64,000 bases of DNA from IMG/VR virus record IMGVR_UViG_3300042306_000227, positions 1 through 64,000 of that record. One strand, written 5' to 3'. Positions within the stretch are counted from its first letter, which is position 1. Each line of letters opens with the position of its first letter. Origin of the DNA: a virus. Both the position numbers and the translations under genes were made by a program. Below are positions 1 through 64,000 of this stretch, one piece after another. The notes beneath the pieces are model-generated. The model ran no database searches. It was not told the origin of the DNA and saw only the letters and a program-made list of their open reading frames with translations.

Positions 1-327
1 TGAATTGGGGTTAGATGCCATGTAACTAATTGATTGACAGCTCACTCCTAAATAGTTAGCCAAATGGGAAACTTTTATGGCGTACCTATTTATAAGTATA
101 AAAACTATCATCTTTTTTGCTTGCTTGGCATCTGATGATTTTCTCCATGAAATGATTTCTTCCACAGAAACATTATAAATTTCAGTAATACGATTGACAA
201 CATATTGAATAATTTTTTGATGAATGTCATCATCCCCAATTTTCTTGAGGATGACAACACATCTTTTATTATCCTTTAGGCATTCTTGCTTTAGCTCATC
301 AATAAGCCTTTGGATTTTGTCTGACAT
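1..327 (-). CDS. DnaA C-terminal (domain IV)-like helix-turn-helix protein, truncated at window edge
   Basis: Not in the ORF track. Read by hand from ATG 327 (MSDKIQ...) and open to base 1. 'IIQYVVNRITEIYNVSVEEIISWRK...AKKMIVFIL...SHLANYLGVSCQSISY' follows the DnaA-CTD/HTH pattern. Confidence 0.6.
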   Translation of the reverse strand, partial: MSDKIQRLIDELKQECLKDNKRCVVILKKIGDDDIHQKIIQYVVNRITEIYNVSVEEIISWRKSSDAKQAKKMIVFILINRYAIKVSHLANYLGVSCQSISYMASNPNS

Positions 328-620
328 TAGATTGTTATTTTGATACATTTAACTACAGACTTGGTTTTCTTTGGCTCTCTTTCTAGGATATTAGCTGATA
401 GCCTGTTACCCCATTTTTTAACCACCACAAACCTTTCATTGCTCACAGGTTCCTCAAACATCAGGTCAAACTTGCTCCTATGCTTGTTGTGGTGCTGTTT
501 GCCATCAGACTTGTTCCATGCTAGGAATGATTTTTGTCCTGCTACTAAACCTAAAATTAGGTCTTTTGTCTCTCCGATTTGGTTAACTTGTAAACCATTT
601 TTTGTTCTTAGATTTTTCAT
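327..620 (-). CDS. hypothetical protein
   Basis: 97 aa, A-rich upstream sequence, stop/start coupled with the next gene. Confidence 0.7.
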   Translation of the reverse strand: MKNLRTKNGLQVNQIGETKDLILGLVAGQKSFLAWNKSDGKQHHNKHRSKFDLMFEEPVSNERFVVVKKWGNRLSANILEREPKKTKSVVKCIKITI

Positions 621-647
621 TTGTTTTTATTTTTTGGTTAATGAAAA

Positions 648-782
648 TTATTGTTTTAAGAAATAGTACATCAATCCGAATATGAAATACATGGGTATCA
701 TCATCCATATATTATCAGATGCGCTTATGTCTTTGTCCCATAGAAACGCACCAATACCCAATGCTATTGCGACCTCAATCAC
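648..782 (-). CDS. small membrane protein (44 aa, GTG start)
   Basis: Read by hand: VIEVAIALGIGAFLWDKDISASDNIWMMIPMYFIFGLMYYFLKQ; fills the gap in the operon. Confidence 0.5.
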   Translation of the reverse strand: MIEVAIALGIGAFLWDKDISASDNIWMMIPMYFIFGLMYYFLKQ

Positions 783-1065
783 CTTTTTTATTTTCTTCAT
801 CCTTGAATATGTTTTTTAAAATTTCCTCACCTTCCATCTCTCGTTCAAATTGCCTGTAGCCATCGTTCATAGATAGTGTCATTGCTTTGCTTAATACTAG
901 CAAATCAATTACGCTCTTACCTGATAAATCGCTACATGCTTTGATTAGATGCGATGCTTGTAAACATCTTACCTTTTTAAACTGCTCGTCTTTTGACATA
1001 ACTGCTTCTAGTGTTAGCTGTGATGCTATGCTGACAATTAGTTCAACGCCTTTCAAATTCTCCAT
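775..1065 (-). CDS. hypothetical protein
   Basis: 96 aa in a tightly packed minus-strand operon. Confidence 0.7.
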   Translation of the reverse strand: MENLKGVELIVSIASQLTLEAVMSKDEQFKKVRCLQASHLIKACSDLSGKSVIDLLVLSKAMTLSMNDGYRQFEREMEGEEILKNIFKDEENKKGD

Positions 1066-1231
1066 TGTTGTATGTTGTGTTATTAATTAATCCTGTTCCT
1101 TTGCAATCTTTACATTCGTATGCTTTTTCATAATCTAAACCTTGCTCCTCACTTCCTGCATAGTCTAAATAGAATCCATCACCCTTGCATGTGGGACATG
1201 TGATTGTGATTTGTACATGCGCTTGTTTCAT
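1043..1231 (-). CDS. DnaJ-type zinc-finger protein
   Basis: Two CxxCxGxG motifs (CPTCKGDG, CKDCKGTG). Confidence 0.75.
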   Translation of the reverse strand: MKQAHVQITITCPTCKGDGFYLDYAGSEEQGLDYEKAYECKDCKGTGLINNTTYNNGEFERR

Positions 1232-1425
1232 GATGTTTCGTTTATTTCGTTTAAGAATGCTTTTTCTTTGATAGGGTCACTCACCCATAGGTTATATAAC
1301 TCCTCTAGTTGTTTATATCTATCTTCTGAATACCACGCATTGTGATACAATTCTGCGATAAATATTTGTCTTTCTCTAGGTGTCAAATCTGTGAATGTTG
1401 ATACCTGTTGTTTTAATATGCTCAT
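1228..1425 (-). CDS. hypothetical protein
   Basis: 65 aa, ATGA overlap with the next gene. Confidence 0.7.
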   Translation of the reverse strand: MSILKQQVSTFTDLTPRERQIFIAELYHNAWYSEDRYKQLEELYNLWVSDPIKEKAFLNEINETS

Positions 1426-1432
1426 TGTTTTT

Positions 1433-1735
1433 TTAATTTAAATTGTCAAATGCCCTGTTAATTATATCGTTTATTGCTTGGATGTTAGGCTTATGTTCAT
1501 CCTCATCAAAATCAATTGTATTGATTAACTCTTTAGCACGATGATTGATGATAGTTATGGCTGTCTGTATCTCTGCATCATCCCATAGTTGTTCTATCTT
1601 AGTGACATACAGGATGGATGTTATTACAGCATCCATGAAATCATTGTAGTCATCATCGTTCTGAATAGCTACATCTACTACTATCTTAGTTAATATATTT
1701 ATCAGGACTTCCTGACCTGTCATGCTCATGCTCAT
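1433..1735 (-). CDS. hypothetical acidic protein
   Basis: 100 aa, ATGA overlap with the upstream gene. Confidence 0.7.
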   Translation of the reverse strand: MSMSMTGQEVLINILTKIVVDVAIQNDDDYNDFMDAVITSILYVTKIEQLWDDAEIQTAITIINHRAKELINTIDFDEDEHKPNIQAINDIINRAFDNLN

Positions 1736-1947
1736 ACGATATGATTTATTTTTTTATACTTGTTGTTACATAAATTCACTACAGAAAAATACAATACATC
1801 ATTCTCATGAACTCCCATGTCACTAAACACCCACCACTTGTCATGTCCCTGATTATTGTATTCATGTGTAGCATAATACTTGTTCTCATCCATTGATACT
1901 TCAAAATGTTCTTTGGTATCAATCTTAATTAAATTTACTTTGTCCAT
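1732..1947 (-). CDS. hypothetical protein
   Basis: Start moved to MDKVNL (1947), immediately after the upstream stop at 1949. Confidence 0.65.
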   Translation of the reverse strand: MDKVNLIKIDTKEHFEVSMDENKYYATHEYNNQGHDKWWVFSDMGVHENDVLYFSVVNLCNNKYKKINHIV

Positions 1948-1948
1948 G

Positions 1949-2152
1949 TTAATTGGTTTTTGTTGCGATGAATAAAATATGTACATAAGGTGAATCATAA
2001 GGTACATTCAATTGGTCACATACTTGGTTCCATGACTCAATGTCTTGTACAAAATCTTCAGGATATAGTGTAAGATACTTTGGTGTGGGAGCTATGTCCC
2101 ACTTGCCAATAGTTAATACTTTCTGCTGTTGCTCTGTTAAAAATTTTTCCAT
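1949..2152 (-). CDS. hypothetical protein
   Basis: 67 aa, packed in the operon. Confidence 0.7.
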   Translation of the reverse strand: MEKFLTEQQQKVLTIGKWDIAPTPKYLTLYPEDFVQDIESWNQVCDQLNVPYDSPYVHILFIATKTN

Positions 2153-2154
2153 GT

Positions 2155-3162
2155 TTATATGTTTTCATAGTTATCAAATGAATTGTTATATTCCTCTATC
2201 TCTGAGTAGATAGGCTTAGCACCTATGTACATCTTCTCACATTCACTGCATAGATGGAATCCATCGTATCTGTGTGATGCCACATTTACATTACATTCAT
2301 CGCAATGGTACAATCCTTCAACTTCTTTTTCAAATTGTCCTGTCTCTGTACCCATCAATGTAAGGTATCCGTAATCCTTAGCACATGATGTGCAACAATC
2401 AAACTTCTTCTCGTATGATGTCTTGTATACCCAATCATCACAATCTAGGCAATGGATGTAGTCACCTGCCTGATGTTTAATTTCTGCTGAGTCTCTGTCA
2501 ATATGAAAGTCTAACTTGCTTTGTGTAGCACCTTTGTCCCAATCATAGTTGTACTTGTTAGTCTTCTTGCTGTCATACTTGTGAATCTTAGTGCCACCAT
2601 AATCTAACCATTCGCTAGGCTTGTAGTTGCTGTTGCTGAACAATACACCTGTCTCTGTATCTGTAACGCATGCATGCTCGTTAACGATATATACCTTGTT
2701 GTCAATAGTCAGGAATGCAAACTTGCTACCTACAATGTCTCTGCCTATCAAATCCATGATAGCCTTCTGTTTGTAAAAGTCTCTAGGTAACTTGCGTAAT
2801 ACCTGCTCCATGTATTGGTATGTGTCACTGCGCTTGGCTGTTGATGGGAATTGTCTGATGATACCATTGTGAACGAATACCAAACCTTTGTTGATAAGAA
2901 ATGGATGTGTATTCTCATAGTCTACATTACTGCCTGTGGCAATCCTGCCATGACCTATGAAATGTGATTGAGGATATTTAGCAACAGCATCCTGATACTT
3001 ATTCCATAATTGCTTTGCATCAGGCTTTGCTGACTTAACGATGACTAGCCTGTCACCTGTGGTGTATACGAATCCGAATCCTTGAGGATTGTTTTCTATG
3101 ATGGTGTTGAAATGGTCTTGCTTTAAGACTTGCTTAGGTTTTTTTACAAAGAATGTACACAT
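2155..3162 (-). CDS. class II (Ntn) glutamine amidotransferase with C-terminal Cys/zinc-ribbon region
   Basis: N-terminal M-C nucleophile; NPQGFG, HGRIAT, NTHPF, HNG and SDT motifs; four CxxC pairs near the C-terminus. Confidence 0.9.
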   Translation of the reverse strand: MCTFFVKKPKQVLKQDHFNTIIENNPQGFGFVYTTGDRLVIVKSAKPDAKQLWNKYQDAVAKYPQSHFIGHGRIATGSNVDYENTHPFLINKGLVFVHNGIIRQFPSTAKRSDTYQYMEQVLRKLPRDFYKQKAIMDLIGRDIVGSKFAFLTIDNKVYIVNEHACVTDTETGVLFSNSNYKPSEWLDYGGTKIHKYDSKKTNKYNYDWDKGATQSKLDFHIDRDSAEIKHQAGDYIHCLDCDDWVYKTSYEKKFDCCTSCAKDYGYLTLMGTETGQFEKEVEGLYHCDECNVNVASHRYDGFHLCSECEKMYIGAKPIYSEIEEYNNSFDNYENI

Positions 3163-3185
3163 AGTTTTGATTATTTGATTGTTTA

Positions 3186-3216
3186 CAAAGTTAGTTATAA
3201 TATTTTGTTTGACAAA
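3186..3216 (-). promoter_or_regulatory. Bacteroidota primary-sigma promoter
   Basis: TTTG-N19-TAACTTTG on the minus strand upstream of the amidotransferase. Confidence 0.75.
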
Positions 3217-3219
3217 ATT

Positions 3220-3267
3220 TGTAGGGGATTAAATTAATCTAGGAATAGATATGTCGCTTCCCCTACA
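3220..3267. other. inverted repeat / hairpin between amidoligase and amidotransferase
   Basis: TGTAGGGGA...TCCCCTACA, 9-bp arms with a 30-nt loop. Confidence 0.45.
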
Positions 3268-3278
3268 GCCATGAAAAA

Positions 3279-5432
3279 TTAAAAAGGATTTTGAGATGAA
3301 TCAGTTAATAAGTTTAGACTCAATTCATGTTCATTGAATATATACACGAATCTATTACCATCTAGTCTCTTAGCTAGAGCGCATATATATGTGCCATCCT
3401 CGTGTCTGATAAAGTTCATGTAGTACCTTTCAGATGACAAAGTAGATAGCTTAAATTCAGCCCTGAAACACATGTTTGTTGTATCTGTGAATCTAGATGT
3501 GGTAATTAGCATTGCAAATATTCTGTTGAAAAATGACATCTCGCTCTGAGAATATGTTTGACATACTTGCATATCATTGTCTCTGCATGAATCAAATAAT
3601 CTTTCTGTCTGTGAATTAATAACCGATACAGGCAATGTCTCATAGTTTAATACAGAGCTAATCACACCACCAATAGTATTCAATGCTTTTTTCACCATGA
3701 TACTAAAGTTACTGCTGTATTCACATGGTGTGCCTAATGATACCATGCTGTTTGGCGCAAAGAATTGACATAGCTGTTCATTTGTCGCTCTCAAATTGTT
3801 TACATAAATTTCATCTGAAAGGAATGCTGTATTCAATTCTGTTCTTGACCTTGATGATAGTTCTCTGTATCTTACTACATCCTGAGCGAATGATGGTTCT
3901 TCTGTCACATCTGTAGAACGCTCCTGTCTGTATGAATCATCCACATTATTTGCGCTGTATGTACCTAATGTAGGCAAATCATCTGAGAATCTACTAGCAT
4001 CAAAACTTCCACCTGTCACCTGTGTATCAGGTAAGTCTACATGGAATACTCTTTCTCTAGGTGCTTCTGTAGGTACTTCTGTAGTCTCTGTAGGAGTAAT
4101 GATACTCATGCTCATCATCTGCTCAACTTTCTTAATCGTGTTAATTGTAACGATACCACATTTGTACTTAGCTGATAATGTGATGAATGTCTTGAACTTG
4201 TTCTTGAACTTATCCATGTCACCATTGCACACTACATTAAGCATAAAATTATATAGCTTAGAATTCTTTTTAGCCATCTCAAGGATAACCTTGTTATGTG
4301 TCTTACCATACAGGTCATTTAATACTATGCGCATCAAATCAATTCTGTTCTTAAGGATGGTGTTGCTCTTAATTGCAGGGAATATTCTGAATTCAAGAAT
4401 CTCATTGTTCTTCACATAGAATGATTGGTATTTTCTAGGTGAGCGAAGGTATGTACCAAACTGCTGTGCTTGGCAATAGCTGTTGTTTAAACGCTTCTCA
4501 TAGATTGAATAGAATATTGGTAAACTTCCTTTCACTTTCTTAAGGATGTCCTTAGATTGTACACCATTGATTGATACATTGATGTGACCGCCACATCTGT
4601 CGCTAGTTTCCGCATCCAATATGTCTCTAACAGGTGCAAGTACTTCATTGATGACTGCATCATTGTTCAATGGCAATACAGGAGAAATCAATTCAAATCC
4701 ACCATCACCTAAACTTCCATCTCTCTCTTTCTTAAATCCTGTCTCAAACGCTAGTTTAATAGCATTCTCTCTGTCCCTGAATGTATAGTCTTGCTTCTCT
4801 GCTTCAAAACCAAAGTTAACTGCACCTAGAGTCTTGTCCATGTACTTTGTGAAATTAGATGCAATCTTTGGATGCCATGCTGAATAATGATAACCTAGCA
4901 ATGTATCTGTTCCCCAAATTTGGCTGTCATCTGTAACCTTTACAAGTCTTCCAACTTCCACCAATGACTCTGTTAAATCAGGTGCAATCATATCATCACT
5001 GATAACAATAACTTTAATCTTGTATCCGTTATGCTCTCTGTTTTCATCAATGTAATACTTCATACCGAATTCATTTACTAGCAAATCAAATAGTGAACTG
5101 CTGATATGAATTTCTGTATCATTTAGCTTTAATCTTATTCTGCTTCCACCTGAATGTGTTGAATACAATTGTGGTACGATTATTCTTCCGCTGTTCATTT
5201 TAGCTAGTCTGAACATGTTAGCATATCTGCTTTCACTATTCGTTCCTGATGAGTAAACGCTCTCGTAATCATAGACTGCATCACTTGTCATTGAACTTGA
5301 TGTCATGACTACAAACTTTTGGATGTACTTGTTAGAGAATGCATCCAATGGTAATAAAAATTTGTTTCTGCTTCTCTCATTTACAGGTGTCAATACAGAG
5401 AATTTTCTAGGTTGTTTTTTAACTTGATTCAT
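3279..5432 (-). CDS. putative amidoligase (COOH-NH2 ligase, Amidoligase_2-like) with long N- and C-terminal extensions
   Basis: FGFEAE, ERDGSL..GFELISP, CGGHINVS and LEFRIF motifs. Start at MNQVKK (5432) is preferred over 5489, which overlaps the upstream gene. Confidence 0.85.
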   Translation of the reverse strand: MNQVKKQPRKFSVLTPVNERSRNKFLLPLDAFSNKYIQKFVVMTSSSMTSDAVYDYESVYSSGTNSESRYANMFRLAKMNSGRIIVPQLYSTHSGGSRIRLKLNDTEIHISSSLFDLLVNEFGMKYYIDENREHNGYKIKVIVISDDMIAPDLTESLVEVGRLVKVTDDSQIWGTDTLLGYHYSAWHPKIASNFTKYMDKTLGAVNFGFEAEKQDYTFRDRENAIKLAFETGFKKERDGSLGDGGFELISPVLPLNNDAVINEVLAPVRDILDAETSDRCGGHINVSINGVQSKDILKKVKGSLPIFYSIYEKRLNNSYCQAQQFGTYLRSPRKYQSFYVKNNEILEFRIFPAIKSNTILKNRIDLMRIVLNDLYGKTHNKVILEMAKKNSKLYNFMLNVVCNGDMDKFKNKFKTFITLSAKYKCGIVTINTIKKVEQMMSMSIITPTETTEVPTEAPRERVFHVDLPDTQVTGGSFDASRFSDDLPTLGTYSANNVDDSYRQERSTDVTEEPSFAQDVVRYRELSSRSRTELNTAFLSDEIYVNNLRATNEQLCQFFAPNSMVSLGTPCEYSSNFSIMVKKALNTIGGVISSVLNYETLPVSVINSQTERLFDSCRDNDMQVCQTYSQSEMSFFNRIFAMLITTSRFTDTTNMCFRAEFKLSTLSSERYYMNFIRHEDGTYICALAKRLDGNRFVYIFNEHELSLNLLTDSSQNPF

Positions 5433-5460
5433 GGCTGTGAATTTTTGGTTATTGGTTAAA

Positions 5461-5652
5461 TTATTTGATTGATTTTTGAGCATTGTCATAGTACATGTAA
5501 CTTCCTAATGCACCTGTCGTAAACACAAAGCATATGATTGCTAGATTGACAGCTGTTGGTTCCATTGTCATGAAACCTAATACAGGAATGAACATTGTCA
5601 CGATTGACAATAAAACTGCTAATACCATGTTGATTTTGTAATAATTACTCAT
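5461..5652 (-). CDS. two-TM membrane protein
   Basis: 63 aa with two hydrophobic helices. Confidence 0.7.
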   Translation of the reverse strand: MSNYYKINMVLAVLLSIVTMFIPVLGFMTMEPTAVNLAIICFVFTTGALGSYMYYDNAQKSIK

Positions 5653-5674
5653 TTGATTAAGATTTACTGATTGA

Positions 5675-5857
5675 TTAAATTGTTATAAATACAGGTTCTT
5701 TTTTGCTGTCACTTTCGTATACATAAAAAAAGTAATTAGGGAAATAGCTTTGCAACCTTTCTACTTCTTTCTCTGCCTCATGTTTAGTTTTATAATAGCC
5801 ATGTGAACCAATGTTTCCATAGCCTGAATCCTCAATGACATGATAATACTTCCTCAT
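5675..5857 (-). CDS. hypothetical protein (60 aa)
   Basis: Start at MRKYYH (5857). Its upstream sequence duplicates that of the 5652 start. Confidence 0.7.
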   Translation of the reverse strand: MRKYYHVIEDSGYGNIGSHGYYKTKHEAEKEVERLQSYFPNYFFYVYESDSKKEPVFITI

Positions 5858-5861
5858 TTGA

Positions 5862-6041
5862 TTAAGATTTATGATTGATAAAATTGTGAACGATGGTGAA
5901 TAAAGATGGCGCAAAGTTTCCCTGTAATTCATGCAGTACAATTGTTCCATCTGTGTTGATAGCTTCTACCTGATACACATCAAATTCATGTGTGTAATCA
6001 TCTGTGAACGATACATAATCGTATACTTTAAATTGTCCCAT
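5862..6041 (-). CDS. hypothetical protein (59 aa), first gene of the early operon
   Basis: Not in the track. Read by hand: MGQFKVYDYVSFTDDYTHEFDVYQVEAINTDGTIVLHELQGNFAPSLFTIVHNFINHKS; A-rich initiation region. Confidence 0.7.
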   Translation of the reverse strand: MGQFKVYDYVSFTDDYTHEFDVYQVEAINTDGTIVLHELQGNFAPSLFTIVHNFINHKS

Positions 6042-6059
6042 GTTAAATGGTTTTTTAAT

Positions 6060-6113
6060 TACTATTTCATCCTTTCGGAATCATCAGCACACATAACACA
6101 TGTGTGTATAGCA
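6060..6113 (-). ncRNA. type III hammerhead ribozyme
   Basis: Minus strand: UGCUAUA^CACACAU-GUGUU-AUGUGUG-CUGAUGA-UUCC-GAAA-GGAU-GAAA-UAGUA. Complete core, 7-bp stem I, GAAA-capped stem II, 6-bp stem III, AUA cleavage triplet. Confidence 0.9.
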
Positions 6114-6144
6114 TCGCAATCCCTAGTATGCTCATCTGTATGCT

Positions 6145-6371
6145 CTATGTCTGTTCCTGTACTTAGATAACGATTTACATCGTGATGGGTACATTATCTG
6201 TAGCTACATGCAGTCTATTGTATAAAAGTTCATGCTTTCAAGCTAACTACTAGCATGATGTGTATGCATTCAATCATGGCGTAGTGTACTTGGTGTGTCT
6301 CTGTAGCCTGTCTACTTTTGTTCCTGTACTTATAGTGTGCTTGTCAGCAGTTTTGGGTACATTGTCCGTAG
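6145..6371 (-). ncRNA. two copies of an unidentified ~60-nt structured leader motif (6145-6203, 6312-6371)
   Basis: CUACRGAYAAUGUACCCA-[variable hairpin]-UAAGUACAGGAACA-N4-UAG in both copies. Confidence 0.55.
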
Positions 6372-6446
6372 ATGTCGTTGATTGTCAATCAGTTATGTAT
6401 TGGATATACATGTAACGCATTGATTATCAATAACTTAGGCGTAAAC

Positions 6447-6483
6447 TTCAAAGAACTTGTCGTGCATTGACATCACAATACTA
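6447..6483 (-). promoter_or_regulatory. possible early promoter (-7-like TAGTATTG) followed by boxA-like GTTCTTTGAA
   Basis: Minus strand TAGTATTG at 6476-6483 (one mismatch to TAnnTTTG) and GTTCTTTGAA at 6447-6456. Confidence 0.4.
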
Positions 6484-6615
6484 CATCATGTATGTATACA
6501 AACATCAATTGCACCCAAATATTTTTCAAGATATTTTTTTAGACACAGATAACACAATGTGAATCAATCAGATGCAACAGAAAAAAAATTTTAAAAAAAG
6601 TTATCAGGACAGCAA

Positions 6616-7040
6616 ACAGGGATAATTGCAAACGTTTGCGGTAATTTTTGCATAGTTTTCTGGAAAACATTGAAGGTGCATAAAAGGACACAGATACAGG
6701 ATGTGATTGTTAACAGACAACAGAAGGAAACAGGACACAATGTATACAGGAGAAAACACAGGAGAGAATAGTTATAACTAAGAACTTAGTCACATACAGG
6801 TGTGACACAGGAAGACAGGCAAAGGTTATTTCGGATTATTACACAGGGACAAAATACACAGGAGATAGGTAAGCATGACAGATACACAGGAGACAAAGCA
6901 TATAGGTGTATGGGCAATGTTACGCATACAGGCTTACATAGGCATCTGATAACACTATAACACATTGATTGATAATGAATTAGGTTACTAACCTACATTA
7001 GGATTGACCTACCCACTCAGGCAAAGCAGTTTCCCACAGG
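6616..7040 (+). repeat. strand-biased ACAGG repeat region (origin or terminus candidate)
   Basis: 13 ACAGG counted on the + strand; ACACAGGAGA at 6756, 6856 and 6884. Confidence 0.7.
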
Positions 7041-7210
7041 TTAGGCATGGCCTGTCATTAATACTGGAACCCTACGCTATCAGATTGATGCCCTTATTCT
7101 TAATAGGCTGGAATGGGCAAATGTGTGTGCAGATTGCAAGGTGCAGAAAGACCTACCCATGTGCTGAAAGCATATGTACCCAGTCTGCAGAACGTTAAGT
7201 TGCTGGGCCA

Positions 7211-7243
7211 GGGTCGGCCGCCCCCTATTAGGGCGGGCCGCCC
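7211..7243. other. GC-rich hairpin
   Basis: GGGTCGGCCGCCC-CCTATTA-GGGCGGGCCGCCC in an otherwise AT-rich genome; no U-tract. Confidence 0.7.
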
Positions 7244-7244
7244 A

Positions 7245-7372
7245 ACACTGCACTTTTGCACGTGTAAATCGTAATACTACGATACGTATATATTCGTAAT
7301 TATACGAATTGATATACGAATGTCCAGTTATTGCTTTACTAAACTGGACTTAAGTAAAGCTATTGCTATACT
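7245..7372. repeat. array of five different short palindromes
   Basis: Includes ATCGTA-N4-TACGAT, ATTCGTA-N4-TACGAAT and GTCCAGTT-N12-AACTGGAC. Confidence 0.7.
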
Positions 7373-7468
7373 ATGAGAAATACTATGTAATATATATAAG
7401 AAGGAAACCTCATAACTCTCTGACAATCAATACCTGTTTCTCAATTTTTTTAAAAATAAAAAGGAAAA

Positions 7469-7500
7469 TTTGGTTTATGAGGGTATAATAACTAGATTTG
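7469..7500 (+). promoter_or_regulatory. Bacteroidota primary-sigma promoter
   Basis: TTTG-N20-TAGATTTG. Confidence 0.75.
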
Positions 7501-7523
7501 TTACTCAATCTAAGCACAAATAT

Positions 7524-7982
7524 ATGGAAGAATATAATTTCAAAAAAGCTTTATTAAAGTCTCAGGAAGCAGTGGTTTTTATGGGGGATTTTTTTAAAAG
7601 CAAAGGATATGAGGTAGATATACCTGAACTAGTTATAGCTCCATATAATGTGGGGGCATTTTCAGAATATGCAGACCAAGGAGATATGTTCTTAAGAAAG
7701 GATGGGGAAGAGATTAAACTAGAAATAAAGAATATAAATACACCATTTACTACAACATGGCCTTATAAGGATGTAATAGTAAACTCATACCCTGGCTATC
7801 AATCAAAAATAGTTAAACCAGATGTGCATATAATACTAAATAAAGATAAGACACACTACATATCAATAAGAAATGAAACATTTGACAAATGGGAGCTTAG
7901 GAGAACCTTTGATAGGGTAAAGCAAAAAGATTTACTATTCTATTACGTAGACAAGAAGTATATTAATTTTTTTAAAATATAA
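7524..7982 (+). CDS. putative PD-(D/E)XK-fold nuclease
   Basis: 'DQGDMF...KLEIKN'; start moved to ATG 7524, downstream of the promoter. Confidence 0.55.
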   Translation: MEEYNFKKALLKSQEAVVFMGDFFKSKGYEVDIPELVIAPYNVGAFSEYADQGDMFLRKDGEEIKLEIKNINTPFTTTWPYKDVIVNSYPGYQSKIVKPDVHIILNKDKTHYISIRNETFDKWELRRTFDRVKQKDLLFYYVDKKYINFFKI

Positions 7983-7984
7983 GT

Positions 7985-8443
7985 ATGAGAAACCATGAAG
8001 CCTACCTAGACTCACCATTTAAGGTGCTAGGTCTAGAAGAACGCCATTTCGTAACAAAAGAAAGTGAGGAGATATTACAACTAACAGATGGGGATGACCT
8101 GTACGCAGTCAGGAGGATACCTAAGAATAAGATGCAGCTACACGACTCAATGACTTACACTAAGTTATTCCAAGACAGCTTTAAGGCATTCATGAACCTT
8201 AGCCCAGCATCTCTAAAGATTGTACTTTACTCTATGTGTCACATAAGGCCATTAGCTAAGGTGACTATACTTAACCCACCTGACTTAATGGAACACTGCG
8301 GAATCAAGTCTGAGTCTACGATAAAAACAGCAATCACAGAGCTGGTAGCTGAGAAGATATTAGCACGTAAGTTAGGTTCTACTATAGAGTTCTGGGTGAA
8401 CCCTAATGTTTATTTTAATGGGAATAGGCTGAGACTATTATAA
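7985..8443 (+). CDS. RepL-like winged-helix DNA-binding / replication protein
   Basis: HTH 'PDLMEHCGIKSESTIKTAITELVAEKILAR' followed by 'FWVNPNVYFNG', typical of RepL-family proteins. Confidence 0.7.
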   Translation: MRNHEAYLDSPFKVLGLEERHFVTKESEEILQLTDGDDLYAVRRIPKNKMQLHDSMTYTKLFQDSFKAFMNLSPASLKIVLYSMCHIRPLAKVTILNPPDLMEHCGIKSESTIKTAITELVAEKILARKLGSTIEFWVNPNVYFNGNRLRLL

Positions 8444-8485
8444 ATTCATTATTTTTGTATAATACAATCATAAATAAGTATTAGC

Positions 8486-8848
8486 ATGGCAGTAAATTTA
8501 AAAAAAATCAAAGAGGCAATAGATTCAAAGAAGTCTGCTGGAATGAGTAAGTCAAAAACTGAGATGGATGAAAAAACTGTTGATGGCAAGAAAACAACTA
8601 GCACACTAACAGAAGCTGTAGAAGATGAAGATTTAGATGCATCTTACTATTCTAAAACAAAAGAAAAGAATGGTGAGCAAAAGGTTAAAACATTTACTAA
8701 GATTGAAACTGAAGATGGGCCAGAGTACTCAATGAAAAAGAACTTCAAGCCATTACTTGGTGTAAAATATAAAGAGGTAGACAAGGAAATATCTCCAAGA
8801 AGAGGTGAGAGAAAGATGGCTGAAATGAAAAAATTTATGAATAAATAG
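8486..8848 (+). CDS. Lys/Glu-rich hypothetical protein
   Basis: 120 aa, preceded by TATTTTTG at 8450-8457. Confidence 0.7.
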   Translation: MAVNLKKIKEAIDSKKSAGMSKSKTEMDEKTVDGKKTTSTLTEAVEDEDLDASYYSKTKEKNGEQKVKTFTKIETEDGPEYSMKKNFKPLLGVKYKEVDKEISPRRGERKMAEMKKFMNK

Positions 8849-8850
8849 AA

Positions 8851-8979
8851 ATGGCAAAGGTAAAAGGAACAACATCTCAGAAAATAACATTTGGTAAACG
8901 AAAAACAGGTTATGCTAAAAAAACTTATAACAAACATTCTCCTAAGCCTAAAGATTATAAAGGCCAAGGAAGAGGTTAA
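8851..8979 (+). CDS. small basic protein (42 aa)
   Basis: Not in the track: MAKVKGTTSQKITFGKRKTGYAKKTYNKHSPKPKDYKGQGRG; the ...YxGQGR ending recurs in phage small basic proteins. Confidence 0.7.
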   Translation: MAKVKGTTSQKITFGKRKTGYAKKTYNKHSPKPKDYKGQGRG

Positions 8980-9127
8980 GATTGAAGAACCAGCTCCTAT
9001 TGAGGAGAAAGGTGAATGGACTGAATTCAAACCAGTAAAGAAGCCTAAAGCTAAAAAGGTAGAAAAGGTTAAGCCTAATATTAAAAAACAAAAGAATGAA
9101 AGTAAACAAGCTAGGAGTAAAAAATAG
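8912..9127 (+). CDS. Lys/Glu/Pro-rich small protein overlapping both neighbours
   Basis: ATG 8912 (MLKKLITNILL...) with a biased K/E/P composition. Confidence 0.5.
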   Translation: MLKKLITNILLSLKIIKAKEEVKIEEPAPIEEKGEWTEFKPVKKPKAKKVEKVKPNIKKQKNESKQARSKK

Positions 9128-9236
9128 TTTAGTTAATAACATTAACGCTAAGAAAAAGGCAGGTACATCTAAGCCTAAATCTAAGTCTACAGTAAGTAAG
9201 GCTGATTATAGTAAGTTGAAAACAGGTAAATGGTAA
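9096..9236 (+). CDS. small basic protein (46 aa)
   Basis: Not in the track: MKVNKLGVKNSLVNNINAKKKAGTSKPKSKSTVSKADYSKLKTGKW. Confidence 0.7.
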   Translation: MKVNKLGVKNSLVNNINAKKKAGTSKPKSKSTVSKADYSKLKTGKW

Positions 9237-9240
9237 TAGC

Positions 9241-9549
9241 ATGATACCAGGCGTAACAAGAGTTAATGGAGGAATCATGTATAGAGGGGAGAGGTTCCCT
9301 GGCTTTAATAAGCCAAAGAATGCGCCTGCTGGTAGCCCAAAGAAAAAGGTGGTACTTGCTAAGAAAGGCAATAAGGTTAAAAAGATTGGATTTGGATACA
9401 GAGGCATGAGTGATTTCACTAAGCACAAGAACGAAAAAAGAAGAAGAAACTACTTAGCTCGTTCTGGTGGTATTAGAAACAAGTCAGGCGCCTTGACAAG
9501 AAATGATATATTCTCCGCCAACTATTGGGCTAGGAGAGTTCTATGGTAG
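9241..9549 (+). CDS. basic protein, DUF5754-like
   Basis: 'IGFGYRGMSDFTKHKNEKRRRNYLARS...SANYWARRVLW'. Confidence 0.7.
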   Translation: MIPGVTRVNGGIMYRGERFPGFNKPKNAPAGSPKKKVVLAKKGNKVKKIGFGYRGMSDFTKHKNEKRRRNYLARSGGIRNKSGALTRNDIFSANYWARRVLW

Positions 9550-9582
9550 ATTTTTCTGGTTTTCATATTGATTTTTGGTTAG

Positions 9583-9611
9583 GCCCCTCCACCGCAAAGG
9601 AGGGGTTTTTT
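9583..9611 (+). terminator. intrinsic terminator
   Basis: GCCCCTCC-N8-GGAGGGGT followed by a T-tract. Confidence 0.8.
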
Positions 9612-9671
9612 AATTGCATTCTTGCAATCCTCTAGTGAAATGAAATGCATGCAATTTTGTAGCTTTGCGCC

Positions 9672-10106
9672 ATGCACCTATTTAAGATTTTTAGTTTCGG
9701 TAAAGTAATTTACAAAGGCCTCTACGACTCCTTGCAGGTGCTAGATAAGACTACGCCTAGCTTTAAAGGATGTGGTAATGAATTCCATGAAAATAGGGAA
9801 TGGTGGGTGTCTGTAAACAATAAAAATGAGATTATTGCATACTGTGGTTCTATATATACAGAAGGCATCTGTATATTCAACAGAGCATGGGTGTCACCTA
9901 AGTTAAGAGGAAGGGGTATGCAAAAGAGAATGATAAGATTAAGACTTAAGAGAGCTAGAGAGATATCTAGAATCGTAATCACATATACTACACCAGATAA
10001 CTACAATAGTGTAAACAATCTAATATCATGTGGGTTTAAGTTATACGGCCCAGAGTATGCATATGGTGGGAGACAAATGTTATACTTCATGCACAACTTA
10101 GGATAA
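9672..10106 (+). CDS. GNAT-family acetyltransferase
   Basis: 'AWVSPKLRGRGMQKRMI' acetyl-CoA motif A; 'NYNSVNNLISCGF' motif B. Confidence 0.85.
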   Translation: MHLFKIFSFGKVIYKGLYDSLQVLDKTTPSFKGCGNEFHENREWWVSVNNKNEIIAYCGSIYTEGICIFNRAWVSPKLRGRGMQKRMIRLRLKRAREISRIVITYTTPDNYNSVNNLISCGFKLYGPEYAYGGRQMLYFMHNLG

Positions 10107-10139
10107 AGTTCGCTAACTTTGCTTTTAAACAAAGGGATA

Positions 10140-10712
10140 ATGAACATACTACACGGCAAGGCATTGGTGTTGGTAGACCCAGAGGCAAAGGCTAAAAAGA
10201 AGATAAGCACACCTTTTGGGGATATTGAATTACACCTAGCTACTGACTTTTCTTGGGATAGTAAAGTCAAAGAGTCTACCAATGGAATTTTATTAGAAAG
10301 CTTTCAGGGCGTACCAAAAGGTACCGAAGTTATTTTTAACCATCGTGCTACTACTCAGGACAATGAGATAGACGATAAAATATTTTTAATAGATGGGCCT
10401 TTCATATACTTCTACATGGACAATGGTGAACCTGTCCCATTTGACAATCACTATCTCATCAAAAGAATCAATAAGCCAAGAATTGAGTCAAAGTTTATGC
10501 ATATACCAGATAACGTGCCCACAGAGGTTTATGACAACATCTTTGAGATTGTCAAGACCCCTAAAGGTTGCGATAAGTTCAAAGCAGGACAAAGAGTAAT
10601 TGCATACAAATACAGCGACTACGCAATACCTTATGCTGTTGATGGAGTACACGGAACGGCAATTAGATTAAAAGAAGAAGACATATTAGCATTATATCAT
10701 GAGCAAATATAA
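10140..10712 (+). CDS. GroES-like co-chaperonin-domain protein
   Basis: 'PFDNHYLIKR...KAGQRVIAYKYS...RLKEEDILA'; possibly two tandem GroES-like halves; promoter TAACTTTG at 10114-10121. Confidence 0.6.
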   Translation: MNILHGKALVLVDPEAKAKKKISTPFGDIELHLATDFSWDSKVKESTNGILLESFQGVPKGTEVIFNHRATTQDNEIDDKIFLIDGPFIYFYMDNGEPVPFDNHYLIKRINKPRIESKFMHIPDNVPTEVYDNIFEIVKTPKGCDKFKAGQRVIAYKYSDYAIPYAVDGVHGTAIRLKEEDILALYHEQI

Positions 10713-11004
10713 TTTAGAAGAAGAGATTAGTCTCTACAGACAAGATGGTATCGTAGGCATGTACTACGCATTAAACAAGAAACTCAATGAGCTTACTAAA
10801 GCTATTGATGGTGCAGACATTAACTTCTCAGATAAAGACGACAAATCTTTTGATAGGTTGATGAAGGCAATGGTTGAGTGTAAATACATTGCTGAGAATA
10901 TGAAATGGCTTCGCACAGAGTTTGCACTTACTGGAGATGAAGCTAAGGATAAGTCACATGCTTCTAGAAAACCATTAATTGAAACACTTACAAGGAATGC
11001 TTAG
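10699..11004 (+). CDS. hypothetical protein (terminase small subunit candidate)
   Basis: Helical 101 aa protein upstream of terL; assignment is by position only. Confidence 0.5.
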   Translation: MSKYNLEEEISLYRQDGIVGMYYALNKKLNELTKAIDGADINFSDKDDKSFDRLMKAMVECKYIAENMKWLRTEFALTGDEAKDKSHASRKPLIETLTRNA

Positions 11005-11578
11005 TCTTATACAACTAACCAGAACTGAATTAATAGAGATTGTAAGAGATTTAAAAAAACAGCTATATGCACTTGAGGCAAAGCGTAAAAGAAATATAGA
11101 TGTATTAGAGAGAAGAGTTGTTAGGAAGAACGATAAGATAAGAAAGCAAAGTGGAATCATATTTATACTAGAGAAAAGACTTTATGGGCAAAAGCTAAAA
11201 ACAAGCAAGGTAAAGACACAAGCTAAGAATGAGGCGTATGAAGAGGCTACAAATAATATTGTAAACAAAGAAAAGTCTCTGATTGATATTAGCAAGTACC
11301 ACATGTCTATACTTGAGTTGTCAGAAGTATTTGGTGAGTCGCCAGCTACAATTGTAGTACTTTTATGGGCAGGGAGATATGAATACTATTCTAAGAAAGA
11401 GTTTAACATCAACTTCCCAGACTCCCCAATAAACTTTGTTAAGTATAATACTACACTGAATAAAAGAGGGTTATGTAATAAGTGGGATAATAAAAGGTAC
11501 TACTATTACATATCAGCATCTGGCAAGGATATGATTGCAAGAATTAACAAGTACATAGAAAAACGAATGAATGGTTGA
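10997..11578 (+). CDS. coiled-coil plus winged-helix protein
   Basis: N-terminal heptads; C-terminal 'LNKRGL...YYYYISASGKDMI'. Confidence 0.55.
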   Translation: MLSLIQLTRTELIEIVRDLKKQLYALEAKRKRNIDVLERRVVRKNDKIRKQSGIIFILEKRLYGQKLKTSKVKTQAKNEAYEEATNNIVNKEKSLIDISKYHMSILELSEVFGESPATIVVLLWAGRYEYYSKKEFNINFPDSPINFVKYNTTLNKRGLCNKWDNKRYYYYISASGKDMIARINKYIEKRMNG

Positions 11579-13595
11579 GACAGTAGAAATATACGGAATC
11601 AAGATTAAGCTACCTGAACGATTTAAAGTTCACAAGCGCTCAGAATACAAACGAGACCAAAAGTTTGAAAGGATTACATTCCCAGATAGCTTTTACTCAA
11701 TTGAATTTGCTGAAGACGGAGTTGCGCTGTATAGCGAAGAGCAAGTGCAATACATTACGGATGAGTACGAAAAGATGAAGCATGGCTATTGGTTTTATAA
11801 CAATGGCGTGCCAACATATATCACAGGCCTCCACTACTTCTATTTAAACTACTGGACACTAGAGGATGGCTCTAGGCCAGATTACAGAGATGCAGATAGA
11901 AGATGGTTTATTTACAGAGAGCATTGTGAATCATTGCCATACTGCTTTGGAGTTATACGTATTAAGAAGCGTCGTGAGGGAGCTACATCACAAGAGGCAT
12001 GTGCGCTTGTTTACAAAGCGATTATGAAGCCTAAGTCTAACTGCGGAATAGTAAGTAAGACAGGTAATCCAGATGCTAGAGATGTGTTCCAGAAAATGGT
12101 TGTGTGGGGATACAAGAACCTACCAGTATTCTTAAAGCCATCTGTGGAAGATGAGACATCTAAAACAAGTTTAGTATTCTCTCCTCCAAAAAGAAAAACA
12201 AAAAGTAATACAAGAACTAAGGGTCAAGTATTTGATGATGACATGGGATTAGAGTCTGTGATTGATTACAGAAGCACTGCACTAAACTCATATGACTCTG
12301 GTCGTGTTACAGCAATACTTATTGACGAGGGTGGTAAGTGGCCAAAGGATGTGCCTATTAACAAGTACTGGCCTATTGTAAGAAAGACCCTAACGAAGGG
12401 TATGATTAAAGTAGGTTTTGCTGTTATACCATCTACTGTGAATGACTCTGATAATGGAGGTAATGAGTTTAAAGAATTATTTGATGGTAGCTATGCTAGC
12501 GAAACAAGCAAGTTTACGGCTACAGGATTGTACCAATACTTCTGCCCAGCATACGATGGGTATGAAGGTTTTATAGATGAGTATGGGATGTCTATTATTG
12601 ATAAGCCCACGAAAGAACAACAGCAATACATTAAAGAAAAGTTTGGTATTGATATAGAGGTTGGAGCAAAGGACTTCTTGATGCAACAAAGAACACTTAT
12701 CAAAGACCCTACTGCCTTATCTGAAGAGGTTAGAATGAACCCATTCTCAGTAGAGGAGGCATTTAAGATTGATGCCAAGAAATGTTATTTTGATAGCGAG
12801 ATGATATACGAGCAGTTGAATATACTTTCAGTAGAGCCTGTCAGAAAAAGAAGAGGTAGATTCTTATGGAAGGATGGGGTAAAAGGTGGAGATGTTGTAT
12901 TCAGCGATGCTACAGATGGGGAATGGAGTGTAATAGAACTACCAGATGTTTCCAACTTATCACAGCACGGAGATAGGGGTAGAGTCCCAGGAAACACACC
13001 TGTCTATGTGATGGGGGTTGACCCATTCAGAAACTCTATCGTAAACTCAAAGTATGGCTCTATGGGTTCAGCATGGATGATGAAAAAATTCAATGCCGCA
13101 GACCCAGAAAACACAGGATTGCCAGTTGCCCATTACTATGGAAGACCAAGATTAAAGACATTGTTTGATGAGGAAATGTTAAAGGCTGCTATCTACTATG
13201 GTTGCAAGATAGTATATGAGATGGATGCCAGTGATGATATTGTAAGAACTGCAATGGAGCTTAAGCTATTAAACTACTTAAGTAAAACTCCAGATTCTGC
13301 TATCAAGCCAGGCAAGGAAGGACAGAAAAATAAAGAGTGGGGAGTTAAGAGTTCTGACCCATACGCAATGGGACAACAGCTTGAATTAGCAATCCAGTAC
13401 ACAAATAGTCACATACACAAATTATATTATGAAGAGCTTTTAGAGGAAATGCTTGTTTACGACCATATGAATCGTACGGAATATGACCGTACAGTTAGTT
13501 TTATGATATCACTCCTTGGGATGATGGGTCATAGGACAAAACAGGAGTCTATGGTTAAAACATTGCCAATTCAAACCTTTAAGCTTAAATTGTAA
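11571..13595 (+). CDS. terL: terminase large subunit
   Basis: KKRREGAT (Walker A), ILIDEGGK (Walker B), PST coupling motif, GVDP nuclease aspartate. Confidence 0.92.
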   Translation: MVETVEIYGIKIKLPERFKVHKRSEYKRDQKFERITFPDSFYSIEFAEDGVALYSEEQVQYITDEYEKMKHGYWFYNNGVPTYITGLHYFYLNYWTLEDGSRPDYRDADRRWFIYREHCESLPYCFGVIRIKKRREGATSQEACALVYKAIMKPKSNCGIVSKTGNPDARDVFQKMVVWGYKNLPVFLKPSVEDETSKTSLVFSPPKRKTKSNTRTKGQVFDDDMGLESVIDYRSTALNSYDSGRVTAILIDEGGKWPKDVPINKYWPIVRKTLTKGMIKVGFAVIPSTVNDSDNGGNEFKELFDGSYASETSKFTATGLYQYFCPAYDGYEGFIDEYGMSIIDKPTKEQQQYIKEKFGIDIEVGAKDFLMQQRTLIKDPTALSEEVRMNPFSVEEAFKIDAKKCYFDSEMIYEQLNILSVEPVRKRRGRFLWKDGVKGGDVVFSDATDGEWSVIELPDVSNLSQHGDRGRVPGNTPVYVMGVDPFRNSIVNSKYGSMGSAWMMKKFNAADPENTGLPVAHYYGRPRLKTLFDEEMLKAAIYYGCKIVYEMDASDDIVRTAMELKLLNYLSKTPDSAIKPGKEGQKNKEWGVKSSDPYAMGQQLELAIQYTNSHIHKLYYEELLEEMLVYDHMNRTEYDRTVSFMISLLGMMGHRTKQESMVKTLPIQTFKLKL

Positions 13596-13620
13596 TATCT
13601 TTGTAAAATAAAGAGTTGTA

Positions 13621-15918
13621 ATGTCTAATAACAGTAATGCATTATTGAATTTCCATTCCGCTTCTCCTGAAAAGAAGAGGACTATGGAATTTGGGTTGAA
13701 AATAGCCCAACATATTGAAAAACATTGGAAAAGTGAGTACTACACTGATAGAAACAAGAGAATTGAAAAAAATATCAAGTTTGCTACAGGAAAACAACCA
13801 ATGCAAGAATACCTATCTCAAATGAGCTTGGATGGTAAGGATGTATATATTAACATAGATACAACACCTCCTCCTATCGCTCCTAAGTTTGTAGAGGTAA
13901 TCATAGGCAGCTTGATGAAAAGAGAGGAGAAGCCTAGAGTATCAGCTGTAGACCCAGTATCATTACAACAGAAGTTTAACGACAAGTCTGACTCTAAGTT
14001 CTTAATGGAGAACATGGATTTTGTAAAGGAATTAGAAGGACAGCTAAATACCAAACTTGTAGATGAGAATCAGTTTATCCCAGAAGATAATGATGACTTA
14101 AATCTTTACTACGAGCTAGAGCATAGAATACCAGAAGAAATATTCTTTGAACAAGGTATTCAGTACGTATGGGACAGCAACTCAACTAATGTAATTAAAA
14201 GAAGAGTAATATTTGATGTAGTTACGGCTGGTTATGCTGGAACTAGAACTATAATGGATGAGCAAGGAAAGATTAAACTTAAGAGATGTATCCCTCAAAA
14301 TCTAATCTACTCATTCTCTGAGTATGATGACTTTAGAGATGCATCATTTATAGGCGAGGTTCAACCAATGAAGATTAGCGAAATTCGTGTACTATACCCA
14401 GATTTAGATGAGGAGAAGCTATTCCAAATATCTCAGAAGGCTAAGAACAGACAATCTATTAGCAGATGGGATGAGAGATGGAGAAGCGCTGAGACTAGAC
14501 CATATGACGAGTTAGCGGTAGACATTTTGATGTTTGAATTAAAGACAATTGATAATTTATTATATCAGGTTAAAAAGACTGCCAACGGCTCTGTAGCTGT
14601 TGACAAAAAGGAAAGAATGCCTGAAAGACTTGGAGAGAATAAAGAAATGATTGACAAATCAATCTTCGTAATCTATCAAGGTGCTTATGTTATTGATAGC
14701 AATATCATGATTGAATGGAAGAAGCAGAAGAACATGATTAAACCTTCTATGCCAGAAAGAATGGCTGAGGCTTATTTCAGTTATTCTCTTTATATGCCAG
14801 ACAACTACGAGTTAAAGAACTTACCAATGATTCAGCGTATGGAAACATCTATACGTCAAATGACATTGACACATCTTAAGATTCAACAATTAGTTGCTAA
14901 GATGAGACCTTCTGGTTTAATGATTGACATCAACAACCTTAGAAATATATCTTTAGGTGAAGGAAAGACAGTTGAGCCATTAGAGTTACAAAAGATTTAC
15001 GACCAGACTGGTAACATGTACTATAGTGGTCAAGATGAAGAGGGTAACAGACAAGGGCCTCCAATACAAGAGCTTACAAATAGCGGTTCTGTAGCTCAGT
15101 TACAAGAGCTTATTAATATATTCAACTACTACTTAAGTAGATTAAGAGAAGAAACTGGTATCAATGAATTAAGAGATGGTGCAGGCGTTAACCCAAGACT
15201 TGGTAACAAACAAATGCAGGCTGGTATAGCAGCGTCTAACAACGCTACTGACTTCATCTATGATTCTTATATCAATATCATTGAAAACACAATGATGAAG
15301 TGTGGTATTTTATTGACTGATGCTGTTAAGTATAAGGTTAAAGAATACTCTAATTTAATTAAGGTTCCTGTTGATAATAGATATTTTGACATCAAGGTTG
15401 AGATGATGCCTGATGATGATTACAGACAATTCTTAGAGCAAATGGTACAATCTGCCTTATCTGGTGGAGCTATTGACTTTGAGACAGCGTTTAATATTAG
15501 AAATATTAAGAATGTTAAGCTAGGAGAACTTTATCTAGCTAGAGCTACTAAGAAGAAGCAAAAAGAATCTCAACAACAGGCTCAGCAAAACGCACAAATG
15601 AATGCTCAGTCACAGCAAGAGTCATTGCAATTAAAGGCACAAGCTGATATGCAATTAGAGCAAATGCAGGGTGAGTATAAAGTAGGGGCTGTAAAGGTTG
15701 AGCAAGAAATGAGAGGTGATAATGATATGCAGACATTTGTTATGGGTATCTTACAGAAATCATTTGAAATGGATAAACCATTGACTCCAGAGCTTCAGAA
15801 TATAGTTAACATGTATTTTCAGAAAGAACAACAAAAACAACTAGCTTTGCAACAGCAGGCTGAACAGCAAGCCCAACAAGAGGCTATGGCTCAACAACAG
15901 GCACAACAACAGGGATAA
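13621..15918 (+). CDS. portal protein
   Basis: 765 aa directly after terL, 'ETGINELRDG', Gln-rich C-terminal coiled tail; promoter TATCTTTG at 13596-13603. Confidence 0.85.
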   Translation: MSNNSNALLNFHSASPEKKRTMEFGLKIAQHIEKHWKSEYYTDRNKRIEKNIKFATGKQPMQEYLSQMSLDGKDVYINIDTTPPPIAPKFVEVIIGSLMKREEKPRVSAVDPVSLQQKFNDKSDSKFLMENMDFVKELEGQLNTKLVDENQFIPEDNDDLNLYYELEHRIPEEIFFEQGIQYVWDSNSTNVIKRRVIFDVVTAGYAGTRTIMDEQGKIKLKRCIPQNLIYSFSEYDDFRDASFIGEVQPMKISEIRVLYPDLDEEKLFQISQKAKNRQSISRWDERWRSAETRPYDELAVDILMFELKTIDNLLYQVKKTANGSVAVDKKERMPERLGENKEMIDKSIFVIYQGAYVIDSNIMIEWKKQKNMIKPSMPERMAEAYFSYSLYMPDNYELKNLPMIQRMETSIRQMTLTHLKIQQLVAKMRPSGLMIDINNLRNISLGEGKTVEPLELQKIYDQTGNMYYSGQDEEGNRQGPPIQELTNSGSVAQLQELINIFNYYLSRLREETGINELRDGAGVNPRLGNKQMQAGIAASNNATDFIYDSYINIIENTMMKCGILLTDAVKYKVKEYSNLIKVPVDNRYFDIKVEMMPDDDYRQFLEQMVQSALSGGAIDFETAFNIRNIKNVKLGELYLARATKKKQKESQQQAQQNAQMNAQSQQESLQLKAQADMQLEQMQGEYKVGAVKVEQEMRGDNDMQTFVMGILQKSFEMDKPLTPELQNIVNMYFQKEQQKQLALQQQAEQQAQQEAMAQQQAQQQG

Positions 15919-15936
15919 ACATAAAAACAAAAAACT

Positions 15937-17085
15937 ATGACTACAAATGAAGTAAATCCATTTGATACTGGTGCATGGAAAGACGATGAGTCTACCACTC
16001 CAGATACTAATGGAGAACAAACTACTACTGACGAAACAAAAGTAGACACACAAGACAAAACCACAGAAGATGGCGAAGCAAAACCAGACACAACCGCAGT
16101 GGATGACACCAAGAAGGATGATGGCGTTAACAACGAAGCAGTTGATAAGACGACTGATGAGGGCGAATCTGGAGATACTTCTACGCAGGCTGAACCTGAA
16201 CTAACATTCAAGAATGAGCTTTCTAAAAGAGTATTTGATGCTATCTTATCTGGCAATTATGCAGATGTTGCTCCTATTATCTACGAGCAGTCTGTGTTAT
16301 CAAACTTAGATAAACTAAGCCCTCAAGATGCCGTTAAGTTACAAATGCAGTATGAGAATCCTGACATGAGTAGCGAAGATATTGAGAAGGAGTTTAAGGA
16401 CAGATATGAGTTTGAAGAAGAAAAGGTAGATACAGAATTCATGACTGAAGAGGAAATTAAAGCCCATCAGAAAAGAGTTGAGAAAGAAAGAAAGTCTTTT
16501 GAAAAAGAGTTAAAGCGTGACGCTAGAGATGCTGTAAGGTTTCTATCTGAAAAAAGAGAAGATATTGATATTCCTAACATCAACGAGTACATTAACTCAA
16601 AAGCTCCACAAGCTCCAGACAATTCTAAAGAAATAGATGAGTACAATGCTTATATGGAGACTGAAAGAAAGAAGTATGAAGACTCTATTGAGCCTTCTTT
16701 AGAAAAAATTACTCCATTTGAGCTAGAGTTTAAGGATGACGAGGTTAACTTTAAAGTAAACTTTGTGCCTAACAAGGAAGACTTGGAAGGAATGAAGGAT
16801 AAGCTAAAAGCATTTACCTTAGAAGACTATTTTGGCCCAGAGTATTATAATCAAGAAAAAGGAGAGTATAACACAGCTAAATTAGCTGAAGATATATACT
16901 GGAGAGAAAACAGGGAGAAGATTGTTAAGTCAATCGTATCTCAGGCAGTAGCTTCGGCTAAAGCAGACATGCTAAAAAAGATTAAAGGCGTAAGCATTGG
17001 TGACGCCCCATCATCTTCATCATCTTCAAATACATCTAGTAGAAGTGAGTTAGATAACTTTGTAGATAAATTATATAGCATGTAA
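15937..17085 (+). CDS. capsid scaffolding-like protein
   Basis: Acidic disordered N-terminus and coiled coils; lies between portal and capsid. Confidence 0.7.
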   Translation: MTTNEVNPFDTGAWKDDESTTPDTNGEQTTTDETKVDTQDKTTEDGEAKPDTTAVDDTKKDDGVNNEAVDKTTDEGESGDTSTQAEPELTFKNELSKRVFDAILSGNYADVAPIIYEQSVLSNLDKLSPQDAVKLQMQYENPDMSSEDIEKEFKDRYEFEEEKVDTEFMTEEEIKAHQKRVEKERKSFEKELKRDARDAVRFLSEKREDIDIPNINEYINSKAPQAPDNSKEIDEYNAYMETERKKYEDSIEPSLEKITPFELEFKDDEVNFKVNFVPNKEDLEGMKDKLKAFTLEDYFGPEYYNQEKGEYNTAKLAEDIYWRENREKIVKSIVSQAVASAKADMLKKIKGVSIGDAPSSSSSSNTSSRSELDNFVDKLYSM

Positions 17086-17116
17086 TCCCCGCTATAGTCT
17101 CAGTATTATAGCCCTG

Positions 17117-17143
17117 ACCCCTACCTAAAAAGTAGGGGTTTTT
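17117..17143 (+). terminator. intrinsic terminator
   Basis: ACCCCTAC-N7-GTAGGGGT-TTTT. Confidence 0.8.
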
Positions 17144-17173
17144 GTTTATTGTAAACAATTAAAAAAATATATA

Positions 17174-17335
17174 TATCTTTGTGTTAGATTTTTTATTTAG
17201 CAGTGCGCTAAGTTCTTATAGGCCAAGTGCGGTCAACAACATCATCACAACATTATTGGTATTTGTGCATTAGCACACCATGAGTTCAATTCTCAGGAAT
17301 GTTCTATTTTTTTAAAACAAAAATGTCAAATAAAA
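17174..17335 (+). promoter_or_regulatory. capsid promoter and structured 5' UTR
   Basis: TATCTTTG at 17174-17181, then ~150 nt containing three GTGC-bearing hairpins. Confidence 0.6.
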
Positions 17336-18685
17336 ATGGCTATTAATCAACCAGCTGGTGTACAGCTAACAAATGGCGTAGGTCGCCAGTTTGTAAGTGA
17401 CTTGTCACTTTTGAAGCCTCAATATTTTGAAAAATTTGTTGAGAAGTATGGCAACCAAAACTACACTCAATTATTAGAGATGGTAGGTTTGAAAGCAGTA
17501 GTTCCTTCTCGTGAATTTTTCCACTTTGAGTCTTACGGTAAATTGCATTCTTCTGCAAAGATTACTGCATCTACCACTACTTCTGTTACTAACACAGGAG
17601 TAACTGTAACTTTAACTGCAGGTTCTCACTACAACAGTGGTGCTCAATCTCCTATTCGTGTAGGTGAGGTTGTTGAAGCTGCTAGCTCTGGAGTTCAGTA
17701 CAAAATTACAGCAGTAAACAAAGGTACTTCAGGTGCACACACTGCAACTATCGTTCCTTTAAAGAATGCAAGTTCTACTTTGGCTGCAGGTGAAGTTTTA
17801 TTGTTCCGTGGTGTTACAGAAGCTGGTGAAGCATCTGATGCTGCAGATACAATTGCAAACTTAACTGAGAAGAAGCTTTTCACAACAACTGAAATTCGTG
17901 AAGATTTCAAAATCACTGACCGTGCTAAGATTGAAGAAATTTACTTGGATTTCCCAGGTGGTTCTTTCTACACTTACAAAGGTTTAGATGAGGCTGTAAG
18001 ACGTTTCATGAATAACAAAGAGTTCAAGTTAATCTTCGGTTCTGATGCTAATAACATCGCAGGTACTGTAGGTTCTAAAGGTTTAATTCCTCAAATTGAA
18101 GCTGATGGCCAAACTTATCAATATGATACAGTTGGTAACACTGCAGGTTTCGGTATTGAAGATTTCCATAACTTAGTTCGTCAGATTGATTTCAATGGTG
18201 GTGCTCAAGAATACCATTTCTTAATGGATTCTTACTTGAGAACTGCAGTTGATGATTCTTTATTTGCTAAGTATACTAATGGTGCTATCCAATGGGCTTC
18301 TGTTGGTGGTTCTCAGGATGTAGCTATCAAATACGGTTTTGATTCAATCAAGATTGATGGTGTTACTTTCCACTTGAAGAAATACTTACCATTCAACGCA
18401 GAAGCTGTTTACGGACAAGCTTTAGCTAACAATGCTAACAAGTATGACTTCTTCGGTGCGTTAATTCCAATGAAAGATGGTCGTGATGCTCAAACTGGTG
18501 ACAAAATCCCTGCTTTACGTGTAGTATGCAATGAGGTTGAAGCTGGTAAAGAAATCAAGGTTTGGGAAACTGGTGCTTTGGCTAAGGTTCCTACATCTAG
18601 CAAAATGGAGTTAAATGTACACCACATGGGTTATTGCGGATTACAAATGTTCGCAGCTAACCAATTCTTAGTAGTTAAGAAGTAG
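17336..18685 (+). CDS. major capsid protein
   Basis: 449 aa, strongly biased high-expression codons, own promoter and terminator, position after the scaffold. Confidence 0.85.
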   Translation: MAINQPAGVQLTNGVGRQFVSDLSLLKPQYFEKFVEKYGNQNYTQLLEMVGLKAVVPSREFFHFESYGKLHSSAKITASTTTSVTNTGVTVTLTAGSHYNSGAQSPIRVGEVVEAASSGVQYKITAVNKGTSGAHTATIVPLKNASSTLAAGEVLLFRGVTEAGEASDAADTIANLTEKKLFTTTEIREDFKITDRAKIEEIYLDFPGGSFYTYKGLDEAVRRFMNNKEFKLIFGSDANNIAGTVGSKGLIPQIEADGQTYQYDTVGNTAGFGIEDFHNLVRQIDFNGGAQEYHFLMDSYLRTAVDDSLFAKYTNGAIQWASVGGSQDVAIKYGFDSIKIDGVTFHLKKYLPFNAEAVYGQALANNANKYDFFGALIPMKDGRDAQTGDKIPALRVVCNEVEAGKEIKVWETGALAKVPTSSKMELNVHHMGYCGLQMFAANQFLVVKK

Positions 18686-18715
18686 TAGTGTTATAGTTTT
18701 AAATCCCAATGTAAG

Positions 18716-18744
18716 GCCCTCCAGTTCTCTGGGGGGCTTTTTTT
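18716..18744 (+). terminator. intrinsic terminator
   Basis: GCCCTCCAG-TTCT-CTGGGGGGC followed by T7. Confidence 0.85.
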
Positions 18745-18813
18745 ATTTGGTAGATTGATTACTGGGGGTTATTTTTGTTATGCTTAGGTTTTCACTTTCA
18801 TTTAAATTGTCCA

Positions 18814-18840
18814 CGAGCCCTGTTTCTACAGGGCTTTTTT
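18814..18840 (+). terminator. intrinsic terminator (identical copy at 50098)
   Basis: CGAGCCCTGTTTCTACAGGGCTTTTTT. Confidence 0.8.
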
Positions 18841-18876
18841 AATTAAAATACCTATCTTTGCCTAAAAGGATAAAAC

Positions 18877-19803
18877 ATGGCACTATCAAAAACCAAAAAG
18901 GTTTTGGATGAGAATGGCGATATTATTGACCAATCTGAACCAACAACCGAACAGGCTTTATCTGCAGTCGCAGTAGAAGAAGCCCCAATCGTAAAGAAAA
19001 AAGAAGTAAAAAAGGAAGAACCTAAGACTTATGTTTTTAGGTTAATTACAAACGCCTCTCCAAGTGACAAGCGTCAATTTCCTCCTCGTTTCATGGTAGC
19101 AAACACAGATATTGTGTACGACAGTGAAACTGGTATGAAAAGAGCTGTAAGATACTTGCCTGGCGTAAACACATTATGGGCTGATGAGCAAGACTCTTTG
19201 CCTGAGAATGTTGTAAACAAAAGGCCTAATATCGGATTTATGGATGGATACATGTATGTACCATCTTCTGATACTATGCTTGTTAAGTTCTTGACTATTA
19301 GCAATAGATGCATTAATAACGAGAACAGAGACGAAAATGTTCAACCAACTTACGAGTTGATGAACTTTGAGGCTATGAGCAAGAAGAAAATAGAATCAGT
19401 TAAAACTAAGCATGAGGCTATGAAAGTAGCGCTTTCTGCATCTGATGAAACAATGATGGAGCATGCTGAATACTTAGGTATTACAAGTATTAATGCTCAG
19501 GGTATTGAAAAGGATGAAGATGAGATTCGTGTAGAATACGTAGCTGTAGCTGAAAATAAGCCAGATGTATTTTTGAAATCATACAATAATCCTACAACAA
19601 AAGCGTTTGCATTGATTAAGAGAGCTTTTGCTATCGGTAAAATCACAGAGTCTATTGTTTTAGGTCAGGTTCATTGGGCTGAGACTCGTTCTCTAATAGC
19701 TACAATACCTTCTGGAATTAGCACAATTGACCATTTGGTTAAGTTCTGTTTCAAGGAAGGGGATGGACAAAGATTCTACGATAGACTAAAGTCTGAAAAA
19801 TAG
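18877..19803 (+). CDS. conserved post-capsid protein, function unknown
   Basis: 308 aa with its own promoter (18853-18860) and terminator. Confidence 0.7.
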   Translation: MALSKTKKVLDENGDIIDQSEPTTEQALSAVAVEEAPIVKKKEVKKEEPKTYVFRLITNASPSDKRQFPPRFMVANTDIVYDSETGMKRAVRYLPGVNTLWADEQDSLPENVVNKRPNIGFMDGYMYVPSSDTMLVKFLTISNRCINNENRDENVQPTYELMNFEAMSKKKIESVKTKHEAMKVALSASDETMMEHAEYLGITSINAQGIEKDEDEIRVEYVAVAENKPDVFLKSYNNPTTKAFALIKRAFAIGKITESIVLGQVHWAETRSLIATIPSGISTIDHLVKFCFKEGDGQRFYDRLKSEK

Positions 19804-19832
19804 TTTCTTAGGTTTTGTTAGTAAATATTAAG

Positions 19833-19858
19833 GAGGTGCTGTAATTAGCACCTCTTTT
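19833..19858 (+). terminator. intrinsic terminator
   Basis: GAGGTGCT-N6-AGCACCTC-TTTT. Confidence 0.75.
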
Positions 19859-19884
19859 ATTTAAAATGCGTAATTTTGTAACAA

Positions 19885-20520
19885 ATGGCTACAACTCAAC
19901 AATTATACGACAGCGCCCAGTTCTTGATTAACAAGTACGATGGGTCATTCATGGACAATCAGGAGTTCTTACAGGCATACAATATGGCTGCTTTAGACTA
20001 CTACAATTTCCTAACAGATAAGGCATTTGCTCAAATGAGTCAGATGGGTATCTACAATACTCCTACGAACTCTGATTATTATATAACTGAAGCCTTGTCT
20101 CCATTTGTGATTGACGAACTATCTTTAGCTTCTCCTTATGCTAAACCAGCAAATTTTGGGAGAATAATATACTTAAGAGTTGCTTATAGTTCTGGAACTC
20201 AAGCAGCTTCAGTATTTGCGCAAAGAATTGATTTAACTGAGCTTGATAGCAAGTTAAACTCATCTATAGACACGCCTATTGTAACAGAACCTATCTTTAC
20301 AGAGACAACTAATAACTTTAAGATATACCCAGCAGGGCAAACTGGTGTTTGGTTAAGCTATTACAAGAGACCAGCTGTTTATACTACGGTTGACTCTACA
20401 GCAGTAGAGTGGAACGATACAGAAGTAAATCAAGTATTATTTAGAACTATAGGATACTTAGGAATTAATTTAAAAGACCCTAGTATCATACAATTCGGAA
20501 ACATTAAAAAGAATGATTAA
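19885..20520 (+). CDS. tail ring / head-tail adaptor-like protein 1
   Basis: 'FKIYPAG...LSYYKRP' adaptor-like motif; first of three ~200-aa genes before the tail stabilisation protein. Confidence 0.6.
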   Translation: MATTQQLYDSAQFLINKYDGSFMDNQEFLQAYNMAALDYYNFLTDKAFAQMSQMGIYNTPTNSDYYITEALSPFVIDELSLASPYAKPANFGRIIYLRVAYSSGTQAASVFAQRIDLTELDSKLNSSIDTPIVTEPIFTETTNNFKIYPAGQTGVWLSYYKRPAVYTTVDSTAVEWNDTEVNQVLFRTIGYLGINLKDPSIIQFGNIKKND

Positions 20521-21110
20521 TGACAAGGAATCAGGCGATAGAGTTAATTAAAAGAACGCACTACGGTGGGCTTGTTCCTGTTGACGCATCTCACTCAGAC
20601 AGAGAAGTTAATCTTATGTTAAACATTGGTATTTCTGTGGCTGCTATTCGTAACTACAGAGAAAGCGTAAATGTAAGCAATGAAGAGTTTATTGGAGATG
20701 CATTTTATGTTACATTAAGCAATTTAGCTATTGATTCTAATAACGAAGTTGAAACAAGCTATACTCCAATTGGATTAAGCGTTGGTATGGTTATCTCTGG
20801 TTTATCTGTATCTGGTTTAGAAAAACAGCCTATACCAATTGAAGGAAAAGATGTGTTCTTATGGGATGAACTTCCTATGGAGAAAGGTAGAGCTGGGTAT
20901 CACATTAACGGAAGTAAGATTAAGTTCTTGTCAAAAATACCACTAACATCAAAAACTGTTAGCGTAAGAATGGCTGGTGTGCCAGATACAAATGATTTAA
21001 ACAGCGAGTTGAATATACCTTCAGACCAATTATCAGTTGCAATGGAGTATGTAATTAGCTTACTAGATAAAAGAAGACAAGAAGATATTGCATCAAGAAC
21101 AGCAAAATAA
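20520..21110 (+). CDS. tail ring-like protein 2
   Basis: Size, position and C-terminal 'LNIPSDQL' pattern. Confidence 0.5.
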   Translation: MTRNQAIELIKRTHYGGLVPVDASHSDREVNLMLNIGISVAAIRNYRESVNVSNEEFIGDAFYVTLSNLAIDSNNEVETSYTPIGLSVGMVISGLSVSGLEKQPIPIEGKDVFLWDELPMEKGRAGYHINGSKIKFLSKIPLTSKTVSVRMAGVPDTNDLNSELNIPSDQLSVAMEYVISLLDKRRQEDIASRTAK

Positions 21111-21116
21111 TAGAAA

Positions 21117-21851
21117 ATGAAATTATCTAAAATAATATACGAATACATAAACCAAGCTGGGCATACAAATGCTCACTACAGAAGGCTTTATAGTATCGGT
21201 GTTCGTGGAGTTAAAGAAGCTGAACTTGATGTGCTTGGTGATGCTAAAGTTACAAGAGTATCTGTATTGCCTAATAAAACAGCTAAGTTACCAGATGACT
21301 GTCTTAATGTGCTTAACATAGGCGTAGAGAATGGTCTTGGTCAATTAGCTGTTCTAAAGAAAGACCCAACAATGACTGGGTATAGAAAAGAAAGTGATTT
21401 AAGATTAGAACAAGACTTTGGTAAAGTAGCGGTTGATACGACTAGAATAAGAGACTTTGCATATATCAATGCAATGGAAGGTTCTGCATCTTATAAGGCT
21501 TTTGGCGCTTATGATAAAACTAGCTTTGTTGGTTCTTATAAAATAGAAGACGGATTTATTATATTGAATCCAGAGTTTGGATATGACTACTTATTAGTAG
21601 AAGGTATTATGTCTGTTGACGAAACAGATGTAGATGTAGAACCGATTGCAGAAGAGACTATTATTGCTTATCTTGCATGGAAGGATGCGCAATATATGCC
21701 TACAGGAAGAAAGATGAATTTATCAGAGAAGGCTATGAGAAAAACTGAGTTTTATAATCAAAAGAGATTATTAAAGGCTAGAGTTATGAAAGTATTGCCA
21801 TCTGATGCGAGAAGCGTTACATTTGACAGCGAAAAGCTTATAGTAAAATAA
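21117..21851 (+). CDS. tail ring-like protein 3
   Basis: 'AKLPDDCL', 'AEETIIAYLAW'; position in the tail module. Confidence 0.55.
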   Translation: MKLSKIIYEYINQAGHTNAHYRRLYSIGVRGVKEAELDVLGDAKVTRVSVLPNKTAKLPDDCLNVLNIGVENGLGQLAVLKKDPTMTGYRKESDLRLEQDFGKVAVDTTRIRDFAYINAMEGSASYKAFGAYDKTSFVGSYKIEDGFIILNPEFGYDYLLVEGIMSVDETDVDVEPIAEETIIAYLAWKDAQYMPTGRKMNLSEKAMRKTEFYNQKRLLKARVMKVLPSDARSVTFDSEKLIVK

Positions 21852-21852
21852 T

Positions 21853-24800
21853 ATGGCTCAATTTCAACAGACTAAGGTTATAGAAGGAGGCTTGAACTCC
21901 GATTTAGATAAGGTAGAATTTTTACCGTCAGGTGATTTTATTGATGCTAAAAACATCACCACACATGGTGGAATAAATAATATTATTGGTAATAGTCAAA
22001 TCCAATTAAAGGATACAGATGGTACCACAAACTTTACCTTAACTACATCTCACACAATTGTAGGTTCTGTTCTTAACTCTTTAAGAGATTCTGTTCTATA
22101 CCTTATTGCACATGCTACAGGCAACCATTTATTGGTTGAGTACAAGCAACAGACCAATACGGCTAAGATATTAGTAAAATGTGGAACTGGTGGCAATGCT
22201 GAGTCTGGTGCACTTAACTTATCAGAATCAGTTCAAAGCCATAATGTTAGAATTATAAATAGAGCAGATACAGCCGAAGAGGGGGACTTATTATTCTGGT
22301 TGGATAAAGATTACATTCCAAGAAAGATAAACCTTAGAAAGGCTTCTAATGGAGGATATGGTGCAACTATACCTGCGGAATATACAACCGTTATTAAAAA
22401 AGCACCTTTATACGCTCCTTTGAGTGTAAATTTAATAAAGTCTACTACTGGAAGTCTAAATACTCAAAGTAAGATTTATCAGTTTGCATATAGATATATT
22501 TACGATGACTATGAAAAGTCTGTATTTTCTCCTATATCAAACGCACTGATTCCTTATTATATTTTTAATGAAACAAATATTATACCTACAGATAATGCAA
22601 CTGCATACAATTCTGTGTCTATGGTATTAAAGTCTGGAGCTGGAAATGTTAAAAATATTGAAATTATATACAGAGAATTTTCTGATGGCATATGGAGCAA
22701 CTTCTATAGTATAGACACTATAGCATCTAGCACAGGTGATATTACATACGTATTTACTGGAACTGGTCAAAAGATTCCATTAGATAATTCAGAGGCCCCA
22801 GATGTACTTCAATTTGACTATGTTCCAAATACTGCAAGAGCTCAAGAAATTGTAAATGGTAATGTTATAGCTTATGGAAACTTTACAGAAGGATATGATA
22901 AGACTGCTATTAATGGCACGGCTGCATTGTATTCGGATACTTACCTTGGTACAAACTCAATGTTTTCAACTGGGGTTGTATTAAACAAGGCTTCAAATAT
23001 GTTCTTAAGCCCAGGTGGCAAGTATAAAATTGGAGTTGTTTACATGGATGAATATGGTAGAAATGCTGGTGTATTTACAAAACCAGAGTTTATTGTAGAT
23101 GTGCCACACGAGCAATGGGATTTAGGGGCTGGTAATAATGTTAGAAAAACACATCTTCCATCTCTTGCAATTTCAACAGCTGCACCATCTTGGGCTAAGT
23201 TTTTTAGACTTGCTATTACAGATGATAATAACTACGAATCTGAAATAATAACAGATATAATTGATTTTAAGTACGCTTCAGTGTCTTCTACAGCTGGAGA
23301 GACTTGTTCTTTATCAAATATAACATTCCCTGCTGCTCCAAATAGCGGCCCAGATAGTTCTTTAATAACCTACTTACCTTATAGCGGAAGTAATACATTG
23401 AAATTAACTTACAATAATTGTGATACAAATGCTTCTACTACATTGTATTATCCAAATAGCAGTACATCATTTGTAGCAAGATATAGAAATAAATTAATCT
23501 CAGACCCTACTAGATTCTTGTTTGAATATAAAAAGATAGCTGCTGCTGTTCTAGGAACTCATTATACAGTAACAGTTAATTCAGCTGGGAGTGGTGGTGG
23601 AACGATACCAGCAACAGATTTTCAGTATGTAACCGCTTCTGGCCAAACTGCAACAATTAGATATGTAGGTACTACAGTTGTTTCTAATATTAGTTTTAAT
23701 ATAGCATTTAATACAGCATTTGGAAGAGTACCATCAACTGGGAATTTTACATACACAATAGCAGGCCCATTATCACAAAATGATACTTTTACAGTGACAA
23801 TGTATGCATCTAGTGCAACTGTAACTGGAGCATTTTTCTTTACTTCATCTTATGGTGCAACACAACCTAATATTACAATAACAAATAGTACAACATCTGA
23901 TTTATTTGCTTATGTAAATAGTACTAAATATACTATTGCTGGAAGCGGAACACTAACAACTGATGTGCCTTCAGGTTATACTGTAAGCGCATTTAGATAT
24001 AATACAGTAACTGGTTCTGCTACTAATGCAGACATTACAGTATCTGTTTCTGACTCAGGGATACTTCCTGGTTCTGGTGCAATTATACCAAAGCAATTAA
24101 TAGCTAGGGTGTCAAATATGGGTTATACTTTTGAAAATGGTGATTATGTATCTTTTGTATACGATTACTATAAGGATAAACAAACAAGTGGTCAATACTT
24201 AGGCAAAGGTGTAAACAACAGCGTGTTTAGAATTATAGACCAATTACTAGACCCAGATTTTATTGAATCTAATGGTACGACTTCTACATTAGAAGGCTCT
24301 TGGATACAATTAGAAGAAACAGCTAAATCGTTTTTAGATACAAGTGGTGATACATCTGGTACACCTCAAATTATAGGTTTAAAGGCTAGGATATTAAGAC
24401 AAAAGAAAACATCTTCAATAAGCGCAGGTGGTGATGTATTCTATGAAATACCATTAACTTACGCAACAGCTGCATACACATTGGATTCAGTTATACAAAT
24501 GGATTCAGCAGGGGATTGTGTATACAAGTCTGATTATGTTATATTAGAAGGGGAGGGAGCAGCTGGTTCTGCTACTGAAGTTGGAGGAAAGAATGATACC
24601 GTTCAAAGGGTATTCTATAGTTCAGTCCCTACTAAAAGTTATTTAATATCACAAGATAAGGGCTCGCCTTTATTCTTAGCTAAGATTAATAAACATGGAA
24701 GGCCATCTATAGAAGATAGACAAGCTAGACAAAGAACATTCCCTGGAACTATTAGATGGTCTCAGAACTTAGAATTTAATAGTAACATTAATGGTCTTAA

Positions 24801-25746
24801 TAGATTCTTATACTTAGACTTTAAAGATTTAGATGCTTCATTTGGTGCTATCAAAAGGTTATCTGTAAGAGACAGAATGCTGAGAGTGTACCAAGAAGAC
24901 AAAGTGGGTATGTTACCTGTGTATCAGTCAATCATAACTAATGCTAGTGGTGGTACAGACTTAACACTATCTACTGAGCTATTTAATAATGTTCAATACT
25001 ACTCTGGTAACTACTCAATAGGTAATGCCACAGGAAGCCTTATTTCAGACTCATATGCGGACTATTTCGTAGATGACATAAGAAAGGCTATCTGTAGACT
25101 TGGACAGGAAGGAATCACTCCTATTACGGTTACAAACAATATGAATAAGTGGGCTACATCAAATATTAAAGATGATGCAACTTATACTGCTGGTTATGAT
25201 GCTGAAAATAGATTAGCTATCTTCTCTTCTGTAAAAGGTGCTGATACATTTACAATAGCTTTCTCAGAAAGGAAAGACAGATTTGAATCATTCTATACAT
25301 ACTATCCAAAGTCAATCATATCTCTAAACAATAAGTTGATTACAACAAATGATAGAGGTGGATTCTGGATTCATTCTAGTGCTGTTCCAAGATGTAATTT
25401 CTATGGCACACAGCAAAACACAAGCATAAGAATTGTGTTGAATGAGAGTCCTATGACCAAAAAAATATTTATGACTATGACTCAGATAGGTAACTATCAT
25501 TGGAACGCTAGCTTAGTAAGAGGCTCTGCAAACACAGTTGACTCATCTATCCCATCGTCTTTCTTTAGAAAGCAGGAAGGATTTTATAACGCTCCTTTCT
25601 TAAGAGATGGAGGAATTGCAACACCAACAGTAGGCAGACCAATACGTGGTAATTCATGTGTAGTAGAATTAACTTCTCCGACACCTAGTAATTACGTAAC
25701 TTTGCTTATGTTAAAATACACATATAACGAATCTAAAATAAATTAA
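21853..25746 (+). CDS. tail stabilisation / muzzle protein (P22 gp10-like, crAss-type)
   Basis: 'GGLNSD...LPSGDFIDAKN', 'FAYRYIYDDYEKSVFSP', 'NVIAYGNF', 'GVVYMDEYGR', 'YFVDDIRKAICRL'. Confidence 0.75.
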   Translation: MAQFQQTKVIEGGLNSDLDKVEFLPSGDFIDAKNITTHGGINNIIGNSQIQLKDTDGTTNFTLTTSHTIVGSVLNSLRDSVLYLIAHATGNHLLVEYKQQTNTAKILVKCGTGGNAESGALNLSESVQSHNVRIINRADTAEEGDLLFWLDKDYIPRKINLRKASNGGYGATIPAEYTTVIKKAPLYAPLSVNLIKSTTGSLNTQSKIYQFAYRYIYDDYEKSVFSPISNALIPYYIFNETNIIPTDNATAYNSVSMVLKSGAGNVKNIEIIYREFSDGIWSNFYSIDTIASSTGDITYVFTGTGQKIPLDNSEAPDVLQFDYVPNTARAQEIVNGNVIAYGNFTEGYDKTAINGTAALYSDTYLGTNSMFSTGVVLNKASNMFLSPGGKYKIGVVYMDEYGRNAGVFTKPEFIVDVPHEQWDLGAGNNVRKTHLPSLAISTAAPSWAKFFRLAITDDNNYESEIITDIIDFKYASVSSTAGETCSLSNITFPAAPNSGPDSSLITYLPYSGSNTLKLTYNNCDTNASTTLYYPNSSTSFVARYRNKLISDPTRFLFEYKKIAAAVLGTHYTVTVNSAGSGGGTIPATDFQYVTASGQTATIRYVGTTVVSNISFNIAFNTAFGRVPSTGNFTYTIAGPLSQNDTFTVTMYASSATVTGAFFFTSSYGATQPNITITNSTTSDLFAYVNSTKYTIAGSGTLTTDVPSGYTVSAFRYNTVTGSATNADITVSVSDSGILPGSGAIIPKQLIARVSNMGYTFENGDYVSFVYDYYKDKQTSGQYLGKGVNNSVFRIIDQLLDPDFIESNGTTSTLEGSWIQLEETAKSFLDTSGDTSGTPQIIGLKARILRQKKTSSISAGGDVFYEIPLTYATAAYTLDSVIQMDSAGDCVYKSDYVILEGEGAAGSATEVGGKNDTVQRVFYSSVPTKSYLISQDKGSPLFLAKINKHGRPSIEDRQARQRTFPGTIRWSQNLEFNSNINGLNRFLYLDFKDLDASFGAIKRLSVRDRMLRVYQEDKVGMLPVYQSIITNASGGTDLTLSTELFNNVQYYSGNYSIGNATGSLISDSYADYFVDDIRKAICRLGQEGITPITVTNNMNKWATSNIKDDATYTAGYDAENRLAIFSSVKGADTFTIAFSERKDRFESFYTYYPKSIISLNNKLITTNDRGGFWIHSSAVPRCNFYGTQQNTSIRIVLNESPMTKKIFMTMTQIGNYHWNASLVRGSANTVDSSIPSSFFRKQEGFYNAPFLRDGGIATPTVGRPIRGNSCVVELTSPTPSNYVTLLMLKYTYNESKIN

Positions 25747-25747
25747 C

Positions 25748-26728
25748 ATGATTGGTCAATTAATAGGTGCTGGCTTAAGCGCAATAGGTGGTATAGCTGG
25801 AGTAATAGGAGGCGGTAAAGCTGCTAAAAGAGCTAAGGCAGAAATGGATAGACTTGGGTCTATGGAGCCACAGGCTGAAACTGATGCGTTCTATGCCCAA
25901 AACGTAGCTGCTGCTGGACAAGCTGGACAAGAGCAAATGAAATATGCAAACCAATTGGCTGGTATGGGTACTGCTTTTTCTAAAGATATAGCAGCTCAAC
26001 AATCTCAATTTGGTCAACAATATCAAGCAGGTGCAGAAAAAGCTGCAAGAGGAACAGAAAGATTGGGCCAAATGGCATTCCAAAGAGGACTAGGGGCGGC
26101 TGGTGTAATGGGGATGGATGCGCTTGCGCAAACAGGTGCTACAGCAATGAGAAGTGCTTCTGATAGAAGAATGGGAGCTGGCATGGCAGGAGCATTAGCA
26201 AGAAATCAAATGCAAGGAATTAATCAATTAGTTGGTCAAGGATATCAAGCTCAAACTCAAGGATTAGGAGCTTTAATGAGTTCTCAGCAAGCGGCAGCTA
26301 ATATGAGACAACAAGCACTTGGAACTGTTTATCAAACAGGACTTCAAGCTAAGCAATTAGGATTTGGAGCAGAAACTGCTGGTGTTCAAGGTCAACAACA
26401 AGCTGGTCTTACTGGATTCCAATTAGGCTCTCAAGCTGGATTGCAAATGGCTGGAGCAAACGAAAGAACAAACCAAGCAAAATGGGAATCATGGGCTAAT
26501 AAATACCAAGGAGCAAGAGGAGACTTAGCAGCAGCAAACGCACAAAAATCTGCTGGGTGGGGAGCAATAGCAGGTGCAGCTGGTTCTGCATTAGGAAGTG
26601 GGATATTAGGTGGGTTAGGAGGAGCTGCAAAATCGGCTTCATCTGCTGCATCTGGATTAAACTTAAATAGCTTTGCAAGCGGACAGAATCCTGCTGCATT
26701 CGGTACTAACTTTATGAAATTCAAATAA
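25748..26728 (+). CDS. DNA ejection / pilot-like protein
   Basis: Gly/Ala/Gln-rich with a hydrophobic glycine-zipper N-terminus. Confidence 0.6.
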   Translation: MIGQLIGAGLSAIGGIAGVIGGGKAAKRAKAEMDRLGSMEPQAETDAFYAQNVAAAGQAGQEQMKYANQLAGMGTAFSKDIAAQQSQFGQQYQAGAEKAARGTERLGQMAFQRGLGAAGVMGMDALAQTGATAMRSASDRRMGAGMAGALARNQMQGINQLVGQGYQAQTQGLGALMSSQQAAANMRQQALGTVYQTGLQAKQLGFGAETAGVQGQQQAGLTGFQLGSQAGLQMAGANERTNQAKWESWANKYQGARGDLAAANAQKSAGWGAIAGAAGSALGSGILGGLGGAAKSASSAASGLNLNSFASGQNPAAFGTNFMKFK

Positions 26729-26729
26729 T

Positions 26730-28013
26730 ATGAGTAGAAGACTTGAAAATATACAAACTGGTTTTGTTGACTATGGCAAAGCAGCAGAAAATCTTAACCA
26801 AAACTTTTTGCAGGCTACTAAAATACGATTTGAAGAAGATGATAGGCAAAGACGTATTCAGCAAGAAGAAGACGCTAGATTAGCTTCTGGTGCACAGTTG
26901 TATGCAGGATGGATGGATGAGGTTGATAAGATGGAAAATGGGCTAGATGAAACTTCTAGACTAAAGCTTGTAGAAAGATTTAATGAAGTAAAGTCAGGAT
27001 ATAGAGGTTTGCAAGAGGCTATTAGCAAAGGAGTTAAGGTTGGTACTCCTCAATACTATGAATTATATAATCAGATTAATACAAAGAAAAAATCAGTACT
27101 AGAACAAATAGGCGTTATTAAGCAAATAAATGAATCTATTGATTCTGTTGTAAAAAATAGAGCTGCTGGATTAATAACAAGACCAGAGGTAGAATCTAGA
27201 ATAAAGACACTAAAGGATTCAGTATTAAATGGAGAATGGAAACCTTCTATGGGCTTGATTACCCCACAGGAGGTAGCAATGAGTTCATATAAGCCAGCTC
27301 AATCTTTATTTAATTCTATATCTAATTCTATTAAACCTAGAGAAATACAAGATGCAGACTATGACTCTAGCGGTAAAAAAATAAAAACAACTACTAGACT
27401 TGTACCAGGTTTAAGTGAGACACTATCTTCTGTTCAAAGCGTATTAGATAATTCAGCTCAAAGAGATATTTTAGATGTGCCTGTTCAGTTAAATGAATGG
27501 AAGTCTAAAAATCCAGAAGAATCAGAAAGATATAAGATATACTTAACTTATATGAATAGTGATGTTGCAAAAACTGACGAGAGGTACAACGATATTGGTA
27601 TAAAAACTCCAGAAGAATTTAATGAGTATGATTACACTTTTATGGAGGTAATAGCTAAAAAGTATAGACCAAATGCAAAAGAAATAGAGCGTATGGCTCC
27701 AAAAGGTTCAGGAAAAGGAAGTATCTCAAAAGAGACTCAAATGAAACTTGATACCATGTTTGATAATATATGGTCTGGAGATGCACAAAAAAGATTAGCA
27801 GAAATACAGAGAGTTACTGGAGCATTACAGACAGTAGGATGGAAGGTGACAATGAATGGTAATGTTATGACAGCAACTAAAGGAGGAAATAAATTAAGTC
27901 CATTTGCTAAGACTGTAACATACAATATAGATTTTTCTCAAAAGAATCCTCAGAATGTATCAGCTACTCAGGCAATGCTAAAAGATTATGGGGCTCAAGT
28001 GCAGGGATTTTAA
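26730..28013 (+). CDS. internal virion / ejection protein
   Basis: 427 aa, helical, located between ejection genes. Confidence 0.55.
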   Translation: MSRRLENIQTGFVDYGKAAENLNQNFLQATKIRFEEDDRQRRIQQEEDARLASGAQLYAGWMDEVDKMENGLDETSRLKLVERFNEVKSGYRGLQEAISKGVKVGTPQYYELYNQINTKKKSVLEQIGVIKQINESIDSVVKNRAAGLITRPEVESRIKTLKDSVLNGEWKPSMGLITPQEVAMSSYKPAQSLFNSISNSIKPREIQDADYDSSGKKIKTTTRLVPGLSETLSSVQSVLDNSAQRDILDVPVQLNEWKSKNPEESERYKIYLTYMNSDVAKTDERYNDIGIKTPEEFNEYDYTFMEVIAKKYRPNAKEIERMAPKGSGKGSISKETQMKLDTMFDNIWSGDAQKRLAEIQRVTGALQTVGWKVTMNGNVMTATKGGNKLSPFAKTVTYNIDFSQKNPQNVSATQAMLKDYGAQVQGF

Positions 28014-28056
28014 AATCATCAAAATAAAAACATAACTTTGCTTATATACCAAGGTT

Positions 28057-31000
28057 ATGAATTTTGAACAAAATTTTAGTCCATTAGACCCCAACAGTGA
28101 AGAGTATCAATCAGTAGATAATTTTGGACAAGAGTTAGACCCTCTTGCGCCTAAAAAACCAAAAACAATACCAGGTACAAATGTTCCAATAGGGGGCACT
28201 GGTATACCTGTTACAAAGGTAGATAAGCCATTTACTCAAATTGAGAATTCTATTAAGTCTGTTAAGACAGCTAATACAGAATACCAAAACTTACTTGCCA
28301 AAAAAGGTGGTGCAAGCTCTGTTTATGGAGAAGCCCCTGGCGATGAAATAGAGAGAAATAAGCAATTTACATCTGCGTTAAAATCACAATCTGACGAGTT
28401 ATTAAAAAAATATTCTAATGATATTAATAAACCTATAGACCAGGTTATTTCTTCTGGTAAATGGGAGGAATATATAACTGAATCTGGAGGGTTTAATTAC
28501 GACAAAGCAAGAGGTTACTTTGACTATGTAGTAAAGCAAAATGGTGGTGGAACATACGTAAGAGACTTAATGATATCTAAGTTTCAAAATGCAGTAGTTG
28601 CCAAGAAAAATGAAAAAGATGTAAAGCCATTCTTAAAAGAAGAGATTGCTAAGACTGGATTAAATCTAGATAAAGATGGCAATGTAGACTTTGCAAGTAT
28701 TATAGGTACTGAAAACTTAAAAGCTGGCCAAGAGGCTAAATTAAAGTCTATTGCACCTGCTCAATTTAACAAATTACAGTTAATAGAAAGCGATTCTGAA
28801 AAGCAGGTTAATCAATTACTTAATGCATCAAAAGATGTGTTTAAGCAGGAAGAACTTAAGTTTAATACATTAAAACAGCAGGTTCAGGCTCAGTTAACAG
28901 CTGGTCAAATAACACAAGAAGAGGCACAGAATACAATTAATGATGCACTATCTGGTATTAATCAAATGTCAGAGTCATTAAATAATGATTTTCAGAAAGC
29001 TGTTAGAGATATCAGAGTAAAGACTTCTTCTAAGTATGCAAGAATATCTAAAGAGATTGGAGCTATTGGCTCTGGTATGTCATTAGATGATATTATATCT
29101 GGTTTACCAAAAGATAAGCAAAAAGAAGTAAGAGATAGAGTTGAAGCTGCTAAGGCGAAGGTAAATATTGCATATGAAAATGCTTACTCAAAATTATCTT
29201 CTACAAAAAATGAAGGCAAGAAAGCACAAGAATCTATGATAGGACTTGGTGGACTTGCTGGAAAATCATTCTTAAGTGGGTGGAATAATGGCTTAGCTTC
29301 ATTAGGAGGTTATCTTAACATGAACGGAATTGATAACAGTTTTGCAGATTGGTTAAGAGCTCATTCTACAACAGGAGAAGAATTAGCTCCAGCACAATAC
29401 GAGTGGAGTGGTAAAGAATGGTATAAAAGAGGTATCTCTTCTGCTATGCAATCAACAGGTATGAGTCTACCTACAATGGCACCTACATTAGCTATTACAG
29501 CAGCTGGAACAGCAGCTGGAGTACCTGCGGTAGGTCTTGCTGTTATAAATGGTGTATTAGGATATTTAGGAGAAAGAAACCAAAACTCATTTGAAGTATA
29601 CGATAAAGAGATTAAGAAAGGTAGTAATCCAAATGATGCTTTAATTAAAGCGGAAACATTTGAAAGAATGTCTGTTTCTGAATTGCCATTCCATTTATTA
29701 GGAGGTTTAGCTGACGTTAAATTATTCCAACTTGGAGCAAGTGCTACAAAGAGTGCAGGCAAGGGAGTTAAGTCTATTGTTACAGAATATGGGAAAAGCT
29801 TTGGAGGGGAATTATTAGAAGAGTATCCAACTGAGTTATTACAAAACTATAATCAAGCAAAACTTGATGGGTATAAAGGTAGCTTATTTGAATATGGAGC
29901 ATCTAACCCAGAATTATTTTTAGATACATTAGTATCTACATTAGGTCAAGGCAGTGTGTTTGCTGGTGCTGGTAAAGTATTTGGGGCATTCACAAGCGCA
30001 GCCCCAGAATCAAGAATTCAGTTTTATACTGACATGATTCAAAAGAATGGGATTGAATATGCTAAGACGGTTGCGAAGAAGTATTATGATTCAGGTATAT
30101 TAGATGGTGCAACTGCAACTTCTGTGTCAGCTGAAATTGATGATGCTTCTAAAATATATTCAGACTTATTAGAGTCTGGTTTAGATGACAATGCTGCTAA
30201 ATTGTATGTAGCAATGCATTATCAGTCTAAGAGCTTATCTTCAAAAGCGGATAATAAAAAAGAATCTGTAATGGGTTCTCTTGCTAAGTTACAGCTTGCT
30301 AATACACAATCTCAAATGAAGGAATTAGCTAATGGAACACTCCCATATGTTGTTATGGAGATACCAGGAGGCGAAAACTCTTCAAGAGTAATATCATTAC
30401 AAGACTTTAACACACTTACTCCTGCTCAAAAAACAAATGTAATACAAGCATCTAACTCAATCAGTGTAATAAATGATGAAGACGCTAACACGTCATTACA
30501 AGAGCAAAAGAAGCAGTTAGGCAATACACCTAATGCTCCTGTTGGTCTATTTACCAATAACATTAAAACAACTCAAGATGCCACTCAAGAAAGCACAAGG
30601 GAAGAGCAAATCAGCACTGAACAAGGCGGTATCAGCCAATATCAGGGAACTCAACCAATCCAAGAACAAGCGACCAATGAAACAAAAGATAGCAATCGCC
30701 CTATCAGCGGCACGAAGAAAGTAATAACGCTTCAGAATATAAATGAGATTGAACAGATTGAAGGCAATAATACTCAGAAAAAAGTATTAGGCGATGTAAA
30801 AAATGTTACGTCATCAATAGCTGGATTTGTTCAGCAAGATACAGGCAGCGAATTAAAGGTTAATATACACGACCAAAACTCATTTACACAGGCTGTATTA
30901 GAAGCTGGTGGAACACAACAAGATGCAAAGTCAAAAGGGTTCTATATGTCTTCAGATGGAAACATACATTTAAACATGGACAATGTTTCAGAGGACACAA

Positions 31001-34000
31001 TGTTACACGAAGGATTCCATCCTGTGTTAGACTATATAGAAAAAAATAGTCCAGACACAATGAATAGCCTTTTTGAGCAATTAAAGTCTATACCTCAAGC
31101 TCAAGATTTTGTTCAGAAAGCTGAGGCTGCTTACAATGAGAATGGTAGTATTACTGTTAAAAAAGAAGCAATTACAGACTTTATAGCTAACGTAGCTAAT
31201 GGTAACGTTAAGGTTGATGCTACTAATTTAGAGACATTAAAGAATTATATAATAGGGTTGTTAAATAAGTTAGGGTTAAATCTTAAGCAGAATAGAATTT
31301 TAAATTTAGAAACTGCAGAAGACTTAAAGAATCTAGCTACATTTATAACAGAAAAGTTTACCTCTGGAAGTGAAATAACACAATCAGAACTTGGAAAATT
31401 TGTAGAAACCAAACCTACTGCTGAAAATCCAATTGCAAAATCTGGACAACTTCAATTTAGTAAAACAATATATGGTGAGTCTGGTATAGAAAAATCTCCA
31501 GCACTGGATAGTGACGAGTTTGTTCAAGCTGTTCAAGATGGTAGAATATCTGTATCTAACCCATATCAATCTTTGATGGGTAAGTTTTTTGGGATTACAT
31601 TCCCAGATGATTTATTTACTGGAGAACTAAAAGTAAATGGAGAAACTGTAGGTTTTGGGTTCGGTGGAGTTTTTTATGTTGCAAAATTTGGAGCTAAAGG
31701 ATTAGCTTGGGCATCAGTTGGCAAGCAGTCAGCAAGCAACTTTACTATACAAGCTAATGCAAGCTTAAAAAAGAATAACGGAGAAGGTATTATTGTTTTA
31801 TCAAAAGGAGATGATATTAAGCATGCTACATCTCTTCAAGCAAAGGTTGCATTTATTAATACATTATTGAAGTACGCTGAAAACAATAATCAAGGAGAGT
31901 CTTTGGTTAAGTCTATAAGAAAAATATATAATATTGGTAACGCAAAGAGTCCTAGTAAAATTATTGAGTACTTTAATAATTACCTAGCTTCTGGAAGAAT
32001 GGAATCTGGTCAAACAATGTTTGATGCTAAGGGTTCATTTGACAACTTAATGACTTCTATAATAAAAGAAGCGCAGCCTGTTATTACAAAAATGTTTCAA
32101 GATATGGGGCTTGAAGGAGATACATATTTTGATAAAACTCAATTAAGAAAGGATAATAAAATAGCTACTACAAAGGGTTTAAAGTCTTTGTATGCAGACA
32201 TGCTTCAAGAAGACTTTTTAAAAGGAGCTCCTAAAGGTGGCATATATGCAGCTATTAAATTTAGTAGCGAGTTAGAATATGTAGTTGATAAATCACATCC
32301 TTCTTATCCATATGTAATAAAAACTAAAGATGGCTCTCCTGTTAAATTAGAAGTTTTTAGTAAAACATTTAATGCATATGGTAAAGATGTTGCAGTAAAA
32401 GGTGTTGAAAGAAATACACAAAATGCATTTGGAGTAGTAACAACAACAAAGCCTAATTTCCAAATTAATGAGGAAATGGAAGGCAATAAATCAGAGCATA
32501 TTTTATCTAATAAGTTAGATGCTTATGAAGCAATATCAAAAGGTAAATCTGCTCCACAATTCCAAAAAGATATAGTACCTACAGGTGGTGTCCCATCTGT
32601 GCCAGGAGAAACAGGAGTTGGAGAAGCAAATCAACCATCAGGATTGCCAGAAAAGAAAAAGTATTCTTGGGAGAAGGGTACATCTGGTAAGCCAGAGCCA
32701 GGAGAGACTATGATTAAGACATCTACTGGAAGATATGTCGCTATTGAGACTATGGCTGGTCAAATGATGGATAGAGATAAGGTTATTAATGAAATAAAGA
32801 AAGCAGAACCTTCATTCTTTTCAAAGCACATTAGAGATATAAGAACTAAATGGCGTGACAATCAATATAATGTATTAAAATCTCTTTCTGAAATAGGCAA
32901 AAGCGGGATGCTTGTAAAGCATTATTTACTTACAAGAAATAGCGCATCTGCAACTGCAACTGCAGCAGTAGAATCTGCTATTAAAGAAATATATGGGAAG
33001 ATATCAAAGAAGAAAACCTTTAATATCAATGGAGCTAAGGTCACAGAATATGTTTTGTTTAATCAAATGATTAATTATCAAAGGGTTATATCAATACAAG
33101 AACAAATGAACGATGCTTATAAGACTATGATAAGCTCTGAGCCTGGTTCACAAGAATATAACAAAGCAAAAAAGAAATTGCTTGATAACAATATGATTGA
33201 TGTGAATGGTGATTATGTAGGAGAAAGTTTAGATACTGAATTCGCAATGGGTAATGTCACTGCAACTCAATCAAAAGCTTTGCTTTATGAGATAAGAGAA
33301 TCAATAGGAGAAGAGTCTTTTGATAAGTTAATGAATGCTTCTGAGAAATATAGCAACCATTTTAATAAGATGATGAAAGAAAGATATGAGGCTGGTTTAA
33401 TATCAGAAGACACATACAAATATCTTTCAAAGTTCTACTATGCTCCAGGCAGATACGTTAGTGATGTTTTAATTGACCCTATACTATCTATTGCAAAAAC
33501 AACTCCAACATATCAAAGTACTTCTATATTGAAAATGAGGAGTCTTGCTGGAGGTACAGAAAGATTAAATCTAAATGATTACGAAGGATTATTAAGAGCT
33601 GTAACATATGCGTCTGAATATTCAATAGCAGAGAATAGGGCAACAAATAGATTCTATGACTTAATATCAGAAAATAAAACACAGTTCAATAGTAGTGGTA
33701 TTAGACTTGGTACAAAATTAGTTCCTATTGAAGCAGAAGGCCCAGTTAAGTTTGATATTATTGATGAAAAGGTAATAGCTATACAAGAAGGTAAAGCAAA
33801 GTCTGCATTAGAATTACCTAGTGGACAAAAGCAATTGCCTTATAAAGGTATTCAAAAGCCATCAGATATGCCAGTCGGTAAGTATATTCAACCAATTGAT
33901 ATTGTACTAGATGAAGATGGAAATAAGTTTAGAGTAGTATACGAAACTCCTAAAGTAGGTGAAGATATTATTAAAACATATTATAATGGTCAACAATATG

Positions 34001-36012
34001 ATATTATAGTTCCAGCTTGGTTTGCTGATGCATGGTATAACAGGAATATGGCTACAGGAGATACGTCTTCCTTAATAGCTAAAATAACTGGAGCAAATGT
34101 TTTAAGGCTAGTAGCTACTGGTATTAACCCTGTATTCGGTATTGCTCAAATTGTACCAGATACAATATCAGCATATGCATCCACACTAGAAGAAAGAAAA
34201 CTTCCTTTGCTTATAGACTACCCTAGGTTCTTTATAAAGACATTAGCTGCTTCAAGGGATATTATGAAAAAAACAGATGATTTTAAAGAAGCGACTAAAT
34301 ATGGAGCTACTACAAATTTCTACAACGGAGGTTCTGTTTCTTTTGAAAGAGGATTGATGGGTCTAGAGGATAAGTCTTTAGAGAAGGTTGTAGAAGAGTG
34401 GAATGTGCCTGTGTTAAAACAGTATGTTATGGGGTCTAAAAGAATCACAGAGACTACAGAACAAATGACAAAAGTTGCTATATATAAAGAGATAAGAGAC
34501 AGAAAAATAAAAGAATTTAAGCAGGAGAATAATAGAGAGCCAAACTCGCAAGAACTAGAAGACATAAAAATAGAGTCTGGGTCTATGGCAAGAGGTACTG
34601 CTGATTTCCATAGAAAGGGTTCTAGCGCATCTAATGTGAATAAGGTTATACCATACTTAAATGCAGCTATACAAATTAACAGAGCTGTATTAAGGTCTAT
34701 TAAAAAGAATCCAATGAAAGCTGTATACTACTCTATGGAGTATATGGGTCATGCTGCTGTATTTAGTTTAATGGCTATGGGAGCTGGTGATGATGATGAA
34801 TTAAAAGAAAAGAAAAGAAGGGCATACTTAGGTCTTAGTGAATTTGAGAGGGATAATAACTTTTTAATGTACTTTAATGAGTCAGAAGGAAAGTTTGTAG
34901 CTCAAAAACTACCTTCATTCTTAGTCCCATTTAATGCATTTTCAAGAAGGCTTACAGAAAGAATATACCTTGAGAAAAAAGAGATTACACCAAAAGACAT
35001 TCGTGAAATTGCGTCTAGTGTAGCAGATATGTTCCCTTTATTGCAAATATTAAATGTTGAAAAAACTTTATCTAGAAACCCAGCATATAGCTTTGCAGCA
35101 AAACTATTCTTCAATAGAGACCCTTATAGACAAGAAGCGGTAGCTAAATACGATGAGTCTACAAAAAACTACCTAGAAGGAGCTATGATAGGGAAAGAGC
35201 AATCTTCTGCATTTTCAAGAAAAATAGGTGAGTTAACAAAAAATGGAGTGCCATTATTCCCAGAAGGTATTTCTCCAAAAAGACTTGATGCGGCACTTGG
35301 CTCTATACCATTCCAATCTAACCCAATATCAGCATTCCCATTATTTGCGGCAGATGCAACAAGTATAACAATGGAAGAATTTGAAGAAAAGTACGGCAAG
35401 AATGCTGCTAGTATCATTCTGTCTGCAAGTGGAATCTCAAAAAGATACTTTAAGGGCGGAAGTAGAATAAATCAAAATTTAGCTGGATTATCACTTGAGA
35501 ATATAAAAGACAGAGGCGAAATGAAAAACAAGATAGCTGAAATGATTCTGCCAAAGTTTGAAGAATTTACAAAGAATATGACTAGAGAAGATGCATTTGT
35601 AAAGGCAACTGAAGATTTTATATCAAATGAGTTTGATAAGTTAACGGTTGAGCAAAAGATAATAGCTCAAGGATATATAACTGGCGACCTTAGAGGTAGA
35701 ATATTTAATGTTACAAAAGACAAGCAAGTATCTCAAATATTAAATATGGAAGACCCTAATGCTAAGATAGATGCTATATTGTACACAATGAAGAATGTTA
35801 GAACCACAGATAGCTCAAGAGATGCATTTATAAACGAGCTTGTTCAAAATGGGATAACAGCTAACGAGTCTTTTGGTAGAATGTTAGCAGTAAGAGGTGA
35901 ACAAGAACTTCCAAACCCAGAGACTGGTGTAATGGAGAAGAATAACAGGTATGAAAAAGAGGTAGGAGAGCTGTTGAAGAAACTGACAATAATCTTTGAA
36001 AAGTCTCAATAA
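28057..36012 (+). CDS. giant internal virion (ejection) polyvalent protein with zincin-like metallopeptidase motif and LPD38-like C-terminus
   Basis: 2651 aa; 'KGFYMSSDGNIHLN...TMLHEGFHP...KEA' (HExxH); C-terminal 'ADFHRKGS...IPYLNAAIQ'. Confidence 0.7.
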   Translation: MNFEQNFSPLDPNSEEYQSVDNFGQELDPLAPKKPKTIPGTNVPIGGTGIPVTKVDKPFTQIENSIKSVKTANTEYQNLLAKKGGASSVYGEAPGDEIERNKQFTSALKSQSDELLKKYSNDINKPIDQVISSGKWEEYITESGGFNYDKARGYFDYVVKQNGGGTYVRDLMISKFQNAVVAKKNEKDVKPFLKEEIAKTGLNLDKDGNVDFASIIGTENLKAGQEAKLKSIAPAQFNKLQLIESDSEKQVNQLLNASKDVFKQEELKFNTLKQQVQAQLTAGQITQEEAQNTINDALSGINQMSESLNNDFQKAVRDIRVKTSSKYARISKEIGAIGSGMSLDDIISGLPKDKQKEVRDRVEAAKAKVNIAYENAYSKLSSTKNEGKKAQESMIGLGGLAGKSFLSGWNNGLASLGGYLNMNGIDNSFADWLRAHSTTGEELAPAQYEWSGKEWYKRGISSAMQSTGMSLPTMAPTLAITAAGTAAGVPAVGLAVINGVLGYLGERNQNSFEVYDKEIKKGSNPNDALIKAETFERMSVSELPFHLLGGLADVKLFQLGASATKSAGKGVKSIVTEYGKSFGGELLEEYPTELLQNYNQAKLDGYKGSLFEYGASNPELFLDTLVSTLGQGSVFAGAGKVFGAFTSAAPESRIQFYTDMIQKNGIEYAKTVAKKYYDSGILDGATATSVSAEIDDASKIYSDLLESGLDDNAAKLYVAMHYQSKSLSSKADNKKESVMGSLAKLQLANTQSQMKELANGTLPYVVMEIPGGENSSRVISLQDFNTLTPAQKTNVIQASNSISVINDEDANTSLQEQKKQLGNTPNAPVGLFTNNIKTTQDATQESTREEQISTEQGGISQYQGTQPIQEQATNETKDSNRPISGTKKVITLQNINEIEQIEGNNTQKKVLGDVKNVTSSIAGFVQQDTGSELKVNIHDQNSFTQAVLEAGGTQQDAKSKGFYMSSDGNIHLNMDNVSEDTMLHEGFHPVLDYIEKNSPDTMNSLFEQLKSIPQAQDFVQKAEAAYNENGSITVKKEAITDFIANVANGNVKVDATNLETLKNYIIGLLNKLGLNLKQNRILNLETAEDLKNLATFITEKFTSGSEITQSELGKFVETKPTAENPIAKSGQLQFSKTIYGESGIEKSPALDSDEFVQAVQDGRISVSNPYQSLMGKFFGITFPDDLFTGELKVNGETVGFGFGGVFYVAKFGAKGLAWASVGKQSASNFTIQANASLKKNNGEGIIVLSKGDDIKHATSLQAKVAFINTLLKYAENNNQGESLVKSIRKIYNIGNAKSPSKIIEYFNNYLASGRMESGQTMFDAKGSFDNLMTSIIKEAQPVITKMFQDMGLEGDTYFDKTQLRKDNKIATTKGLKSLYADMLQEDFLKGAPKGGIYAAIKFSSELEYVVDKSHPSYPYVIKTKDGSPVKLEVFSKTFNAYGKDVAVKGVERNTQNAFGVVTTTKPNFQINEEMEGNKSEHILSNKLDAYEAISKGKSAPQFQKDIVPTGGVPSVPGETGVGEANQPSGLPEKKKYSWEKGTSGKPEPGETMIKTSTGRYVAIETMAGQMMDRDKVINEIKKAEPSFFSKHIRDIRTKWRDNQYNVLKSLSEIGKSGMLVKHYLLTRNSASATATAAVESAIKEIYGKISKKKTFNINGAKVTEYVLFNQMINYQRVISIQEQMNDAYKTMISSEPGSQEYNKAKKKLLDNNMIDVNGDYVGESLDTEFAMGNVTATQSKALLYEIRESIGEESFDKLMNASEKYSNHFNKMMKERYEAGLISEDTYKYLSKFYYAPGRYVSDVLIDPILSIAKTTPTYQSTSILKMRSLAGGTERLNLNDYEGLLRAVTYASEYSIAENRATNRFYDLISENKTQFNSSGIRLGTKLVPIEAEGPVKFDIIDEKVIAIQEGKAKSALELPSGQKQLPYKGIQKPSDMPVGKYIQPIDIVLDEDGNKFRVVYETPKVGEDIIKTYYNGQQYDIIVPAWFADAWYNRNMATGDTSSLIAKITGANVLRLVATGINPVFGIAQIVPDTISAYASTLEERKLPLLIDYPRFFIKTLAASRDIMKKTDDFKEATKYGATTNFYNGGSVSFERGLMGLEDKSLEKVVEEWNVPVLKQYVMGSKRITETTEQMTKVAIYKEIRDRKIKEFKQENNREPNSQELEDIKIESGSMARGTADFHRKGSSASNVNKVIPYLNAAIQINRAVLRSIKKNPMKAVYYSMEYMGHAAVFSLMAMGAGDDDELKEKKRRAYLGLSEFERDNNFLMYFNESEGKFVAQKLPSFLVPFNAFSRRLTERIYLEKKEITPKDIREIASSVADMFPLLQILNVEKTLSRNPAYSFAAKLFFNRDPYRQEAVAKYDESTKNYLEGAMIGKEQSSAFSRKIGELTKNGVPLFPEGISPKRLDAALGSIPFQSNPISAFPLFAADATSITMEEFEEKYGKNAASIILSASGISKRYFKGGSRINQNLAGLSLENIKDRGEMKNKIAEMILPKFEEFTKNMTREDAFVKATEDFISNEFDKLTVEQKIIAQGYITGDLRGRIFNVTKDKQVSQILNMEDPNAKIDAILYTMKNVRTTDSSRDAFINELVQNGITANESFGRMLAVRGEQELPNPETGVMEKNNRYEKEVGELLKKLTIIFEKSQ
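30578..30724 (+). CDS. small basic protein nested in the +1 frame of the giant gene
   Basis: MPLKKAQGKSKSALNKAVSANIRELNQSKNKRPMKQKIAIALSAARRK, A-rich upstream region. Confidence 0.7.
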   Translation: MPLKKAQGKSKSALNKAVSANIRELNQSKNKRPMKQKIAIALSAARRK

Positions 36013-36052
36013 TCAAACTAAAGTATTAAGTATCTTTGTAAAAATATAGAAA

Positions 36053-36598
36053 ATGGCAATATTTCAAGCAGATTTAAAGGTAGACGTAGCATACGATGCT
36101 ACTAGCGTCACCTTTACCGATAATAGCAACTATGGTGGCACAGAAACCTCTGGAGGAGGGGCTGCTATAAACACATCTAATGTGACAGCTAAAGTGGTAA
36201 GAGTTTACCGTACAACAGACACGGTGACTCCATTCAAGACATTCACATTTACCAATAGTGCAACTATGACTTTCGTAGCTAGTGGGAATAATAACCTACC
36301 TAGCGGAGCTTATAGATTTGAGTTTGAGCTTACAACTACTGGCGTGACACTTACAGCTGCCCAAAAGCAGGATTATGGTGTATACCCAATTAATGTGGTT
36401 GAGAAGTCAAAGTACCTAAAGGCTGTGTTAAATATGAAGAATAGTCAGACTTTGAGAGATGATAAGGTGTACATGAAGAACTTGACGCTATTTGCGGCTG
36501 AGTTAGACCTGTCTGATTACATGGCTGAGCTAGGAGACATCCAGTCTAGCCAAGATGCAATAGACAGAATTAATAACTATGTAGTAAAATTATTCTAA
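36053..36598 (+). CDS. virion structural protein
   Basis: Beta-rich N-terminus and helical C-terminus; promoter at 36031-36038. Confidence 0.6.
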   Translation: MAIFQADLKVDVAYDATSVTFTDNSNYGGTETSGGGAAINTSNVTAKVVRVYRTTDTVTPFKTFTFTNSATMTFVASGNNNLPSGAYRFEFELTTTGVTLTAAQKQDYGVYPINVVEKSKYLKAVLNMKNSQTLRDDKVYMKNLTLFAAELDLSDYMAELGDIQSSQDAIDRINNYVVKLF

Positions 36599-36861
36599 TG
36601 TATACAAGTACAGAGTTAAACAACATAAGAAATTCTGGCATTAGATTATGGTCAGCATGGGCTAAAGAGGGTTATTCTCAAATGACTAATACTCTTAACC
36701 CTGACACATATGACCGTCAGGTAATGTTTTATTTAGTAAATGTAGCTTTAAAGTTCGCAATAGACACAGACCAGACAGACGAGGCTGTTCAACTAGTAAA
36801 TCTACTTGTTGCAATGGATTCATTTGCTGATGGAACTAAACTTGCGTTCCCAATCATATAG
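36598..36861 (+). CDS. hypothetical protein
   Basis: 87 aa, translationally coupled. Confidence 0.65.
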   Translation: MYTSTELNNIRNSGIRLWSAWAKEGYSQMTNTLNPDTYDRQVMFYLVNVALKFAIDTDQTDEAVQLVNLLVAMDSFADGTKLAFPII

Positions 36862-36862
36862 T

Positions 36863-38068
36863 ATGCCATCATTAAATATAAATAGCTTAAACATAACAGA
36901 GGAAGGCAACTCAGTCTCTGGTGAGGGTAATGTAGGGGTAATAACTCCTACCTTATTCAGCACAGAAGACCAGCCTGTTCTATCAACTGGTTTTGCTATT
37001 AATGCATTAAGCACTGAGGAAGAGGCTAGCTCAATTACAGGGCACTCTAACAGCAGTGGGCTTGTGCCAGAAAGAATTGACCTTAGTGGGATAGATTTAG
37101 GAGGCCCAGGAGGTATTGTACCAAAGGTTGTGATAGATAATATCTACAACTCAAATAAGATTCAGCAGTGGGAATATGCTTATAATAAGAGCGTAAAAGC
37201 TGTGTCTCTTACCAATAACGGAAGGATTTACACAATCAGAATAACCTTCTTAGATGATAGTTTTGTAGAAGACGATGTTGAGATTAATGTGTCTGTAATG
37301 GACTTATTAGGCCAATGGAACGCATCTACTAACACACCTACTTTGACTAATGGTATTGGTAACAGAGGAGATATTTACAAGTGTAATTTCGCAGGTACAG
37401 CTAACTTCGGTGGAGTACCTATTGTGTTCAATGCTGGCGACTTAGTGATGTATGACGGAAGTGTTTGGGATAAGGTATCTTCTGGTATTGGAACAGGAAT
37501 CTTTGCTAGAAATGTGTACTCTTTTACAGCAACCGCTGGACAGACTACCTACACATTCCCATACATACCAAATCAGGTAGATGTATTCTATAACGGTTCT
37601 AGGCTACCAGCAGCTAATTTTACTGCAACAAGTGGTGCAAGTGTTACATTGTTATTTAGTCCTATCGCTGGTGATTTGTTAACATTCAATGCATATGTGA
37701 GTGTTACTACAGCTTTGGCTGGTGGAGGTACTGCTGGCTCTATTGCAAAATGGAGTGCTACAAGTGAATTAACTAACGCTGTACCTGGGACAGATTATCA
37801 ACAACCAATCACATTAACAACTAACGGAAGCGGAGGAAATGCTACCTTTGTTGGCAATGTATTGAACATTCCTAGAGAGAATTATGTGCATGACCAGCAG
37901 ACTGCTTCGGTGTCTTGGGTTATAACACATAATATGAATAAGTATCCAGCTGTAAACATAGTAGATACTGCGAATGACGAGGTGATAGGAGATGTAAAAT
38001 ATAATTCATTAAATCAAATAACAATAACCTTTACTGCTGCGTTTAGTGGAAAGGCTTACTTAAATTAA
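36863..38068 (+). CDS. tail fibre / fibre-hub protein
   Basis: Start MPSLNIN; WNASTNTP, 'VDVFYNGSRL' and C-terminal 'WVITHNMNKYP...FSGKAYL' modules. Confidence 0.7.
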   Translation: MPSLNINSLNITEEGNSVSGEGNVGVITPTLFSTEDQPVLSTGFAINALSTEEEASSITGHSNSSGLVPERIDLSGIDLGGPGGIVPKVVIDNIYNSNKIQQWEYAYNKSVKAVSLTNNGRIYTIRITFLDDSFVEDDVEINVSVMDLLGQWNASTNTPTLTNGIGNRGDIYKCNFAGTANFGGVPIVFNAGDLVMYDGSVWDKVSSGIGTGIFARNVYSFTATAGQTTYTFPYIPNQVDVFYNGSRLPAANFTATSGASVTLLFSPIAGDLLTFNAYVSVTTALAGGGTAGSIAKWSATSELTNAVPGTDYQQPITLTTNGSGGNATFVGNVLNIPRENYVHDQQTASVSWVITHNMNKYPAVNIVDTANDEVIGDVKYNSLNQITITFTAAFSGKAYLN

Positions 38069-38075
38069 AAACAAA

Positions 38076-39050
38076 ATGGCAAAGAAGTTTTTGGTCAATT
38101 TAGACCTAGCGAAAAACCAGATTCTGAACGCAGCGATTCAGAACTTATCATCAGCACCTAGCTCTCCAGTTCAGGGTCAGGTGTATTACAATACTGGAGA
38201 TAACAGAATTTACTTCTGGGATGGCACAGCTTGGATAGACATGTCAGGAGATATTCGTGACGTAATCGGAGGTGCTGGGTTAGCTGCAGCTACTTCTAAT
38301 GGTATTATTACCTTAGATGTGAATGTAGATAATTCTACAGTAGAGATTGCAACAGATACAATTAGAGTAAAGGATGGTGGAATTACAACTGCAAAACTTG
38401 CGAATGTATCTACCGATTTGACTACAAATAGTGGTTCTACAGCAGTACCTACAGCAGCAGCTGTTAAGTCTTATGTAGACGCAAATATAGGTGGATTAGG
38501 AAATCTAGAAGGTGCATGGGATGCTTCTAGTGGCTCTTTCCCAGTTGGTTCTGCTCCAACAGCAGGTACTAAGTCTGGAGATTATTGGTACGTATCTGTA
38601 GCAGGTACTACAGGTGGTGTAGCGTTTAATGTAGGAGATGTGATTATTGCAAAAATCAATAGCGCATCTACTTCAAGTGCTGCTGACTGGATTCAATTAG
38701 AAGTAAACAGAGACCAAGCTACAGAAAGTACTTTAGGTCTTGTAAGAATTGCAGACCAAACAGCTGTTAACGCAGGTACTGATGATACAGAAGCAATTAC
38801 TCCTCTTAAATTAAAGACTTACCTAGATGCAAATGTAGGAGGATATACTACATTAATAGGCAATGGGACTAATACTTCTTTTAATGTAATTCATGGTCTT
38901 AATACTGCAGCTTTAATTATTGCTGTATACGATAATGCGACAGGCGAAGAAGTAATGGTAGATATTGTTAATGTTGACTCAATTCAAGTTATAGTATCTT
39001 TCGCAGTAGCTCCTTCAACAAATGCATATCGTGTAGTAATTAAAAAATAA
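38076..39050 (+). CDS. tail fibre-associated structural protein
   Basis: 'PVQGQVYYNT', 'GAWDAS', 'QATESTLGLVRIA', 'FNVIHGLNT'. Confidence 0.7.
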   Translation: MAKKFLVNLDLAKNQILNAAIQNLSSAPSSPVQGQVYYNTGDNRIYFWDGTAWIDMSGDIRDVIGGAGLAAATSNGIITLDVNVDNSTVEIATDTIRVKDGGITTAKLANVSTDLTTNSGSTAVPTAAAVKSYVDANIGGLGNLEGAWDASSGSFPVGSAPTAGTKSGDYWYVSVAGTTGGVAFNVGDVIIAKINSASTSSAADWIQLEVNRDQATESTLGLVRIADQTAVNAGTDDTEAITPLKLKTYLDANVGGYTTLIGNGTNTSFNVIHGLNTAALIIAVYDNATGEEVMVDIVNVDSIQVIVSFAVAPSTNAYRVVIKK

Positions 39051-39053
39051 TAG

Positions 39054-42000
39054 ATGTCTAAAAGATTCTTAAGTGGAATAAATGTAACTGGTTCAGCTGC
39101 CCTTAATACGGTGGCTGATGCAGGTTCTAATACAGACAAGTTTCTCGTATTAGACTCAAGTAATGTGGTGTCATATAGAACTGCTGCTGAATTATATGCT
39201 GACTTAGGAATAGGTTCTTTACCTTCTGGATATACTTCTACTTTAAAACATGAAGTAAAGGCTGGACAGACAATAAGCAAAGGACAAGCTGTTTATGTAT
39301 CATCTTCGGATGGTACTAATATGATTATATCAAAAGCATCAAATGTGTCAGAAGCAACTTCTTCTAAGACAATGGGATTGCTTGAAACTAGCTTGTCTAC
39401 TAATGGTAAAGGAAATGTAATTACAGAAGGTTTACTTGCAGGATTGAATACAAATGGAGCTACTGCTGGAGACCCAGTATGGTTAGGGGTAGATGGAGCT
39501 TTAATCTTTGGATTAGCCAACAAGCCTTACGCTCCTGCTCACTTGGTATTTATAGGTATCGTAACTAGAGCTAACGCTAATAACGGAGAAATCTTTGTTA
39601 AAGTGCAGAATGGGTTTGAGCTTAAAGAAATTCATGATATTGATTTAATTACAACTACTCCTATTGATGGTCATATATTAGGATACAACGGAACATTATG
39701 GGTAAATAAAACAATCGCAGGATGGTTGGGATATACTCCAGCAAATGATGCTTCAGTAGTTAAACTATCTGGCGCACAGACAGTTGGTGGTTTAAAAACA
39801 TTCAGTGCAAGTATTATTGCAAATATTGGTGTTTTATTAAAAAATGGTGCTGTATCAGCTTTAAATGGTTATACAGCAATAGGTGGTTCTTCAAGTAATG
39901 GGATTGAAATTGTTTTTAGTCCAGGTGGTTCTACTCAAAGTTTGTTATTTCAAACTTCTGCTGCTTATTCTTATACATTCCCTACTGCTACAGGTACTAT
40001 AGCATTAACAAGTGATTTAAATTCTTATGTTCCTAATACAAGAACACTTACGATTAACGGAACCACTTACGATTTAAGTGCAAATAGGTCTTGGACTATA
40101 TCTGCAAATCAGAATGCAAGAACAGAATACGAGTTTACTACGAATGGCTCTACAGCTACATATACGGCTACTTATTCTGTAGGGCAGGTTGATGTCTTTT
40201 ATAATGGTTCTAAATTATCATCTGCAGAGTTTACAGCTACAAATGGAACTAGCGTTACTTTAGCATTTACTCCTCCAAGTGGACAGGTTGTTGAAGTAGT
40301 AGCTTGGGAGACTGGTGGAGGTATTTCTAATAGCAGAACACTTACAATAAATGGTACTGCTTATGATTTATCTGCTAATAGAAGCTGGACAATTGATAAT
40401 GCAAGTTTAGGAGCACAGCCTCAGCTAAATGGTACTGGTTTTGTAAAAGTATCAGGAACAACTGTTTCTTATGACAATAGTACATACTTAACAACAAGTT
40501 CTGCTCTTAGTACTTACATGCCTTTATCTGGTGGTATTTTTACAGGAACTACAAGGATGGATGGAAGCGGTGGAACTACTCCATCAATTACAATGATTTT
40601 TAATTCAGGCATTAATAGACTATTAGCGCCTCTTTTAAGATTGTATGGAGCAACAAATGAAACTTCAAACTATGTTGAATTGTTTGGCTCTCTTGCAACA
40701 CAAAATAGAACAATACAATTACCTGATGCGAGTGGGACAATTGCACTAACATCAAACCTATCATCTTACTTACCATTATCTGGTGGTACGCTTACTGGTG
40801 CATTGAGCGGAACAAGTGCTACATTTTCAAGTACTGTAACTGGCTCTAGATTCAATTCAGGAGGTGCAGGATATAGAATAACAGCGTTTGGCACATTAAG
40901 TCAAACGGTATCAGGCGAAATGACTATTTTAGGTCATAATGTTGTAGCTGACCAATCTGCTGCAAACACCGTAACTGTGTTGAATGGTGGGTGGTATTCA
41001 TCTATGATTAAAATGTATTACAATGAAGGTATAACTTTCCATACAAGCGAAACAGTATTTTCTGCAAATGCTATCTATCCTATGGCATCTACCGAAAGAA
41101 TAAGGATAACAAACGGTGGGACTTTAGGCATTGCAACTTCAAGCCCTATCGGTGGTGTATTCAAATTACAAGTAGGTGATGGTAGCGCTGATACAAGAGC
41201 AATTATTGTTTCAAATCAAGTTTATCAATTAGGATTTAGAAATGGTGCTGGAAGTCCAGTGTTTTATGAGGGCAGTGATACAAGTGGTAATAAAATATTC
41301 TCAAATAATGCTGGAAGCGAGTTAATGAGAATTACAACTAATGGCCATTTTTGTATTGGTACGATAAGCCCTGTTAGCTTAGGTGGAAGTTTAGGTCTTA
41401 CAATGGGTACTACAACTTCAGGTAGGAATATAGTTTTATATTCATCTAGTAATGGGAACAATGGATTAATTCAATTTATAGATTTAAATGGCAATGATGG
41501 TTTGCAAATAGGTTCTAGCACAGTTGATAGTTATTTTTATAGCTATCGTGATAAACCAATGGAATTTTTTACTAATGGAACTAAAAGAGTAACAATACAA
41601 GGTGATGGCCAAACAAGATTTCAAAGTTCAATTATTCTTACAAATGGACAAATAAACTCTTTAGGTACAGGAGGTGGCGGACAGCCTATGTATTTAAACT
41701 TTGCTGGTAACGGAGCAGTATATGCAGGTAGCTCTTACGCAGTATTGTATGCTGGTTCTGATAGAAGAATTAAATCAAATATTGAAAACGCTGAACCTAC
41801 TCTTAACAAAATATTAGGCTTAACGCCAAGAACTTTTAAGTATAAGGAAAGACCAGAGTTTACTAACTACGGATTCATTGCTCAAGAGCTAGAGGAGATT
41901 ATGCCTGAATTAGTTAAAACTTCTGAAGGTATTACAATTTGTAATGGGGAAGAAATAGTAAATCAAAAAAGTATTGAAAGTTATGGTTTAGCTTGGGCAT

Positions 42001-42083
42001 CAATTTTAGTAAAGGCGATGCAAGAACAACAAGACCTAATAACTGAACTAACAGAAAAAGTAAACGCATTAGAGAATAAATAA
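39054..42083 (+). CDS. tail fibre with peptidase S74 intramolecular chaperone
   Basis: LPLSGGTLTG, ERIRIT..G repeats, 'SDRRIKSNI...YGFIAQEL...PELV' and C-terminal coiled coil. Confidence 0.88.
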   Translation: MSKRFLSGINVTGSAALNTVADAGSNTDKFLVLDSSNVVSYRTAAELYADLGIGSLPSGYTSTLKHEVKAGQTISKGQAVYVSSSDGTNMIISKASNVSEATSSKTMGLLETSLSTNGKGNVITEGLLAGLNTNGATAGDPVWLGVDGALIFGLANKPYAPAHLVFIGIVTRANANNGEIFVKVQNGFELKEIHDIDLITTTPIDGHILGYNGTLWVNKTIAGWLGYTPANDASVVKLSGAQTVGGLKTFSASIIANIGVLLKNGAVSALNGYTAIGGSSSNGIEIVFSPGGSTQSLLFQTSAAYSYTFPTATGTIALTSDLNSYVPNTRTLTINGTTYDLSANRSWTISANQNARTEYEFTTNGSTATYTATYSVGQVDVFYNGSKLSSAEFTATNGTSVTLAFTPPSGQVVEVVAWETGGGISNSRTLTINGTAYDLSANRSWTIDNASLGAQPQLNGTGFVKVSGTTVSYDNSTYLTTSSALSTYMPLSGGIFTGTTRMDGSGGTTPSITMIFNSGINRLLAPLLRLYGATNETSNYVELFGSLATQNRTIQLPDASGTIALTSNLSSYLPLSGGTLTGALSGTSATFSSTVTGSRFNSGGAGYRITAFGTLSQTVSGEMTILGHNVVADQSAANTVTVLNGGWYSSMIKMYYNEGITFHTSETVFSANAIYPMASTERIRITNGGTLGIATSSPIGGVFKLQVGDGSADTRAIIVSNQVYQLGFRNGAGSPVFYEGSDTSGNKIFSNNAGSELMRITTNGHFCIGTISPVSLGGSLGLTMGTTTSGRNIVLYSSSNGNNGLIQFIDLNGNDGLQIGSSTVDSYFYSYRDKPMEFFTNGTKRVTIQGDGQTRFQSSIILTNGQINSLGTGGGGQPMYLNFAGNGAVYAGSSYAVLYAGSDRRIKSNIENAEPTLNKILGLTPRTFKYKERPEFTNYGFIAQELEEIMPELVKTSEGITICNGEEIVNQKSIESYGLAWASILVKAMQEQQDLITELTEKVNALENK

Positions 42084-42098
42084 TAATAACTTTGTATA

Positions 42099-44768
42099 AT
42101 GGGTAAGACAAAAGATTTAGGACACTTAGCACACATAGTAGTATACGATGCAGAAAACCATATAACAGTTCCTGCTGGAATTACTATGCATACAAATCAG
42201 CTAGTAGCATCCCAAGCATGGGTAACTACAGCTTTGGGTTCTTATGCATTGTCATCTGCTCTAGGTTCATATGTGCCTACATCTAGGACTATAACAATAA
42301 ATGGTACAACATTTGATTTAAGCGCTAATAGAAGCTGGGATATAACTTCAATGATATATCCTGCTGCTGGTATTGCTTTGTCTACAGGTACAGGATGGGG
42401 TACTTCTATAACCAATAACTCAGGTAACTGGAATACAGCTTTTGGATGGGGTAATCACGCTTCAGCGGGGTACTTGACAGGAATAACTTCTACTCAAGTA
42501 ACGACAGCTTTAGGGTTTACTCCTGTAACAAATGCTAGAACTATTACAATTAATGGGACGGCATATGATTTGAGTACAGACAGGAGTTGGACTGTAAGTG
42601 GAACAGATAGTACTAAACTCCCCTTAGCTGGTGGCACAATGACTGGAAGTATTGAAATGGCTACTTCTGGAACTAGTTATATTAGAATGGGTAGATTTCC
42701 TAATTCAACATCAAATGGCGGTGAGGCTTGGATAGGTAGAGCTTCTGACAGAAGTGCTGGTACTATGACTGTTCAATTAGGTTCTGCAAATAGTTCATTT
42801 TTTGAAGTAGTTGATTATGGTTGGACTACAGTTACTTTAAAAGTAGGAATGAATGATTTTTCTTATAAGGGGAATGCTGTAATTCACGCTGGTAATATTG
42901 GTTCTCAATCAGTATCAACTGCAAGTGCTGCATCTAGTGCAACCTTTTTAACACAAGCTAATGCTACATGGGGAGCTAGACTACAAATAGGGGGTAATGG
43001 TGACCCAGGAGCTATTGCTAATATAGCTGTTGTTCAAGCTACAGATGGTAATTTACACATGGATAGCGGTACTGGCAAATCCATGTATTTAAATTATTAT
43101 CGTAATGGAGTAATATATTTAAATGGAGCTACTTATTATATTAGTTCTAATGGAGCTAATTATAATGGAACAGCTGCGAATGCAGGTAATGCTGATACAC
43201 TGGATGGATATCATGGTTCAAATTATCCTGGTAAAAATGGCAATACTTATTATCAAGTAGAAACATGGCTTCAATTAACAGGAGTTCATGGATTATACTG
43301 CCCTTCTGTAAATAATGCTCACTTATACCCAAATGATGCTTCTTATGGAGCTTGGAGAATATCAGGAACTAGAAATGGATGGAATGGTATTCATTTTGGA
43401 GGTGGTAATGGCATGACTCTAATGATGAATGAAACAGAGTTTGGATTTCATAGAGAAGGTATTGGATGGTCAGCTAGATTTACAAGCGGTACTGGTCATT
43501 TTAATATATCAGGTAGTGCAGCAAGTGCTAGTAGCGCTAGCTCAGCTACTTCTGCGGAATATTTCCCAACAGCATATGTTGGAGGTCAGCAAACTAATCC
43601 TCAAGTTTATTTTAATAATGGAATTGGCTTAAAGGCTGCAATGACAGGTGCTTGGTCTGTATGGTCTGATACATTATGGGTTAATGGATATTCTGGTGGT
43701 GATGTCCCTTGGATGTGCGCACTTCACTTTTTAAGAAATAGTGAACCAAGATTTGCTATTAGTGCGCAACAAAGGCAAAGTACAAGTTATGGCTCTTTTT
43801 ATGAAGTAATTACATCTTATAATATTGCATCTCAAACAGTTGCTAATTTATCAGGATTTAATAAGAGTGAACCAACATTTGCAAATGTGTATAATACTGG
43901 ATGGTTTAGAAACTATGCGGATAGTGGATTATATAACCAAGACTATGGATGTCATTTGGTTAGAAACGGTCAATCATCTCATGGTGCTTGGTCTATTTTT
44001 GGATATACTAAAGCTGGGTATATTGGTATGAACTTAAGAGACCCTCAGACTTACAATAATAACCTGATGTACGAGAATGGCAACGGAGGCATGTATACAG
44101 AAAATGCAAACGGTTGGCAATGGTATTATAACAGAGGTTCAAACTGTTTAGGTCTTGGAGGCTCTACTACATACAACTGGGTTAGAGCTGTTGTAAATGG
44201 TAAACTTAAAATTGAATCTGATTCTATCCATACAGGATGGGCATATTTTGATAGCAATCTTCAACTTGCTGGTGGTGGTAATATTCTTTACAACGAATAT
44301 AATCTTTGGTATGTATGGAGAAACTGGGGGGGATGGGGTGGAGAATGGATTAATCGTAATGGTGGTGATATGATTATGAACCTATATGCTGTTTATGCAG
44401 TGACAGGTAGCGTATCGGATATTAGGTACAAAAAAGATATTACACCTTTATCGTATGGATTGAATGAAATCATGCAAATGAATCCGATTAAGTATCATTA
44501 CAACTTACCTAAAGAATCAATGTTAGCTAACGACCCTGATTACTTCTTAGGATTTTCTGCACAAGAAATGCAAAATATTATTCCAGAAGCTGTTCACGAA
44601 AAGATGGGAGATTCATCAGAGACTATGACTGGCATGCTTGCAATCACTATGGATGAGATAATACCTGTATTAGTGAATGGCATAAAAGAGCAACAAGTAA
44701 TGATACGCAACCAAAATAATAAAATCAATAAACTAGAAGCACTAGTAAACCAACTATTAAATAATTAA
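42099..44768 (+). CDS. tail fibre with peptidase S74 chaperone
   Basis: 'NADTLDGYH', 'SDIRYKKDI...GFSAQEM...PEAV'. Confidence 0.88.
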   Translation: MGKTKDLGHLAHIVVYDAENHITVPAGITMHTNQLVASQAWVTTALGSYALSSALGSYVPTSRTITINGTTFDLSANRSWDITSMIYPAAGIALSTGTGWGTSITNNSGNWNTAFGWGNHASAGYLTGITSTQVTTALGFTPVTNARTITINGTAYDLSTDRSWTVSGTDSTKLPLAGGTMTGSIEMATSGTSYIRMGRFPNSTSNGGEAWIGRASDRSAGTMTVQLGSANSSFFEVVDYGWTTVTLKVGMNDFSYKGNAVIHAGNIGSQSVSTASAASSATFLTQANATWGARLQIGGNGDPGAIANIAVVQATDGNLHMDSGTGKSMYLNYYRNGVIYLNGATYYISSNGANYNGTAANAGNADTLDGYHGSNYPGKNGNTYYQVETWLQLTGVHGLYCPSVNNAHLYPNDASYGAWRISGTRNGWNGIHFGGGNGMTLMMNETEFGFHREGIGWSARFTSGTGHFNISGSAASASSASSATSAEYFPTAYVGGQQTNPQVYFNNGIGLKAAMTGAWSVWSDTLWVNGYSGGDVPWMCALHFLRNSEPRFAISAQQRQSTSYGSFYEVITSYNIASQTVANLSGFNKSEPTFANVYNTGWFRNYADSGLYNQDYGCHLVRNGQSSHGAWSIFGYTKAGYIGMNLRDPQTYNNNLMYENGNGGMYTENANGWQWYYNRGSNCLGLGGSTTYNWVRAVVNGKLKIESDSIHTGWAYFDSNLQLAGGGNILYNEYNLWYVWRNWGGWGGEWINRNGGDMIMNLYAVYAVTGSVSDIRYKKDITPLSYGLNEIMQMNPIKYHYNLPKESMLANDPDYFLGFSAQEMQNIIPEAVHEKMGDSSETMTGMLAITMDEIIPVLVNGIKEQQVMIRNQNNKINKLEALVNQLLNN

Positions 44769-44770
44769 TT

Positions 44771-45244
44771 ATGGCATACAAAATAAACAAAGAAATAGTA
44801 ACATCTAAGGGTGTTACATCTGAGGCTTACGTAAGAATATCTAAGTATGAAATTGATAAAGCTGGTGATGCTAGCTTTAAGATTGAAGTATTTTTAAATC
44901 AAGAATCTTCTACAACAGTAGATGGTGGATTGTTTAATCCTGCTTCTGCAACAATTGCAGATATAGGCCCTTATGTTGTAGTACCTCTTAAAAAAACTAT
45001 ACAAGTAGCTGTGCCAAATAAAAGAACAGAAGTGGTAGATGTCCCAGAAGAACTAGACGAGGAGGGTAATGTAATTAAGATGGCTACAAAACAATACGTT
45101 GAATTTGAAGGGGAAGATTTGGTTGATAGAACTGTACCTGATTTAACTCCTGTAGAAAATGGAACTGTTTTTGAGTTTGGTTATGCTAAATTAAGAGATG
45201 TATTAGTATCTTTGTACGGAGAGGAAAATATTGAAATTGTATAA
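44771..45244 (+). CDS. fibre-associated protein, paralogue A
   Basis: KGVTSEAYVRI...FEFGYAKL, shared with the next ORF. Confidence 0.7.
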   Translation: MAYKINKEIVTSKGVTSEAYVRISKYEIDKAGDASFKIEVFLNQESSTTVDGGLFNPASATIADIGPYVVVPLKKTIQVAVPNKRTEVVDVPEELDEEGNVIKMATKQYVEFEGEDLVDRTVPDLTPVENGTVFEFGYAKLRDVLVSLYGEENIEIV

Positions 45245-45262
45245 TATTTAAATAAACAAATA

Positions 45263-45748
45263 ATGGCATTAAAAATCACAACACAGATTGGTACAGACAA
45301 AGGTATCACATCTGAGGCTTACGTAAGAATCGCAGACTATCAAGTATCTAAGTACGGTAGTGCTAGCTTTAGAATTGAATTATTCCAAACTCAGGCTGAC
45401 TCAGTAGTTACTAATGGTATGATGTATCCGACCCCTTCTACTGGCGGCCAGGCTCGTAACCAACAAGTAGGTGATAACCTATGGGTTGCTATGACTAAAG
45501 AAGTAGAAGCTACAAGAACAGTACAAAGAAATGTAGAAGTAGTAACAGACGCTGTTTTAGATTCAGAGGGAGAGGTTATAACTCCTGCAAGTTCTACTTG
45601 GGAAATGCAAGATGTGGAAGAAACATACACAGCTACAGTTCCTGACTTGACTCCTTTAGAAGACGAGACTATCTTTGAATTCGGCTATGCTAAGCTTAAA
45701 GATAAATTAGTAGGATTATTTGGAGCTGAGAACGTAGTAGATTGTTAG
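45263..45748 (+). CDS. fibre-associated protein, paralogue B
   Basis: KGITSEAYVRI...FEFGYAKL. Confidence 0.7.
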   Translation: MALKITTQIGTDKGITSEAYVRIADYQVSKYGSASFRIELFQTQADSVVTNGMMYPTPSTGGQARNQQVGDNLWVAMTKEVEATRTVQRNVEVVTDAVLDSEGEVITPASSTWEMQDVEETYTATVPDLTPLEDETIFEFGYAKLKDKLVGLFGAENVVDC

Positions 45749-45771
45749 TATCTTTGCTTAAATAGTAAGCA

Positions 45772-48486
45772 ATGAGTTTAAAAGCAATAGATACTGGTTT
45801 TCTCAGGAATTTAGTTTCATACGATAATATAGGTAACATTTCGTTACCTGCTAGTTTGTCTATTTTTGTCAATAAAGAAGTAGCTACAAAAGAATACGTA
45901 GACGCTCAGAATAGTGGTCAGGTTCTACAATCTAGAACTTTGACTATTAATGGGGTTACTTACGACCTTTCAGCAAATAGAAGTTGGACTATAGATTCTA
46001 TGGTATATCCGTCAGCAGGTATCGCTTTATCAAGTGGTACTGGCTGGGGAGCTTCTATTACAAATAATTCAGCAAATTGGAATACTGCGTTTGGATGGGG
46101 TAATCATGCTTTAGCTGGATACCTTACATCATTTACAGAGACAGACCCCACAGTCCCATCTCATGTAAAGGCTATTACTACAACTAAGATAAGCGATTGG
46201 GATGCTGCATTTGGATGGGGGAACCATGCATCTGCAGGTTATGAAATTGCGTCTAACAAATCAAATAATGCTGCTTTAGGAAACTCTAGTACGTTATATC
46301 CAACGCAAGCAGCAGTAAAATCTTATGTTGATTCTGCTGTGACTGGTGGAGTAAACATACAAGGTGATTGGAATGCAAATACCAATACTCCTAATATATC
46401 AGGCACTACTACTACTGGATTTACATGGAGGGTTTCCGTAGCTGGTTCAACTAATTTAGGTGGAATTACTACTTGGAATGTTAATGACTTAGCTGTTAAA
46501 ACAGCAGCTGGTTGGATTAAAATTGATAATAGTTCATCTGTTATTTCTGTATATGGTAGACAAGGTGTTGTTGTAGCTAATGCTGGGGATTATAATACAT
46601 CTCAAGTTACCGAAGCTGTTGGTAGTTTATACTTTACTACAGCTAGAGCTAGAGCGTCATTTAGCGCAGGCACAAATGTATCAATAGATGCAAATGGTGT
46701 AATTAGCTCAGTAAATACAACTTATAATAATTTTACCAGAACGGTTGCAGGCTTAGTGCCAAACCCAGGAGGCTCTTCAACTACTCGTTATTTAAGAGAG
46801 GATGGTACATGGGTAATACCACCTGATACAATTGTAACATCATTAGCATGGACTAGCATTACTAGTAGACCAACTAAATTATCTGACTTTACAAATGACT
46901 TAGGAAACTATGGTTCATTTTTAACAGCATACACTGACACATTAGCTACTGTTACAAATAGAGGAAATTCTACAGCACAAAATATAGTTTTTAGTAATGG
47001 AAGGAAGGGGCTTGTAGGTGTTTATGATGCTGCACAGACTCAAGCAATATTTGCTATGGGTGCTGCTTATGTTTTAGCAGATGGAGGTGCTTCAAATAAT
47101 ATAGGAAATCTTTACGGACTAGCTTGGTCATATAATCCAGACTACGGAGGCGCAGGTAATAATCCGCAATCAAAAGCAGGGTTAAATCATCAGTTATTGT
47201 TGATGCAAGCAGGTGTTACTACCGCAGCAATAGGTTCTGGTATATGGACAAGTGGAAATATATCTGCAGCTAATTTTAGTGGTTCACATAGTGGTACTTC
47301 TTCAGGAACAAATACAGGAGACCAAGTAAATATTAGTGGTAATGCTGCGACAGCGACGTCAGCTACATCAGCTACAATATCAACTTTTTTGTCATCTCCT
47401 GATGGAGATAGATTAGCAGGCAGTAAATTACCTAATGGTACTGTAAGAGCAATTAGGTTTGATTTTGCAAATGCAAACTCTATTACAGGTGCAACAGGAA
47501 ATTATGCAGGTGTAATGACTTATTCTCCTTGGGATGGTACTGTAGCTTCTACTGGAGACTCTTCATATCAATTAGCATTTATTAATGAAACAGGTGTTAA
47601 CGCAAGTGGAGCCCCTGGCCTTAGATTTAGAAATGGTATTGACTCAACTTGGAATGGTTGGACATCAATAATAACATCTTCTAATATAGGTTCTTATACA
47701 GCAGGTGGTGTTGCTTGGGGTAATGTGTCTGGAAGACCAACGGCATTAAGTCAATTTACAAATGATTTAGGGAACTATGGAGGCTGGGTTGTTAGAAGTG
47801 GCGACAGCATGAGTGGTAGACTTACTATTAATAGTGGGGGGAATAATTTGCCATTGCATGTTCTTTCTGTAGAACCTTATATACAACTTCAGGCAACAGG
47901 AGAAACGAATTCTACATCTTTTAGAATGTATCCTACAGGTGGTTTTAATGCTTCAATAGGTAATTACGCTACAGGGGAATTGTGCCTTGTTGCCGCAAAC
48001 AGCGAGGCTGTCTTTATTAACAGCAATAGCATACGTGTAAATAAATATAGATTTAATGGGAATGGCACATTATCTGGTAATGGATTAGTTGAAATTGTTG
48101 ATATGGCTAATGTTGGAATGGCAACACAAGCAAATTCATATAGATGGTATAGTGCTAATGCTGCTAATATATTAATGTCATTAAATACATCAGGACATCT
48201 TACTGCTAACGCATTCTTTGAAGCATCAGATATTAGATACAAAAATGTAACCGAGACTAATCCAGATATTAGTGGGCTTGGTATTGATGTGATTAAATTT
48301 ACTAGACACGGAAGTGATATAGTAAGATATGGTTATTCTGCACAGCAAGTGCAATCAGTTATACCAGATGCTGTAGAAGGTAAAGATGTACTAACTGTAA
48401 ACTATATGGATGTTCATACTTTAAAGATTGCATCTTTAGAAAGAAGAGTTAAAGAATTAGAAGAAAGACTAAAAAGCACATTATAA
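45772..48486 (+). CDS. tail fibre with peptidase S74 chaperone
   Basis: ETDPTVP, 'SDIRYKNV...YGYSAQQVQSVIPDAV'. Confidence 0.85.
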   Translation: MSLKAIDTGFLRNLVSYDNIGNISLPASLSIFVNKEVATKEYVDAQNSGQVLQSRTLTINGVTYDLSANRSWTIDSMVYPSAGIALSSGTGWGASITNNSANWNTAFGWGNHALAGYLTSFTETDPTVPSHVKAITTTKISDWDAAFGWGNHASAGYEIASNKSNNAALGNSSTLYPTQAAVKSYVDSAVTGGVNIQGDWNANTNTPNISGTTTTGFTWRVSVAGSTNLGGITTWNVNDLAVKTAAGWIKIDNSSSVISVYGRQGVVVANAGDYNTSQVTEAVGSLYFTTARARASFSAGTNVSIDANGVISSVNTTYNNFTRTVAGLVPNPGGSSTTRYLREDGTWVIPPDTIVTSLAWTSITSRPTKLSDFTNDLGNYGSFLTAYTDTLATVTNRGNSTAQNIVFSNGRKGLVGVYDAAQTQAIFAMGAAYVLADGGASNNIGNLYGLAWSYNPDYGGAGNNPQSKAGLNHQLLLMQAGVTTAAIGSGIWTSGNISAANFSGSHSGTSSGTNTGDQVNISGNAATATSATSATISTFLSSPDGDRLAGSKLPNGTVRAIRFDFANANSITGATGNYAGVMTYSPWDGTVASTGDSSYQLAFINETGVNASGAPGLRFRNGIDSTWNGWTSIITSSNIGSYTAGGVAWGNVSGRPTALSQFTNDLGNYGGWVVRSGDSMSGRLTINSGGNNLPLHVLSVEPYIQLQATGETNSTSFRMYPTGGFNASIGNYATGELCLVAANSEAVFINSNSIRVNKYRFNGNGTLSGNGLVEIVDMANVGMATQANSYRWYSANAANILMSLNTSGHLTANAFFEASDIRYKNVTETNPDISGLGIDVIKFTRHGSDIVRYGYSAQQVQSVIPDAVEGKDVLTVNYMDVHTLKIASLERRVKELEERLKSTL

Positions 48487-49391
48487 TGGGTACAGCAGCT
48501 ACAATGAGAGGATTAAATGCTTTGGGTTTACAAAGAAAATCTTCAACAATACCAGCAAGCACTAATAAATTAGTCACAAAAGAAGAGTTGAATACATATT
48601 ATTATGTAGACAATGAAAGTGCAGGGATAAGTTCGTACCCAAATAATAGAATTATAACATATGAAAATATAAGAGATGGTATATTCTCTAAACCAAGACC
48701 TCAGTATTATCAATATGATGTAACAAGAAGTAGTATCCCTGGGGCAACTGGTGCATATTTTAATTATATAGGAACAGATGGAGGAACATATACTGTTCTT
48801 CAAAATTCCTATGGATATGTAGGAAGGTTTTGTATGCAAGAAAATACATACACAAATAACCAATTTCAAGTTTATTCTATATCTCAAGTTGGACTTTGTT
48901 ATCCAACTCCAAATGCATCATATCCGCAACCATATATTTCTGATGGGTATTTGTTTTTTAATAACTTAGGTTCATACCAAGTTGAAGACATTAAAATTCA
49001 TCAAATAGTAGACGTTAAAAGGCTTTCTGATGAAACAAGAGATAATGTTATTATTGGAGAGGCTATTGTTGGTACAGGAACAGGACTTTATTTAGTAGCA
49101 GATGCAGATAGTGAAGAGGAAGTTGACCGTGGTATTTGGGATTTTATAATAACTTTTTTAGTAATAGCTGCTACGTGGTTTATTGGTGGTACAAAAAAAT
49201 CTACATCTCAATTAAGATATGAAAGTCAAGGTGTTTATATAAACGGCTCTCTTTCAATGGCTAGTATTAAAAACGCAACAGGCTCAAACCAGTTTTATGT
49301 ATCTTTTAAAGTAAACAGTGGTTTTGGAGTTTATGTAGCAATATTTGGATATGAAACAAATCAATTAAATCCTCCTGTAGTATTATTTTAA
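48486..49391 (+). CDS. hypothetical virion-associated protein
   Basis: 301 aa, coupled to the fibre gene; one hydrophobic segment. Confidence 0.6.
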   Translation: MGTAATMRGLNALGLQRKSSTIPASTNKLVTKEELNTYYYVDNESAGISSYPNNRIITYENIRDGIFSKPRPQYYQYDVTRSSIPGATGAYFNYIGTDGGTYTVLQNSYGYVGRFCMQENTYTNNQFQVYSISQVGLCYPTPNASYPQPYISDGYLFFNNLGSYQVEDIKIHQIVDVKRLSDETRDNVIIGEAIVGTGTGLYLVADADSEEEVDRGIWDFIITFLVIAATWFIGGTKKSTSQLRYESQGVYINGSLSMASIKNATGSNQFYVSFKVNSGFGVYVAIFGYETNQLNPPVVLF

Positions 49392-49392
49392 T

Positions 49393-49557
49393 ATGAAAGA
49401 TATAGTAGAATTAGCTCAAGAAAGGCTTGAAATATGTTTAAAATGTGAGCATAATATTGACACATCTCATGGGATGATTTGCGAAAAATGCGGTTGTCCA
49501 ATCATGAAAATTATATATAGCCTAGATGGGCATGGGTGTAATGAAAAAAAGTGGTAA
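49393..49557 (+). CDS. small Cys-rich protein (DUF6171-like)
   Basis: Not in the track: ...ERLEICLKC...ICEKCGC...GCNEKKW. Confidence 0.7.
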   Translation: MKDIVELAQERLEICLKCEHNIDTSHGMICEKCGCPIMKIIYSLDGHGCNEKKW

Positions 49558-49611
49558 AAATTTGGTACAATCTTTGTAGTACTATAACTTTGTAAACAAA
49601 TATATATTTCT

Positions 49612-50070
49612 ATGAAACTAACGTTAGGTCAAATTGTAACACTATTTGAAGAATTAAATGGCCGTCTACTTAACAGAGAGACTGGCGAAAGAAGCAAAGG
49701 TGTGTTATCTCACAAGCTAAGCATCAGAGCTAAGTACTTGTTAAACACTGAGTTAAACAAGGCTGTAGCTGAAGAAGTTAAGTCTTATGAAGAAGCACGT
49801 CTTGAAATCTTTAAAGAATTAGGTAATCAAGAAGGTGAATCTTATGTAGTGGCTCCTGAAAATCAGGAAGAACTTATTAAGAGAATCCAAGAATTGGAGT
49901 CTATTGAAAAAACAATAGCTGTACCTAAATTAAAGGTTGAGGAGTTATTTAGCATTGAAACTGATGACTATTTCCCAATCTTACTTGAGGTATTATTAGG
50001 CAAGAAGGAAGAAGCTAAGGCTGAACCTACTGCAGCAGTTGAAGAAGCAACTGTTGTCCCTATGAACTAG
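49612..50070 (+). CDS. helical hypothetical protein (post-tail)
   Basis: 152 aa; promoter TTTG-N20-TAACTTTG at 49561-49592. Confidence 0.7.
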   Translation: MKLTLGQIVTLFEELNGRLLNRETGERSKGVLSHKLSIRAKYLLNTELNKAVAEEVKSYEEARLEIFKELGNQEGESYVVAPENQEELIKRIQELESIEKTIAVPKLKVEELFSIETDDYFPILLEVLLGKKEEAKAEPTAAVEEATVVPMN

Positions 50071-50097
50071 TACGACTGACATACATATGGTTATTTC

Positions 50098-50124
50098 CGA
50101 GCCCTGTTTCTACAGGGCTTTTTT
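50098..50124 (+). terminator. intrinsic terminator (identical to 18814-18840)
   Basis: CGAGCCCTGTTTCTACAGGGCTTTTTT. Confidence 0.8.
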
Positions 50125-50143
50125 ATTTTAGTACCTTTGCATT

Positions 50144-50608
50144 ATGAAGTACTTATTATATTTATTGTTAATATTGAGCACATCTAGTATGGCTCAAGAT
50201 GTGACTATATCTGTCCAAAACAGCATTAAATTAGGTGATTTGGCAGGTAATAGAAAAATAGAGTTTGGTGTAGCTAATATCATTGAAGAGATAATCCAAG
50301 AGAAAGGATACTCAATTAACCCAAAATCTAAAAATATTATCTTTGCCGAGTTGATTTATATGGATGTAGTGAAGACTAAAAGCAATCTATCAGTATTCCA
50401 TAAAGACAATACAGATGTCGTGATAAGAATCAAGGGGTATATTTCCAAAGACGGAAGTAAAAGCAAGCCAATCTTGGTAGAAGGTAGCGCATCCGAGGTG
50501 TCAACATCAACAATACTTGTCGGAACAGACGGCAAGTTCAATCAACAAAATTTAACAACTGCAATAAAAAAGGCTTGCTATGAACTTATTGAGAAAATTA
50601 ATCCTTAG
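50144..50608 (+). CDS. secreted CsgG-like protein (short paralogue)
   Basis: Signal peptide ending SMA-Q; GVANI and KFNQ..TTAIKKA shared with the 53667 ORF. Confidence 0.6.
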   Translation: MKYLLYLLLILSTSSMAQDVTISVQNSIKLGDLAGNRKIEFGVANIIEEIIQEKGYSINPKSKNIIFAELIYMDVVKTKSNLSVFHKDNTDVVIRIKGYISKDGSKSKPILVEGSASEVSTSTILVGTDGKFNQQNLTTAIKKACYELIEKINP

Positions 50609-52226
50609 TCTTGTCACTATTTTTGGAATATTTGTGACAAATGCGCAGATTCCTACAATATATTTAGAAAAGTCTAATATAACTAAGAACATAAAGGACA
50701 CGTCTATCTTAAAGGGAGACACTGTTGATATGGTGGTTATGTATAAGGAGGAACTATCTTCTACCAGAACGCTATACTTTGACTTTCAGTATAACTATAG
50801 AACATTTACTATATTAGGTGTAACTAGTTTTAGTGGAGATAGTAGTGCTATGCCTGCAAATGCTACAATGAGTATTCAGAATAGCTTCCATCCAGGATTT
50901 ACCTATCAAAGAACAGCTCAAAATACAACAACAAATGGTTCACAGAACTATAACTATGCTAACTATACGTATTCACCAAGCAGCAATAATGCTATCCAAA
51001 GAATCTATACTACAGTTACTTCAAATAGTAATCTACGTAATGGGAAATATATCAGGATACGTATTAAGGTAAACGCAACTACAGCTGGAACAGCTTATGA
51101 TAGTTTGTATATGAACTTTGTATCTGGCTGGAAATCAGATGGTACTTATATTGATACGTATATGCCTCTACCTAAAAGCACATTCATAACACTAGACGCT
51201 AATGCTAATACTTTGGTTACTGGTAATATATATAAAAGTCCTTCTGTTCAGACTAATATCAAGTTTACCGACTCCGCTTCAGGAATATCTACTTTATTAT
51301 ATCCTGATGTAAATGGTGTTTTTAAAGCTTCTACGGAGCTTGCATCAAATAGAACATACAAAGTATCAGTTGGTATAGATAGTATCGCTAGTGTAGCTAA
51401 AAATGCTATTACGGTATCAGATGCTACAGCCGCCTTAAATGAGTTTGGTTCTGTTAACCTAAATGGCACTTTTAATAAGACTAACCTAAAGACAGGTGCT
51501 GCTTGGCTAGCTGCTGATGCTAACTATAATGGTTCTTTTGATGCTGCCGACCCATACTTGATATTGGCTCATGTGGCCAATACGCTGACAATGGTTCCTA
51601 ATATATACACATATAAAAGAGCTGATTTTAGTAAAGATACTTTACCAGTTCAGAATTTTATCTATTTCCGTACTACTACTGCCAATCAAGCATTAGATTT
51701 AAACTATCTAATTGCAGGTGATATTAATAGAAGCCATAGCTCACAGGTTGTAGCCACAGATGGAACAATCCAATCATTTTCATTGGTTAATACTCCAATA
51801 GTAAAAAAAGCTGTTTTAGTAAGCCTAGAAAATGCTGTGATTGAGTCTGATAATATATCTATACCTATGAATATCAATTCAGACGGATTAAGCTTATGCG
51901 GATTGCAGTTTGAGTTTGCATATGATGCAACTAAAATTCAGTTGCAAGAAATAAAGGCCAATACAAACGCATCTTGGCTAAACTTCTATACAAACGAGAA
52001 TGGGTATGTTAAGTTTGGTGGTATAGATAAGACTTTAAAAGAGCCTATATCTGGAACAACGATTCCATTTACAATTAAATTCAAGGCATTAACGCCTGGT
52101 GTTGATATAAATACTAATGTATGGGTAACAGATAATATGGATGCGTCTGATAACAGAGGTAATCAAGTTGGTATTAAGTTAAACACTGCACAGATTCGTT
52201 TAATCGGTATAAATAATTTTAAATAA
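50580..52226 (+). CDS. secreted cohesin- and dockerin-domain protein
   Basis: Signal peptide NA-Q; 'FDFQYN' and 'GLQFEFAYD' cohesin-like strands; dockerin-like 'ITVSDA', 'ADANYNGSFDAAD', 'GDIN'. Confidence 0.65.
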   Translation: MNLLRKLILSLVTIFGIFVTNAQIPTIYLEKSNITKNIKDTSILKGDTVDMVVMYKEELSSTRTLYFDFQYNYRTFTILGVTSFSGDSSAMPANATMSIQNSFHPGFTYQRTAQNTTTNGSQNYNYANYTYSPSSNNAIQRIYTTVTSNSNLRNGKYIRIRIKVNATTAGTAYDSLYMNFVSGWKSDGTYIDTYMPLPKSTFITLDANANTLVTGNIYKSPSVQTNIKFTDSASGISTLLYPDVNGVFKASTELASNRTYKVSVGIDSIASVAKNAITVSDATAALNEFGSVNLNGTFNKTNLKTGAAWLAADANYNGSFDAADPYLILAHVANTLTMVPNIYTYKRADFSKDTLPVQNFIYFRTTTANQALDLNYLIAGDINRSHSSQVVATDGTIQSFSLVNTPIVKKAVLVSLENAVIESDNISIPMNINSDGLSLCGLQFEFAYDATKIQLQEIKANTNASWLNFYTNENGYVKFGGIDKTLKEPISGTTIPFTIKFKALTPGVDINTNVWVTDNMDASDNRGNQVGIKLNTAQIRLIGINNFK

Positions 52227-52579
52227 TGAAAAGAATCAGTATCATCACATGCTTAGTATTGCTTGTAGTATCATGCAAAAAAATACAATATTATCCAGAG
52301 CAACAAGCTAAAACACCTGAAAAACAGGGGTATGTTAATGTGTCTCCTGTACCTACATTAGGTCAAATCACAATGAGTTTTAACCTACAACCATCTATCA
52401 AGTATAATGTTACAATCAAGGATATGAGCGGTAAAGTTTACAAATCTTATGGGGTAAGCTCAATAGATGGCTTATTGGTAAAGCAGGATAACCTAACTGG
52501 ATTAGCAAGTGGAACATATGACTTAATTTTGATGAATATAAATGGCTCAGAAACTAGAACCCCAATAATTATAAAATAA
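52226..52579 (+). CDS. lipoprotein consisting of a T9SS type A CTD-like domain
   Basis: Lipobox LVVS-C; 'VSPVPT...VTIKDMSGKV...LTGLASGTYDLIL...TPIIIK'. Confidence 0.65.
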   Translation: MKRISIITCLVLLVVSCKKIQYYPEQQAKTPEKQGYVNVSPVPTLGQITMSFNLQPSIKYNVTIKDMSGKVYKSYGVSSIDGLLVKQDNLTGLASGTYDLILMNINGSETRTPIIIK

Positions 52580-52585
52580 AATACA

Positions 52586-52885
52586 ATGGCAGAAGAACAA
52601 GAAAGCACAGGTAGTTCTATGAAAAATGTTATCATAGGATTCATTAGCACAATCACTCTAGGAGTAGGTGGTTGGATTACAACAAAATTAACAGGAGGAG
52701 ATGAGAAAGAAACCCCAACACAAACAGCGGCTCCAGTCATTAATATCAATCAAACGCAACAACAAGCTGCAGGAGGTGGTAAGACTGTTATCATTAAAGA
52801 AAAGGCGTCAGAACCTGCAAAGCCAGCTGCAACTCCTAAGAAAAAAGAGGGCGATGATTTTAAGGAAGAGGCTCCTAAATGGTAA
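52586..52885 (+). CDS. single-TM protein with low-complexity tail
   Basis: N-terminal TM and a Q/A/P/K-rich C-terminus. Confidence 0.7.
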   Translation: MAEEQESTGSSMKNVIIGFISTITLGVGGWITTKLTGGDEKETPTQTAAPVININQTQQQAAGGGKTVIIKEKASEPAKPAATPKKKEGDDFKEEAPKW

Positions 52886-52888
52886 TAT

Positions 52889-53032
52889 ATGGCAAAGAAG
52901 ACGTCAAAGCCTAAAGCGAAACGAAGTATTCGCTCAGGTGTTAAAAAGAGTAAATTAGTAAAACAAAATCAAGAAGTAATATATAACGTATGGACAACGC
53001 TAAACAGCCAACAGGTTTTAAAGAACTTTTAA
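52889..53032 (+). CDS. small basic protein (47 aa)
   Basis: Not in the track: MAKKTSKPKAKRSIRSGVKKSKLVKQNQEV...; overlaps the next gene by 43 nt. Confidence 0.45.
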   Translation: MAKKTSKPKAKRSIRSGVKKSKLVKQNQEVIYNVWTTLNSQQVLKNF

Positions 53033-53553
53033 ACGCAATGATGGAACGCAGATGGTATATTACCGCTGCTGTTCTTGGTGGGTTTATTTTAATTATCGCA
53101 GGGATATTTGTAGCAGTATCTAACAATGCTTCTATGGCAGGGGAATGGAAAGAGTTATTAATGTTATTATTGGGTGCCTTTATTGGTAGCTATGGTAAGA
53201 TTATAGACTACTGGTTCTCTGATACAGACAAGGATAAAATGTTAGTACAGAAGATGGATGAAGAAGATGGTGTTTCTATGTCTCACACAAATGACATGAA
53301 AGAAACTAACAAGCCATTTGGCCCTACCATTCCTGATGCATTTGTTCAAGGAGCTGCTGCAGCTAGAGATTTAGCTGTTACAGAAAACAGACAAAACTTT
53401 GAACTTAAAAGAGACCAACAAGAACACGAACAAGAGATGGAGAAGTTAGAGTTTGAATACCAAGCACACAGACAATGTGAGCATGAGTGGGGAGATTCTG
53501 ACGGAGACGGAGAACTTGAGTGTCAAAAGTGTGGATTATTGAAAGATAAATAA
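52990..53553 (+). CDS. two-TM membrane protein with coiled coil and C-terminal metal-binding motif
   Basis: Two TMs, 'IIDYWF', C-terminal CEHEWGDSDGDGELECQKC. Confidence 0.7.
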   Translation: MDNAKQPTGFKELLNAMMERRWYITAAVLGGFILIIAGIFVAVSNNASMAGEWKELLMLLLGAFIGSYGKIIDYWFSDTDKDKMLVQKMDEEDGVSMSHTNDMKETNKPFGPTIPDAFVQGAAAARDLAVTENRQNFELKRDQQEHEQEMEKLEFEYQAHRQCEHEWGDSDGDGELECQKCGLLKDK

Positions 53554-53560
53554 AAACATA

Positions 53561-53665
53561 AGTCAGAAACCGCAAAATCTGACTCATATATCAATCAATC
53601 TTGAGCCGTTTATCAATCGTATTCGGCTCATTTTTGAGCGATAAGTATAATTTAAATGAGCGATA
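53561..53665. repeat. palindrome and direct-repeat array
   Basis: AGTCAGA-N10-TCTGACT, TGAGCCG-N15-CGGCTCA, TGAGCGATA twice with a 22-bp period. Confidence 0.7.
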
Positions 53666-53666
53666 T

Positions 53667-54389
53667 ATGAAAATTATAAAATCTTGTTGTACCATAATTA
53701 TAATCCTTTGCTTTATTAATGGTCAAGCTCAGGTAGCGACAACTAAGACAGAGAACTATAAAGCTAGTTTTGAGACTAAGATTGACATCAGTCAGTACAT
53801 GGACTATGATGGGCCGACTATACCAATTCAAATACTTAAATGCGGAATAAATGACGAAATGTATGAAATGTATCCAGAACTTAAGGAAAAGAGGGTTGGT
53901 TTGGGCGTGGCAAACATCTCTATGGAGTACCTGGAAAACCTCAATCGCTTCACTTTCACGGAGGACAAGACTGAGATTAAGAATAGAATGGTTAAACAAT
54001 TCCAGGCCTCTCAAGCAGGAATTTCTCAAGATAAGTTGGATGGAAGAGGAAAGATTAGACTAGCACATTACTTTGTTGAGATTGAGTGCTATGATTATTC
54101 TGTTTCAGAAGATGAAGAGATTAGGGTAAAAGATGGCATTAAGGAGACTGTTGTCACAAGAATAGGATTACAGGTAAGATTTACGGATGCGCAGACAGGT
54201 GAAATCATAGCTGCATCTGGATTGGGAGAAGCTAAAACTACACGAGAAGCAAGCCTATTGAATGACGAGAATCTTAGTGAAGTTAAATTTAATCAGTCAA
54301 CGATAGGAACTGCAACAAAGAAAGCACTAGATATTGCGTGTGCTCGCATCCTATCAAGAATGATTAAAAAGAATGTATTCCCTAAATAA
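53667..54389 (+). CDS. CsgG/HfaB-family outer-membrane assembly/transport protein
   Basis: Start at ATG 53667, signal peptide QA-Q; 'YLENLNRFTFTE', 'LQVRFTDAQTGEII' CsgG-like motifs. Confidence 0.7.
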   Translation: MKIIKSCCTIIIILCFINGQAQVATTKTENYKASFETKIDISQYMDYDGPTIPIQILKCGINDEMYEMYPELKEKRVGLGVANISMEYLENLNRFTFTEDKTEIKNRMVKQFQASQAGISQDKLDGRGKIRLAHYFVEIECYDYSVSEDEEIRVKDGIKETVVTRIGLQVRFTDAQTGEIIAASGLGEAKTTREASLLNDENLSEVKFNQSTIGTATKKALDIACARILSRMIKKNVFPK

Positions 54390-55611
54390 AACACTTTTTC
54401 GTACGATATTCTGTACACTTTTGACACTTTCATTGACGAGTGCAAAAGCGCAGATACTTACAAGTACATTTATAGACCCATGTAGCAAGAAGGTCACAGT
54501 CTTTGTAGTGCCAATTCAAGGTACTACAATTGTGTTTATGGGTAAGTCTAAATACATAACAGCTCAGGATGTAAAGTCAGGTGCTTTAATGACTTGGGTA
54601 AATCAAGTATACGCAGAGTATTCAGCGCCATGCCCTGTTACACAACTTACTCAACAATTAACACAGCAAACGGTAACAAATTCAGTTTCAGCAGCAGTAA
54701 GTTCAGCAGCATCAAGTGCCGCTGCGAGTGCTGCTAGCAGTGTAAGTGTTCCAACTCCTGCTCCTGCTCCTGCGCCATCTTCTGCACCTTCTAGCCAACC
54801 AACTTCCTCTCAGAGTGATGGTAGCTCTAGCTCTAGCTCGTCTCAGAATGATGGTAGTTCTAGCGAAAGCAGTTCTGAGTCCTCTGAAAGTAAATCTGAG
54901 AGTAAATCCGAGGATAAAAAAGAAGAAAAGAAAGAAGAGAAGAAAGAGGAAAAGAAAAAGTCTTCCGCAAAGGCAGGACAAACCCCATTGATTTTTTCGT
55001 CTGATTTGAGTGCGGTTCAGCAGTTTCAAGGTGACTTTAATTTAATGGCAAATTTAGGCGTTTCTAGAGCATCTATGGCAGGAGACGTGTCTTACGGCTC
55101 TACATTGACAATCTTCTCAAATTTAAGACAATTTGCCCTATCTACAAGGTATTCTAAGATGGATATTCAGAATGGGACTTTATGTGGCGTAGGGACAACT
55201 TCTTACACAATGGCATATAATGATGGAGGCATCATACATATACTAGGTAAATCATATGTAATGTCCCATAAGTCATACATTTATGGCTATGCCTTGACTA
55301 TTATTAATACATCTATCCCATTTGAGGCTGTAAAACAACAATTCTGGACTTCTTCTATAGTGTTATTTGGCATGAAGCCATACGTTTACAGCAAAAGATT
55401 GACTATAACACCAGAGGTTTTTTTAATGTCTAACCCACTGAGTTATACAAGTAAATCAAAGGATTTGACATCTATGAGTCAATTAAGCTACATATTAGGC
55501 TCATCATTTGACATAGCATTGTCTAAGAGATTTAGACTTGCAACTAATATTAAATACATGGGGCCGCTTCATACAATTGGATTGCAGTTAGGAACAAAGT
55601 TTAACCTATAG
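54373..55611 (+). CDS. outer-membrane beta-barrel protein with Ser/Ala/Pro and EKKE linker
   Basis: Signal peptide AKA-Q, low-complexity linker, ~200 aa of alternating beta-strands ending GTKFNL. Confidence 0.65.
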   Translation: MYSLNKTLFRTIFCTLLTLSLTSAKAQILTSTFIDPCSKKVTVFVVPIQGTTIVFMGKSKYITAQDVKSGALMTWVNQVYAEYSAPCPVTQLTQQLTQQTVTNSVSAAVSSAASSAAASAASSVSVPTPAPAPAPSSAPSSQPTSSQSDGSSSSSSSQNDGSSSESSSESSESKSESKSEDKKEEKKEEKKEEKKKSSAKAGQTPLIFSSDLSAVQQFQGDFNLMANLGVSRASMAGDVSYGSTLTIFSNLRQFALSTRYSKMDIQNGTLCGVGTTSYTMAYNDGGIIHILGKSYVMSHKSYIYGYALTIINTSIPFEAVKQQFWTSSIVLFGMKPYVYSKRLTITPEVFLMSNPLSYTSKSKDLTSMSQLSYILGSSFDIALSKRFRLATNIKYMGPLHTIGLQLGTKFNL

Positions 55612-55612
55612 T

Positions 55613-55830
55613 TGCATGAATTTTTCTGATTTTTCATGCACTGAATTAGAAATATATATCTAAAATGTAATTTATTTGTACCTATTTTATATTCTATTGC
55701 GTATAATTAGAAGTATATTTCCAATTTTATATGCGAAAGGGTATAATGTGTCATAAAAAGCACTTTTTGACTTATATATGTCCCATATAAGTCACATTGA
55801 CTTACAAGCTCATGCAAATACACTATAAGT
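55613..55830. repeat. array of about eight different imperfect palindromes
   Basis: Includes TGCATGAA-N12-TTCATGCA, TTATATGC-GAAA-GGGTATAA and GTCATAAAAAGCACTTTTTGAC. Confidence 0.7.
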
Positions 55831-55851
55831 TTTATTCATTAAATTTGCAAT

Positions 55852-56454
55852 ATGAAAAAGATATTACAGGGTGCTGTATTGGTGATAGTTGTCGGTCTTA
55901 TATTCTCAAAGATGACAGGGGTTAAAAACCCATTCTCGCCTAAGATAAAATATATTGCAGGTAAACCTTACGAGGTTATTAAGCATGAGATAGATACTGT
56001 TGACATTATTAAGACTAAGGTGATTACCAAACAAGGTAAGGACATCTACCACGATACGACAATCTTCGTGCAAGTCCCAATGAATGTAGACACATTAGAA
56101 ATTATTAAAATGTATTTCGCCAAGAATGTATACAAGGATACCTTACGTTTACCTGACAGCTTAGGATATGTTGTACTATTGGACACCATTAGTAAGAATA
56201 CGATTGAGTCTAGGATGTTCACAGCTAATGTGAAGCAAAGAACTATTAAAGAGACTACCATTGTTAAAGAGCTACCTAAGACCAAGTTATTTTGGGGTGT
56301 AGGAGCGTCATTTGACAAGGTAAACTTTGTAAACAACGTACAGGTAAATCTACTTTTAAATACAAAGTGTGATAAGCTATACAATGTAGGAGCAGGAATT
56401 GACATCAATAAGACACCGTTTGTTAACGCATCTATTTACTGGAAAATAAAATAA
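55852..56454 (+). CDS. membrane-anchored lysis-module protein (spanin-like candidate)
   Basis: N-terminal TM, DT-rich stalk, C-terminal beta-strands ending YWKIK; upstream of holin and endolysin. Confidence 0.55.
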   Translation: MKKILQGAVLVIVVGLIFSKMTGVKNPFSPKIKYIAGKPYEVIKHEIDTVDIIKTKVITKQGKDIYHDTTIFVQVPMNVDTLEIIKMYFAKNVYKDTLRLPDSLGYVVLLDTISKNTIESRMFTANVKQRTIKETTIVKELPKTKLFWGVGASFDKVNFVNNVQVNLLLNTKCDKLYNVGAGIDINKTPFVNASIYWKIK

Positions 56455-56456
56455 TT

Positions 56457-56702
56457 ATGAAAGATTTTTTACTTAGAATGTTCAGCGATAAGTCTGACAT
56501 AAATCAAAAGGCTGTGTTAGGATTTGTATCGTTTCTGTTAATGGCTATATATGCCCTAACAGATGTGGTTACAGGAGCAATAGGAATTACGTTTGTTATT
56601 GAGCCTATAGTATTTAACGGATTGATGTACACAGCTTTGACTATGTGTGGCATCACAGGTGTAGAGGCTGTATTTGGTAACAAGAACATAAAAGATAAAT
56701 AA
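56457..56702 (+). CDS. putative holin
   Basis: 81 aa, two TMs, basic C-terminus, coupled to the endolysin. Confidence 0.65.
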   Translation: MKDFLLRMFSDKSDINQKAVLGFVSFLLMAIYALTDVVTGAIGITFVIEPIVFNGLMYTALTMCGITGVEAVFGNKNIKDK

Positions 56703-57301
56703 TGAATCTAGATAGATTAAAAGGTCACATCCCAGACTCAGTAATAAATCAGATACCAGAAGTGTCTACTAAATTTGGTGTTAATACTCCACAGAGATTA
56801 GCTCATTTCTTAGCTCAAACAGGTCATGAAAGTGGTGGGTTCAGAGTAACAACAGAGAATTTAAACTATAGCGCAAAAGGTTTGTGTGGTATTTTTAAGA
56901 AATACTTTACACCAGAAAGCGCACAAGAATATCAACGTAAGCCAGAAAAGATTGCTAATATTGTGTACGCAAACAGAATGGGTAATGGTAATCAGGCTAG
57001 TGGAGATGGGTTTAAGTTTCGTGGTAGAGGTTATATCCAATTAACAGGTAAAACTAACTACCAAGCATTTGATAAAACAGTAGAAGATAACATTGAAGCA
57101 AACCCTGATTTGGTTGCTACAAAATATCCTTTATTATCAGCTGCATGGTTTTGGAGTAAGAACGGATTAAATGCAATAGCTGATACAGGTGCAGGAGAAG
57201 ATGTGGTAACTAAAATTACAAAAAGGGTTAACGGAGGCACTATCGGTCTTGCTGATAGAATAGCTCATTTTAAAGAATATTATAATCTATTAAAAGCTTA
57301 A
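56702..57301 (+). CDS. glycoside hydrolase family 19 endolysin
   Basis: AHFLAQTGHESGGF, ENLNYS, FRGRGYIQLTG, SAAWFW, VNGGTIGLADR. Confidence 0.93.
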   Translation: MNLDRLKGHIPDSVINQIPEVSTKFGVNTPQRLAHFLAQTGHESGGFRVTTENLNYSAKGLCGIFKKYFTPESAQEYQRKPEKIANIVYANRMGNGNQASGDGFKFRGRGYIQLTGKTNYQAFDKTVEDNIEANPDLVATKYPLLSAAWFWSKNGLNAIADTGAGEDVVTKITKRVNGGTIGLADRIAHFKEYYNLLKA

Positions 57302-57303
57302 CA

Positions 57304-57489
57304 ATGAGTCAAGGAGTATCAGAAGCATCAGGAATGGTAGGTGTGCCAGCAACCATATTAACATGGCTTAATTACATGAACATAATGACTATGACCCCTG
57401 TGTTACAATTCTTAGTAACATTGTTATCCCTTGTGTGGCTAGTCATACAGATAGGAGGATGGGTTAGTAAAAAACTTAAAAAGAAGTAA
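57304..57489 (+). CDS. small membrane protein (holin-like)
   Basis: 61 aa, hydrophobic, KKLKKK tail. Confidence 0.6.
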   Translation: MSQGVSEASGMVGVPATILTWLNYMNIMTMTPVLQFLVTLLSLVWLVIQIGGWVSKKLKKK

Positions 57490-57770
57490 TGTCTAAAAAT
57501 AAGTTAGCAGGTAAGCACCCAAGCTATAACGCTCTTAATTGGTCAAAGGAATCTATTGAACGTAAGAAAAAATACGACAAGAAATATCATGCAACCAAAG
57601 AAAGAAAGAAGTATAGAGCTGAGCTTAACAGAGCTAATAGAAAGGCAGGCACCTATGGTAATGGGGATGGGAAAGATATGTCTCACACTAAAGGAGGCGC
57701 ATTGACTAGAGAGAGTCAATCTAAGAATAGAGCAAGGAATGGCAGGAATGGACTTAGCTCTCGTAAGTAA
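57489..57770 (+). CDS. basic HNH-like protein
   Basis: 'GDGKDMSHTKGG...ESQSKNRARNG'. Confidence 0.6.
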   Translation: MSKNKLAGKHPSYNALNWSKESIERKKKYDKKYHATKERKKYRAELNRANRKAGTYGNGDGKDMSHTKGGALTRESQSKNRARNGRNGLSSRK

Positions 57771-57771
57771 A

Positions 57772-58191
57772 CTACTTAATTAGTATCAAGTCTTTTATAG
57801 GTATAAGAATCATCTTAGATGTGTTGTTGTCTCCACCCATCACAATCTTATACTTATCCATATTTTCTTCTATAAAACGTTTCAACTTTTCTGTTGTAAT
57901 AACTAGTATCAAGTCTGCCGACACAATCTTATACACCCAATGACAAGCCTCTGTAGTATTGATTCCAGATTCTTTACCTCTGCTCATTAGCTCAATAGCT
58001 ATGTTGCCTGTTCTGTGTGCCATGTAGTCTGACTTAACCTCAAACTTGCTACCATTAAATACATCAGCCACCATCTGCTCTTGCTCTCTGCCTCTTTTAA
58101 GGTCAGTCCTGAAGTTGCCATACTTTTTCTTTGGAGCGGTATTCTTTATATCATATCCGCTGAACTTCACATCTGGTTCTTGTTGAATCAT
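57772..58191 (-). CDS. PD-(D/E)XK-like nuclease
   Basis: 'FEVKSD...TGNIAIE...SGINTTEA'. Confidence 0.7.
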   Translation of the reverse strand: MIQQEPDVKFSGYDIKNTAPKKKYGNFRTDLKRGREQEQMVADVFNGSKFEVKSDYMAHRTGNIAIELMSRGKESGINTTEACHWVYKIVSADLILVITTEKLKRFIEENMDKYKIVMGGDNNTSKMILIPIKDLILIK

Positions 58192-58418
58192 GTTGTTATG
58201 CCTTTTATCTCTTTGATTATATCTATTTTTAAGAGCCTAGCATCCTTCCACTTATCATATTTTGTCTTTGTCTTTCTCTCTATTCCTGCACAGGATAAAG
58301 CCCTGTTCCTTTGGTATTCCGTCAGTTCGTAGTCTATTAAAGACTTTTCTGTCACAACTATCTCAGACACTATCTTCTCCGATGGTATCCCCAATGTCAC
58401 CTTTGCTAGGTATATCAT
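58188..58418 (-). CDS. hypothetical protein
   Basis: 76 aa, ATGA overlap. Confidence 0.6.
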   Translation of the reverse strand: MIYLAKVTLGIPSEKIVSEIVVTEKSLIDYELTEYQRNRALSCAGIERKTKTKYDKWKDARLLKIDIIKEIKGITT

Positions 58419-58812
58419 ATATTTCTATTTGAAGTATGTCTTCCTTTTCTTTATGGTAGTACGATTCATAAACAATAGAGCTTATGTGTTTTACATTATC
58501 ATCCTTTACAAGGCTAGAGCCTTTCGCATAATCTAAAAACACCTTGCTCCAAAAACCTAATCTATTCTCTATATCAAATGTAGTCTTATTTGATGAATAC
58601 GTATACTTGATTAGTAGCTTGTTCTTTGTCTTCTTATTAAATAACTTCCTGTCTATAAATAATGATAGAGCTTTCTTTGCCTTGTCAACAACACCTTTCC
58701 TTACACTCCAATGAGTATTAGAATAGAAAAGATTCATAGATGTGTATCTCTTCTTCCTGCTAACGATAAAGTAGCTAGGTATATTGTTTATTGTGACATT
58801 AAATTTTCTCAT
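58363..58812 (-). CDS. RusA-like Holliday junction resolvase
   Basis: 'DIEN...KVFLD...LVKDDN'; start at MRKFNV, after the terminator. Confidence 0.65.
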   Translation of the reverse strand: MRKFNVTINNIPSYFIVSRKKRYTSMNLFYSNTHWSVRKGVVDKAKKALSLFIDRKLFNKKTKNKLLIKYTYSSNKTTFDIENRLGFWSKVFLDYAKGSSLVKDDNVKHISSIVYESYYHKEKEDILQIEIYDIPSKGDIGDTIGEDSV

Positions 58813-58840
58813 AAAAAGAAGGGGATGCCAAAGCACCCCC
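58813..58840 (-). terminator. intrinsic terminator
   Basis: Minus strand GGGGTGC-TTTG-GCATCCCC-TTCTTTTT. Confidence 0.65.
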
Positions 58841-58904
58841 ATTACTTAAATTTTAGTTAATTGTAGTCTATCTATTAATTGTTGTATCAATGGATAGATT
58901 TTAA

Positions 58905-59156
58905 TTAGAACCCCAAGTCATCATTAACTACAGGCTGATAAGCAGGCTTAGCTGCAGCAGGTGCTTGCTTCTCTTCAGCTAACTCAACTAATCCACCTAA
59001 GAAGGCTGTACCTGTCTTAGATTGCTTTAGCCATAAAGCTGTTCTGTACTTTACTCCATTGATTTCTAAGCTTCCGCTGTAGTCAGGACTCTTTTCTGAT
59101 TTCTTGTCTGCGTTTTTAAAAATCGCAATTGTGTTTTGGTTTTTTACTTCTGCCAT
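58905..59156 (-). CDS. small single-stranded DNA-binding protein (DUF736-like)
   Basis: 'KSPDYSGSLEINGVKYRTALW' and acidic-aromatic tail DDLGF. Confidence 0.75.
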   Translation of the reverse strand: MAEVKNQNTIAIFKNADKKSEKSPDYSGSLEINGVKYRTALWLKQSKTGTAFLGGLVELAEEKQAPAAAKPAYQPVVNDDLGF

Positions 59157-59180
59157 GTTGATTTTATTTTTGGTTTAAAA

Positions 59181-59411
59181 TTACTTTGCTGTTATCTTAA
59201 TAGAGTATCCTGATTTTTCTAGATAGTCTATTATAGATTGTAGTGATACCTTTCTTCTTTCCCCACTAGCTGTTGTGTATTCTCTAAAAAAATTCACATA
59301 TGTGTTGTAACATCCTTCAGGAGCTCTTTCACCCTTTGTTTCCATCATTGAATCATACAAGCTAGGGTAAGCTTTCTTTAATGAACCTTGTGTAAATCCT
59401 TCTTTTGCCAT
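59181..59411 (-). CDS. hypothetical (HTH-like) protein
   Basis: 76 aa, coupled. Confidence 0.6.
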   Translation of the reverse strand: MAKEGFTQGSLKKAYPSLYDSMMETKGERAPEGCYNTYVNFFREYTTASGERRKVSLQSIIDYLEKSGYSIKITAK

Positions 59412-59788
59412 TATAATTCTCTTTTAAAATTGAATATTTTTATTATCTTAATATCTGTTAATACTCCCTTTACGATACTCAACTTTATTTGGTAAAAATG
59501 TGTGCCTGGCATAGACGAACAAGATATAGTATCATCAAACAACTGCTTTATCTTGCTAGTTAAACGCATCTCCATGGTCTTACCAAATATAGAATGTGGC
59601 TTATCTACCAATTCTAATTCATAATCCTGCATGAACATTTGTTTTGACTTAGGATTGAATATGTATATATCATACTCGTTATTTAAATCCTTAGTCTGCC
59701 ATTCAGAAATGGTATCCCAAAATTCATCCTTTTTGATTATTTCAGGAAGCCATTCTGTAGGTATACTAATCGTGTCATATCTAGACAT
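59411..59788 (-). CDS. hypothetical protein
   Basis: 125 aa, 'MSRYDTI...EWQTKDL'; promoter TAGTTTTG at 59814-59821 (-). Confidence 0.7.
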   Translation of the reverse strand: MSRYDTISIPTEWLPEIIKKDEFWDTISEWQTKDLNNEYDIYIFNPKSKQMFMQDYELELVDKPHSIFGKTMEMRLTSKIKQLFDDTISCSSMPGTHFYQIKLSIVKGVLTDIKIIKIFNFKREL

Positions 59789-59845
59789 TTTGTTTGCTGT
59801 GTTTGTTCTTTTACAAAACTACCCACAAACATTAACATTTTCTAC

Positions 59846-60637
59846 CTATTTTATCCACATTGGTAGCCCAAGTGTATGAATCTCTTCAACACCTGTCTTT
59901 GAGTATCCACTTACAGGATATCCTGCATCCATCCACATCTTAAATTCACCGAGCAATCGTGTTAGTTCTTGAATACCATAATCAACATAAGCCCTGTCTG
60001 CTTGAAAAACTGTTGTGATGTATGGGTAAACACTCTCTACTACTATGTACATAAATGGAGGATACTCATCTCTCTCTATTATTCCAAGTTCTCTAAGAGC
60101 TAGTGTATACACAGCCGCTTGGATGTAATATTTTTTATTAAAGAAATCTTTAGGCACCTCATTAGGGTCTGCTGTTTTAGATGTCTTCAACTCTACTATG
60201 TATGGATTATCTAACATGTACCCAATACCATCAATGAATCCTCGCATTGGCATAGTCATTATATTAATAATGAACTGCTTCTCTGTTTCTTTCATGTTAT
60301 CAAGAACAGACTTAGCTTTCTTATACGAATACACTGACTCTTGCATGTCCTTTGCTTGTTGCCAAACATCAGGGTCAATAACCTCTAATCCTTTGTTAGC
60401 TAATTCAAACTCCTCCTTTGCCTCCTTGTCTGCCTTCTTACGAAGGTCAAACTTAGGAGACACGATGTATTTAGAAGCCTCTTTTGGTTCCAATATGAGG
60501 GTATGGACAAGGCTACCTAACTGCATCTGAGGGGATGTTGTTTTAGGTTGGGTAATATACTTTATGTAGTGTAGTGGCGATATAGCAAAGTTTGATAACG
60601 AGCTAAACGACAATGGTCTTTCGTTAATATCAATCAT
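59846..60637 (-). CDS. exonuclease VIII-like PD-(D/E)XK nuclease (DUF3799-like)
   Basis: LSFSSL, LGSLVHTLILEP, RGFID, VELKT, YYIQAAVY. Confidence 0.85.
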   Translation of the reverse strand: MIDINERPLSFSSLSNFAISPLHYIKYITQPKTTSPQMQLGSLVHTLILEPKEASKYIVSPKFDLRKKADKEAKEEFELANKGLEVIDPDVWQQAKDMQESVYSYKKAKSVLDNMKETEKQFIINIMTMPMRGFIDGIGYMLDNPYIVELKTSKTADPNEVPKDFFNKKYYIQAAVYTLALRELGIIERDEYPPFMYIVVESVYPYITTVFQADRAYVDYGIQELTRLLGEFKMWMDAGYPVSGYSKTGVEEIHTLGLPMWIK

Positions 60638-61050
60638 TAGAAAAAGTTTTGTGGTGTAGGTATAGTCTTACTAGAAGATGCCTGCTCTCCTGATGCGTCT
60701 GTGTCTTTATCAGTAACTAAGCCTAACATACTAGATAGGGCGTATCTTCTAAAGTAAGTTACACCTGAGCCATATGCTTGGTATTCATTCATGCCTCCTA
60801 ATAATTGTACATATGGTATTGGCGTAGATGACTCTAAGAATTCTTCTGATGGTACATGGTATAGAATTGTCTTAATCGTATTATCCTGTAATGGCTGAGA
60901 TACAACTAATCCATGCTTTTTTAGTAATGGGTTGATAACGCTGTAGATTTTAGGTAAATCTGCATATGTGTACTTGTGTCCTATAGTATCTTTATGGATA
61001 ACAGGGCATTCTTGTTGGAAATCTCCCAACGCTTTCATTAGGTTTTTCAT
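60637..61050 (-). CDS. erf: ERF-family ssDNA annealing protein
   Basis: YTYADL, PLLKKHGL, GSGVTYFRRYAL..MLGL, DTDA. Confidence 0.9.
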   Translation of the reverse strand: MKNLMKALGDFQQECPVIHKDTIGHKYTYADLPKIYSVINPLLKKHGLVVSQPLQDNTIKTILYHVPSEEFLESSTPIPYVQLLGGMNEYQAYGSGVTYFRRYALSSMLGLVTDKDTDASGEQASSSKTIPTPQNFF

Positions 61051-61290
61051 TTACTTGGTTTTATATTCTTTCTCAATTAATAAATCAATATAGTGCTTTG
61101 CCTTCTCTAAATCCTGCAATCCATTCTTAGACTTGTGTCTGCATACATACTTGATAACATTAGCCTCCATGTATGGTATATTGTTCTCGTATATGAACTC
61201 AATAGGCTGAATCTTCATCTTATTGTAATGCGTTCCTCCTATTTGTACCTTTGTTGGTGTTATTTGTTCATTTTCATCAAAAAACATCAT
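61051..61290 (-). CDS. DUF3310 protein (T7 gp1.7-like nucleotide kinase domain)
   Basis: GGTHY, QPIEFI, NVIKYVCR..KNGLQDLEKAKHY. Confidence 0.85.
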   Translation of the reverse strand: MMFFDENEQITPTKVQIGGTHYNKMKIQPIEFIYENNIPYMEANVIKYVCRHKSKNGLQDLEKAKHYIDLLIEKEYKTK

Positions 61291-61309
61291 AGCTTTTGGT
61301 TTAGGTATA

Positions 61310-61341
61310 CAAATATAGTTACTTGATTGTAAACATCCAAA
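61310..61341 (-). promoter_or_regulatory. Bacteroidota primary-sigma promoter
   Basis: TTTG-N20-TATATTTG. Confidence 0.75.
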
Positions 61342-61656
61342 TTAATCTATGTATTTTTTCAAAGATTCTAATATATCCTTGCAATCATCTTCTGTAACTA
61401 GACTCATCAATAAAACCACCTCTGATATGTAATGAACTCTATCGTCTTCCATATCTGATTCTATTAACGCCTTAGCCCCAGGATTCATAAACCTAATTGC
61501 GTTAGACAACTTATTATAATCCTTTATAATTGAGTAACATATGTTCTTGTACTCTGTAGCTATTGGATACTGCCTTACGCTTTCTGCATATAAAGCTGAC
61601 GCTTTCATTAACCTCATTAGAGATGCTATTTCTGCTCCTATTTTATTTACGTTCAT
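61342..61656 (-). CDS. hypothetical protein
   Basis: 104 aa, helical. Confidence 0.65.
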   Translation of the reverse strand: MNVNKIGAEIASLMRLMKASALYAESVRQYPIATEYKNICYSIIKDYNKLSNAIRFMNPGAKALIESDMEDDRVHYISEVVLLMSLVTEDDCKDILESLKKYID

Positions 61657-61750
61657 TGCGAATTTCTTTTACTCTTATATAAACATAGATTCCCATAAAA
61701 ATCCAACATATTACTGCTAGTGTTATTTGTAGATACTTAAGCCATTCCAT
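61643..61750 (-). CDS. small single-TM protein (35 aa)
   Basis: Read by hand: MEWLKYLQITLAVICWIFMGIYVYIRVKEIRNERK. Confidence 0.5.
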   Translation of the reverse strand: MEWLKYLQITLAVICWIFMGIYVYIRVKEIRNERK

Positions 61751-61752
61751 AA

Positions 61753-62028
61753 TTATTCTGTTTTATTTAAAATGATTTCTAATATTTCAAGAGCCTCTCT
61801 TGGATGCTGTTCCTTGTACATGTCAATGCCAATCTCATATCTGCTAATTATCTGCCTGTTAACAAAATTCTCAGTGAATAGTGAATCGTTTACAGATATA
61901 AGCCTGTTATTTTCAGCCTCTAGCTCAGCTATTTTAGCTTCTAGCTTTTTGCTAGTCATCTCTGAGTAACAGCTTATCAAAAACACAATGCATATAATTA
62001 GCCAAAAATATTTTGAATTTATTTTCAT
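61753..62028 (-). CDS. membrane-anchored coiled-coil protein (possible lipoprotein)
   Basis: Hydrophobic N-terminus with LIS-C, then heptads. Confidence 0.65.
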   Translation of the reverse strand: MKINSKYFWLIICIVFLISCYSEMTSKKLEAKIAELEAENNRLISVNDSLFTENFVNRQIISRYEIGIDMYKEQHPREALEILEIILNKTE

Positions 62029-62153
62029 ATAGACTTAATTATCCGCTTAACTTCAAAGATAACATGTGCTGTCAAATACAAAGTACAAGCCAATGGCACA
62101 GATACTAGAAGGAAAAATGATAGTTGTCCTGCTTTCTTTATAAGATGTTTCAT
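62025..62153 (-). CDS. small single-TM protein (42 aa)
   Basis: Read by hand; ATGA overlap with the next gene. Confidence 0.5.
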   Translation of the reverse strand: MKHLIKKAGQLSFFLLVSVPLACTLYLTAHVIFEVKRIIKSI

Positions 62154-62157
62154 AGTC

Positions 62158-62283
62158 TTAGATTTCAATTGTGAATACAAAACACCCAATCATAATATGC
62201 CAAGAATCCCAATATACTACATGGAATCCAAATCCTTTTACGATGTCAATGGCTACTTTCTTTGTGTTTAATAGGTTTTTCAT
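62158..62283 (-). CDS. small hypothetical protein (41 aa)
   Basis: Read by hand (MKNLLNTKKVAIDIVKGFG...); fills the gap in the operon. Confidence 0.5.
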   Translation of the reverse strand: MKNLLNTKKVAIDIVKGFGFHVVYWDSWHIMIGCFVFTIEI

Positions 62284-62289
62284 TTGTGT

Positions 62290-62499
62290 TTATTTTATTA
62301 TTCTGAATATGAACTCTCTGTTTTCTTCAATGAACCTCTTTCGTTTTATTGGGTTTAATGAATTCTTAATAGTCTCATGGTTTATGCCTGTTCTTCTACT
62401 AGCATCACATATTGACTTGTAGCTCACTTCCTGCTTCGTGTCCAAGTATATTTTCCTCACAGGTATCCTGTTCTCCAATCCCTTTACTTCCATCATTTT
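62290..62499 (-). CDS. NUMOD1-type DNA-binding protein
   Basis: 'YKSICDASRRTGINHETI'; start codon uncertain. Confidence 0.6.
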   Translation of the reverse strand, partial: KMMEVKGLENRIPVRKIYLDTKQEVSYKSICDASRRTGINHETIKNSLNPIKRKRFIEENREFIFRIIK

Positions 62500-62998
62500 C
62501 ATTTTCTTTTTCGTATATTTTTCTAATGTTATCAATCACGTGCTGATATCTAAGTGCAAATGGTTGACTAGTTGACAATAGGTCATCAAAAGTTTTTATC
62601 CCATGAATAACAGTTGTATGGTCATATCCTTTATAGAATTTTGATTGCAACTCTGAACCTATTTCTTTAAGGTTATAGCCCATTAATCTTGCTATTTTAA
62701 AGTAGATAAATCTATACTCAGTAGCATCTCTACTTCTTAATATAGATGTTATTCTAATTAGCTTCCTGTTTATCTTTCTATCTCCAAACTCACGCTCCAT
62801 TATATCATTGATTACATTTACCAATTCATATAATTTTATTCTAGGCAAATAACTCCTGTCATCATATAGAGTAATAACATGGGGCGTGTATCCTATCTTT
62901 TCATGGAACTCTTTTTTAAACCTGCTAATTAACCTGTCTTCTAGTGTTTTTTTGTACAGCTTAGTAACTTCTTCTAAGTACTCATTTTCACTAATCAT
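62405..62998 (-). CDS. DnaA C-terminal domain-like protein
   Basis: 'YNLKEIG...YDHTTVIHGIK' matches the DnaA domain IV signature; promoter TTTG-N19-TAATTTTG at 63010-63040 (-). Confidence 0.75.
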   Translation of the reverse strand: MISENEYLEEVTKLYKKTLEDRLISRFKKEFHEKIGYTPHVITLYDDRSYLPRIKLYELVNVINDIMEREFGDRKINRKLIRITSILRSRDATEYRFIYFKIARLMGYNLKEIGSELQSKFYKGYDHTTVIHGIKTFDDLLSTSQPFALRYQHVIDNIRKIYEKENENDGSKGIGEQDTCEENILGHEAGSELQVNM

Positions 62999-63046
62999 CG
63001 CTTTTTTTTCAAAATTAAGTAAATGTTGTATACAAACAAAATATAT

Positions 63047-64000
63047 CTAGAAATTTATTTCTGATTGTATATTGTTATGCGATGCTAATGGGAATAATCC
63101 ATATTGGTCAATGAATCCAACACGAGTATACCTGAACTCAATAGGCTCTTTGTATTTACCTTTTACTAATCCATACAATTGGTCTCTATCAGTCTTGGCT
63201 ACATAAACAGAGCATCCGTTATTTTTTATACCACCATCCACATCATCATAGCTGTGTCTGTGTACGCATATGAATTGGTCTGCCTTGTTGTATAGCATTG
63301 AACCCATCTCTGCATGTGCAGGTGTAGGCATCCTGTCCTCTCTCTGAGACTCGGTATTCGTATGTGCTGTTAACCAAAGGTTTATACCTGTTTTCAATGA
63401 GTAGTTCCTGAACTGAGTGTACGCATCAATCACAGCGTTATATCTTTCCTTACCTGCTAGCTTAAGATAATTGAATGGGTCAATCAACGCACCATCAATT
63501 GAATGCACCTGTCTAACCTTATCAATTAAATCAAGCACCTGATACGGCTCAAGTAAATCCTCATTCTTCAGGATGATGAATCTATTGCTTACCCACTTAT
63601 TAGATTTAATAATCTCCTCCTCCTTGCTATCTTCAATTCTCTTTCCTAGATAGTATTGATTAAGAATCAATCTAACGCTCTCAACAGAATTCTCACCACA
63701 ATAAACAGCCCATTTCCAATTGTGTAGTCTAGCGGCTAAGTTCAAAAACCATAACGCAAAAGAAGTCTTACCGCTATGCCCATGACCTAAAACTACCGTC
63801 AACGCCTTCTTTATAAACTTAAAGTGTGGGTCTAACTCTTGATAACCACAATCTAATCCTTTATCAAACTCACCTCTCTTGTACTTTAGAAGAAAGTCTA
63901 AGCCTTCCTGTTCTGTCTGTATGAACTTATATAAATCCTCCTCTCTCATAGACTCTTGAAGGGACATCTTTATAAACTCATCTTGTATCTCTACCAAGGG
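63047..64000 (-). CDS. DnaB/SF4-type replicative helicase, 5' end outside the window
   Basis: GHGHSGKT (Walker A), LIDPFN, LTAH, KAD. Confidence 0.85.
   Translation of the reverse strand, partial: PLVEIQDEFIKMSLQESMREEDLYKFIQTEQEGLDFLLKYKRGEFDKGLDCGYQELDPHFKFIKKALTVVLGHGHSGKTSFALWFLNLAARLHNWKWAVYCGENSVESVRLILNQYYLGKRIEDSKEEEIIKSNKWVSNRFIILKNEDLLEPYQVLDLIDKVRQVHSIDGALIDPFNYLKLAGKERYNAVIDAYTQFRNYSLKTGINLWLTAHTNTESQREDRMPTPAHAEMGSMLYNKADQFICVHRHSYDDVDGGIKNNGCSVYVAKTDRDQLYGLVKGKYKEPIEFRYTRVGFIDQYGLFPLASHNNIQSEINF

Follow-up and report, generated by a model that had tools for sequence, protein, structure and literature searches.

Genomic context of the locus

Read leftward along the minus strand of the window (the whole 64 kb stretch of viral DNA that was analysed), the locus consists of a non-coding stretch that may serve as a leader, a type III hammerhead motif and the 59-residue first ORF of an operon, and the coordinates of these features are collected in Table 1. 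The complete record holds 73,267 bases, and its final 7.2 kb are a 99.5% identical repeat of the opening 7.2 kb, so that the genome measures about 66 kb and contains the ribozyme once; over 5900–6600 the two terminal copies do not differ. PHROG matches to large terminase, portal and tail fibre proteins identify the virus as a tailed phage. An ORF of 2651 residues gave no family match, and no tRNA or tmRNA genes were found in the window. A 2.1 kb query taken from the locus matched no phage in GenBank, and the 736-residue protein of the operon matched only one GenBank phage, which is not a Pseudomonas phage.

Table 1 Features of the hammerhead locus, in window coordinates
Feature	Coordinates	Strand	Basis or remark
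First downstream ORF, 59 aa	5862–6041	−	ATG 18 nt past the 3′ end of the motif
Type III hammerhead ribozyme motif, whole	6060–6113	−	Sequence, MFE fold, descriptor, covariance model
Core GAA (G12–A14, 6068–6066) and stem III 3′ strand AUAGUA (6065–6060), A15.1 at 6065	6060–6068	−	Sequence
Stem II UUCC-GAAA-GGAU with U10.1-U11.1	6069–6080	−	Sequence
Core CUGAUGA (C3–A9)	6081–6087	−	Sequence
Stem I hairpin CACACAU-GUGUU-AUGUGUG, 7–8 bp, loop GUGUU	6088–6106	−	Sequence, fold
A17, AUA triplet; cleavage predicted at 6107|6106	6107	−	Position relative to core
Stem III 5′ strand UGCUAU, U16.1 at 6108	6108–6113	−	Pairs with 6065–6060, 6 bp including one G-U
Non-coding stretch (putative leader)	6114–6487	−	Stops in all three minus-strand frames
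Bipartite repeat AATGTACCCA-N20-TAAGTACAGG, copy B	6156–6195	−	Leader
Bipartite repeat AATGTACCCA-N20/21-TAAGTACAGG, copy A	6323–6363	−	Leader

The only close relative that we found, L003, shares 92% identity with the window in the 736-residue protein and 94–96% in the flanking DNA. It is without the segment at about 5684–6487 (about 800 nt), to which the leader, the ribozyme, most of the first ORF and the second small ORF belong in the window, and has other sequence in its place. Here L003 carries a longer ORF (159 residues), the end of which is 64% identical to the C-terminal 56 residues of the window's 59-residue ORF, and a search of the same slot for another Rfam ribozyme found none at E≤1. 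As judged from this comparison, the hammerhead element is accessory in phages of this type, an insertion or a replacement, and its absence from L003 suggests that it is dispensable there. An accessory segment of this kind fits the habit of the hammerhead family described below, whose members sit at junctions of variable small genes.

Predicted cleavage between 6107 and 6106 would leave a 5′ UTR of 65 nt up to the ATG at 6041. The preliminary description had given this distance correctly and had called this triplet the first ATG, but it is the first only in the sense of an ORF start, as AUG triplets also occur inside the ribozyme. The leader hammerhead is co-oriented with this gene and lies closely upstream of it (18 nt). 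In 28 of the 32 family members examined, the motif is followed at a distance of 10–45 nt by the start of an ORF (≥35 residues) on its own strand, compared with 23% for positions drawn at random from these loci and with 5/32 for the opposite strand. These downstream ORFs are unrelated to each other (27 ORFs fall into 25 groups) and also to the small ORFs of the window, in agreement with the published remark that the genes flanked by phage hammerheads vary (PMC3088659). In most family members the ribozyme comes after a protein gene, not after a non-coding RNA.

In 13 of the 32 IMG/VR loci the hammerhead adjoins homologues of two genes of the window's operon. One of these encodes a class-II glutamine-amidotransferase-like protein that forms a fusion with a γ-glutamyl cyclotransferase domain in those loci, and the other is related to residues 195–391, approximately, of the window's 736-residue protein; either gene was found in 14 of at least 119 metagenome loci, among the matches listed. 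We considered the 736-residue protein as an amidoligase and keep this assignment as a lead only: its sole Pfam match was PF12224 (Amidoligase_2), at an E value of 0.04 and 14.2 bits against a cut-off of 22, and the relatives L023 and L029 showed no significant Pfam or PHROG match. Literature searches found no paper joining ‘hammerhead’ and ‘amidoligase’; for hammerhead and cyanophage they returned nothing evidently on phage hammerheads, as judged by titles, and for hammerhead and crass no relevant title among the matches listed.

Structure of the hammerhead motif

From 6113 to 6060 the minus strand reads UGCUAU-A-(CACACAU GUGUU AUGUGUG)-CUGAUGA-(UUCC GAAA GGAU)-GAA-AUAGUA, with stems I and II in brackets. 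The consensus core is complete (C3 U4 G5 A6 N7 G8 A9 and G12 A13 A14), A15.1 (6065) pairs with U16.1 (6108), and H17 is A and not G, which makes this an NUH site. In both the MFE and the centroid folds the three helices stand in type III order, loops capping stems I and II while stem III is open, and the descriptor parses them as 8 bp (stem I), 3 bp plus the U-U (stem II) and 6 bp (stem III). These data clearly show that a complete type III hammerhead, real as a motif, lies at 6113–6060 on the minus strand. The preliminary description had proposed just this, on the coding strand, and the intact core, the order of the helices and a score of 62.4 bits (E value of 6e-20) with a leave-one-out covariance model made from 31 other family sequences all bear it out; the predicted site of cleavage and the AUA triplet that it had given also agree with the sequence. 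At the base of stem II the usual G10.1-C11.1 pair is replaced by U-U, which is no bar to membership of the hammerhead class and may reduce the rate of cleavage.

A 59-nt piece has the hammerhead as both its MFE and its centroid fold (−12.9 kcal/mol, z −1.74; 11/200 shuffles fold equally well). The computed probability of the hammerhead helices is 0.30 for the motif alone, and when 101 to 531 nt of context are folded it becomes 0.04, 0.0004, 0.11 and 0.05, as nearest-neighbour folding favours competing pairings in longer contexts and the MFE structure at 141 nt is not a hammerhead. Several weakening features are united in this copy, namely the U-U at 10.1/11.1, a stem II of only three Watson–Crick pairs, the AUA triplet and A/U-rich stems. 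A tertiary contact between loops I and II is required for hammerhead activity at physiological Mg2+, and both loop I (GUGUU) and loop II (GAAA) of the window motif agree with the conserved loops of the family.

Significance of the match and performance of Rfam

The bare spacing of the core, CTGATGA-N6–30-GAAA, occurs in the window at chance level (two matches compared with 1.7 expected). The full descriptor demands a stem I of at least 4 bp, a stem II of at least 3 bp (with an optional mismatch at 10.1), a stem III of at least 4 bp, the A15.1-U16.1 pair and an H17 other than G. It found a match in 1/300 dinucleotide shuffles of the 64 kb window, and a match equal to the real motif (stem I of at least 7 bp and stem III of at least 6 bp) in 0/300; these counts argue that the motif is no chance match. 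By the descriptor and by the covariance model alike, 6113–6060 is the sole hammerhead match in the window. That the motif merely resembles the hammerhead consensus by accident is hardly credible: the short core spacing taken by itself and the lack of a significant Rfam match would agree with such a reading, but the shuffles speak against it, as do loop I and the stem lengths, which agree with a family that was found independently of them.

A search with the Rfam hammerhead models had been put forward as a check in the preliminary description, and it missed the motif. An Rfam search of the window at gathering thresholds gave no matches, a search of 5900–6300 at E≤10 did not find the hammerhead, and RF00008 run across the whole 73 kb record at E≤10 gave no match; on a 76-nt slice RF00008 aligned only locally, with 10.5 bits (E value of 8.8) against a gathering cut-off of 48.5 bits. 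As controls, a canonical family member with GUC and G10.1-C11.1 was aligned end to end and scored 45.4 bits, also under the cut-off, and a U-U/GUA member scored 29.8 bits, so that the window copy is the most divergent by RF00008 of the three members scored. In addition, the gathering search reported no hammerheads in nine loci that hold 22 by the family covariance model. Since RF00008 also misses canonical relatives, we dropped the Rfam result as counter-evidence, and attribute it to the threshold and the model rather than to absence of a ribozyme. The RF00008 gathering cut-off thus misses this phage family entirely, canonical members included, which suggests that such ribozymes are under-annotated in viral metagenomes.

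A family of phage hammerheads

Twelve other IMG/VR stretches contain the exact 23-mer spanning the core and stem II, as do at least 119 stretches from metagenomes. A looser pattern, in which positions 10.1, 10.2, 11.2 and 11.1 were left free, matched 46 IMG/VR stretches; of these together with the window (47 matches), 38 parse as type III and nine do not (L012, L018, L019, L026, L027, L028, L031, L035 and L041). L012 resembles the type I form by eye. Among the metagenome matches listed, 128/129 parse as type III, with 79 distinct combinations of stems I and III, and in these 79 stem I has 7 bp and a 4-nt loop in 73 and 8 bp and a 3-nt loop in six.

An alignment of 32 distinct sequences, the window included, was examined for complementarity, rows being admitted only if a stem I of at least 4 bp and a stem III of at least 3 bp were possible. 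In this alignment 92.6% of the cells pair, compared with 66.3% in shuffles, and none of 500 shuffles reached the observed pairing, while controls with slid partners gave 33–46%. Both sides vary in 12 of the 17 pairs, and pairing in stem I reaches 100%; stems I and III thus differ between family members yet stay complementary. As the window itself had supplied the core and stem II of the search pattern, agreement in those parts is partly by construction, but the selection did not dictate that stem I is 7–8 bp in all rows or that loop I is conserved (UGUGU type), and the 62.4 bits of the window with the leave-one-out model likewise reach past these limits. The covariance model also found 20 more full-length hammerheads in the IMG/VR loci that had been selected by no pattern, with up to five per locus, and many of the fetched family loci hold 2–5 copies. 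On the strength of these alignments, the window motif belongs to a real family of phage hammerheads, as a divergent new example with no new mechanism.

The U-U apposition and its association with A17

The preliminary description had also drawn attention to the U-U apposition as unusual. It is indeed present, but it is a known natural variant with more activity than any other mispair (PMC3088659, section 8), and it recurs in 13 of 44 distinct by-stander hammerheads, i.e. those in the fetched loci with a stem II outside both search patterns. The U-U comes with compensating changes further inside stem II (UUCC/GGAU, UUGC/GCAU, UACC/GGUU, UGCC/GGUU and UUAC/GUAU). When the by-standers were sorted by 10.1-11.1 and H17, the counts were G-C with C 28, U-U with A 11, U-U with U 2, G-C with A 2 and A-A with C 1; of 79 distinct U-U copies selected by pattern, among the matches listed, 58 carried A as H17, 13 carried C and eight carried U. 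U-U mostly accompanies A17, and G-C mostly C17. The copies are interrelated and often come from the same genome, so that this association should be taken as a lead rather than as statistical evidence, but it poses a simple and testable question of structure and activity.

The putative leader

Upstream of the ribozyme, the preliminary description had envisaged a structured leader, and this part of its reading was not supported: the 373-nt stretch is not unusually structured (z −0.72; 22/100 shuffles fold equally well), and we rejected it as a structured RNA. It matched no Rfam family. A coding role was likewise rejected, given the stops in all three frames and the fact that only the last 56 residues of the L003 ORF are common to the window. 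We looked for orthologous copies to assess covariation at the level of the locus and found none, the metagenome matches resembling the window only across the motif (29–66 nt).

The leader holds two copies of a bipartite repeat, which is matched twice in the window, in the leader only, and in none of 100 shuffles. Each copy can form a hairpin, the inner stem of which differs between the copies, and repeat families D6 and D10 are spaced 167–168 nt apart. In a two-row alignment, leader unit A seemed to carry the decayed remains of another hammerhead, a candidate that was discarded when the model gave at most 4.2 bits with filters off. A scan of 5800–7600 for sigma-70 promoters and terminators remained at chance level (seven sigma-70 matches compared with 8.1 expected). 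Contigs from RNA libraries (four of 6 runs with small word shares) cover 6162–6352 from two libraries and 6427–6588 from one; this material consists of contigs only, with none over 6060–6113, and says nothing either way on transcription or ends.

Proposed mechanism and alternative readings

We consider it likely that a leftward RNA across 6113–6060 folds, cuts itself between 6107 and 6106, detaches the leader and so gives the operon mRNA a defined 5′ end. Such an RNA would fold as a type III hammerhead and be cut after A17. The upstream non-coding RNA would retain a 2′,3′-cyclic phosphate, and the coding RNA would start with a 5′-OH and with the stem I hairpin as its outermost element, ahead of the remainder of a 65-nt 5′ UTR, of which the last ~25 nt, A-rich and unpaired, would precede the AUG of the first ORF. 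Both the 5′-OH of the mRNA and the release of the leader would follow from hammerhead chemistry, if cleavage occurs, and cleavage itself we infer from the intact core together with the activity that has been published for the U-U variant and for the hammerhead of phage PaP3. Processing of this kind would be independent of the host: the long leader would be detached, the 5′ end of the mRNA would be single, defined, structured and phosphate-free, and cleavage would set up the first start codon. The effect is probably one of host-independent processing that fixes the end and, probably, the stability or the translation of the message, where stability and translation would be affected in line with what is generally known of 5′-end-dependent decay in bacteria. 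The analogy with processing is based on the role proposed for phage hammerheads in passages of PMC3088659 (section 6) and PMC6765202.

The selected product could instead be the RNA of ~370 nt derived from the upstream leader, which would end in a cyclic phosphate and have a role of its own, with the effect on the mRNA secondary. The long non-coding stretch ahead of the ribozyme, its two hairpin-capable copies of a bipartite motif that is absent elsewhere from the window, and the leader of similar length that precedes the same kind of hammerhead in PaP3-like phages all agree with this, as do two ncRNA candidates derived from 5′ UTRs of phage LUZ24 in the excerpted text of PMC10914365. However, the leader folds no better than its shuffles and belongs to no Rfam family, nothing that resembles it beyond the ribozyme was seen in the fetched loci, it is absent from L003, and a protein gene rather than such a leader precedes the ribozyme in most of the family; we regard this reading as unlikely. 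Rather improbable, in our view, is that the motif is a hammerhead by descent alone, too slow or too misfolded to matter and carried as a passenger of a recombined DNA segment with no selected role here. It does lie within the ~800-nt segment that is replaced in the otherwise 94–96% identical L003, it combines U-U, AUA and weak stems in a sequence for which longer contexts favour other folds, and its RF00008 score is the lowest of the three members tested (10.5 compared with 29.8 and 45.4 bits). Against decay stand a core that is fully consensus and three stems that are fully complementary, a spacing to the next ATG that agrees with the family, the recurrence of this U-U stem II among metagenomic hammerheads, at least 79 distinct ones of which carry it, and the reported activity of the PaP3 hammerhead (PMC3088659).

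The competing folds also raise the idea of a switch, in which AGCAUACA of the leader would pair with the 3′ strand of stem I and with C3-U4, and the ribozyme would act only when this pairing is prevented. The MFE structure of the 141-nt context uses precisely this AGCAUACA pairing, and it is in this context that the hammerhead helices have their lowest probability, 0.0004; the 141-nt fold is no better than that of shuffles, though (z −0.52; 62/200 fold equally well), and in a 251-nt context the MFE constrained to the hammerhead equals the global MFE, which leaves conditional cleavage very improbable. Finally, the whole design may be functional. The window phage and the unrelated PaP3/LUZ24-like phages would then have converged on, or exchanged, an arrangement of leader, U10.1-U11.1/A17 hammerhead and first gene, in which a triphosphate leader is released with a role of its own and a 5′-OH mRNA passes to the ribosome; U-U with A17 would be a tuned, slower subclass, and the family would also move together with a cassette encoding a GATase-II-like enzyme and a protein with weak likeness to amidoligases. 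As one joint proposition this is speculative and, taken as a whole, unlikely. Self-cleavage that gives the operon mRNA its 5′ end remains the reading that we prefer. The interpretation made earlier for this locus was partly supported: it was right in kind, and claimed too much for the novelty of the element and for the structure of the leader.

Comparison with known systems

The window motif shares its core, topology and stem sizes with the hammerheads of viroids and satellite RNAs described by RF00008 (Hammerhead_3), but differs in having U-U for G10.1-C11.1, an AUA site and the context of a DNA phage, whereas RF00008 members serve rolling-circle RNA replication. A system of like principle is found in early transcripts of the T7 type, where RNase III cuts a long transcript site-specifically into defined mRNAs with structured ends. 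In contrast with such RNase III sites, the RNA of the window would cut itself without a host enzyme and would leave 5′-OH and cyclic-phosphate ends.

Hammerheads of putative function have been known in phages since 2011 (PMC3088659); the window adds a further example. In phages and prophages they have been described as clustered and intergenic, between or before co-oriented genes of varying identity, and the role proposed for them is to cut long phage transcripts into mRNAs of the length of a gene or operon (PMC3088659, section 6). The window differs from these clusters in having a single copy at the head of an operon, with no gene-flanking copies.

The closest likeness is with the PaP3/LUZ24-like phages (Bruynoghevirus). 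A BLAST search of GenBank phages with the 54-nt motif matched 71 records, all of Pseudomonas phages, over a 24-nt stretch of core and stem II with one mismatch, and two of these records were fetched (phiIBB-PAA2 and PaP3, both Bruynoghevirus). The annotation of phiIBB-PAA2 gives a terminal repeat at 1–183 and three predicted promoters at 385–701, followed by about 390 nt free of genes; the left-end genes of PaP3-like phages we take to be early genes. The phiIBB-PAA2 hammerhead lies at 1088–1140 and scores 64 bits with the leave-one-out model, its stem III running into the ATG of orf01 at 1138, and that of PaP3 scores 63.8 bits and ends one base before orf71; both are type III with U-U and GUA. 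The PaP3 hammerhead is counted among the active core variants in PMC3088659 (legend to Figure S6), and the copy tested there is likely to be the U-U copy found here. For LUZ24, two ncRNA candidates derived from 5′ UTRs appear in excerpts of a long-read transcriptome study (PMC10914365), and the word ribozyme is absent from that excerpted text. A literature search on hammerhead with LUZ24, PaP3 or Bruynoghevirus gave, among the matches listed, only PMC3088659 as containing ‘hammerhead’.

The window phage and the PaP3-like phages are unrelated, as are their hosts, with no DNA similarity beyond the motif. The PaP3-like hammerheads differ in having GUA where the window has AUA, G/C-richer stems, a loop II of AAAA or UAAA instead of GAAA and a GC-rich hairpin that abuts stem III, and they end on the start codon or one base before it, whereas the window copy ends 18 nt before. 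Nonetheless, both kinds are type III with U10.1-U11.1, a stem II of the form UUCC-NAAA-GGAU, a 7 bp stem I and A17, loop I of the PaP3-like copies (UGUGU or UGCGU) is like that of the window, and in both the ribozyme ends a non-coding stretch of several hundred nucleotides directly before the first ORF of an operon. As the same U-U leader hammerhead occurs in these cultured phages, the role of a leader hammerhead in a phage operon becomes testable in a laboratory system.

Association between the 10.1/11.1 variant and H17 in the hammerhead family

The combination found in the window's hammerhead, U10.1-U11.1 with A at H17 (the residue 5' of the predicted cleavage), recurs across the hammerhead family, as judged from the fetched loci L004-L168: U10.1-U11.1 is mostly accompanied by A17 and sometimes by U17, and G10.1-C11.1 mostly by C17. 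Among the by-stander hammerheads, i.e. family copies whose stem II fits neither of our search patterns, we counted G-C/C 28 times, U-U/A 11 times, U-U/U and G-C/A twice each and A-A/C once. The 79 distinct U-U copies selected by the core and stem II pattern, among the metagenome matches listed, carry A17 in 58 cases, C17 in 13 and U17 in eight. As the hammerhead copies are mutually related, we treat the association of U-U with A17 as a structure-activity lead and not as a statistic.

Proximity of the hammerhead to homologues of operon proteins

Homologues of two proteins of the window's own leftward operon, the GATase-II-like 335-aa protein and the 736-aa protein, adjoin the hammerhead family in 13 of the 32 IMG/VR loci (L005, L006, L011, L013, L020, L021, L023, L029, L032, L033, L036, L039 and L046), and a hammerhead lies near one or the other of them in 14 of 119 metagenome loci, among the matches listed. 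The position of the ribozyme inside this cassette differs between loci. The sole Pfam match of the 736-aa protein was Amidoligase_2, which was below threshold.

Features at the window locus and homologues in the cassette
Feature	Position	Strand	Remarks
Bipartite repeat, copy 1	6156-6195	-	AATGTACCCA-N20/21-TAAGTACAGG
Bipartite repeat, copy 2	6323-6363	-	AATGTACCCA-N20/21-TAAGTACAGG
Window counterpart of cassette	2155-5489	-	
Homologue 1			Counterpart of the GATase-II-like 335-aa window protein; fusion with a gamma-glutamyl cyclotransferase domain in loci other than the window
Homologue 2			Counterpart of residues about 195-391 of the window's 736-aa protein
Repeats of divergent region	6640-6900 and 7210-7243		
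Direct repeat, 45 nt	5639-5683 and 5844-5887		91% identical; flanks second small ORF

Leader sequence and genome architecture

Upstream of the window's hammerhead, the non-coding leader contains a bipartite repeat, the two copies of which are spaced 167-168 nt apart, with no further copy in the window. Each copy can pair as an outer UGUAC/GUACA stem enclosing an inner hairpin, the latter being unlike between the copies (ACGAU-GUAA-AUCGU compared with UGCU-GACA-AGCA), and the repeat may be a motif of the RNA, a site bound by a protein or part of a promoter. The leader sequence is present in RNA libraries. Two metatranscriptome libraries, each from a different study, yielded short contigs that match 6199-6352 and 6162-6341 with six and nine differing letters respectively, and a third library yielded one short contig on 6427-6588; from contigs, neither transcription nor the ends of an RNA can be read. 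The first two contigs are about 95-96% alike to the window, and relatives with the same leader therefore exist.

The gene-free divergent region of 1.4 kb holds many short repeats of the CCTGT/ACAGG type (families D4, D12 and D14) and two GC-rich near-palindromes (D15), together suggestive of iterons, an origin or a regulatory region. Window positions 1-7205 recur at 66073-73267 of the record, a 7.2 kb repeat at both record ends with 99.5% identity, the mismatches being concentrated past about 6641; in that part the end copy is similar to L003, a close relative lacking the ribozyme segment. For this record, which the database lists as linear without end repeats, the probable origin is a wrap-around assembly in which two strain variants of a roughly 66-kb genome were combined. 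The second small ORF, for which the ATG at 5857 is a more likely start than that at 5950, is missing from L003; its position between repeated inter-ORF sequences suggests insertion as a gene cassette.

Sequences flanking other family members

Many U-U hammerheads among the metagenome matches listed (including L066, L068, L116, L117, L127 and L138) have in common a GTTCTTTAAA / GATCTTTGAA-like motif within a few bases on the 3' side; no such motif follows the window copy. In loci L005, L006, L011, L013, L020, L021, L030, L036, L046 and L171, stem III is preceded by a strong, GC-rich hairpin, often GGGGGUGUCUUCAAAGACACUCCCCC, which extends up to or into the 5' strand of that stem. After cleavage, this hairpin could cap the 3' end of the upstream RNA, and it could compete with stem III; its window counterpart is weak, with 5 bp only (AGCAU...AUGCU). 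Locus L017 also contains a match to the DUF805b RNA (Rfam; 42.7 bits, above the gathering score) at 3733-3765 on the plus strand, about 530 nt downstream of its hammerhead.

Canonical GUCC-GAAA-GGAC hammerheads were also found on three tiny 'viral contigs', L026 (366 nt), L027 (457 nt) and L047 (322 nt), the last of which is included in the family alignment. Their size is more in keeping with viroid-like or satellite RNAs than with phage DNA.

Follow-up and report, generated by a model that had tools for sequence, protein, structure and literature searches.

A duplicated motif in a non-coding cassette

The window analyzed here, the whole 64,000-nt stretch taken from a single IMG/VR virus record, belongs to a tailed phage and encodes a large terminase (11571-13595) and a portal protein (13621-15918). 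By terminase similarity its closest cultured relatives are Flavobacterium and Cellulophaga phages, with all 88 matching records below 60% identity, and Flavobacteriia are the probable host group. The locus of interest lies at a strand switch, in some 1.4 kb of sequence poor in ORFs, where the GC skew changes sign; the leftward gene block has its first ATG at 6041 and the rightward block begins at about 7470. The features of this stretch are collected in Table 1. The ORFs downstream, of 59, 91 and 63 amino acids, gave no confident family, the first two in Pfam and PHROG and the third in PHROGs only. The 91-aa ORF showed a weak YutD-like match (E 0.0086, 16.5 bits), which is below the cut-off.

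Table 1. Positions of the features at the strand switch, in window coordinates
Feature	Position	Strand	Details and basis
First leftward ORF, 59 aa	5862..6041	-	ATG 23 nt after the hammerhead core
Type III hammerhead	6060..6113	-	CUGAUGA 6087-6081; GAAA 6068-6065; predicted cut 6107/6106; stem II UUCC-GAAA-GGAU, U·U at 10.1/11.1
Non-coding cassette, ~296 nt	6101..6397	-	Both motif copies and spacer; common to L025 (3340-3636); blastn and alignment
Motif copy 2	6143..6206	-	P2 6193-6189 with 6162-6158; P3 hairpin 6183-6170, loop GUAA; covariance model R1 85.3 bits and MFE fold
Unit 1 tail	6207..6309	-	Homologous to unit 2 tail; degenerate hammerhead counterpart; tail alignment
Central hairpin CAUGAU/AUCAUG in unit 1 tail	6254..6278	-	Identical in L025; aligns to the stem I region of the unit 2 hammerhead
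Motif copy 1	6310..6374	-	P1 CUAC/GUAG; P2 UGUAC (6361-6357) with GUACA (6329-6325); P3 hairpin 6349-6338, loop GACA; covariance model R1 88 bits and MFE fold
ATAAC..TGACAATCA element	6379..6396	-	Cassette 5' edge; sole other window copy 7412-7429 (+), forming a divergent pair

The motif is about 60 bases long and occurs twice in the cassette, upstream of the hammerhead. The sequences quoted for the two copies in the initial annotation agree exactly with the minus strand at 6145-6371, and the conserved flanks described there are borne out by a repeat search, which found blocks of 22 nt and 18 nt at 86% and 89% identity, spaced 167 and 168 nt apart. Overall the two copies are about 85% identical, and both contain ACAGGAAC, a single strand that includes GGA. 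The duplicated motif is real and is present in exactly two copies in the window: the mismatch-free part of block 2 (14 nt) and the 10-nt core of block 1 occur only at the two copy sites within the 64 kb. A covariance model, R1, was built from both copies with the structure P1/P2/P3. In 193,484 bases, comprising the window and 10 related loci, the runner-up to the 88 and 85 bits on the copies scored 18.2 bits (E 0.22).

The two copies belong to a tandem duplication with a unit of about 167 nt, since the 105-nt tails that follow the motif also align when 170 nt are taken from each copy start. The tail-to-tail alignment score was reached by 4 of 1000 dinucleotide shuffles in global alignment and by 8 of 1000 in local alignment. 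The tail of unit 2 is the hammerhead itself. In the unit 1 tail CUGAUGA is replaced by CUAGUAG, the UCC-GAAA-GGA hairpin by GCU-UGAA-AGC, and GAAA by GAAC. We take the ancestral unit to have been motif plus hammerhead; after its duplication the motif would have stayed about 85% identical while the remainder decayed. Since the tails align only weakly, conservation within the unit has been strongest in the motif.

The region encodes no protein, as a six-frame translation of 6042-6500 gave stops in all frames. An antisense 51-aa ORF present in a second instance of the cassette (contig L025, below) was rejected as a coding candidate; it is interrupted in the window and not conserved. No Rfam 15 family reached its gathering score anywhere in the window, and at E<=10 the region 5500-7000 gave three snoRNA-like chance matches, all outside the copies. 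ARAGORN identified no tRNA in the window. No match to CRISPR-repeat mimicry, the K-turn, loop E or the hairpin ribozyme was seen by eye. Literature searches by word, a method that cannot establish absence, turned up no description of the motif; supplementary lists of hammerheads or RAGATH motifs might include it or the hammerhead subfamily.

The initial annotation had proposed that a covariance model of both copies be used to search viral metagenomes, and applying R1 to the loci returned by pattern scans yielded one further locus. This is L025, a 5055-nt metagenome contig from an assembly labelled marine, whose two copies score 79 and 72 bits with R1. By blastn the window cassette is 91.7% identical to that of L025 over 300 aligned positions, and the rest of L025 is unmatched. 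The differences cluster in the linkers, with a single change in the 64 nt of copy 2. The L025 cassette comes after the stop codon of a 118-aa gene, and a type III hammerhead lies about 32 nt past the cassette. The downstream regions of the window and L025 gave no convincing alignment beyond AUACACACA. In both hosts of the cassette a close relative is without it. The sister phage of the window (L006/L007), 95-96% identical on both sides, has window positions 6033-6487 replaced by 295 other bases that contain an ORF, and the closest relative of L025 (L049), 85% identical upstream, retains an ATAAC..TTGATA element at the left edge. An element related to ATAAC..TGACAATCA follows the 118-aa gene in both L025 and L049, and entry of the cassette by recombination at this shared regulatory element is plausible. 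By these comparisons the cassette is mobile between two otherwise unrelated phages; this mobility and the tandem duplication of the whole motif-hammerhead unit are both new relative to the initial annotation. Another relative of L025 carries a tmRNA, a GOLLD RNA and a tRNA array beside the same 118-aa gene, which marks the locus as an RNA-gene island; L025 itself has four tRNA-like matches.

The family is small in the collections searched. A metagenome-contig pattern scan returned 20 loci and a genome scan 13, and among these 33 R1 picks L025 alone, none of the 13 genome-scan loci exceeding 27 bits. R1 gave no further copy in 91 other loci (10 + 32 + 33 + 4 + 12). The one and four loci from two IMG/VR pattern scans for the motif all look like chance: the site in L001 lies inside a 2514-aa ORF, and that in L085 lies in an unrelated late-gene region and has a different fold. 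An exact scan for the 25-nt central hairpin gave 0 matches, no motif copy was present in 9 loci related by terminase or in 33 related by the L025 118-aa gene, and blastn of 5400-7600 against 50,697 phage records gave nothing. A further copy of the region at the end of the record is identical over the cassette and supplies no new variant.

In DNA libraries, 6040-6500 was present in 14 runs at a word share of at least 0.63, all of them lake or freshwater metagenomes, of which five may be the source; run shares below 0.2 and uncovered bins were not counted as evidence of habitat or absence. Two short contigs from RNA libraries of different studies cover 6199-6352 (X15) and 6162-6341 (X16) at depths of 3.1 and 4.3, with variants partly shared with L025. 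They establish presence in an RNA library rather than transcription, as DNA in the library could be their source.

Regulatory signals around the cassette were also considered. The ATAAC..TGACAATCA element is promoter- or operator-like in its sequence. A sigma-70-like TTGACA-16-GACAAT at 6388-6361 extends into block 1 of copy 1, and L025 has the same overlap. It was rejected as a promoter, as such sites are no commoner than in shuffles, and no promoter was identified by this comparison. No terminator-like site was found in 5400-7700; a put-like antiterminator, one of the functions suggested in the initial annotation, would act in cis on RNA polymerase so that terminators further down are overridden. 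The end of contig X15 at 6352 lies near the start that the sigma-70-like site would predict; it is the end of a low-depth contig and nothing is drawn from it.

The adjoining hammerhead ribozyme

The hammerhead in Table 1 has the sequence features of type III, namely a CUGANGA and GAA core, A15.1-U16.1 and a non-G at position 17, and the MFE structure of 6058-6116 is a three-way junction. A home-made type III descriptor found one site in the window, the site in L025 that Rfam also supports, and none in 100 dinucleotide shuffles of the window. Rfam RF00008 did not match the window hammerhead at E<=10, either in 6030-6140 (111 bases) or in the whole record. The pair at 10.1/11.1 is U·U, which is not a standard base pair, and a mispair at this position has been a ground for rejecting hammerhead matches (Perreault et al., PMC3088659). 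The L025 hammerhead matches Rfam Hammerhead_3 with 33.5 bits (E 2e-4), and its core plus stem II has no exact IMG/VR match.

Several lines of evidence indicate that the window hammerhead belongs to a genuine family. First, the exact 23 nt spanning core, stem II and GAAA occur in 12 IMG/VR contigs; the U·U is found in 12 of 12 because the search pattern fixed that pair. Secondly, stems I and III vary in a paired manner. The alignment held 11 sequences, the window and 10 of the 12 loci (L090, a duplicate of L086, and L094, which has no stems by eye, were left out), and 98.2% of cells in stems I and III pair, with 10 of the 15 pairs changing on both sides. The covariation score for these stems was 0.743 against 0.230 in shuffles, was reached by 0 of 500 shuffles, and collapsed when the partner was slid by 1-3 columns. 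Third, four of the eight sister loci scanned matched Hammerhead_3 at 29.5-38.4 bits, below the cut-off of 48.5, and one sister contig also carries a twister ribozyme above the Rfam cut-off. Lastly, in 8 of the 12 subfamily loci the core is followed at 24-29 nt by an ATG-led ORF of at least 30 aa, the encoded proteins differing from one another. On this evidence the hammerhead family is real and tied to gene starts.

Since the stems covary in a recurrent subfamily, the minus strand is under selection as RNA, and the family shows that the minus strand is read at 6060-6113. A type III hammerhead lies downstream on the same strand in both full-length instances of the cassette, and the orientation of the cassette relative to the ribozyme is the same in the two contexts. 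The proposal in the initial annotation that the hammerhead sets the 3' end of the RNA is a reasonable one given that the ribozyme is real as a family. The subfamily sits before varied ORFs, so the hammerhead may serve the downstream gene rather than the cassette.

Base pairing within the motif

The UGUAC/GUACA helix (P2) and the inner hairpin (P3) form the MFE structure of both copies in RNAfold. The folding energies are ordinary: against shuffles, z lies between -0.3 and -1.3, whether for the copies, for the spacer or for the leader as a whole. A Watson-Crick hairpin of at least 4 bp arose in both shuffled spacers in 1.6% of 20,000 trials. The claim that the inner hairpin keeps its structure with a different sequence holds in part: a hairpin is present in both copies with one compensatory P3 pair (C-G against A-U) in a MAFFT alignment, the outer pair is shifted and both loops are GNNA, but the sequences are partly the same.

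The P2 pairing put forward in the initial annotation survives two double changes and has one exception, an A·C. In copy 1 of L025 an A-U pair has become G-C with a bulged A, an arrangement with which the R1 alignment agrees, and in the X16 contig the copy 2 pair G6192-C6159 has become A-U. The exception is also in X16, where among the differences listed (nine in all, three unlisted) one P2 A-U has become A·C on the minus strand; a compensating change of the partner may be hidden among the unlisted three. The same change would be G·U on the plus strand, so either strand could be the one that folds. With four copies the covariation score was 0.192 against 0.108, reached by 20 of 500 shuffles, with one double-change pair each in P2 and P3; the count of pairs with double changes was not above shuffles (270/500). 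Restriction-site avoidance was considered for the paired loss of two GTAC sites and rejected, as GTAC is not under-represented in these genomes.

The outermost pairings fared less well. The CUA/UAG helix drawn in the initial annotation is only 3 bp in copy 2 of the window and is broken in copy 2 of L025 by an A-to-U change, and P1 pairs in 81% of cells. The fold proposed for the spacer survives in its CAUGAU/AUCAUG hairpin; in its outer CUAC/GUAG helix a U-to-C change in L025 breaks one pair. RNAalifold also predicts a helix that closes the entire cassette, and one of its pairs shows a double change from C-G to U-A; the 5' strand of this helix coincides with the ATAAC..TGAYAATCA element, so the change may have another cause.

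The evidence that the motif is a folded RNA is suggestive, not strong, with covariation resting on about three events. The initial annotation had named a lack of homologues or covariation as grounds against its reading; a homologue (L025) and a few compensatory changes were found, with the covariation limited as just described. Its suggestion of a new class of non-coding RNA is likewise sustained in part, in that the element is non-coding, matches no Rfam family and has a homologue elsewhere, while two of its proposed helices, CUA/UAG and the outer helix of the spacer, are broken in L025.

Explanations and relation to known systems

The element is real, uncommon and unannotated, and the reading of it as RNA is believable. 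The explanation that we prefer, which is held tentatively and at a little below even confidence, is that the mobile cassette forms a leader or small RNA whose end is made by the hammerhead and whose two modules are equivalent, so that it probably binds at two sites. The motif was duplicated together with its hammerhead as a unit of about 167 nt inside this cassette of about 296 nt, which freshwater and marine phages carry. Minus-strand transcription would make the cassette the leader of the leftward operon, and the intact downstream hammerhead would cut between 6107 and 6106. The RNA freed by the cut would measure about 250-400 nt and end in a 2',3'-cyclic phosphate, and the mRNA would keep a short 5'-OH leader. 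Each module would consist of P2 enclosing P3 with its GNNA loop, flanked by the invariant single-stranded GAYAAU, CCCA, UAAG and GAAC. The freed RNA would then act through its modules, most likely as a two-site binding RNA or a decoy for a host or phage protein.

Four other explanations were weighed. The first is that the conserved blocks act as DNA, as operator, promoter or origin-associated protein sites, and that the hairpin is incidental, which we consider unlikely. The location favors it, as the strand switch holds an iteron-like array with nine CCTGTRT on the minus strand at 6700-6932, and TCCTGTR occurs 34 times against 15 expected. In addition, block 2 contains an inverted TCCTGTA, a 7-nt core that is all it shares with the upstream array, where the orientation is opposite; block 1 has an inverted copy with one mismatch at 7173-7182, the plus strand matches TTG-N20-TACTTTTG at 6290-6320, and the cassette begins with the ATAAC..TGACAATCA element, whose sole other copy faces the rightward operon. 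The sigma-70-like site over block 1 of copy 1 points the same way. However, apart from the cassette and the sequence at its immediate 3' edge, the 5-kb L025 contains no such CCTGTRT cluster. In the X16 variant the CCTGT core is destroyed while P2 changes in a paired way, and double changes that keep complementarity are not expected of protein half-sites. As for a promoter, no -35-like hexamer was read by eye in copy 2, promoter-like counts were not above shuffles, and the promoters of Flavobacteriia, the probable hosts, are not known to be of the TTGACA/TATAAT type.

The second is that the cassette is a neutral remnant of a recent unit duplication and transfer, its conservation reflecting youth and the motif itself serving no function. 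In its favor, homology between the units extends from end to end, the 91.7% identity with L025 leaves little time for divergence, the sister phage lives without the cassette, the family is tiny and the fold energies are ordinary. What makes this quite unlikely in our view is the uneven decay of the unit, with a well-kept motif beside barely alignable tails and a lost hammerhead core in unit 1, which argues for selection on the motif. The confinement of differences from L025 largely to the linkers, with copy 2 nearly unchanged, and the paired nature of the P2 changes also count against it.

The third is that the cassette is a cis-acting sensor, with tandem aptamers or protein sites controlling either hammerhead cleavage or translation of the first leftward gene. 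The cassette stands directly before an ORF in both contexts (the L025 ATG is at 3651, after AGGAAG), its tandem layout recalls that of tandem aptamers, and the 3' strand of the predicted closing helix, with its C-G to U-A change, stops one base short of where stem III of the hammerhead begins its 5' strand. This explanation is rated as very unlikely on several grounds. The ORFs downstream are unrelated in the two contexts, that of L025 being tiny and overlapping the ribozyme; the distance of the L025 hammerhead from its cassette means that abutment is not conserved; the closing-helix change may be owed to the shared element on its 5' strand; and the region 5400-7700 offers no terminator-like site.

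The fourth, that each motif copy is a new self-cleaving ribozyme beside the hammerhead in the manner of twister-sister, pistol or hatchet, is highly improbable: compact helices do enclose invariant internal-loop bases and the surroundings are rich in ribozymes, with a hammerhead adjoining in both contexts and a twister in one subfamily contig, but there is no similarity to any Rfam ribozyme family, the RNA-library contigs run unbroken through the 3' half of copy 1 (both) and most of copy 2 (X16), as far as contigs, which cannot show ends, can tell, and nothing positive beyond context speaks for it.

Among known systems, the closest in kind to the preferred hammerhead-terminated leader or small RNA is the RAGATH set, the closest in mechanism is the use of ribozymes to make RNA ends (theta ribozymes and tRNA), and the closest in arrangement is HHphage before a first ORF; the motif cannot be claimed as a member of any family. 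RAGATH families are included in Rfam, and no Rfam model matches the motif. The RAGATH set, in the account cited here, consists of orphan structured-RNA candidates from phage-like neighborhoods rich in hammerhead and twister ribozymes, three members having proved to be ribozymes and 33 being without known function (PMC11061315). The adjoining hammerhead in two of two full-length instances, and the twister in one subfamily contig, resemble that setting; the difference is that the motif here is bound to its ribozyme by unit duplication, not by shared neighboring genes.

Theta (HDV-like) ribozymes adjoin phage tRNAs and are thought to define their ends (PMC10879173). The likeness is that of a small self-cleaving ribozyme placed beside a phage non-coding RNA, and the difference is that an HDV-like ribozyme and a known tRNA are involved in the cases described there, as against a hammerhead and an unassigned RNA in a window where ARAGORN identified no tRNA. 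Hammerheads are described as flanking prophage genes, and in haloviruses HF1 and HF2 the HHphage hammerhead precedes by 13 nt the first ORF of an early transcript, the 5' end of which coincides with the cleavage site (PMC3088659). No conserved non-coding cassette upstream of the ribozyme is described in those reports, and the U·U at 10.1/11.1 of the present subfamily is a mispair on which the authors rejected matches (PMC3088659). The short distance to a start codon, 23 nt in the window and 24-29 nt in 8 of 12 subfamily loci, is the point of likeness.

Other comparisons were less close. In satellite DNAs and retrozymes, tandem hammerhead repeats yield unit-length RNAs, and the head-to-tail repeat of a hammerhead unit of about 167 nt is similar; however, there are only two units here, in a DNA phage, and the upstream core is lost, so unit-length excision is not expected. 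CsrB/RsmZ RNAs likewise have repeated modules that expose a GGA-containing single strand, but here there are two sites only, and the GGA is not in a hairpin loop and is lost in the X16 variant. Flavobacteriia, the likely host group, are not known to have CsrA. The ToxI RNA of type III toxin-antitoxin systems is an array of short repeats that abut directly, with the gene for an endoribonuclease toxin behind it, whereas the motif copies are 167 nt apart and the downstream ORFs have no confident Pfam or PHROG family (PHROGs only for the 63-aa ORF).

A broader claim, which we consider possible but on the unlikely side, is that the cassette represents a class of small phage RNA not described before, in which motif and hammerhead form a self-contained unit that moves between unrelated phages, has its 3' end made by the ribozyme and captures a host or phage factor with identical modules; in its boldest version the motif would be a new catalytic fold. 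Material for tests exists, as the cassette is present in many lake metagenomes. The hammerhead subfamily with U·U at 10.1/11.1, which is missed by Rfam thresholds, stands alone as a side result, and its spacing of 24-29 nt to the start codons of unrelated phage genes in 8 of the 12 contigs suggests a rule by which mRNA 5' ends are shaped. Should the cassette prove to be a functional RNA, a non-coding RNA gene and its maturing ribozyme would be traveling as one between phages that are otherwise unrelated. Phage hammerheads would thereby gain a concrete role, and the few orphan RNAs known from ribozyme-rich neighborhoods, some of which later proved to be ribozymes or guide RNAs, would gain a further member.

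The hammerhead subfamily and neighbouring RNAs

The hammerhead of the window belongs to a type III subfamily with 12 IMG/VR contigs (L086-L097) that carry its exact core and stem II. Stem II, UUCC-GAAA-GGAU with U·U at 10.1/11.1, is invariant across this subfamily, and the Rfam scores of its members fall under the cut-off. The ribozyme is located 24-29 nt upstream of an ATG in 8 of the 12 contigs, and the genes are unrelated. In four loci (L087, L088, L093 and L095) a conserved GC-rich hairpin with the core GUGUCYUYAAAGACAC lies directly upstream of the hammerhead. A Twister-P5 ribozyme was identified approximately 380 nt downstream of the hammerhead on the same small contig, L092 (Table).

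Table. Features in the window and in related contigs.
Feature	Location	Strand	Description
Hammerhead type III subfamily	window 6060-6113; L086-L097		common stem II
TTG-N20-TAnnTTTG match	window 6290-6320	plus	antisense within cassette
ATAAC-N-TGAYAATCA element	window 6379-6396	minus	divergent pair with next
ATAAC-N-TGAYAATCA element	window 7412-7429	plus	pair flanks intergenic region
ATAAC-N-TGAYAATCA element	L025 3340-3360; L049 4367-4415		3' of 118-aa gene
Palindrome ATTGATAATCAAT	window 6419-6431		related to ATAAC-N-TGAYAATCA element
Iteron-like array	window 6600-6932	minus	CCTGTRT repeats
GC-rich palindromic hairpins	window 7190-7260	minus	GGGCGGCCCGCCC and neighbours
Twister-P5 ribozyme	L092 463-521		Rfam 51.5 bits, over cut-off
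tmRNA, GOLLD RNA and tRNA array	L062 4387-8056		237-kb phage contig

Iteron-like array, GC-rich hairpins and the repeated record end

The iteron-like array may function as an origin or bind a regulator. Nine CCTGTRT repeats lie on the minus strand at 6700-6932, and TCCTGTR was observed 34 times in the window, with 15 expected. The genome is 35% GC, yet the palindromic hairpins at 7190-7260 are GC-rich; these gave no Rfam match at E<=1, and 6990-7290 folds with a z-score of -0.99. The sister phage L006 keeps both the array and the hairpins. Window 4656-7205 recurs at the end of the record (G000 70728-73267), offset by 66,072 and 98.6% identical, and the differences are confined to the iteron region, 6642-7127. 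This repeat suggests an assembly in which two strain variants were joined, or else a terminal repeat that has diverged.

Exchange at the cassette site

In place of the cassette, L006 carries 295 nt (5368-5662) with an ORF start at 5427, directly after the upstream region common to both phages, which is a moron-like swap. The antisense match within the cassette has the form of Bacteroidota promoters and is also present in L025, an otherwise unrelated phage contig with the cassette; the window has 20 matches of this kind, so this one may be chance. The window has exactly two copies of the ATAAC-N-TGAYAATCA element, which is found again 3' of the 118-aa gene in unrelated phages. Directly 3' of a homologue of this gene, L062 carries a tmRNA, a GOLLD RNA (269 bits) and a tRNA array (13 tRNA hits). 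The ATAAC-N-TGAYAATCA element is likely a shared promoter or operator and a putative recombination point.

Follow-up and report, generated by a model that had tools for sequence, protein, structure and literature searches.

A conserved cassette of envelope-targeted proteins in phages of Bacteroidota, with a putative role in remodelling of the host surface

What would a lake-water phage of Flavobacterium-type bacteria gain from a compact gene set directed at the envelope of its host? The question is raised by a 64,000-nt stretch, here called the window (positions 1 to 64,000 of IMG/VR record IMGVR_UViG_3300042306_000227), in which eight closely packed ORFs, designated A to H, lie on the + strand directly 3' of a terminator-like hairpin, all where an earlier reading of the sequence alone (the sequence-only reading) had located them (Table 1). 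Tail-fibre families at 39054-48486 and the GH19 endolysin gene downstream place the cassette between the tail-fibre and lysis genes, as had been proposed. The same reading took the cassette for a self-contained unit with its own promoter. The hairpin supports the boundary; the region had 6 such sites as compared with 3.3 +/- 1.7 in shuffles. Five close relatives (L002, L004, L005, L008, L084) retain GTACCTTTG upstream of A. However, the window shows no excess of the motif class TANNTTTG (89 found vs 85.4 +/- 8.7 expected), and TACCTTTG is therefore a candidate promoter by virtue of its position.

Table 1. Location of the cassette genes and neighbouring features in the window
Feature	Position	Strand	Description
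Terminator-like hairpin	50099..50120	+	Ends preceding gene (49612-50070); 9-pair stem with 5 G-C pairs, then T-run
TACCTTTG	50132..50139	+	Bacteroidota-type promoter-like motif, 4 nt upstream of ATG of A
A	50144..50608	+	154-aa exported protein, shortened G paralogue; leader ends Ala/Gln
B	50580..52226	+	548-aa exported protein; unknown-fold N-terminal half, dockerin-like module, C-terminal cohesin domain
C	52226..52579	+	117-aa lipoprotein, T9SS type A sorting-domain homologue; lipobox V-V-S-C
D	52586..52885	+	99-aa single-span membrane protein; hydrophobic span 15-33
E	52889..53032	+	47-aa basic ORF, doubtful gene; overlaps start of F
F	52990..53553	+	187-aa inner-membrane protein; hydrophobic span 24-42
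G	53667..54389	+	240-aa exported CsgG-fold protein; frame open from 53601, likely start 53667
H	54373..55611	+	412-aa exported protein; N-terminal domain, stalk, C-terminal beta-barrel
J	56457-56702	+	Holin-like, hydrophobic spans; context outside the cassette here
K	56702-57301	+	GH19 endolysin (phrog_181 endolysin E 4.3e-72; Glyco_hydro_19); context outside the cassette here

Seven of the eight products (A, B, C, D, F, G and H) are envelope-targeted, and the breakdown agrees with the sequence-only reading: four signal peptides with Gln at +1, in A, B, G and H, one lipoprotein, C, and two inner-membrane proteins, D and F, with hydrophobic spans. As read directly from the translations, the four hydrophobic leaders would be cleaved at an Ala/Gln junction, which follows the Bacteroidetes 'Q-rule' (PMC5837995). 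The remaining ORF, E, has no hydrophobic span and no family match in Pfam, PHROG and NCBIfam searches, and tblastn detected relatives in 15 of 85 loci only.

The co-occurrence of these genes elsewhere, on which the sequence-only reading had made itself depend, is borne out. A scan of viral_contigs with G gave 492 matched stretches, 487 of them confirmed as relatives, and of 85 other viral loci bearing G, 76 show a colinear gene order. Counts of the partner genes among these 85 distinct loci are 45 for A, 70 for B, 74 for D, 61 for F and 72 for H, and G and H are both present in each of the 13 loci closest by gene I. Median identity to the window is 81% for G, 66% for F and 29% for B. The cassette is also found in the cultured Flavobacterium phage immuto, a 160-kb myovirus, where it lies among replication genes, and the block is thus passed between unrelated phages as one unit. 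A literature search found no paper on the cassette.

No other gene of the cassette is as conserved as G, which has relatives at E <= 0.001 in 5,022 clusters at 90% identity; among 120 listed clusters of the family, no name other than 'hypothetical protein' was found. Pfam CsgG is matched by 21 of 35 aligned relatives and misses the strongly diverged G of the window itself. The profile of the G family matches E. coli CsgG at E 6.9e-5, and the AlphaFold2 model of G (pLDDT 84.7) matches 4uv2 at E 1.6e-7 in Foldseek and CsgG at Z 13.4 (rmsd 2.9 A over 174 residues) in VIA-align, followed by PelC (Z 10.0) and LptE (about Z 8). As judged from the model, CsgG is the closest solved structure to G, above the next family PelC. 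G shares its fold with the E. coli curli channel (PDB 4uv2, 4uv3) at about 10-13% identity, but the lipobox Cys present in 27 of 35 aligned relatives is absent from the window's G. Furthermore, in both the model and the alignment to E. coli CsgG, the first hairpin of G is shortened by 6 residues and carries charge at its tip, and about 30 residues are missing from the stretch that forms the second membrane hairpin in CsgG, with no such hairpin evident and only a short helix after strand 180-195 in the model.

For A, a small CsgG/LptE-like alpha/beta fold is predicted from sequence. Its alignment (A2) matches that of the G family (A1) in hhalign (91% probability, E 9.3e-7, 126 columns), and among 23 relatives, 12 give weak matches to Pfam Lipoprotein_16 and 4 match TraT. 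The two CsgG-like proteins of the sequence-only reading are thus recovered, G by fold and profile and A via the G family. The small alpha/beta fold class of the ring or plug lipoproteins of PelC/PelB and LptE/LptD also appears, from the model, to be common to G, although this likeness is structural rather than a demonstrated sequence relation. As for those systems, a barrel gene (H) lies in the operon, and the distances for A track those for the H barrel (rho 0.73), but H has 12 strands and is far smaller than LptD.

H consists of a small two-Cys domain (residues about 27-95), a low-complexity stalk (about 96-200) of Ala/Ser, Ser, Ser-Glu-Lys and Glu-Lys, and a region (206-411) modelled by AlphaFold2 as a beta-barrel of about 12 strands, an architecture kept across 27 aligned relatives. 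The pLDDT is about 70-90 in the barrel blocks and below 50 in the stalk. Foldseek matched FapF (E 5.1e-8) and NalP (E 6.9e-7), and VIA-align of the barrel gave EspP (Z 20.3), NalP (19.9), KdgM (17.5) and FapF (17.2), in keeping with the beta-barrel claimed earlier. Like H, the type Va autotransporters EspP and NalP, and FapF, have a C-terminal barrel of about 12 strands behind a linker and an N-terminal domain. However, H has no Pfam autotransporter match, its 'passenger' is only about 65 residues, its linker is the roughly 100-residue low-complexity stalk, and no pore or plug helix is modelled confidently. Of the inner-membrane proteins, D has a Pro/Lys-rich tail with two short conserved beta-like motifs and a final Trp (W99) that is invariant in an alignment of 25 relatives. 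F is highly conserved in its N-terminal part (residues about 9-95), which includes one strong and one weaker hydrophobic span, and nearly all of the 39 columns invariant among 23 relatives fall within residues 10-94; its tail is variable and ends in a Cys/His knuckle.

The cohesin-dockerin assignment made earlier is upheld for B, the cohesin domain of which (residues 424-525) matches Pfam Cohesin at E 2.8e-7 (31.2 bits vs a cut-off of 24.1). The dockerin-like module spans residues about 250-400 (nt 51327-51779), and its profile (A4) matches the solved dockerins 8ajy_B (E 2.6e-6) and 2ccl_B (1.3e-3), but Pfam Dockerin_1 itself gave no match. B thus has a Pfam cohesin and an EF-hand-type dockerin-matching repeat in common with cellulosomal and non-cellulosomal cohesin-dockerin assemblies, but only one repeat is canonical, both modules reside in one protein, and no enzymes are attached here; in sister cassettes the dockerin-like module bears C-type lectin and PA14 heads.

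The start of C overlaps the stop of B by 1 nt. The T9SS-like lipoprotein claimed in the sequence-only reading matches NCBIfam TIGR04183 (23.6 bits, cut-off 23), though Pfam Por_Secre_tail scores 21.8, below its cut-off of 27. Four of 26 members of the C family match the T9SS sorting domain at E <= 0.01, and hhalign relates the family to the fused T9SS tails (87.6% probability, E 3.5e-6). Where loci lack the small lipoprotein, all 11 of their cohesin proteins (629-634 aa) carry such a tail (9 of 11 above the Pfam cut-off of Por_Secre_tail), as does the cohesin-ended gp015 of phage immuto (Por_Secre_tail E 2.4e-8). In loci with the cohesin gene away from the locus edge, cohesin proteins and lipoproteins occur 1:1 in 25 loci, 2:2 in 13, 1:0 in 11 (all fused) and 1:2 in one. 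Hence, there is one sorting domain per cohesin-ended protein, either as a separate small lipoprotein or as a fused T9SS tail, a rule not described before. As in T9SS type A cargo of Bacteroidota, a true sorting domain ends the sister cohesin proteins, and C is homologous to that domain, but in the window it forms a 117-aa lipoprotein of its own instead of the end of a cargo protein. To our knowledge, a sorting domain in this form has not been described.

A second new finding is that B and C form one exchangeable, fast-evolving unit, uncoupled from the slow D-F-G core. In Mantel tests over 21 loci, with shared ancestry still included, cohesin-domain distances correlate with those of C (rho 0.81) and barely with those of G (rho 0.17). 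The coupling of B and C may be mere joint swapping of adjacent genes.

Surface or envelope remodelling is the most likely putative function of the cassette, and a role in lysis is its main rival. As a lysis device, the core of D, F, G and H, perhaps with A, would breach the outer membrane or time its breach, replacing spanins or regulating the holin, with B and C as accessories. The cassette is directly upstream of the lysis genes in the window, holin-like J separates D/F from G in 25 of 85 other loci, and an endolysin occurs inside the fetched flanks in 31 of 85; a holin-like gene within the cassette and a nearby endolysin are, however, compatible with late expression as well as with lysis. 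The highly conserved membrane hairpin region of F resembles small holins, both membranes are covered by D with its periplasmic tail and H with its long stalk, and no lipoprotein/coiled-coil spanin pair was seen beside the endolysin among the window ORFs. The CsgG/CsgF of phage Melnitz have been proposed as a lysis regulator (PMC9004378). Nevertheless, we consider a lysis role rather unlikely. The immuto block is about 8 kb from the endolysin, and in two complete jumbo phages about 110 kb separate G from gene I, the neighbour of the lysis genes in the window. Neither a spanin family nor a coiled coil was detected, and lectin, PA14, lipase, nuclease and TonB-receptor-like genes that share cassettes have the look of surface or nutrient biology rather than of lysis.

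The sequence-only reading had G, with A, form an oligomeric CsgG-type outer-membrane channel secreting the cohesin-dockerin protein B. This is not supported and is improbable, even though G is closest to CsgG, its relatives match Pfam CsgG, and B of the window, having no fused T9SS tail, would need some route if it leaves the periplasm. Besides the missing lipobox and the reduced hairpins of G, Pfam and NCBIfam searches found no CsgE, CsgF or curlin family in the cassette, and the evolution of G is uncoupled from that of B. CsgG passes unfolded polypeptide (PMC7029224 and PMC9004378), whereas the sister cohesin proteins bear T9SS tails. The same two papers describe CsgG/CsgF 'curli-like' clusters, absent from the host's own repertoire, in pelagimyophages (HTVC008M group) and the Methylophilales phage Melnitz, for which 'sibling capture', uptake and lysis timing are proposed. 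The cassette resembles them in that a phage-encoded member of the CsgG family belongs to a small operon for exported proteins. In contrast to their recognisable CsgG and CsgF, near to proteobacterial ones, it has a diverged G and no CsgF. This G is accompanied by a barrel on a stalk, a protein with cohesin and dockerin-like modules, a lipoprotein of the T9SS-tail type and a pair of inner-membrane proteins, and the hosts are Bacteroidota.

That the products are ordinary virion or virion-assembly proteins merely following the tail-fibre genes is very improbable, as the location at the end of the structural block and a weak match of H to PHROG head proteins (E 4.3e-4), confined to its low-complexity stalk, stand against seven products with Sec leaders, a lipobox or membrane spans, when virions would not be expected to contain proteins exported by a Sec leader, against the cassette's own terminator and promoter-like boundary, and against the immuto block lying away from structural genes.

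The remodelling reading, to which we give about an even chance, is that the cassette products enter every envelope layer of the infected Bacteroidota cell and build a putative coat or scaffold that changes its surface. Expressed late in infection, they would be routed into these layers by the host's Sec pathway. The slowly evolving core, with D and F in the inner membrane, G and its paralogue A on the periplasmic or outer-membrane side, and H as an outer-membrane barrel whose long flexible stalk presents a small domain, may assemble into an envelope-spanning platform. The T9SS sorting domain that ends the cohesin-ended proteins of 11 sister loci and immuto indicates the host T9SS as the export route for such proteins. 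Two observations sit less well with remodelling: no sorting domain is fused to B in the window, and the high conservation of G points to a conserved host target, which this reading does not name. With its exchangeable partner C, a sorting-domain copy that bears a lipid anchor, B would be brought to or retained at the outer membrane via the host T9SS and/or the lipid anchor of C. Cohesin-dockerin contacts there would then yield a phage-made coat or scaffold altering the cell surface, with receptor masking, exclusion of other phages or cell-cell sticking as possible effects.

The window covers the initial 64 kb of a viral record of 73,267 bp and carries a cassette of eight ORFs (A to H), separated by gaps of a few bases or overlapping, between the tail-fibre and lysis genes. 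The GC content is ~35% across the whole window with no break at the cassette, and a search of the window for tRNA genes found none.

Features of the cassette region and of the flanking phage genes in the window
Feature	Position	Strand	Description
Terminase and portal	11571-15918	+	followed by virion proteins
Three large tail-fibre genes	39054-48486	+	upstream of cassette region
Terminator-like hairpin	50099-50120		closes the gene preceding the cassette
Promoter-like motif TACCTTTG	50132-50139		4 nt upstream of the ATG of A
A	50144-50608	+	154 aa
B	50580-52226	+	548 aa
C	52226-52579	+	117 aa
D	52586-52885	+	99 aa
E	52889-53032	+	47 aa
F	52990-53553	+	187 aa
G	53667-54389 (open from 53601)	+	240 aa; leader and all homologues start at 53667
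H	54373-55611	+	412 aa
Gene I	55852-56454	+	200 aa; N-terminal membrane anchor, beta-rich C-end
GH19 endolysin	56702-57301	+	downstream of cassette
61-aa ORF	57304-57489	+	strong hydrophobic span; directly 3' of endolysin

The leaders of A, B, G and H end at an Ala/Gln junction, as in the 'Q-rule' for substrates of Bacteroidetes signal peptidase I (PMC5837995). A lipobox is present in C, hydrophobic spans occur in D and F, and none was found in E, a doubtful ORF. Hence, seven of the eight products are envelope-targeted, as the sequence-only reading had stated. Searches of Pfam, PHROGs and NCBIfam with A, D, E, F and G of the window gave nothing above chance, and G alone matched no family at a Pfam threshold of E ≤ 1.

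The spacing of TACCTTTG would make the message starting at A leaderless or nearly so. This motif class is not enriched (89 occurrences in the window versus 85.4 in shuffles), and the promoter call therefore rests on position and on the conservation of GTACCTTTG upstream of gene A in five close relatives. A sigma-70 promoter scan returned 37 sites versus 34.3 ± 6.3 in shuffles and was thus uninformative. In 13 of the 24 loci compared (L022, L035, L036, L047, L050, L054, L058, L062, L067-L070 and L073), TATTTAT occurs 10-40 nt upstream of the first cassette gene, A, in place of GTACCTTTG. This sequence may serve the phages as a late-promoter element; in the locus of the window it shows no enrichment (5 versus 5.8 expected).

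Among the sequencing runs listed as matching the stretch, all 20 are lake or freshwater metagenomes and none is an RNA run. Near-identical DNA is present in lake-water metagenomes from many studies, and the contigs from two runs that were compared with the window contained related DNA only. One lake-metagenome contig appears to join the end of B directly to the start of G, omitting 52227-53696 (C to F). As the shorter side of the join is only 23 letters, it was set aside and may derive from another phage.

The scan of viral contigs with G matched 492 stretches, 487 of which were confirmed as relatives. The best 80 of these were kept, and 85 loci were analysed after the window's own locus and two loci repeating contigs had been left out. 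Gene order was colinear in 76 of the 85. Contig ends truncate many loci, and the numbers of loci in which each gene was found were 45 (A), 70 (B), 74 (D), 61 (F) and 72 (H). Median identity to the window falls from 81% for G through 66% (F), 50% (D), 46% (A), 36% (H) and 32% (C) to 29% for B, a spread that shows a slowly evolving core and a fast cargo.

Carriers range from the 73-kb phage studied here through a 160-kb myovirus to jumbo phages of 198-245 kb. A DNA search with the cassette against 50,697 phage records found no match, and among these records G occurs only in the Flavobacterium immuto phages (four records, 55.7% identity), where the cassette block lies among replication genes. The cassette has moved between unrelated phage types. 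When bacterial genome contigs were searched with G, one short contig from a metagenome-assembled genome was recovered, and no bacterial locus with the cassette was established.

In other cassettes the dockerin-like module seen in B bears C-type lectin or PA14 heads, and extra genes encode TonB-receptor-like barrels accompanied by a lipoprotein, as well as a lipase, a secreted nuclease and a glycosyltransferase. Loci with extra genes include L025 (8651-12327 and 6694-7431), L044 (2437-5894), L022 (5025-5657) and L029 (6716-8227). The products, in detail, include a lipoprotein of 398-400 aa, a class-3 lipase, a non-specific endonuclease, a GT2 glycosyltransferase and a metallophosphoesterase.

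The cargo consists of B and C. Residues 424-525 of B matched Cohesin PF00963 with 31.2 bits against a curated cut-off of 24.1 (E 2.8e-7), in agreement with the cohesin domain recognised in the sequence-only reading. Residues ~250-400 form a module common to all B-like proteins of other cassettes. Its profile matched solved dockerins (8ajy_B, E 2.6e-6; 2ccl_B, E 1.3e-3) through one canonical calcium-loop repeat; conserved as well are the first repeat, which is degenerate, and a third loop of the form D-V-N-x-S. Pfam Dockerin_1 (PF00404) was matched neither by B at E ≤ 1 nor by the 31 + 16 cassette proteins of other loci at E ≤ 0.01. As the Pfam model is not matched, 'dockerin-like' is the fair label for the module. 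For residues 22-260 of B, ESM Atlas gave best scores of 0.87 and below (cohesin, CarboxypepD_reg and dockerin-type clusters), which serve as a lead only.

C was described as a lipoprotein resembling the C-terminal domain (CTD) of type IX secretion system (T9SS) cargo. It has a lipobox and gave a borderline match to the T9SS type A sorting domain TIGR04183 (23.6 bits; NCBIfam cut-off 23), while the score against Pfam PF18962 was 21.8 bits, below the cut-off of 27. A sorting-domain match was found in four of 26 C-family members, and the C family is homologous to the T9SS tails fused to cohesin proteins elsewhere (hhalign 87.6%, E 3.5e-6), which upholds the description.

In type A cargo of the T9SS the sorting domain is C-terminal. 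The B protein of the window lacks it and stops right after the cohesin domain, and the sorting domain stands alone as C. When HMMs from our own alignments were run over the ORFs of 88 loci including the window, 79 loci had a match, and 68 of these encode one or two small sorting-domain lipoproteins. In each of the remaining 11, the cohesin-ended protein has ~85 additional residues and terminates in Por_Secre_tail (above the Pfam cut-off in nine), as does the cohesin-ended gp015 of immuto. Where the cohesin gene is uncut by the locus edge, cohesin proteins and lipoproteins stand at 1:1 in 25 loci and 2:2 in 13, a single cohesin protein has a fused tail in 11, and there is one exception. That each cohesin protein goes with one sorting domain, whether fused or separate, is an addition of the present analysis.

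Pairwise distances of the cohesin domain and the C lipoprotein are correlated (rho 0.81, 21 loci), as opposed to rho 0.15-0.25 for the cohesin domain with G, D, H or A over the same loci. The pairing and this correlation together indicate that B and C are one unit, exchanged and evolving together. The coupling of B and C and the uncoupling of the cargo from the core are likewise new here. Shared ancestry and adjacency, with no physical contact, could be the source of the coupling. A complex prediction for the B cohesin domain and mature C, run without controls, scored 0.00, below the mark, and has no bearing on binding either way.

The core includes G and its shortened paralogue A (hhalign 91%, E 9.3e-7). 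In a 5.8-billion-protein collection clustered at 90% identity, G has 5,022 relatives at E ≤ 0.001. The 120 relatives listed bear the sole name 'hypothetical protein', and none of them has a Pfam domain. Scoring G against 1.84 billion representatives returned 216 relatives. In an alignment of G with 34 mostly full-length relatives, 21 of the 35 sequences matched PF03783 CsgG (best E 3.7e-23) and eight matched LpoB, and the family profile matched E. coli CsgG with E 6.9e-5. Since the family is matched where G alone is not, G represents a diverged branch of CsgG/HfaB (PF03783). The AlphaFold2 model of G (pLDDT 84.7) is closest to CsgG (Foldseek 4uv2, E 1.6e-7; VIA-align Z 13.4, rmsd 2.9 Å over 174 residues), followed in VIA-align by PelC (Z 10.0) and by FlgT and LptE (~Z 8-9), and its closest viral model is a phage protein named CsgG. 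Relatives with ~30% identity, one from a Nitrospinota genome, are named CsgG/HfaB family proteins, and their cluster has members on contigs of up to 423 kb. Relatives of A weakly match the small outer-membrane lipoprotein families Lipoprotein_16 (12/23) and TraT (4/23), and G and A, when compared as single sequences with solved structures, gave chance-level matches only. The designation of G and A as two CsgG-like proteins is therefore true at the level of fold and superfamily.

In 27 aligned relatives of H, a three-part build is kept: an N-terminal domain of ~65 residues with a conserved pair of Cys is followed by 100-200 residues of low-complexity stalk and then by a C-terminal domain. AlphaFold2 modelled the last as a barrel (pLDDT ~70-90, stalk below 50) most like EspP (Z 20.3, rmsd 3.5 Å, 231 residues), NalP (19.9), KdgM (17.5) and FapF (17.2). 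Matches of H in Pfam, PHROGs and NCBIfam fall on the low-complexity stalk and were set aside. The 12-strand translocator barrel of type Va autotransporters is shared with H as a structural likeness only, and the autotransporter beta-domain family was not matched by H in Pfam at E ≤ 1. The small domain of H may face the periplasm, as in FapF, or the outside, as in autotransporters. D has a membrane span, a Pro/Lys-rich tail, a pair of short beta-like motifs that are conserved and, as its last residue, an invariant Trp. The N-terminal membrane region of F is extremely conserved (39 invariant columns), and its variable tail contains a Cys/His knuckle. A and the H barrel have correlated pairwise distances (rho 0.73 over 21 loci; partial 0.60 controlling for five other parts), and this correlation despite five intervening genes hints that A and H work together.

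The cassette is thus a mobile, conserved, Sec-exported set that covers the inner membrane, the periplasm or outer-membrane face and the outer membrane, with a cargo unit (B, C) tied to a T9SS sorting domain. For its action, we give about an even chance to a mechanism in which the core proteins would form a platform in the envelope, B would reach, or be held at, the outer membrane via the T9SS and/or the lipid of C, and cohesin-dockerin contacts would build a coat that changes the cell surface.

More tentatively, the cassette may encode a trans-envelope machine built by the phage. The inner-membrane pair D and F, the CsgG-fold ring of G and A and the stalked barrel H would be the conserved platform, and B an exchangeable adhesin scaffold planted on the surface by the lipid-anchored sorting domain C supplied in trans. 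If true, C acting in trans would represent a hitherto unknown means of using or bypassing the T9SS. In an alternative form, this platform would be the long-missing outer-membrane lysis step of Bacteroidota phages.

The main rival to a surface coat, considered unlikely, is that the cassette acts in lysis. A holin-like gene lies within the cassette in 25 of the 85 loci and an endolysin nearby in 31, an ordinary spanin pair was not seen, and a role in the timing of lysis was proposed for the CsgG/CsgF of phage Melnitz (PMC9004378). The 61-aa ORF next to the endolysin matched no family and may encode a second holin or an antiholin.

Gene I, located between H and the endolysin, was also considered as a member of the system. 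A viral contig scan matched 96 stretches, 93 of them confirmed, and in 66 of the best 80 kept there was no G within 9 kb; gene I was rejected. All 13 loci closest to the window phage by gene I carry G and H, and in them gene I is flanked by H and the holin-like gene. In jumbo phages, gene I precedes genes that by appearance are putative terminase and portal genes, and G is absent within 9 kb. Of the 67 loci without the rest of the cassette, 14 have an H-like barrel gene immediately upstream of gene I; at the cut edge of one of these loci, L159, there is a match to G.

The model of the sequence-only reading, in which G (with A) forms a CsgG-type pore that exports B, is improbable. The fold of G is that of the curli channel CsgG, whose lipobox Cys is missing from the G of the window and present in 27 of the 35 aligned sequences. 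The single long hairpin of G (135-174) is six residues shorter than the first membrane hairpin of CsgG in the HMMER alignment, and its tip is a run of acidic and basic residues. The alignment stops before the second hairpin of CsgG, leaving 53 residues in G versus 84 in CsgG, and the monomer model has just a short helix in its place, so that the modelling leans towards absence of a second membrane hairpin. CsgE, CsgF and curlin, the partners in curli (type VIII) secretion, were found in no cassette ORF (Pfam and NCBIfam, E ≤ 1). This case against a CsgG-type channel, drawn from alignments and a predicted structure, is an addition of the present analysis. A virion role for the cassette products is very improbable.

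Among published cases, the closest is the CsgG/CsgF cluster that pelagimyophages and Melnitz carry (PMC7029224 and PMC9004378), which has only a CsgG-family gene and an unexplained role in common with the cassette. No paper describing the cassette was found in the openly accessible literature. Given 5,022 relatives of G and 487 confirmed stretches, the cassette is among the commoner unexplained gene sets in Bacteroidota phages of fresh and marine waters. Phage immuto, with Flavobacterium sp. LMO8 as host, is a cultivable carrier, which makes questions about the cassette testable. The split sorting domain provides a direct handle for studying T9SS recognition, and the exchangeable cohesin unit could be usable as a surface-display tool. 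If the cassette acts in lysis, it would fill a gap on how phages open the outer membrane of Bacteroidota; if it re-dresses the cell surface, it would bear on superinfection, aggregation and carbon flow in lakes.
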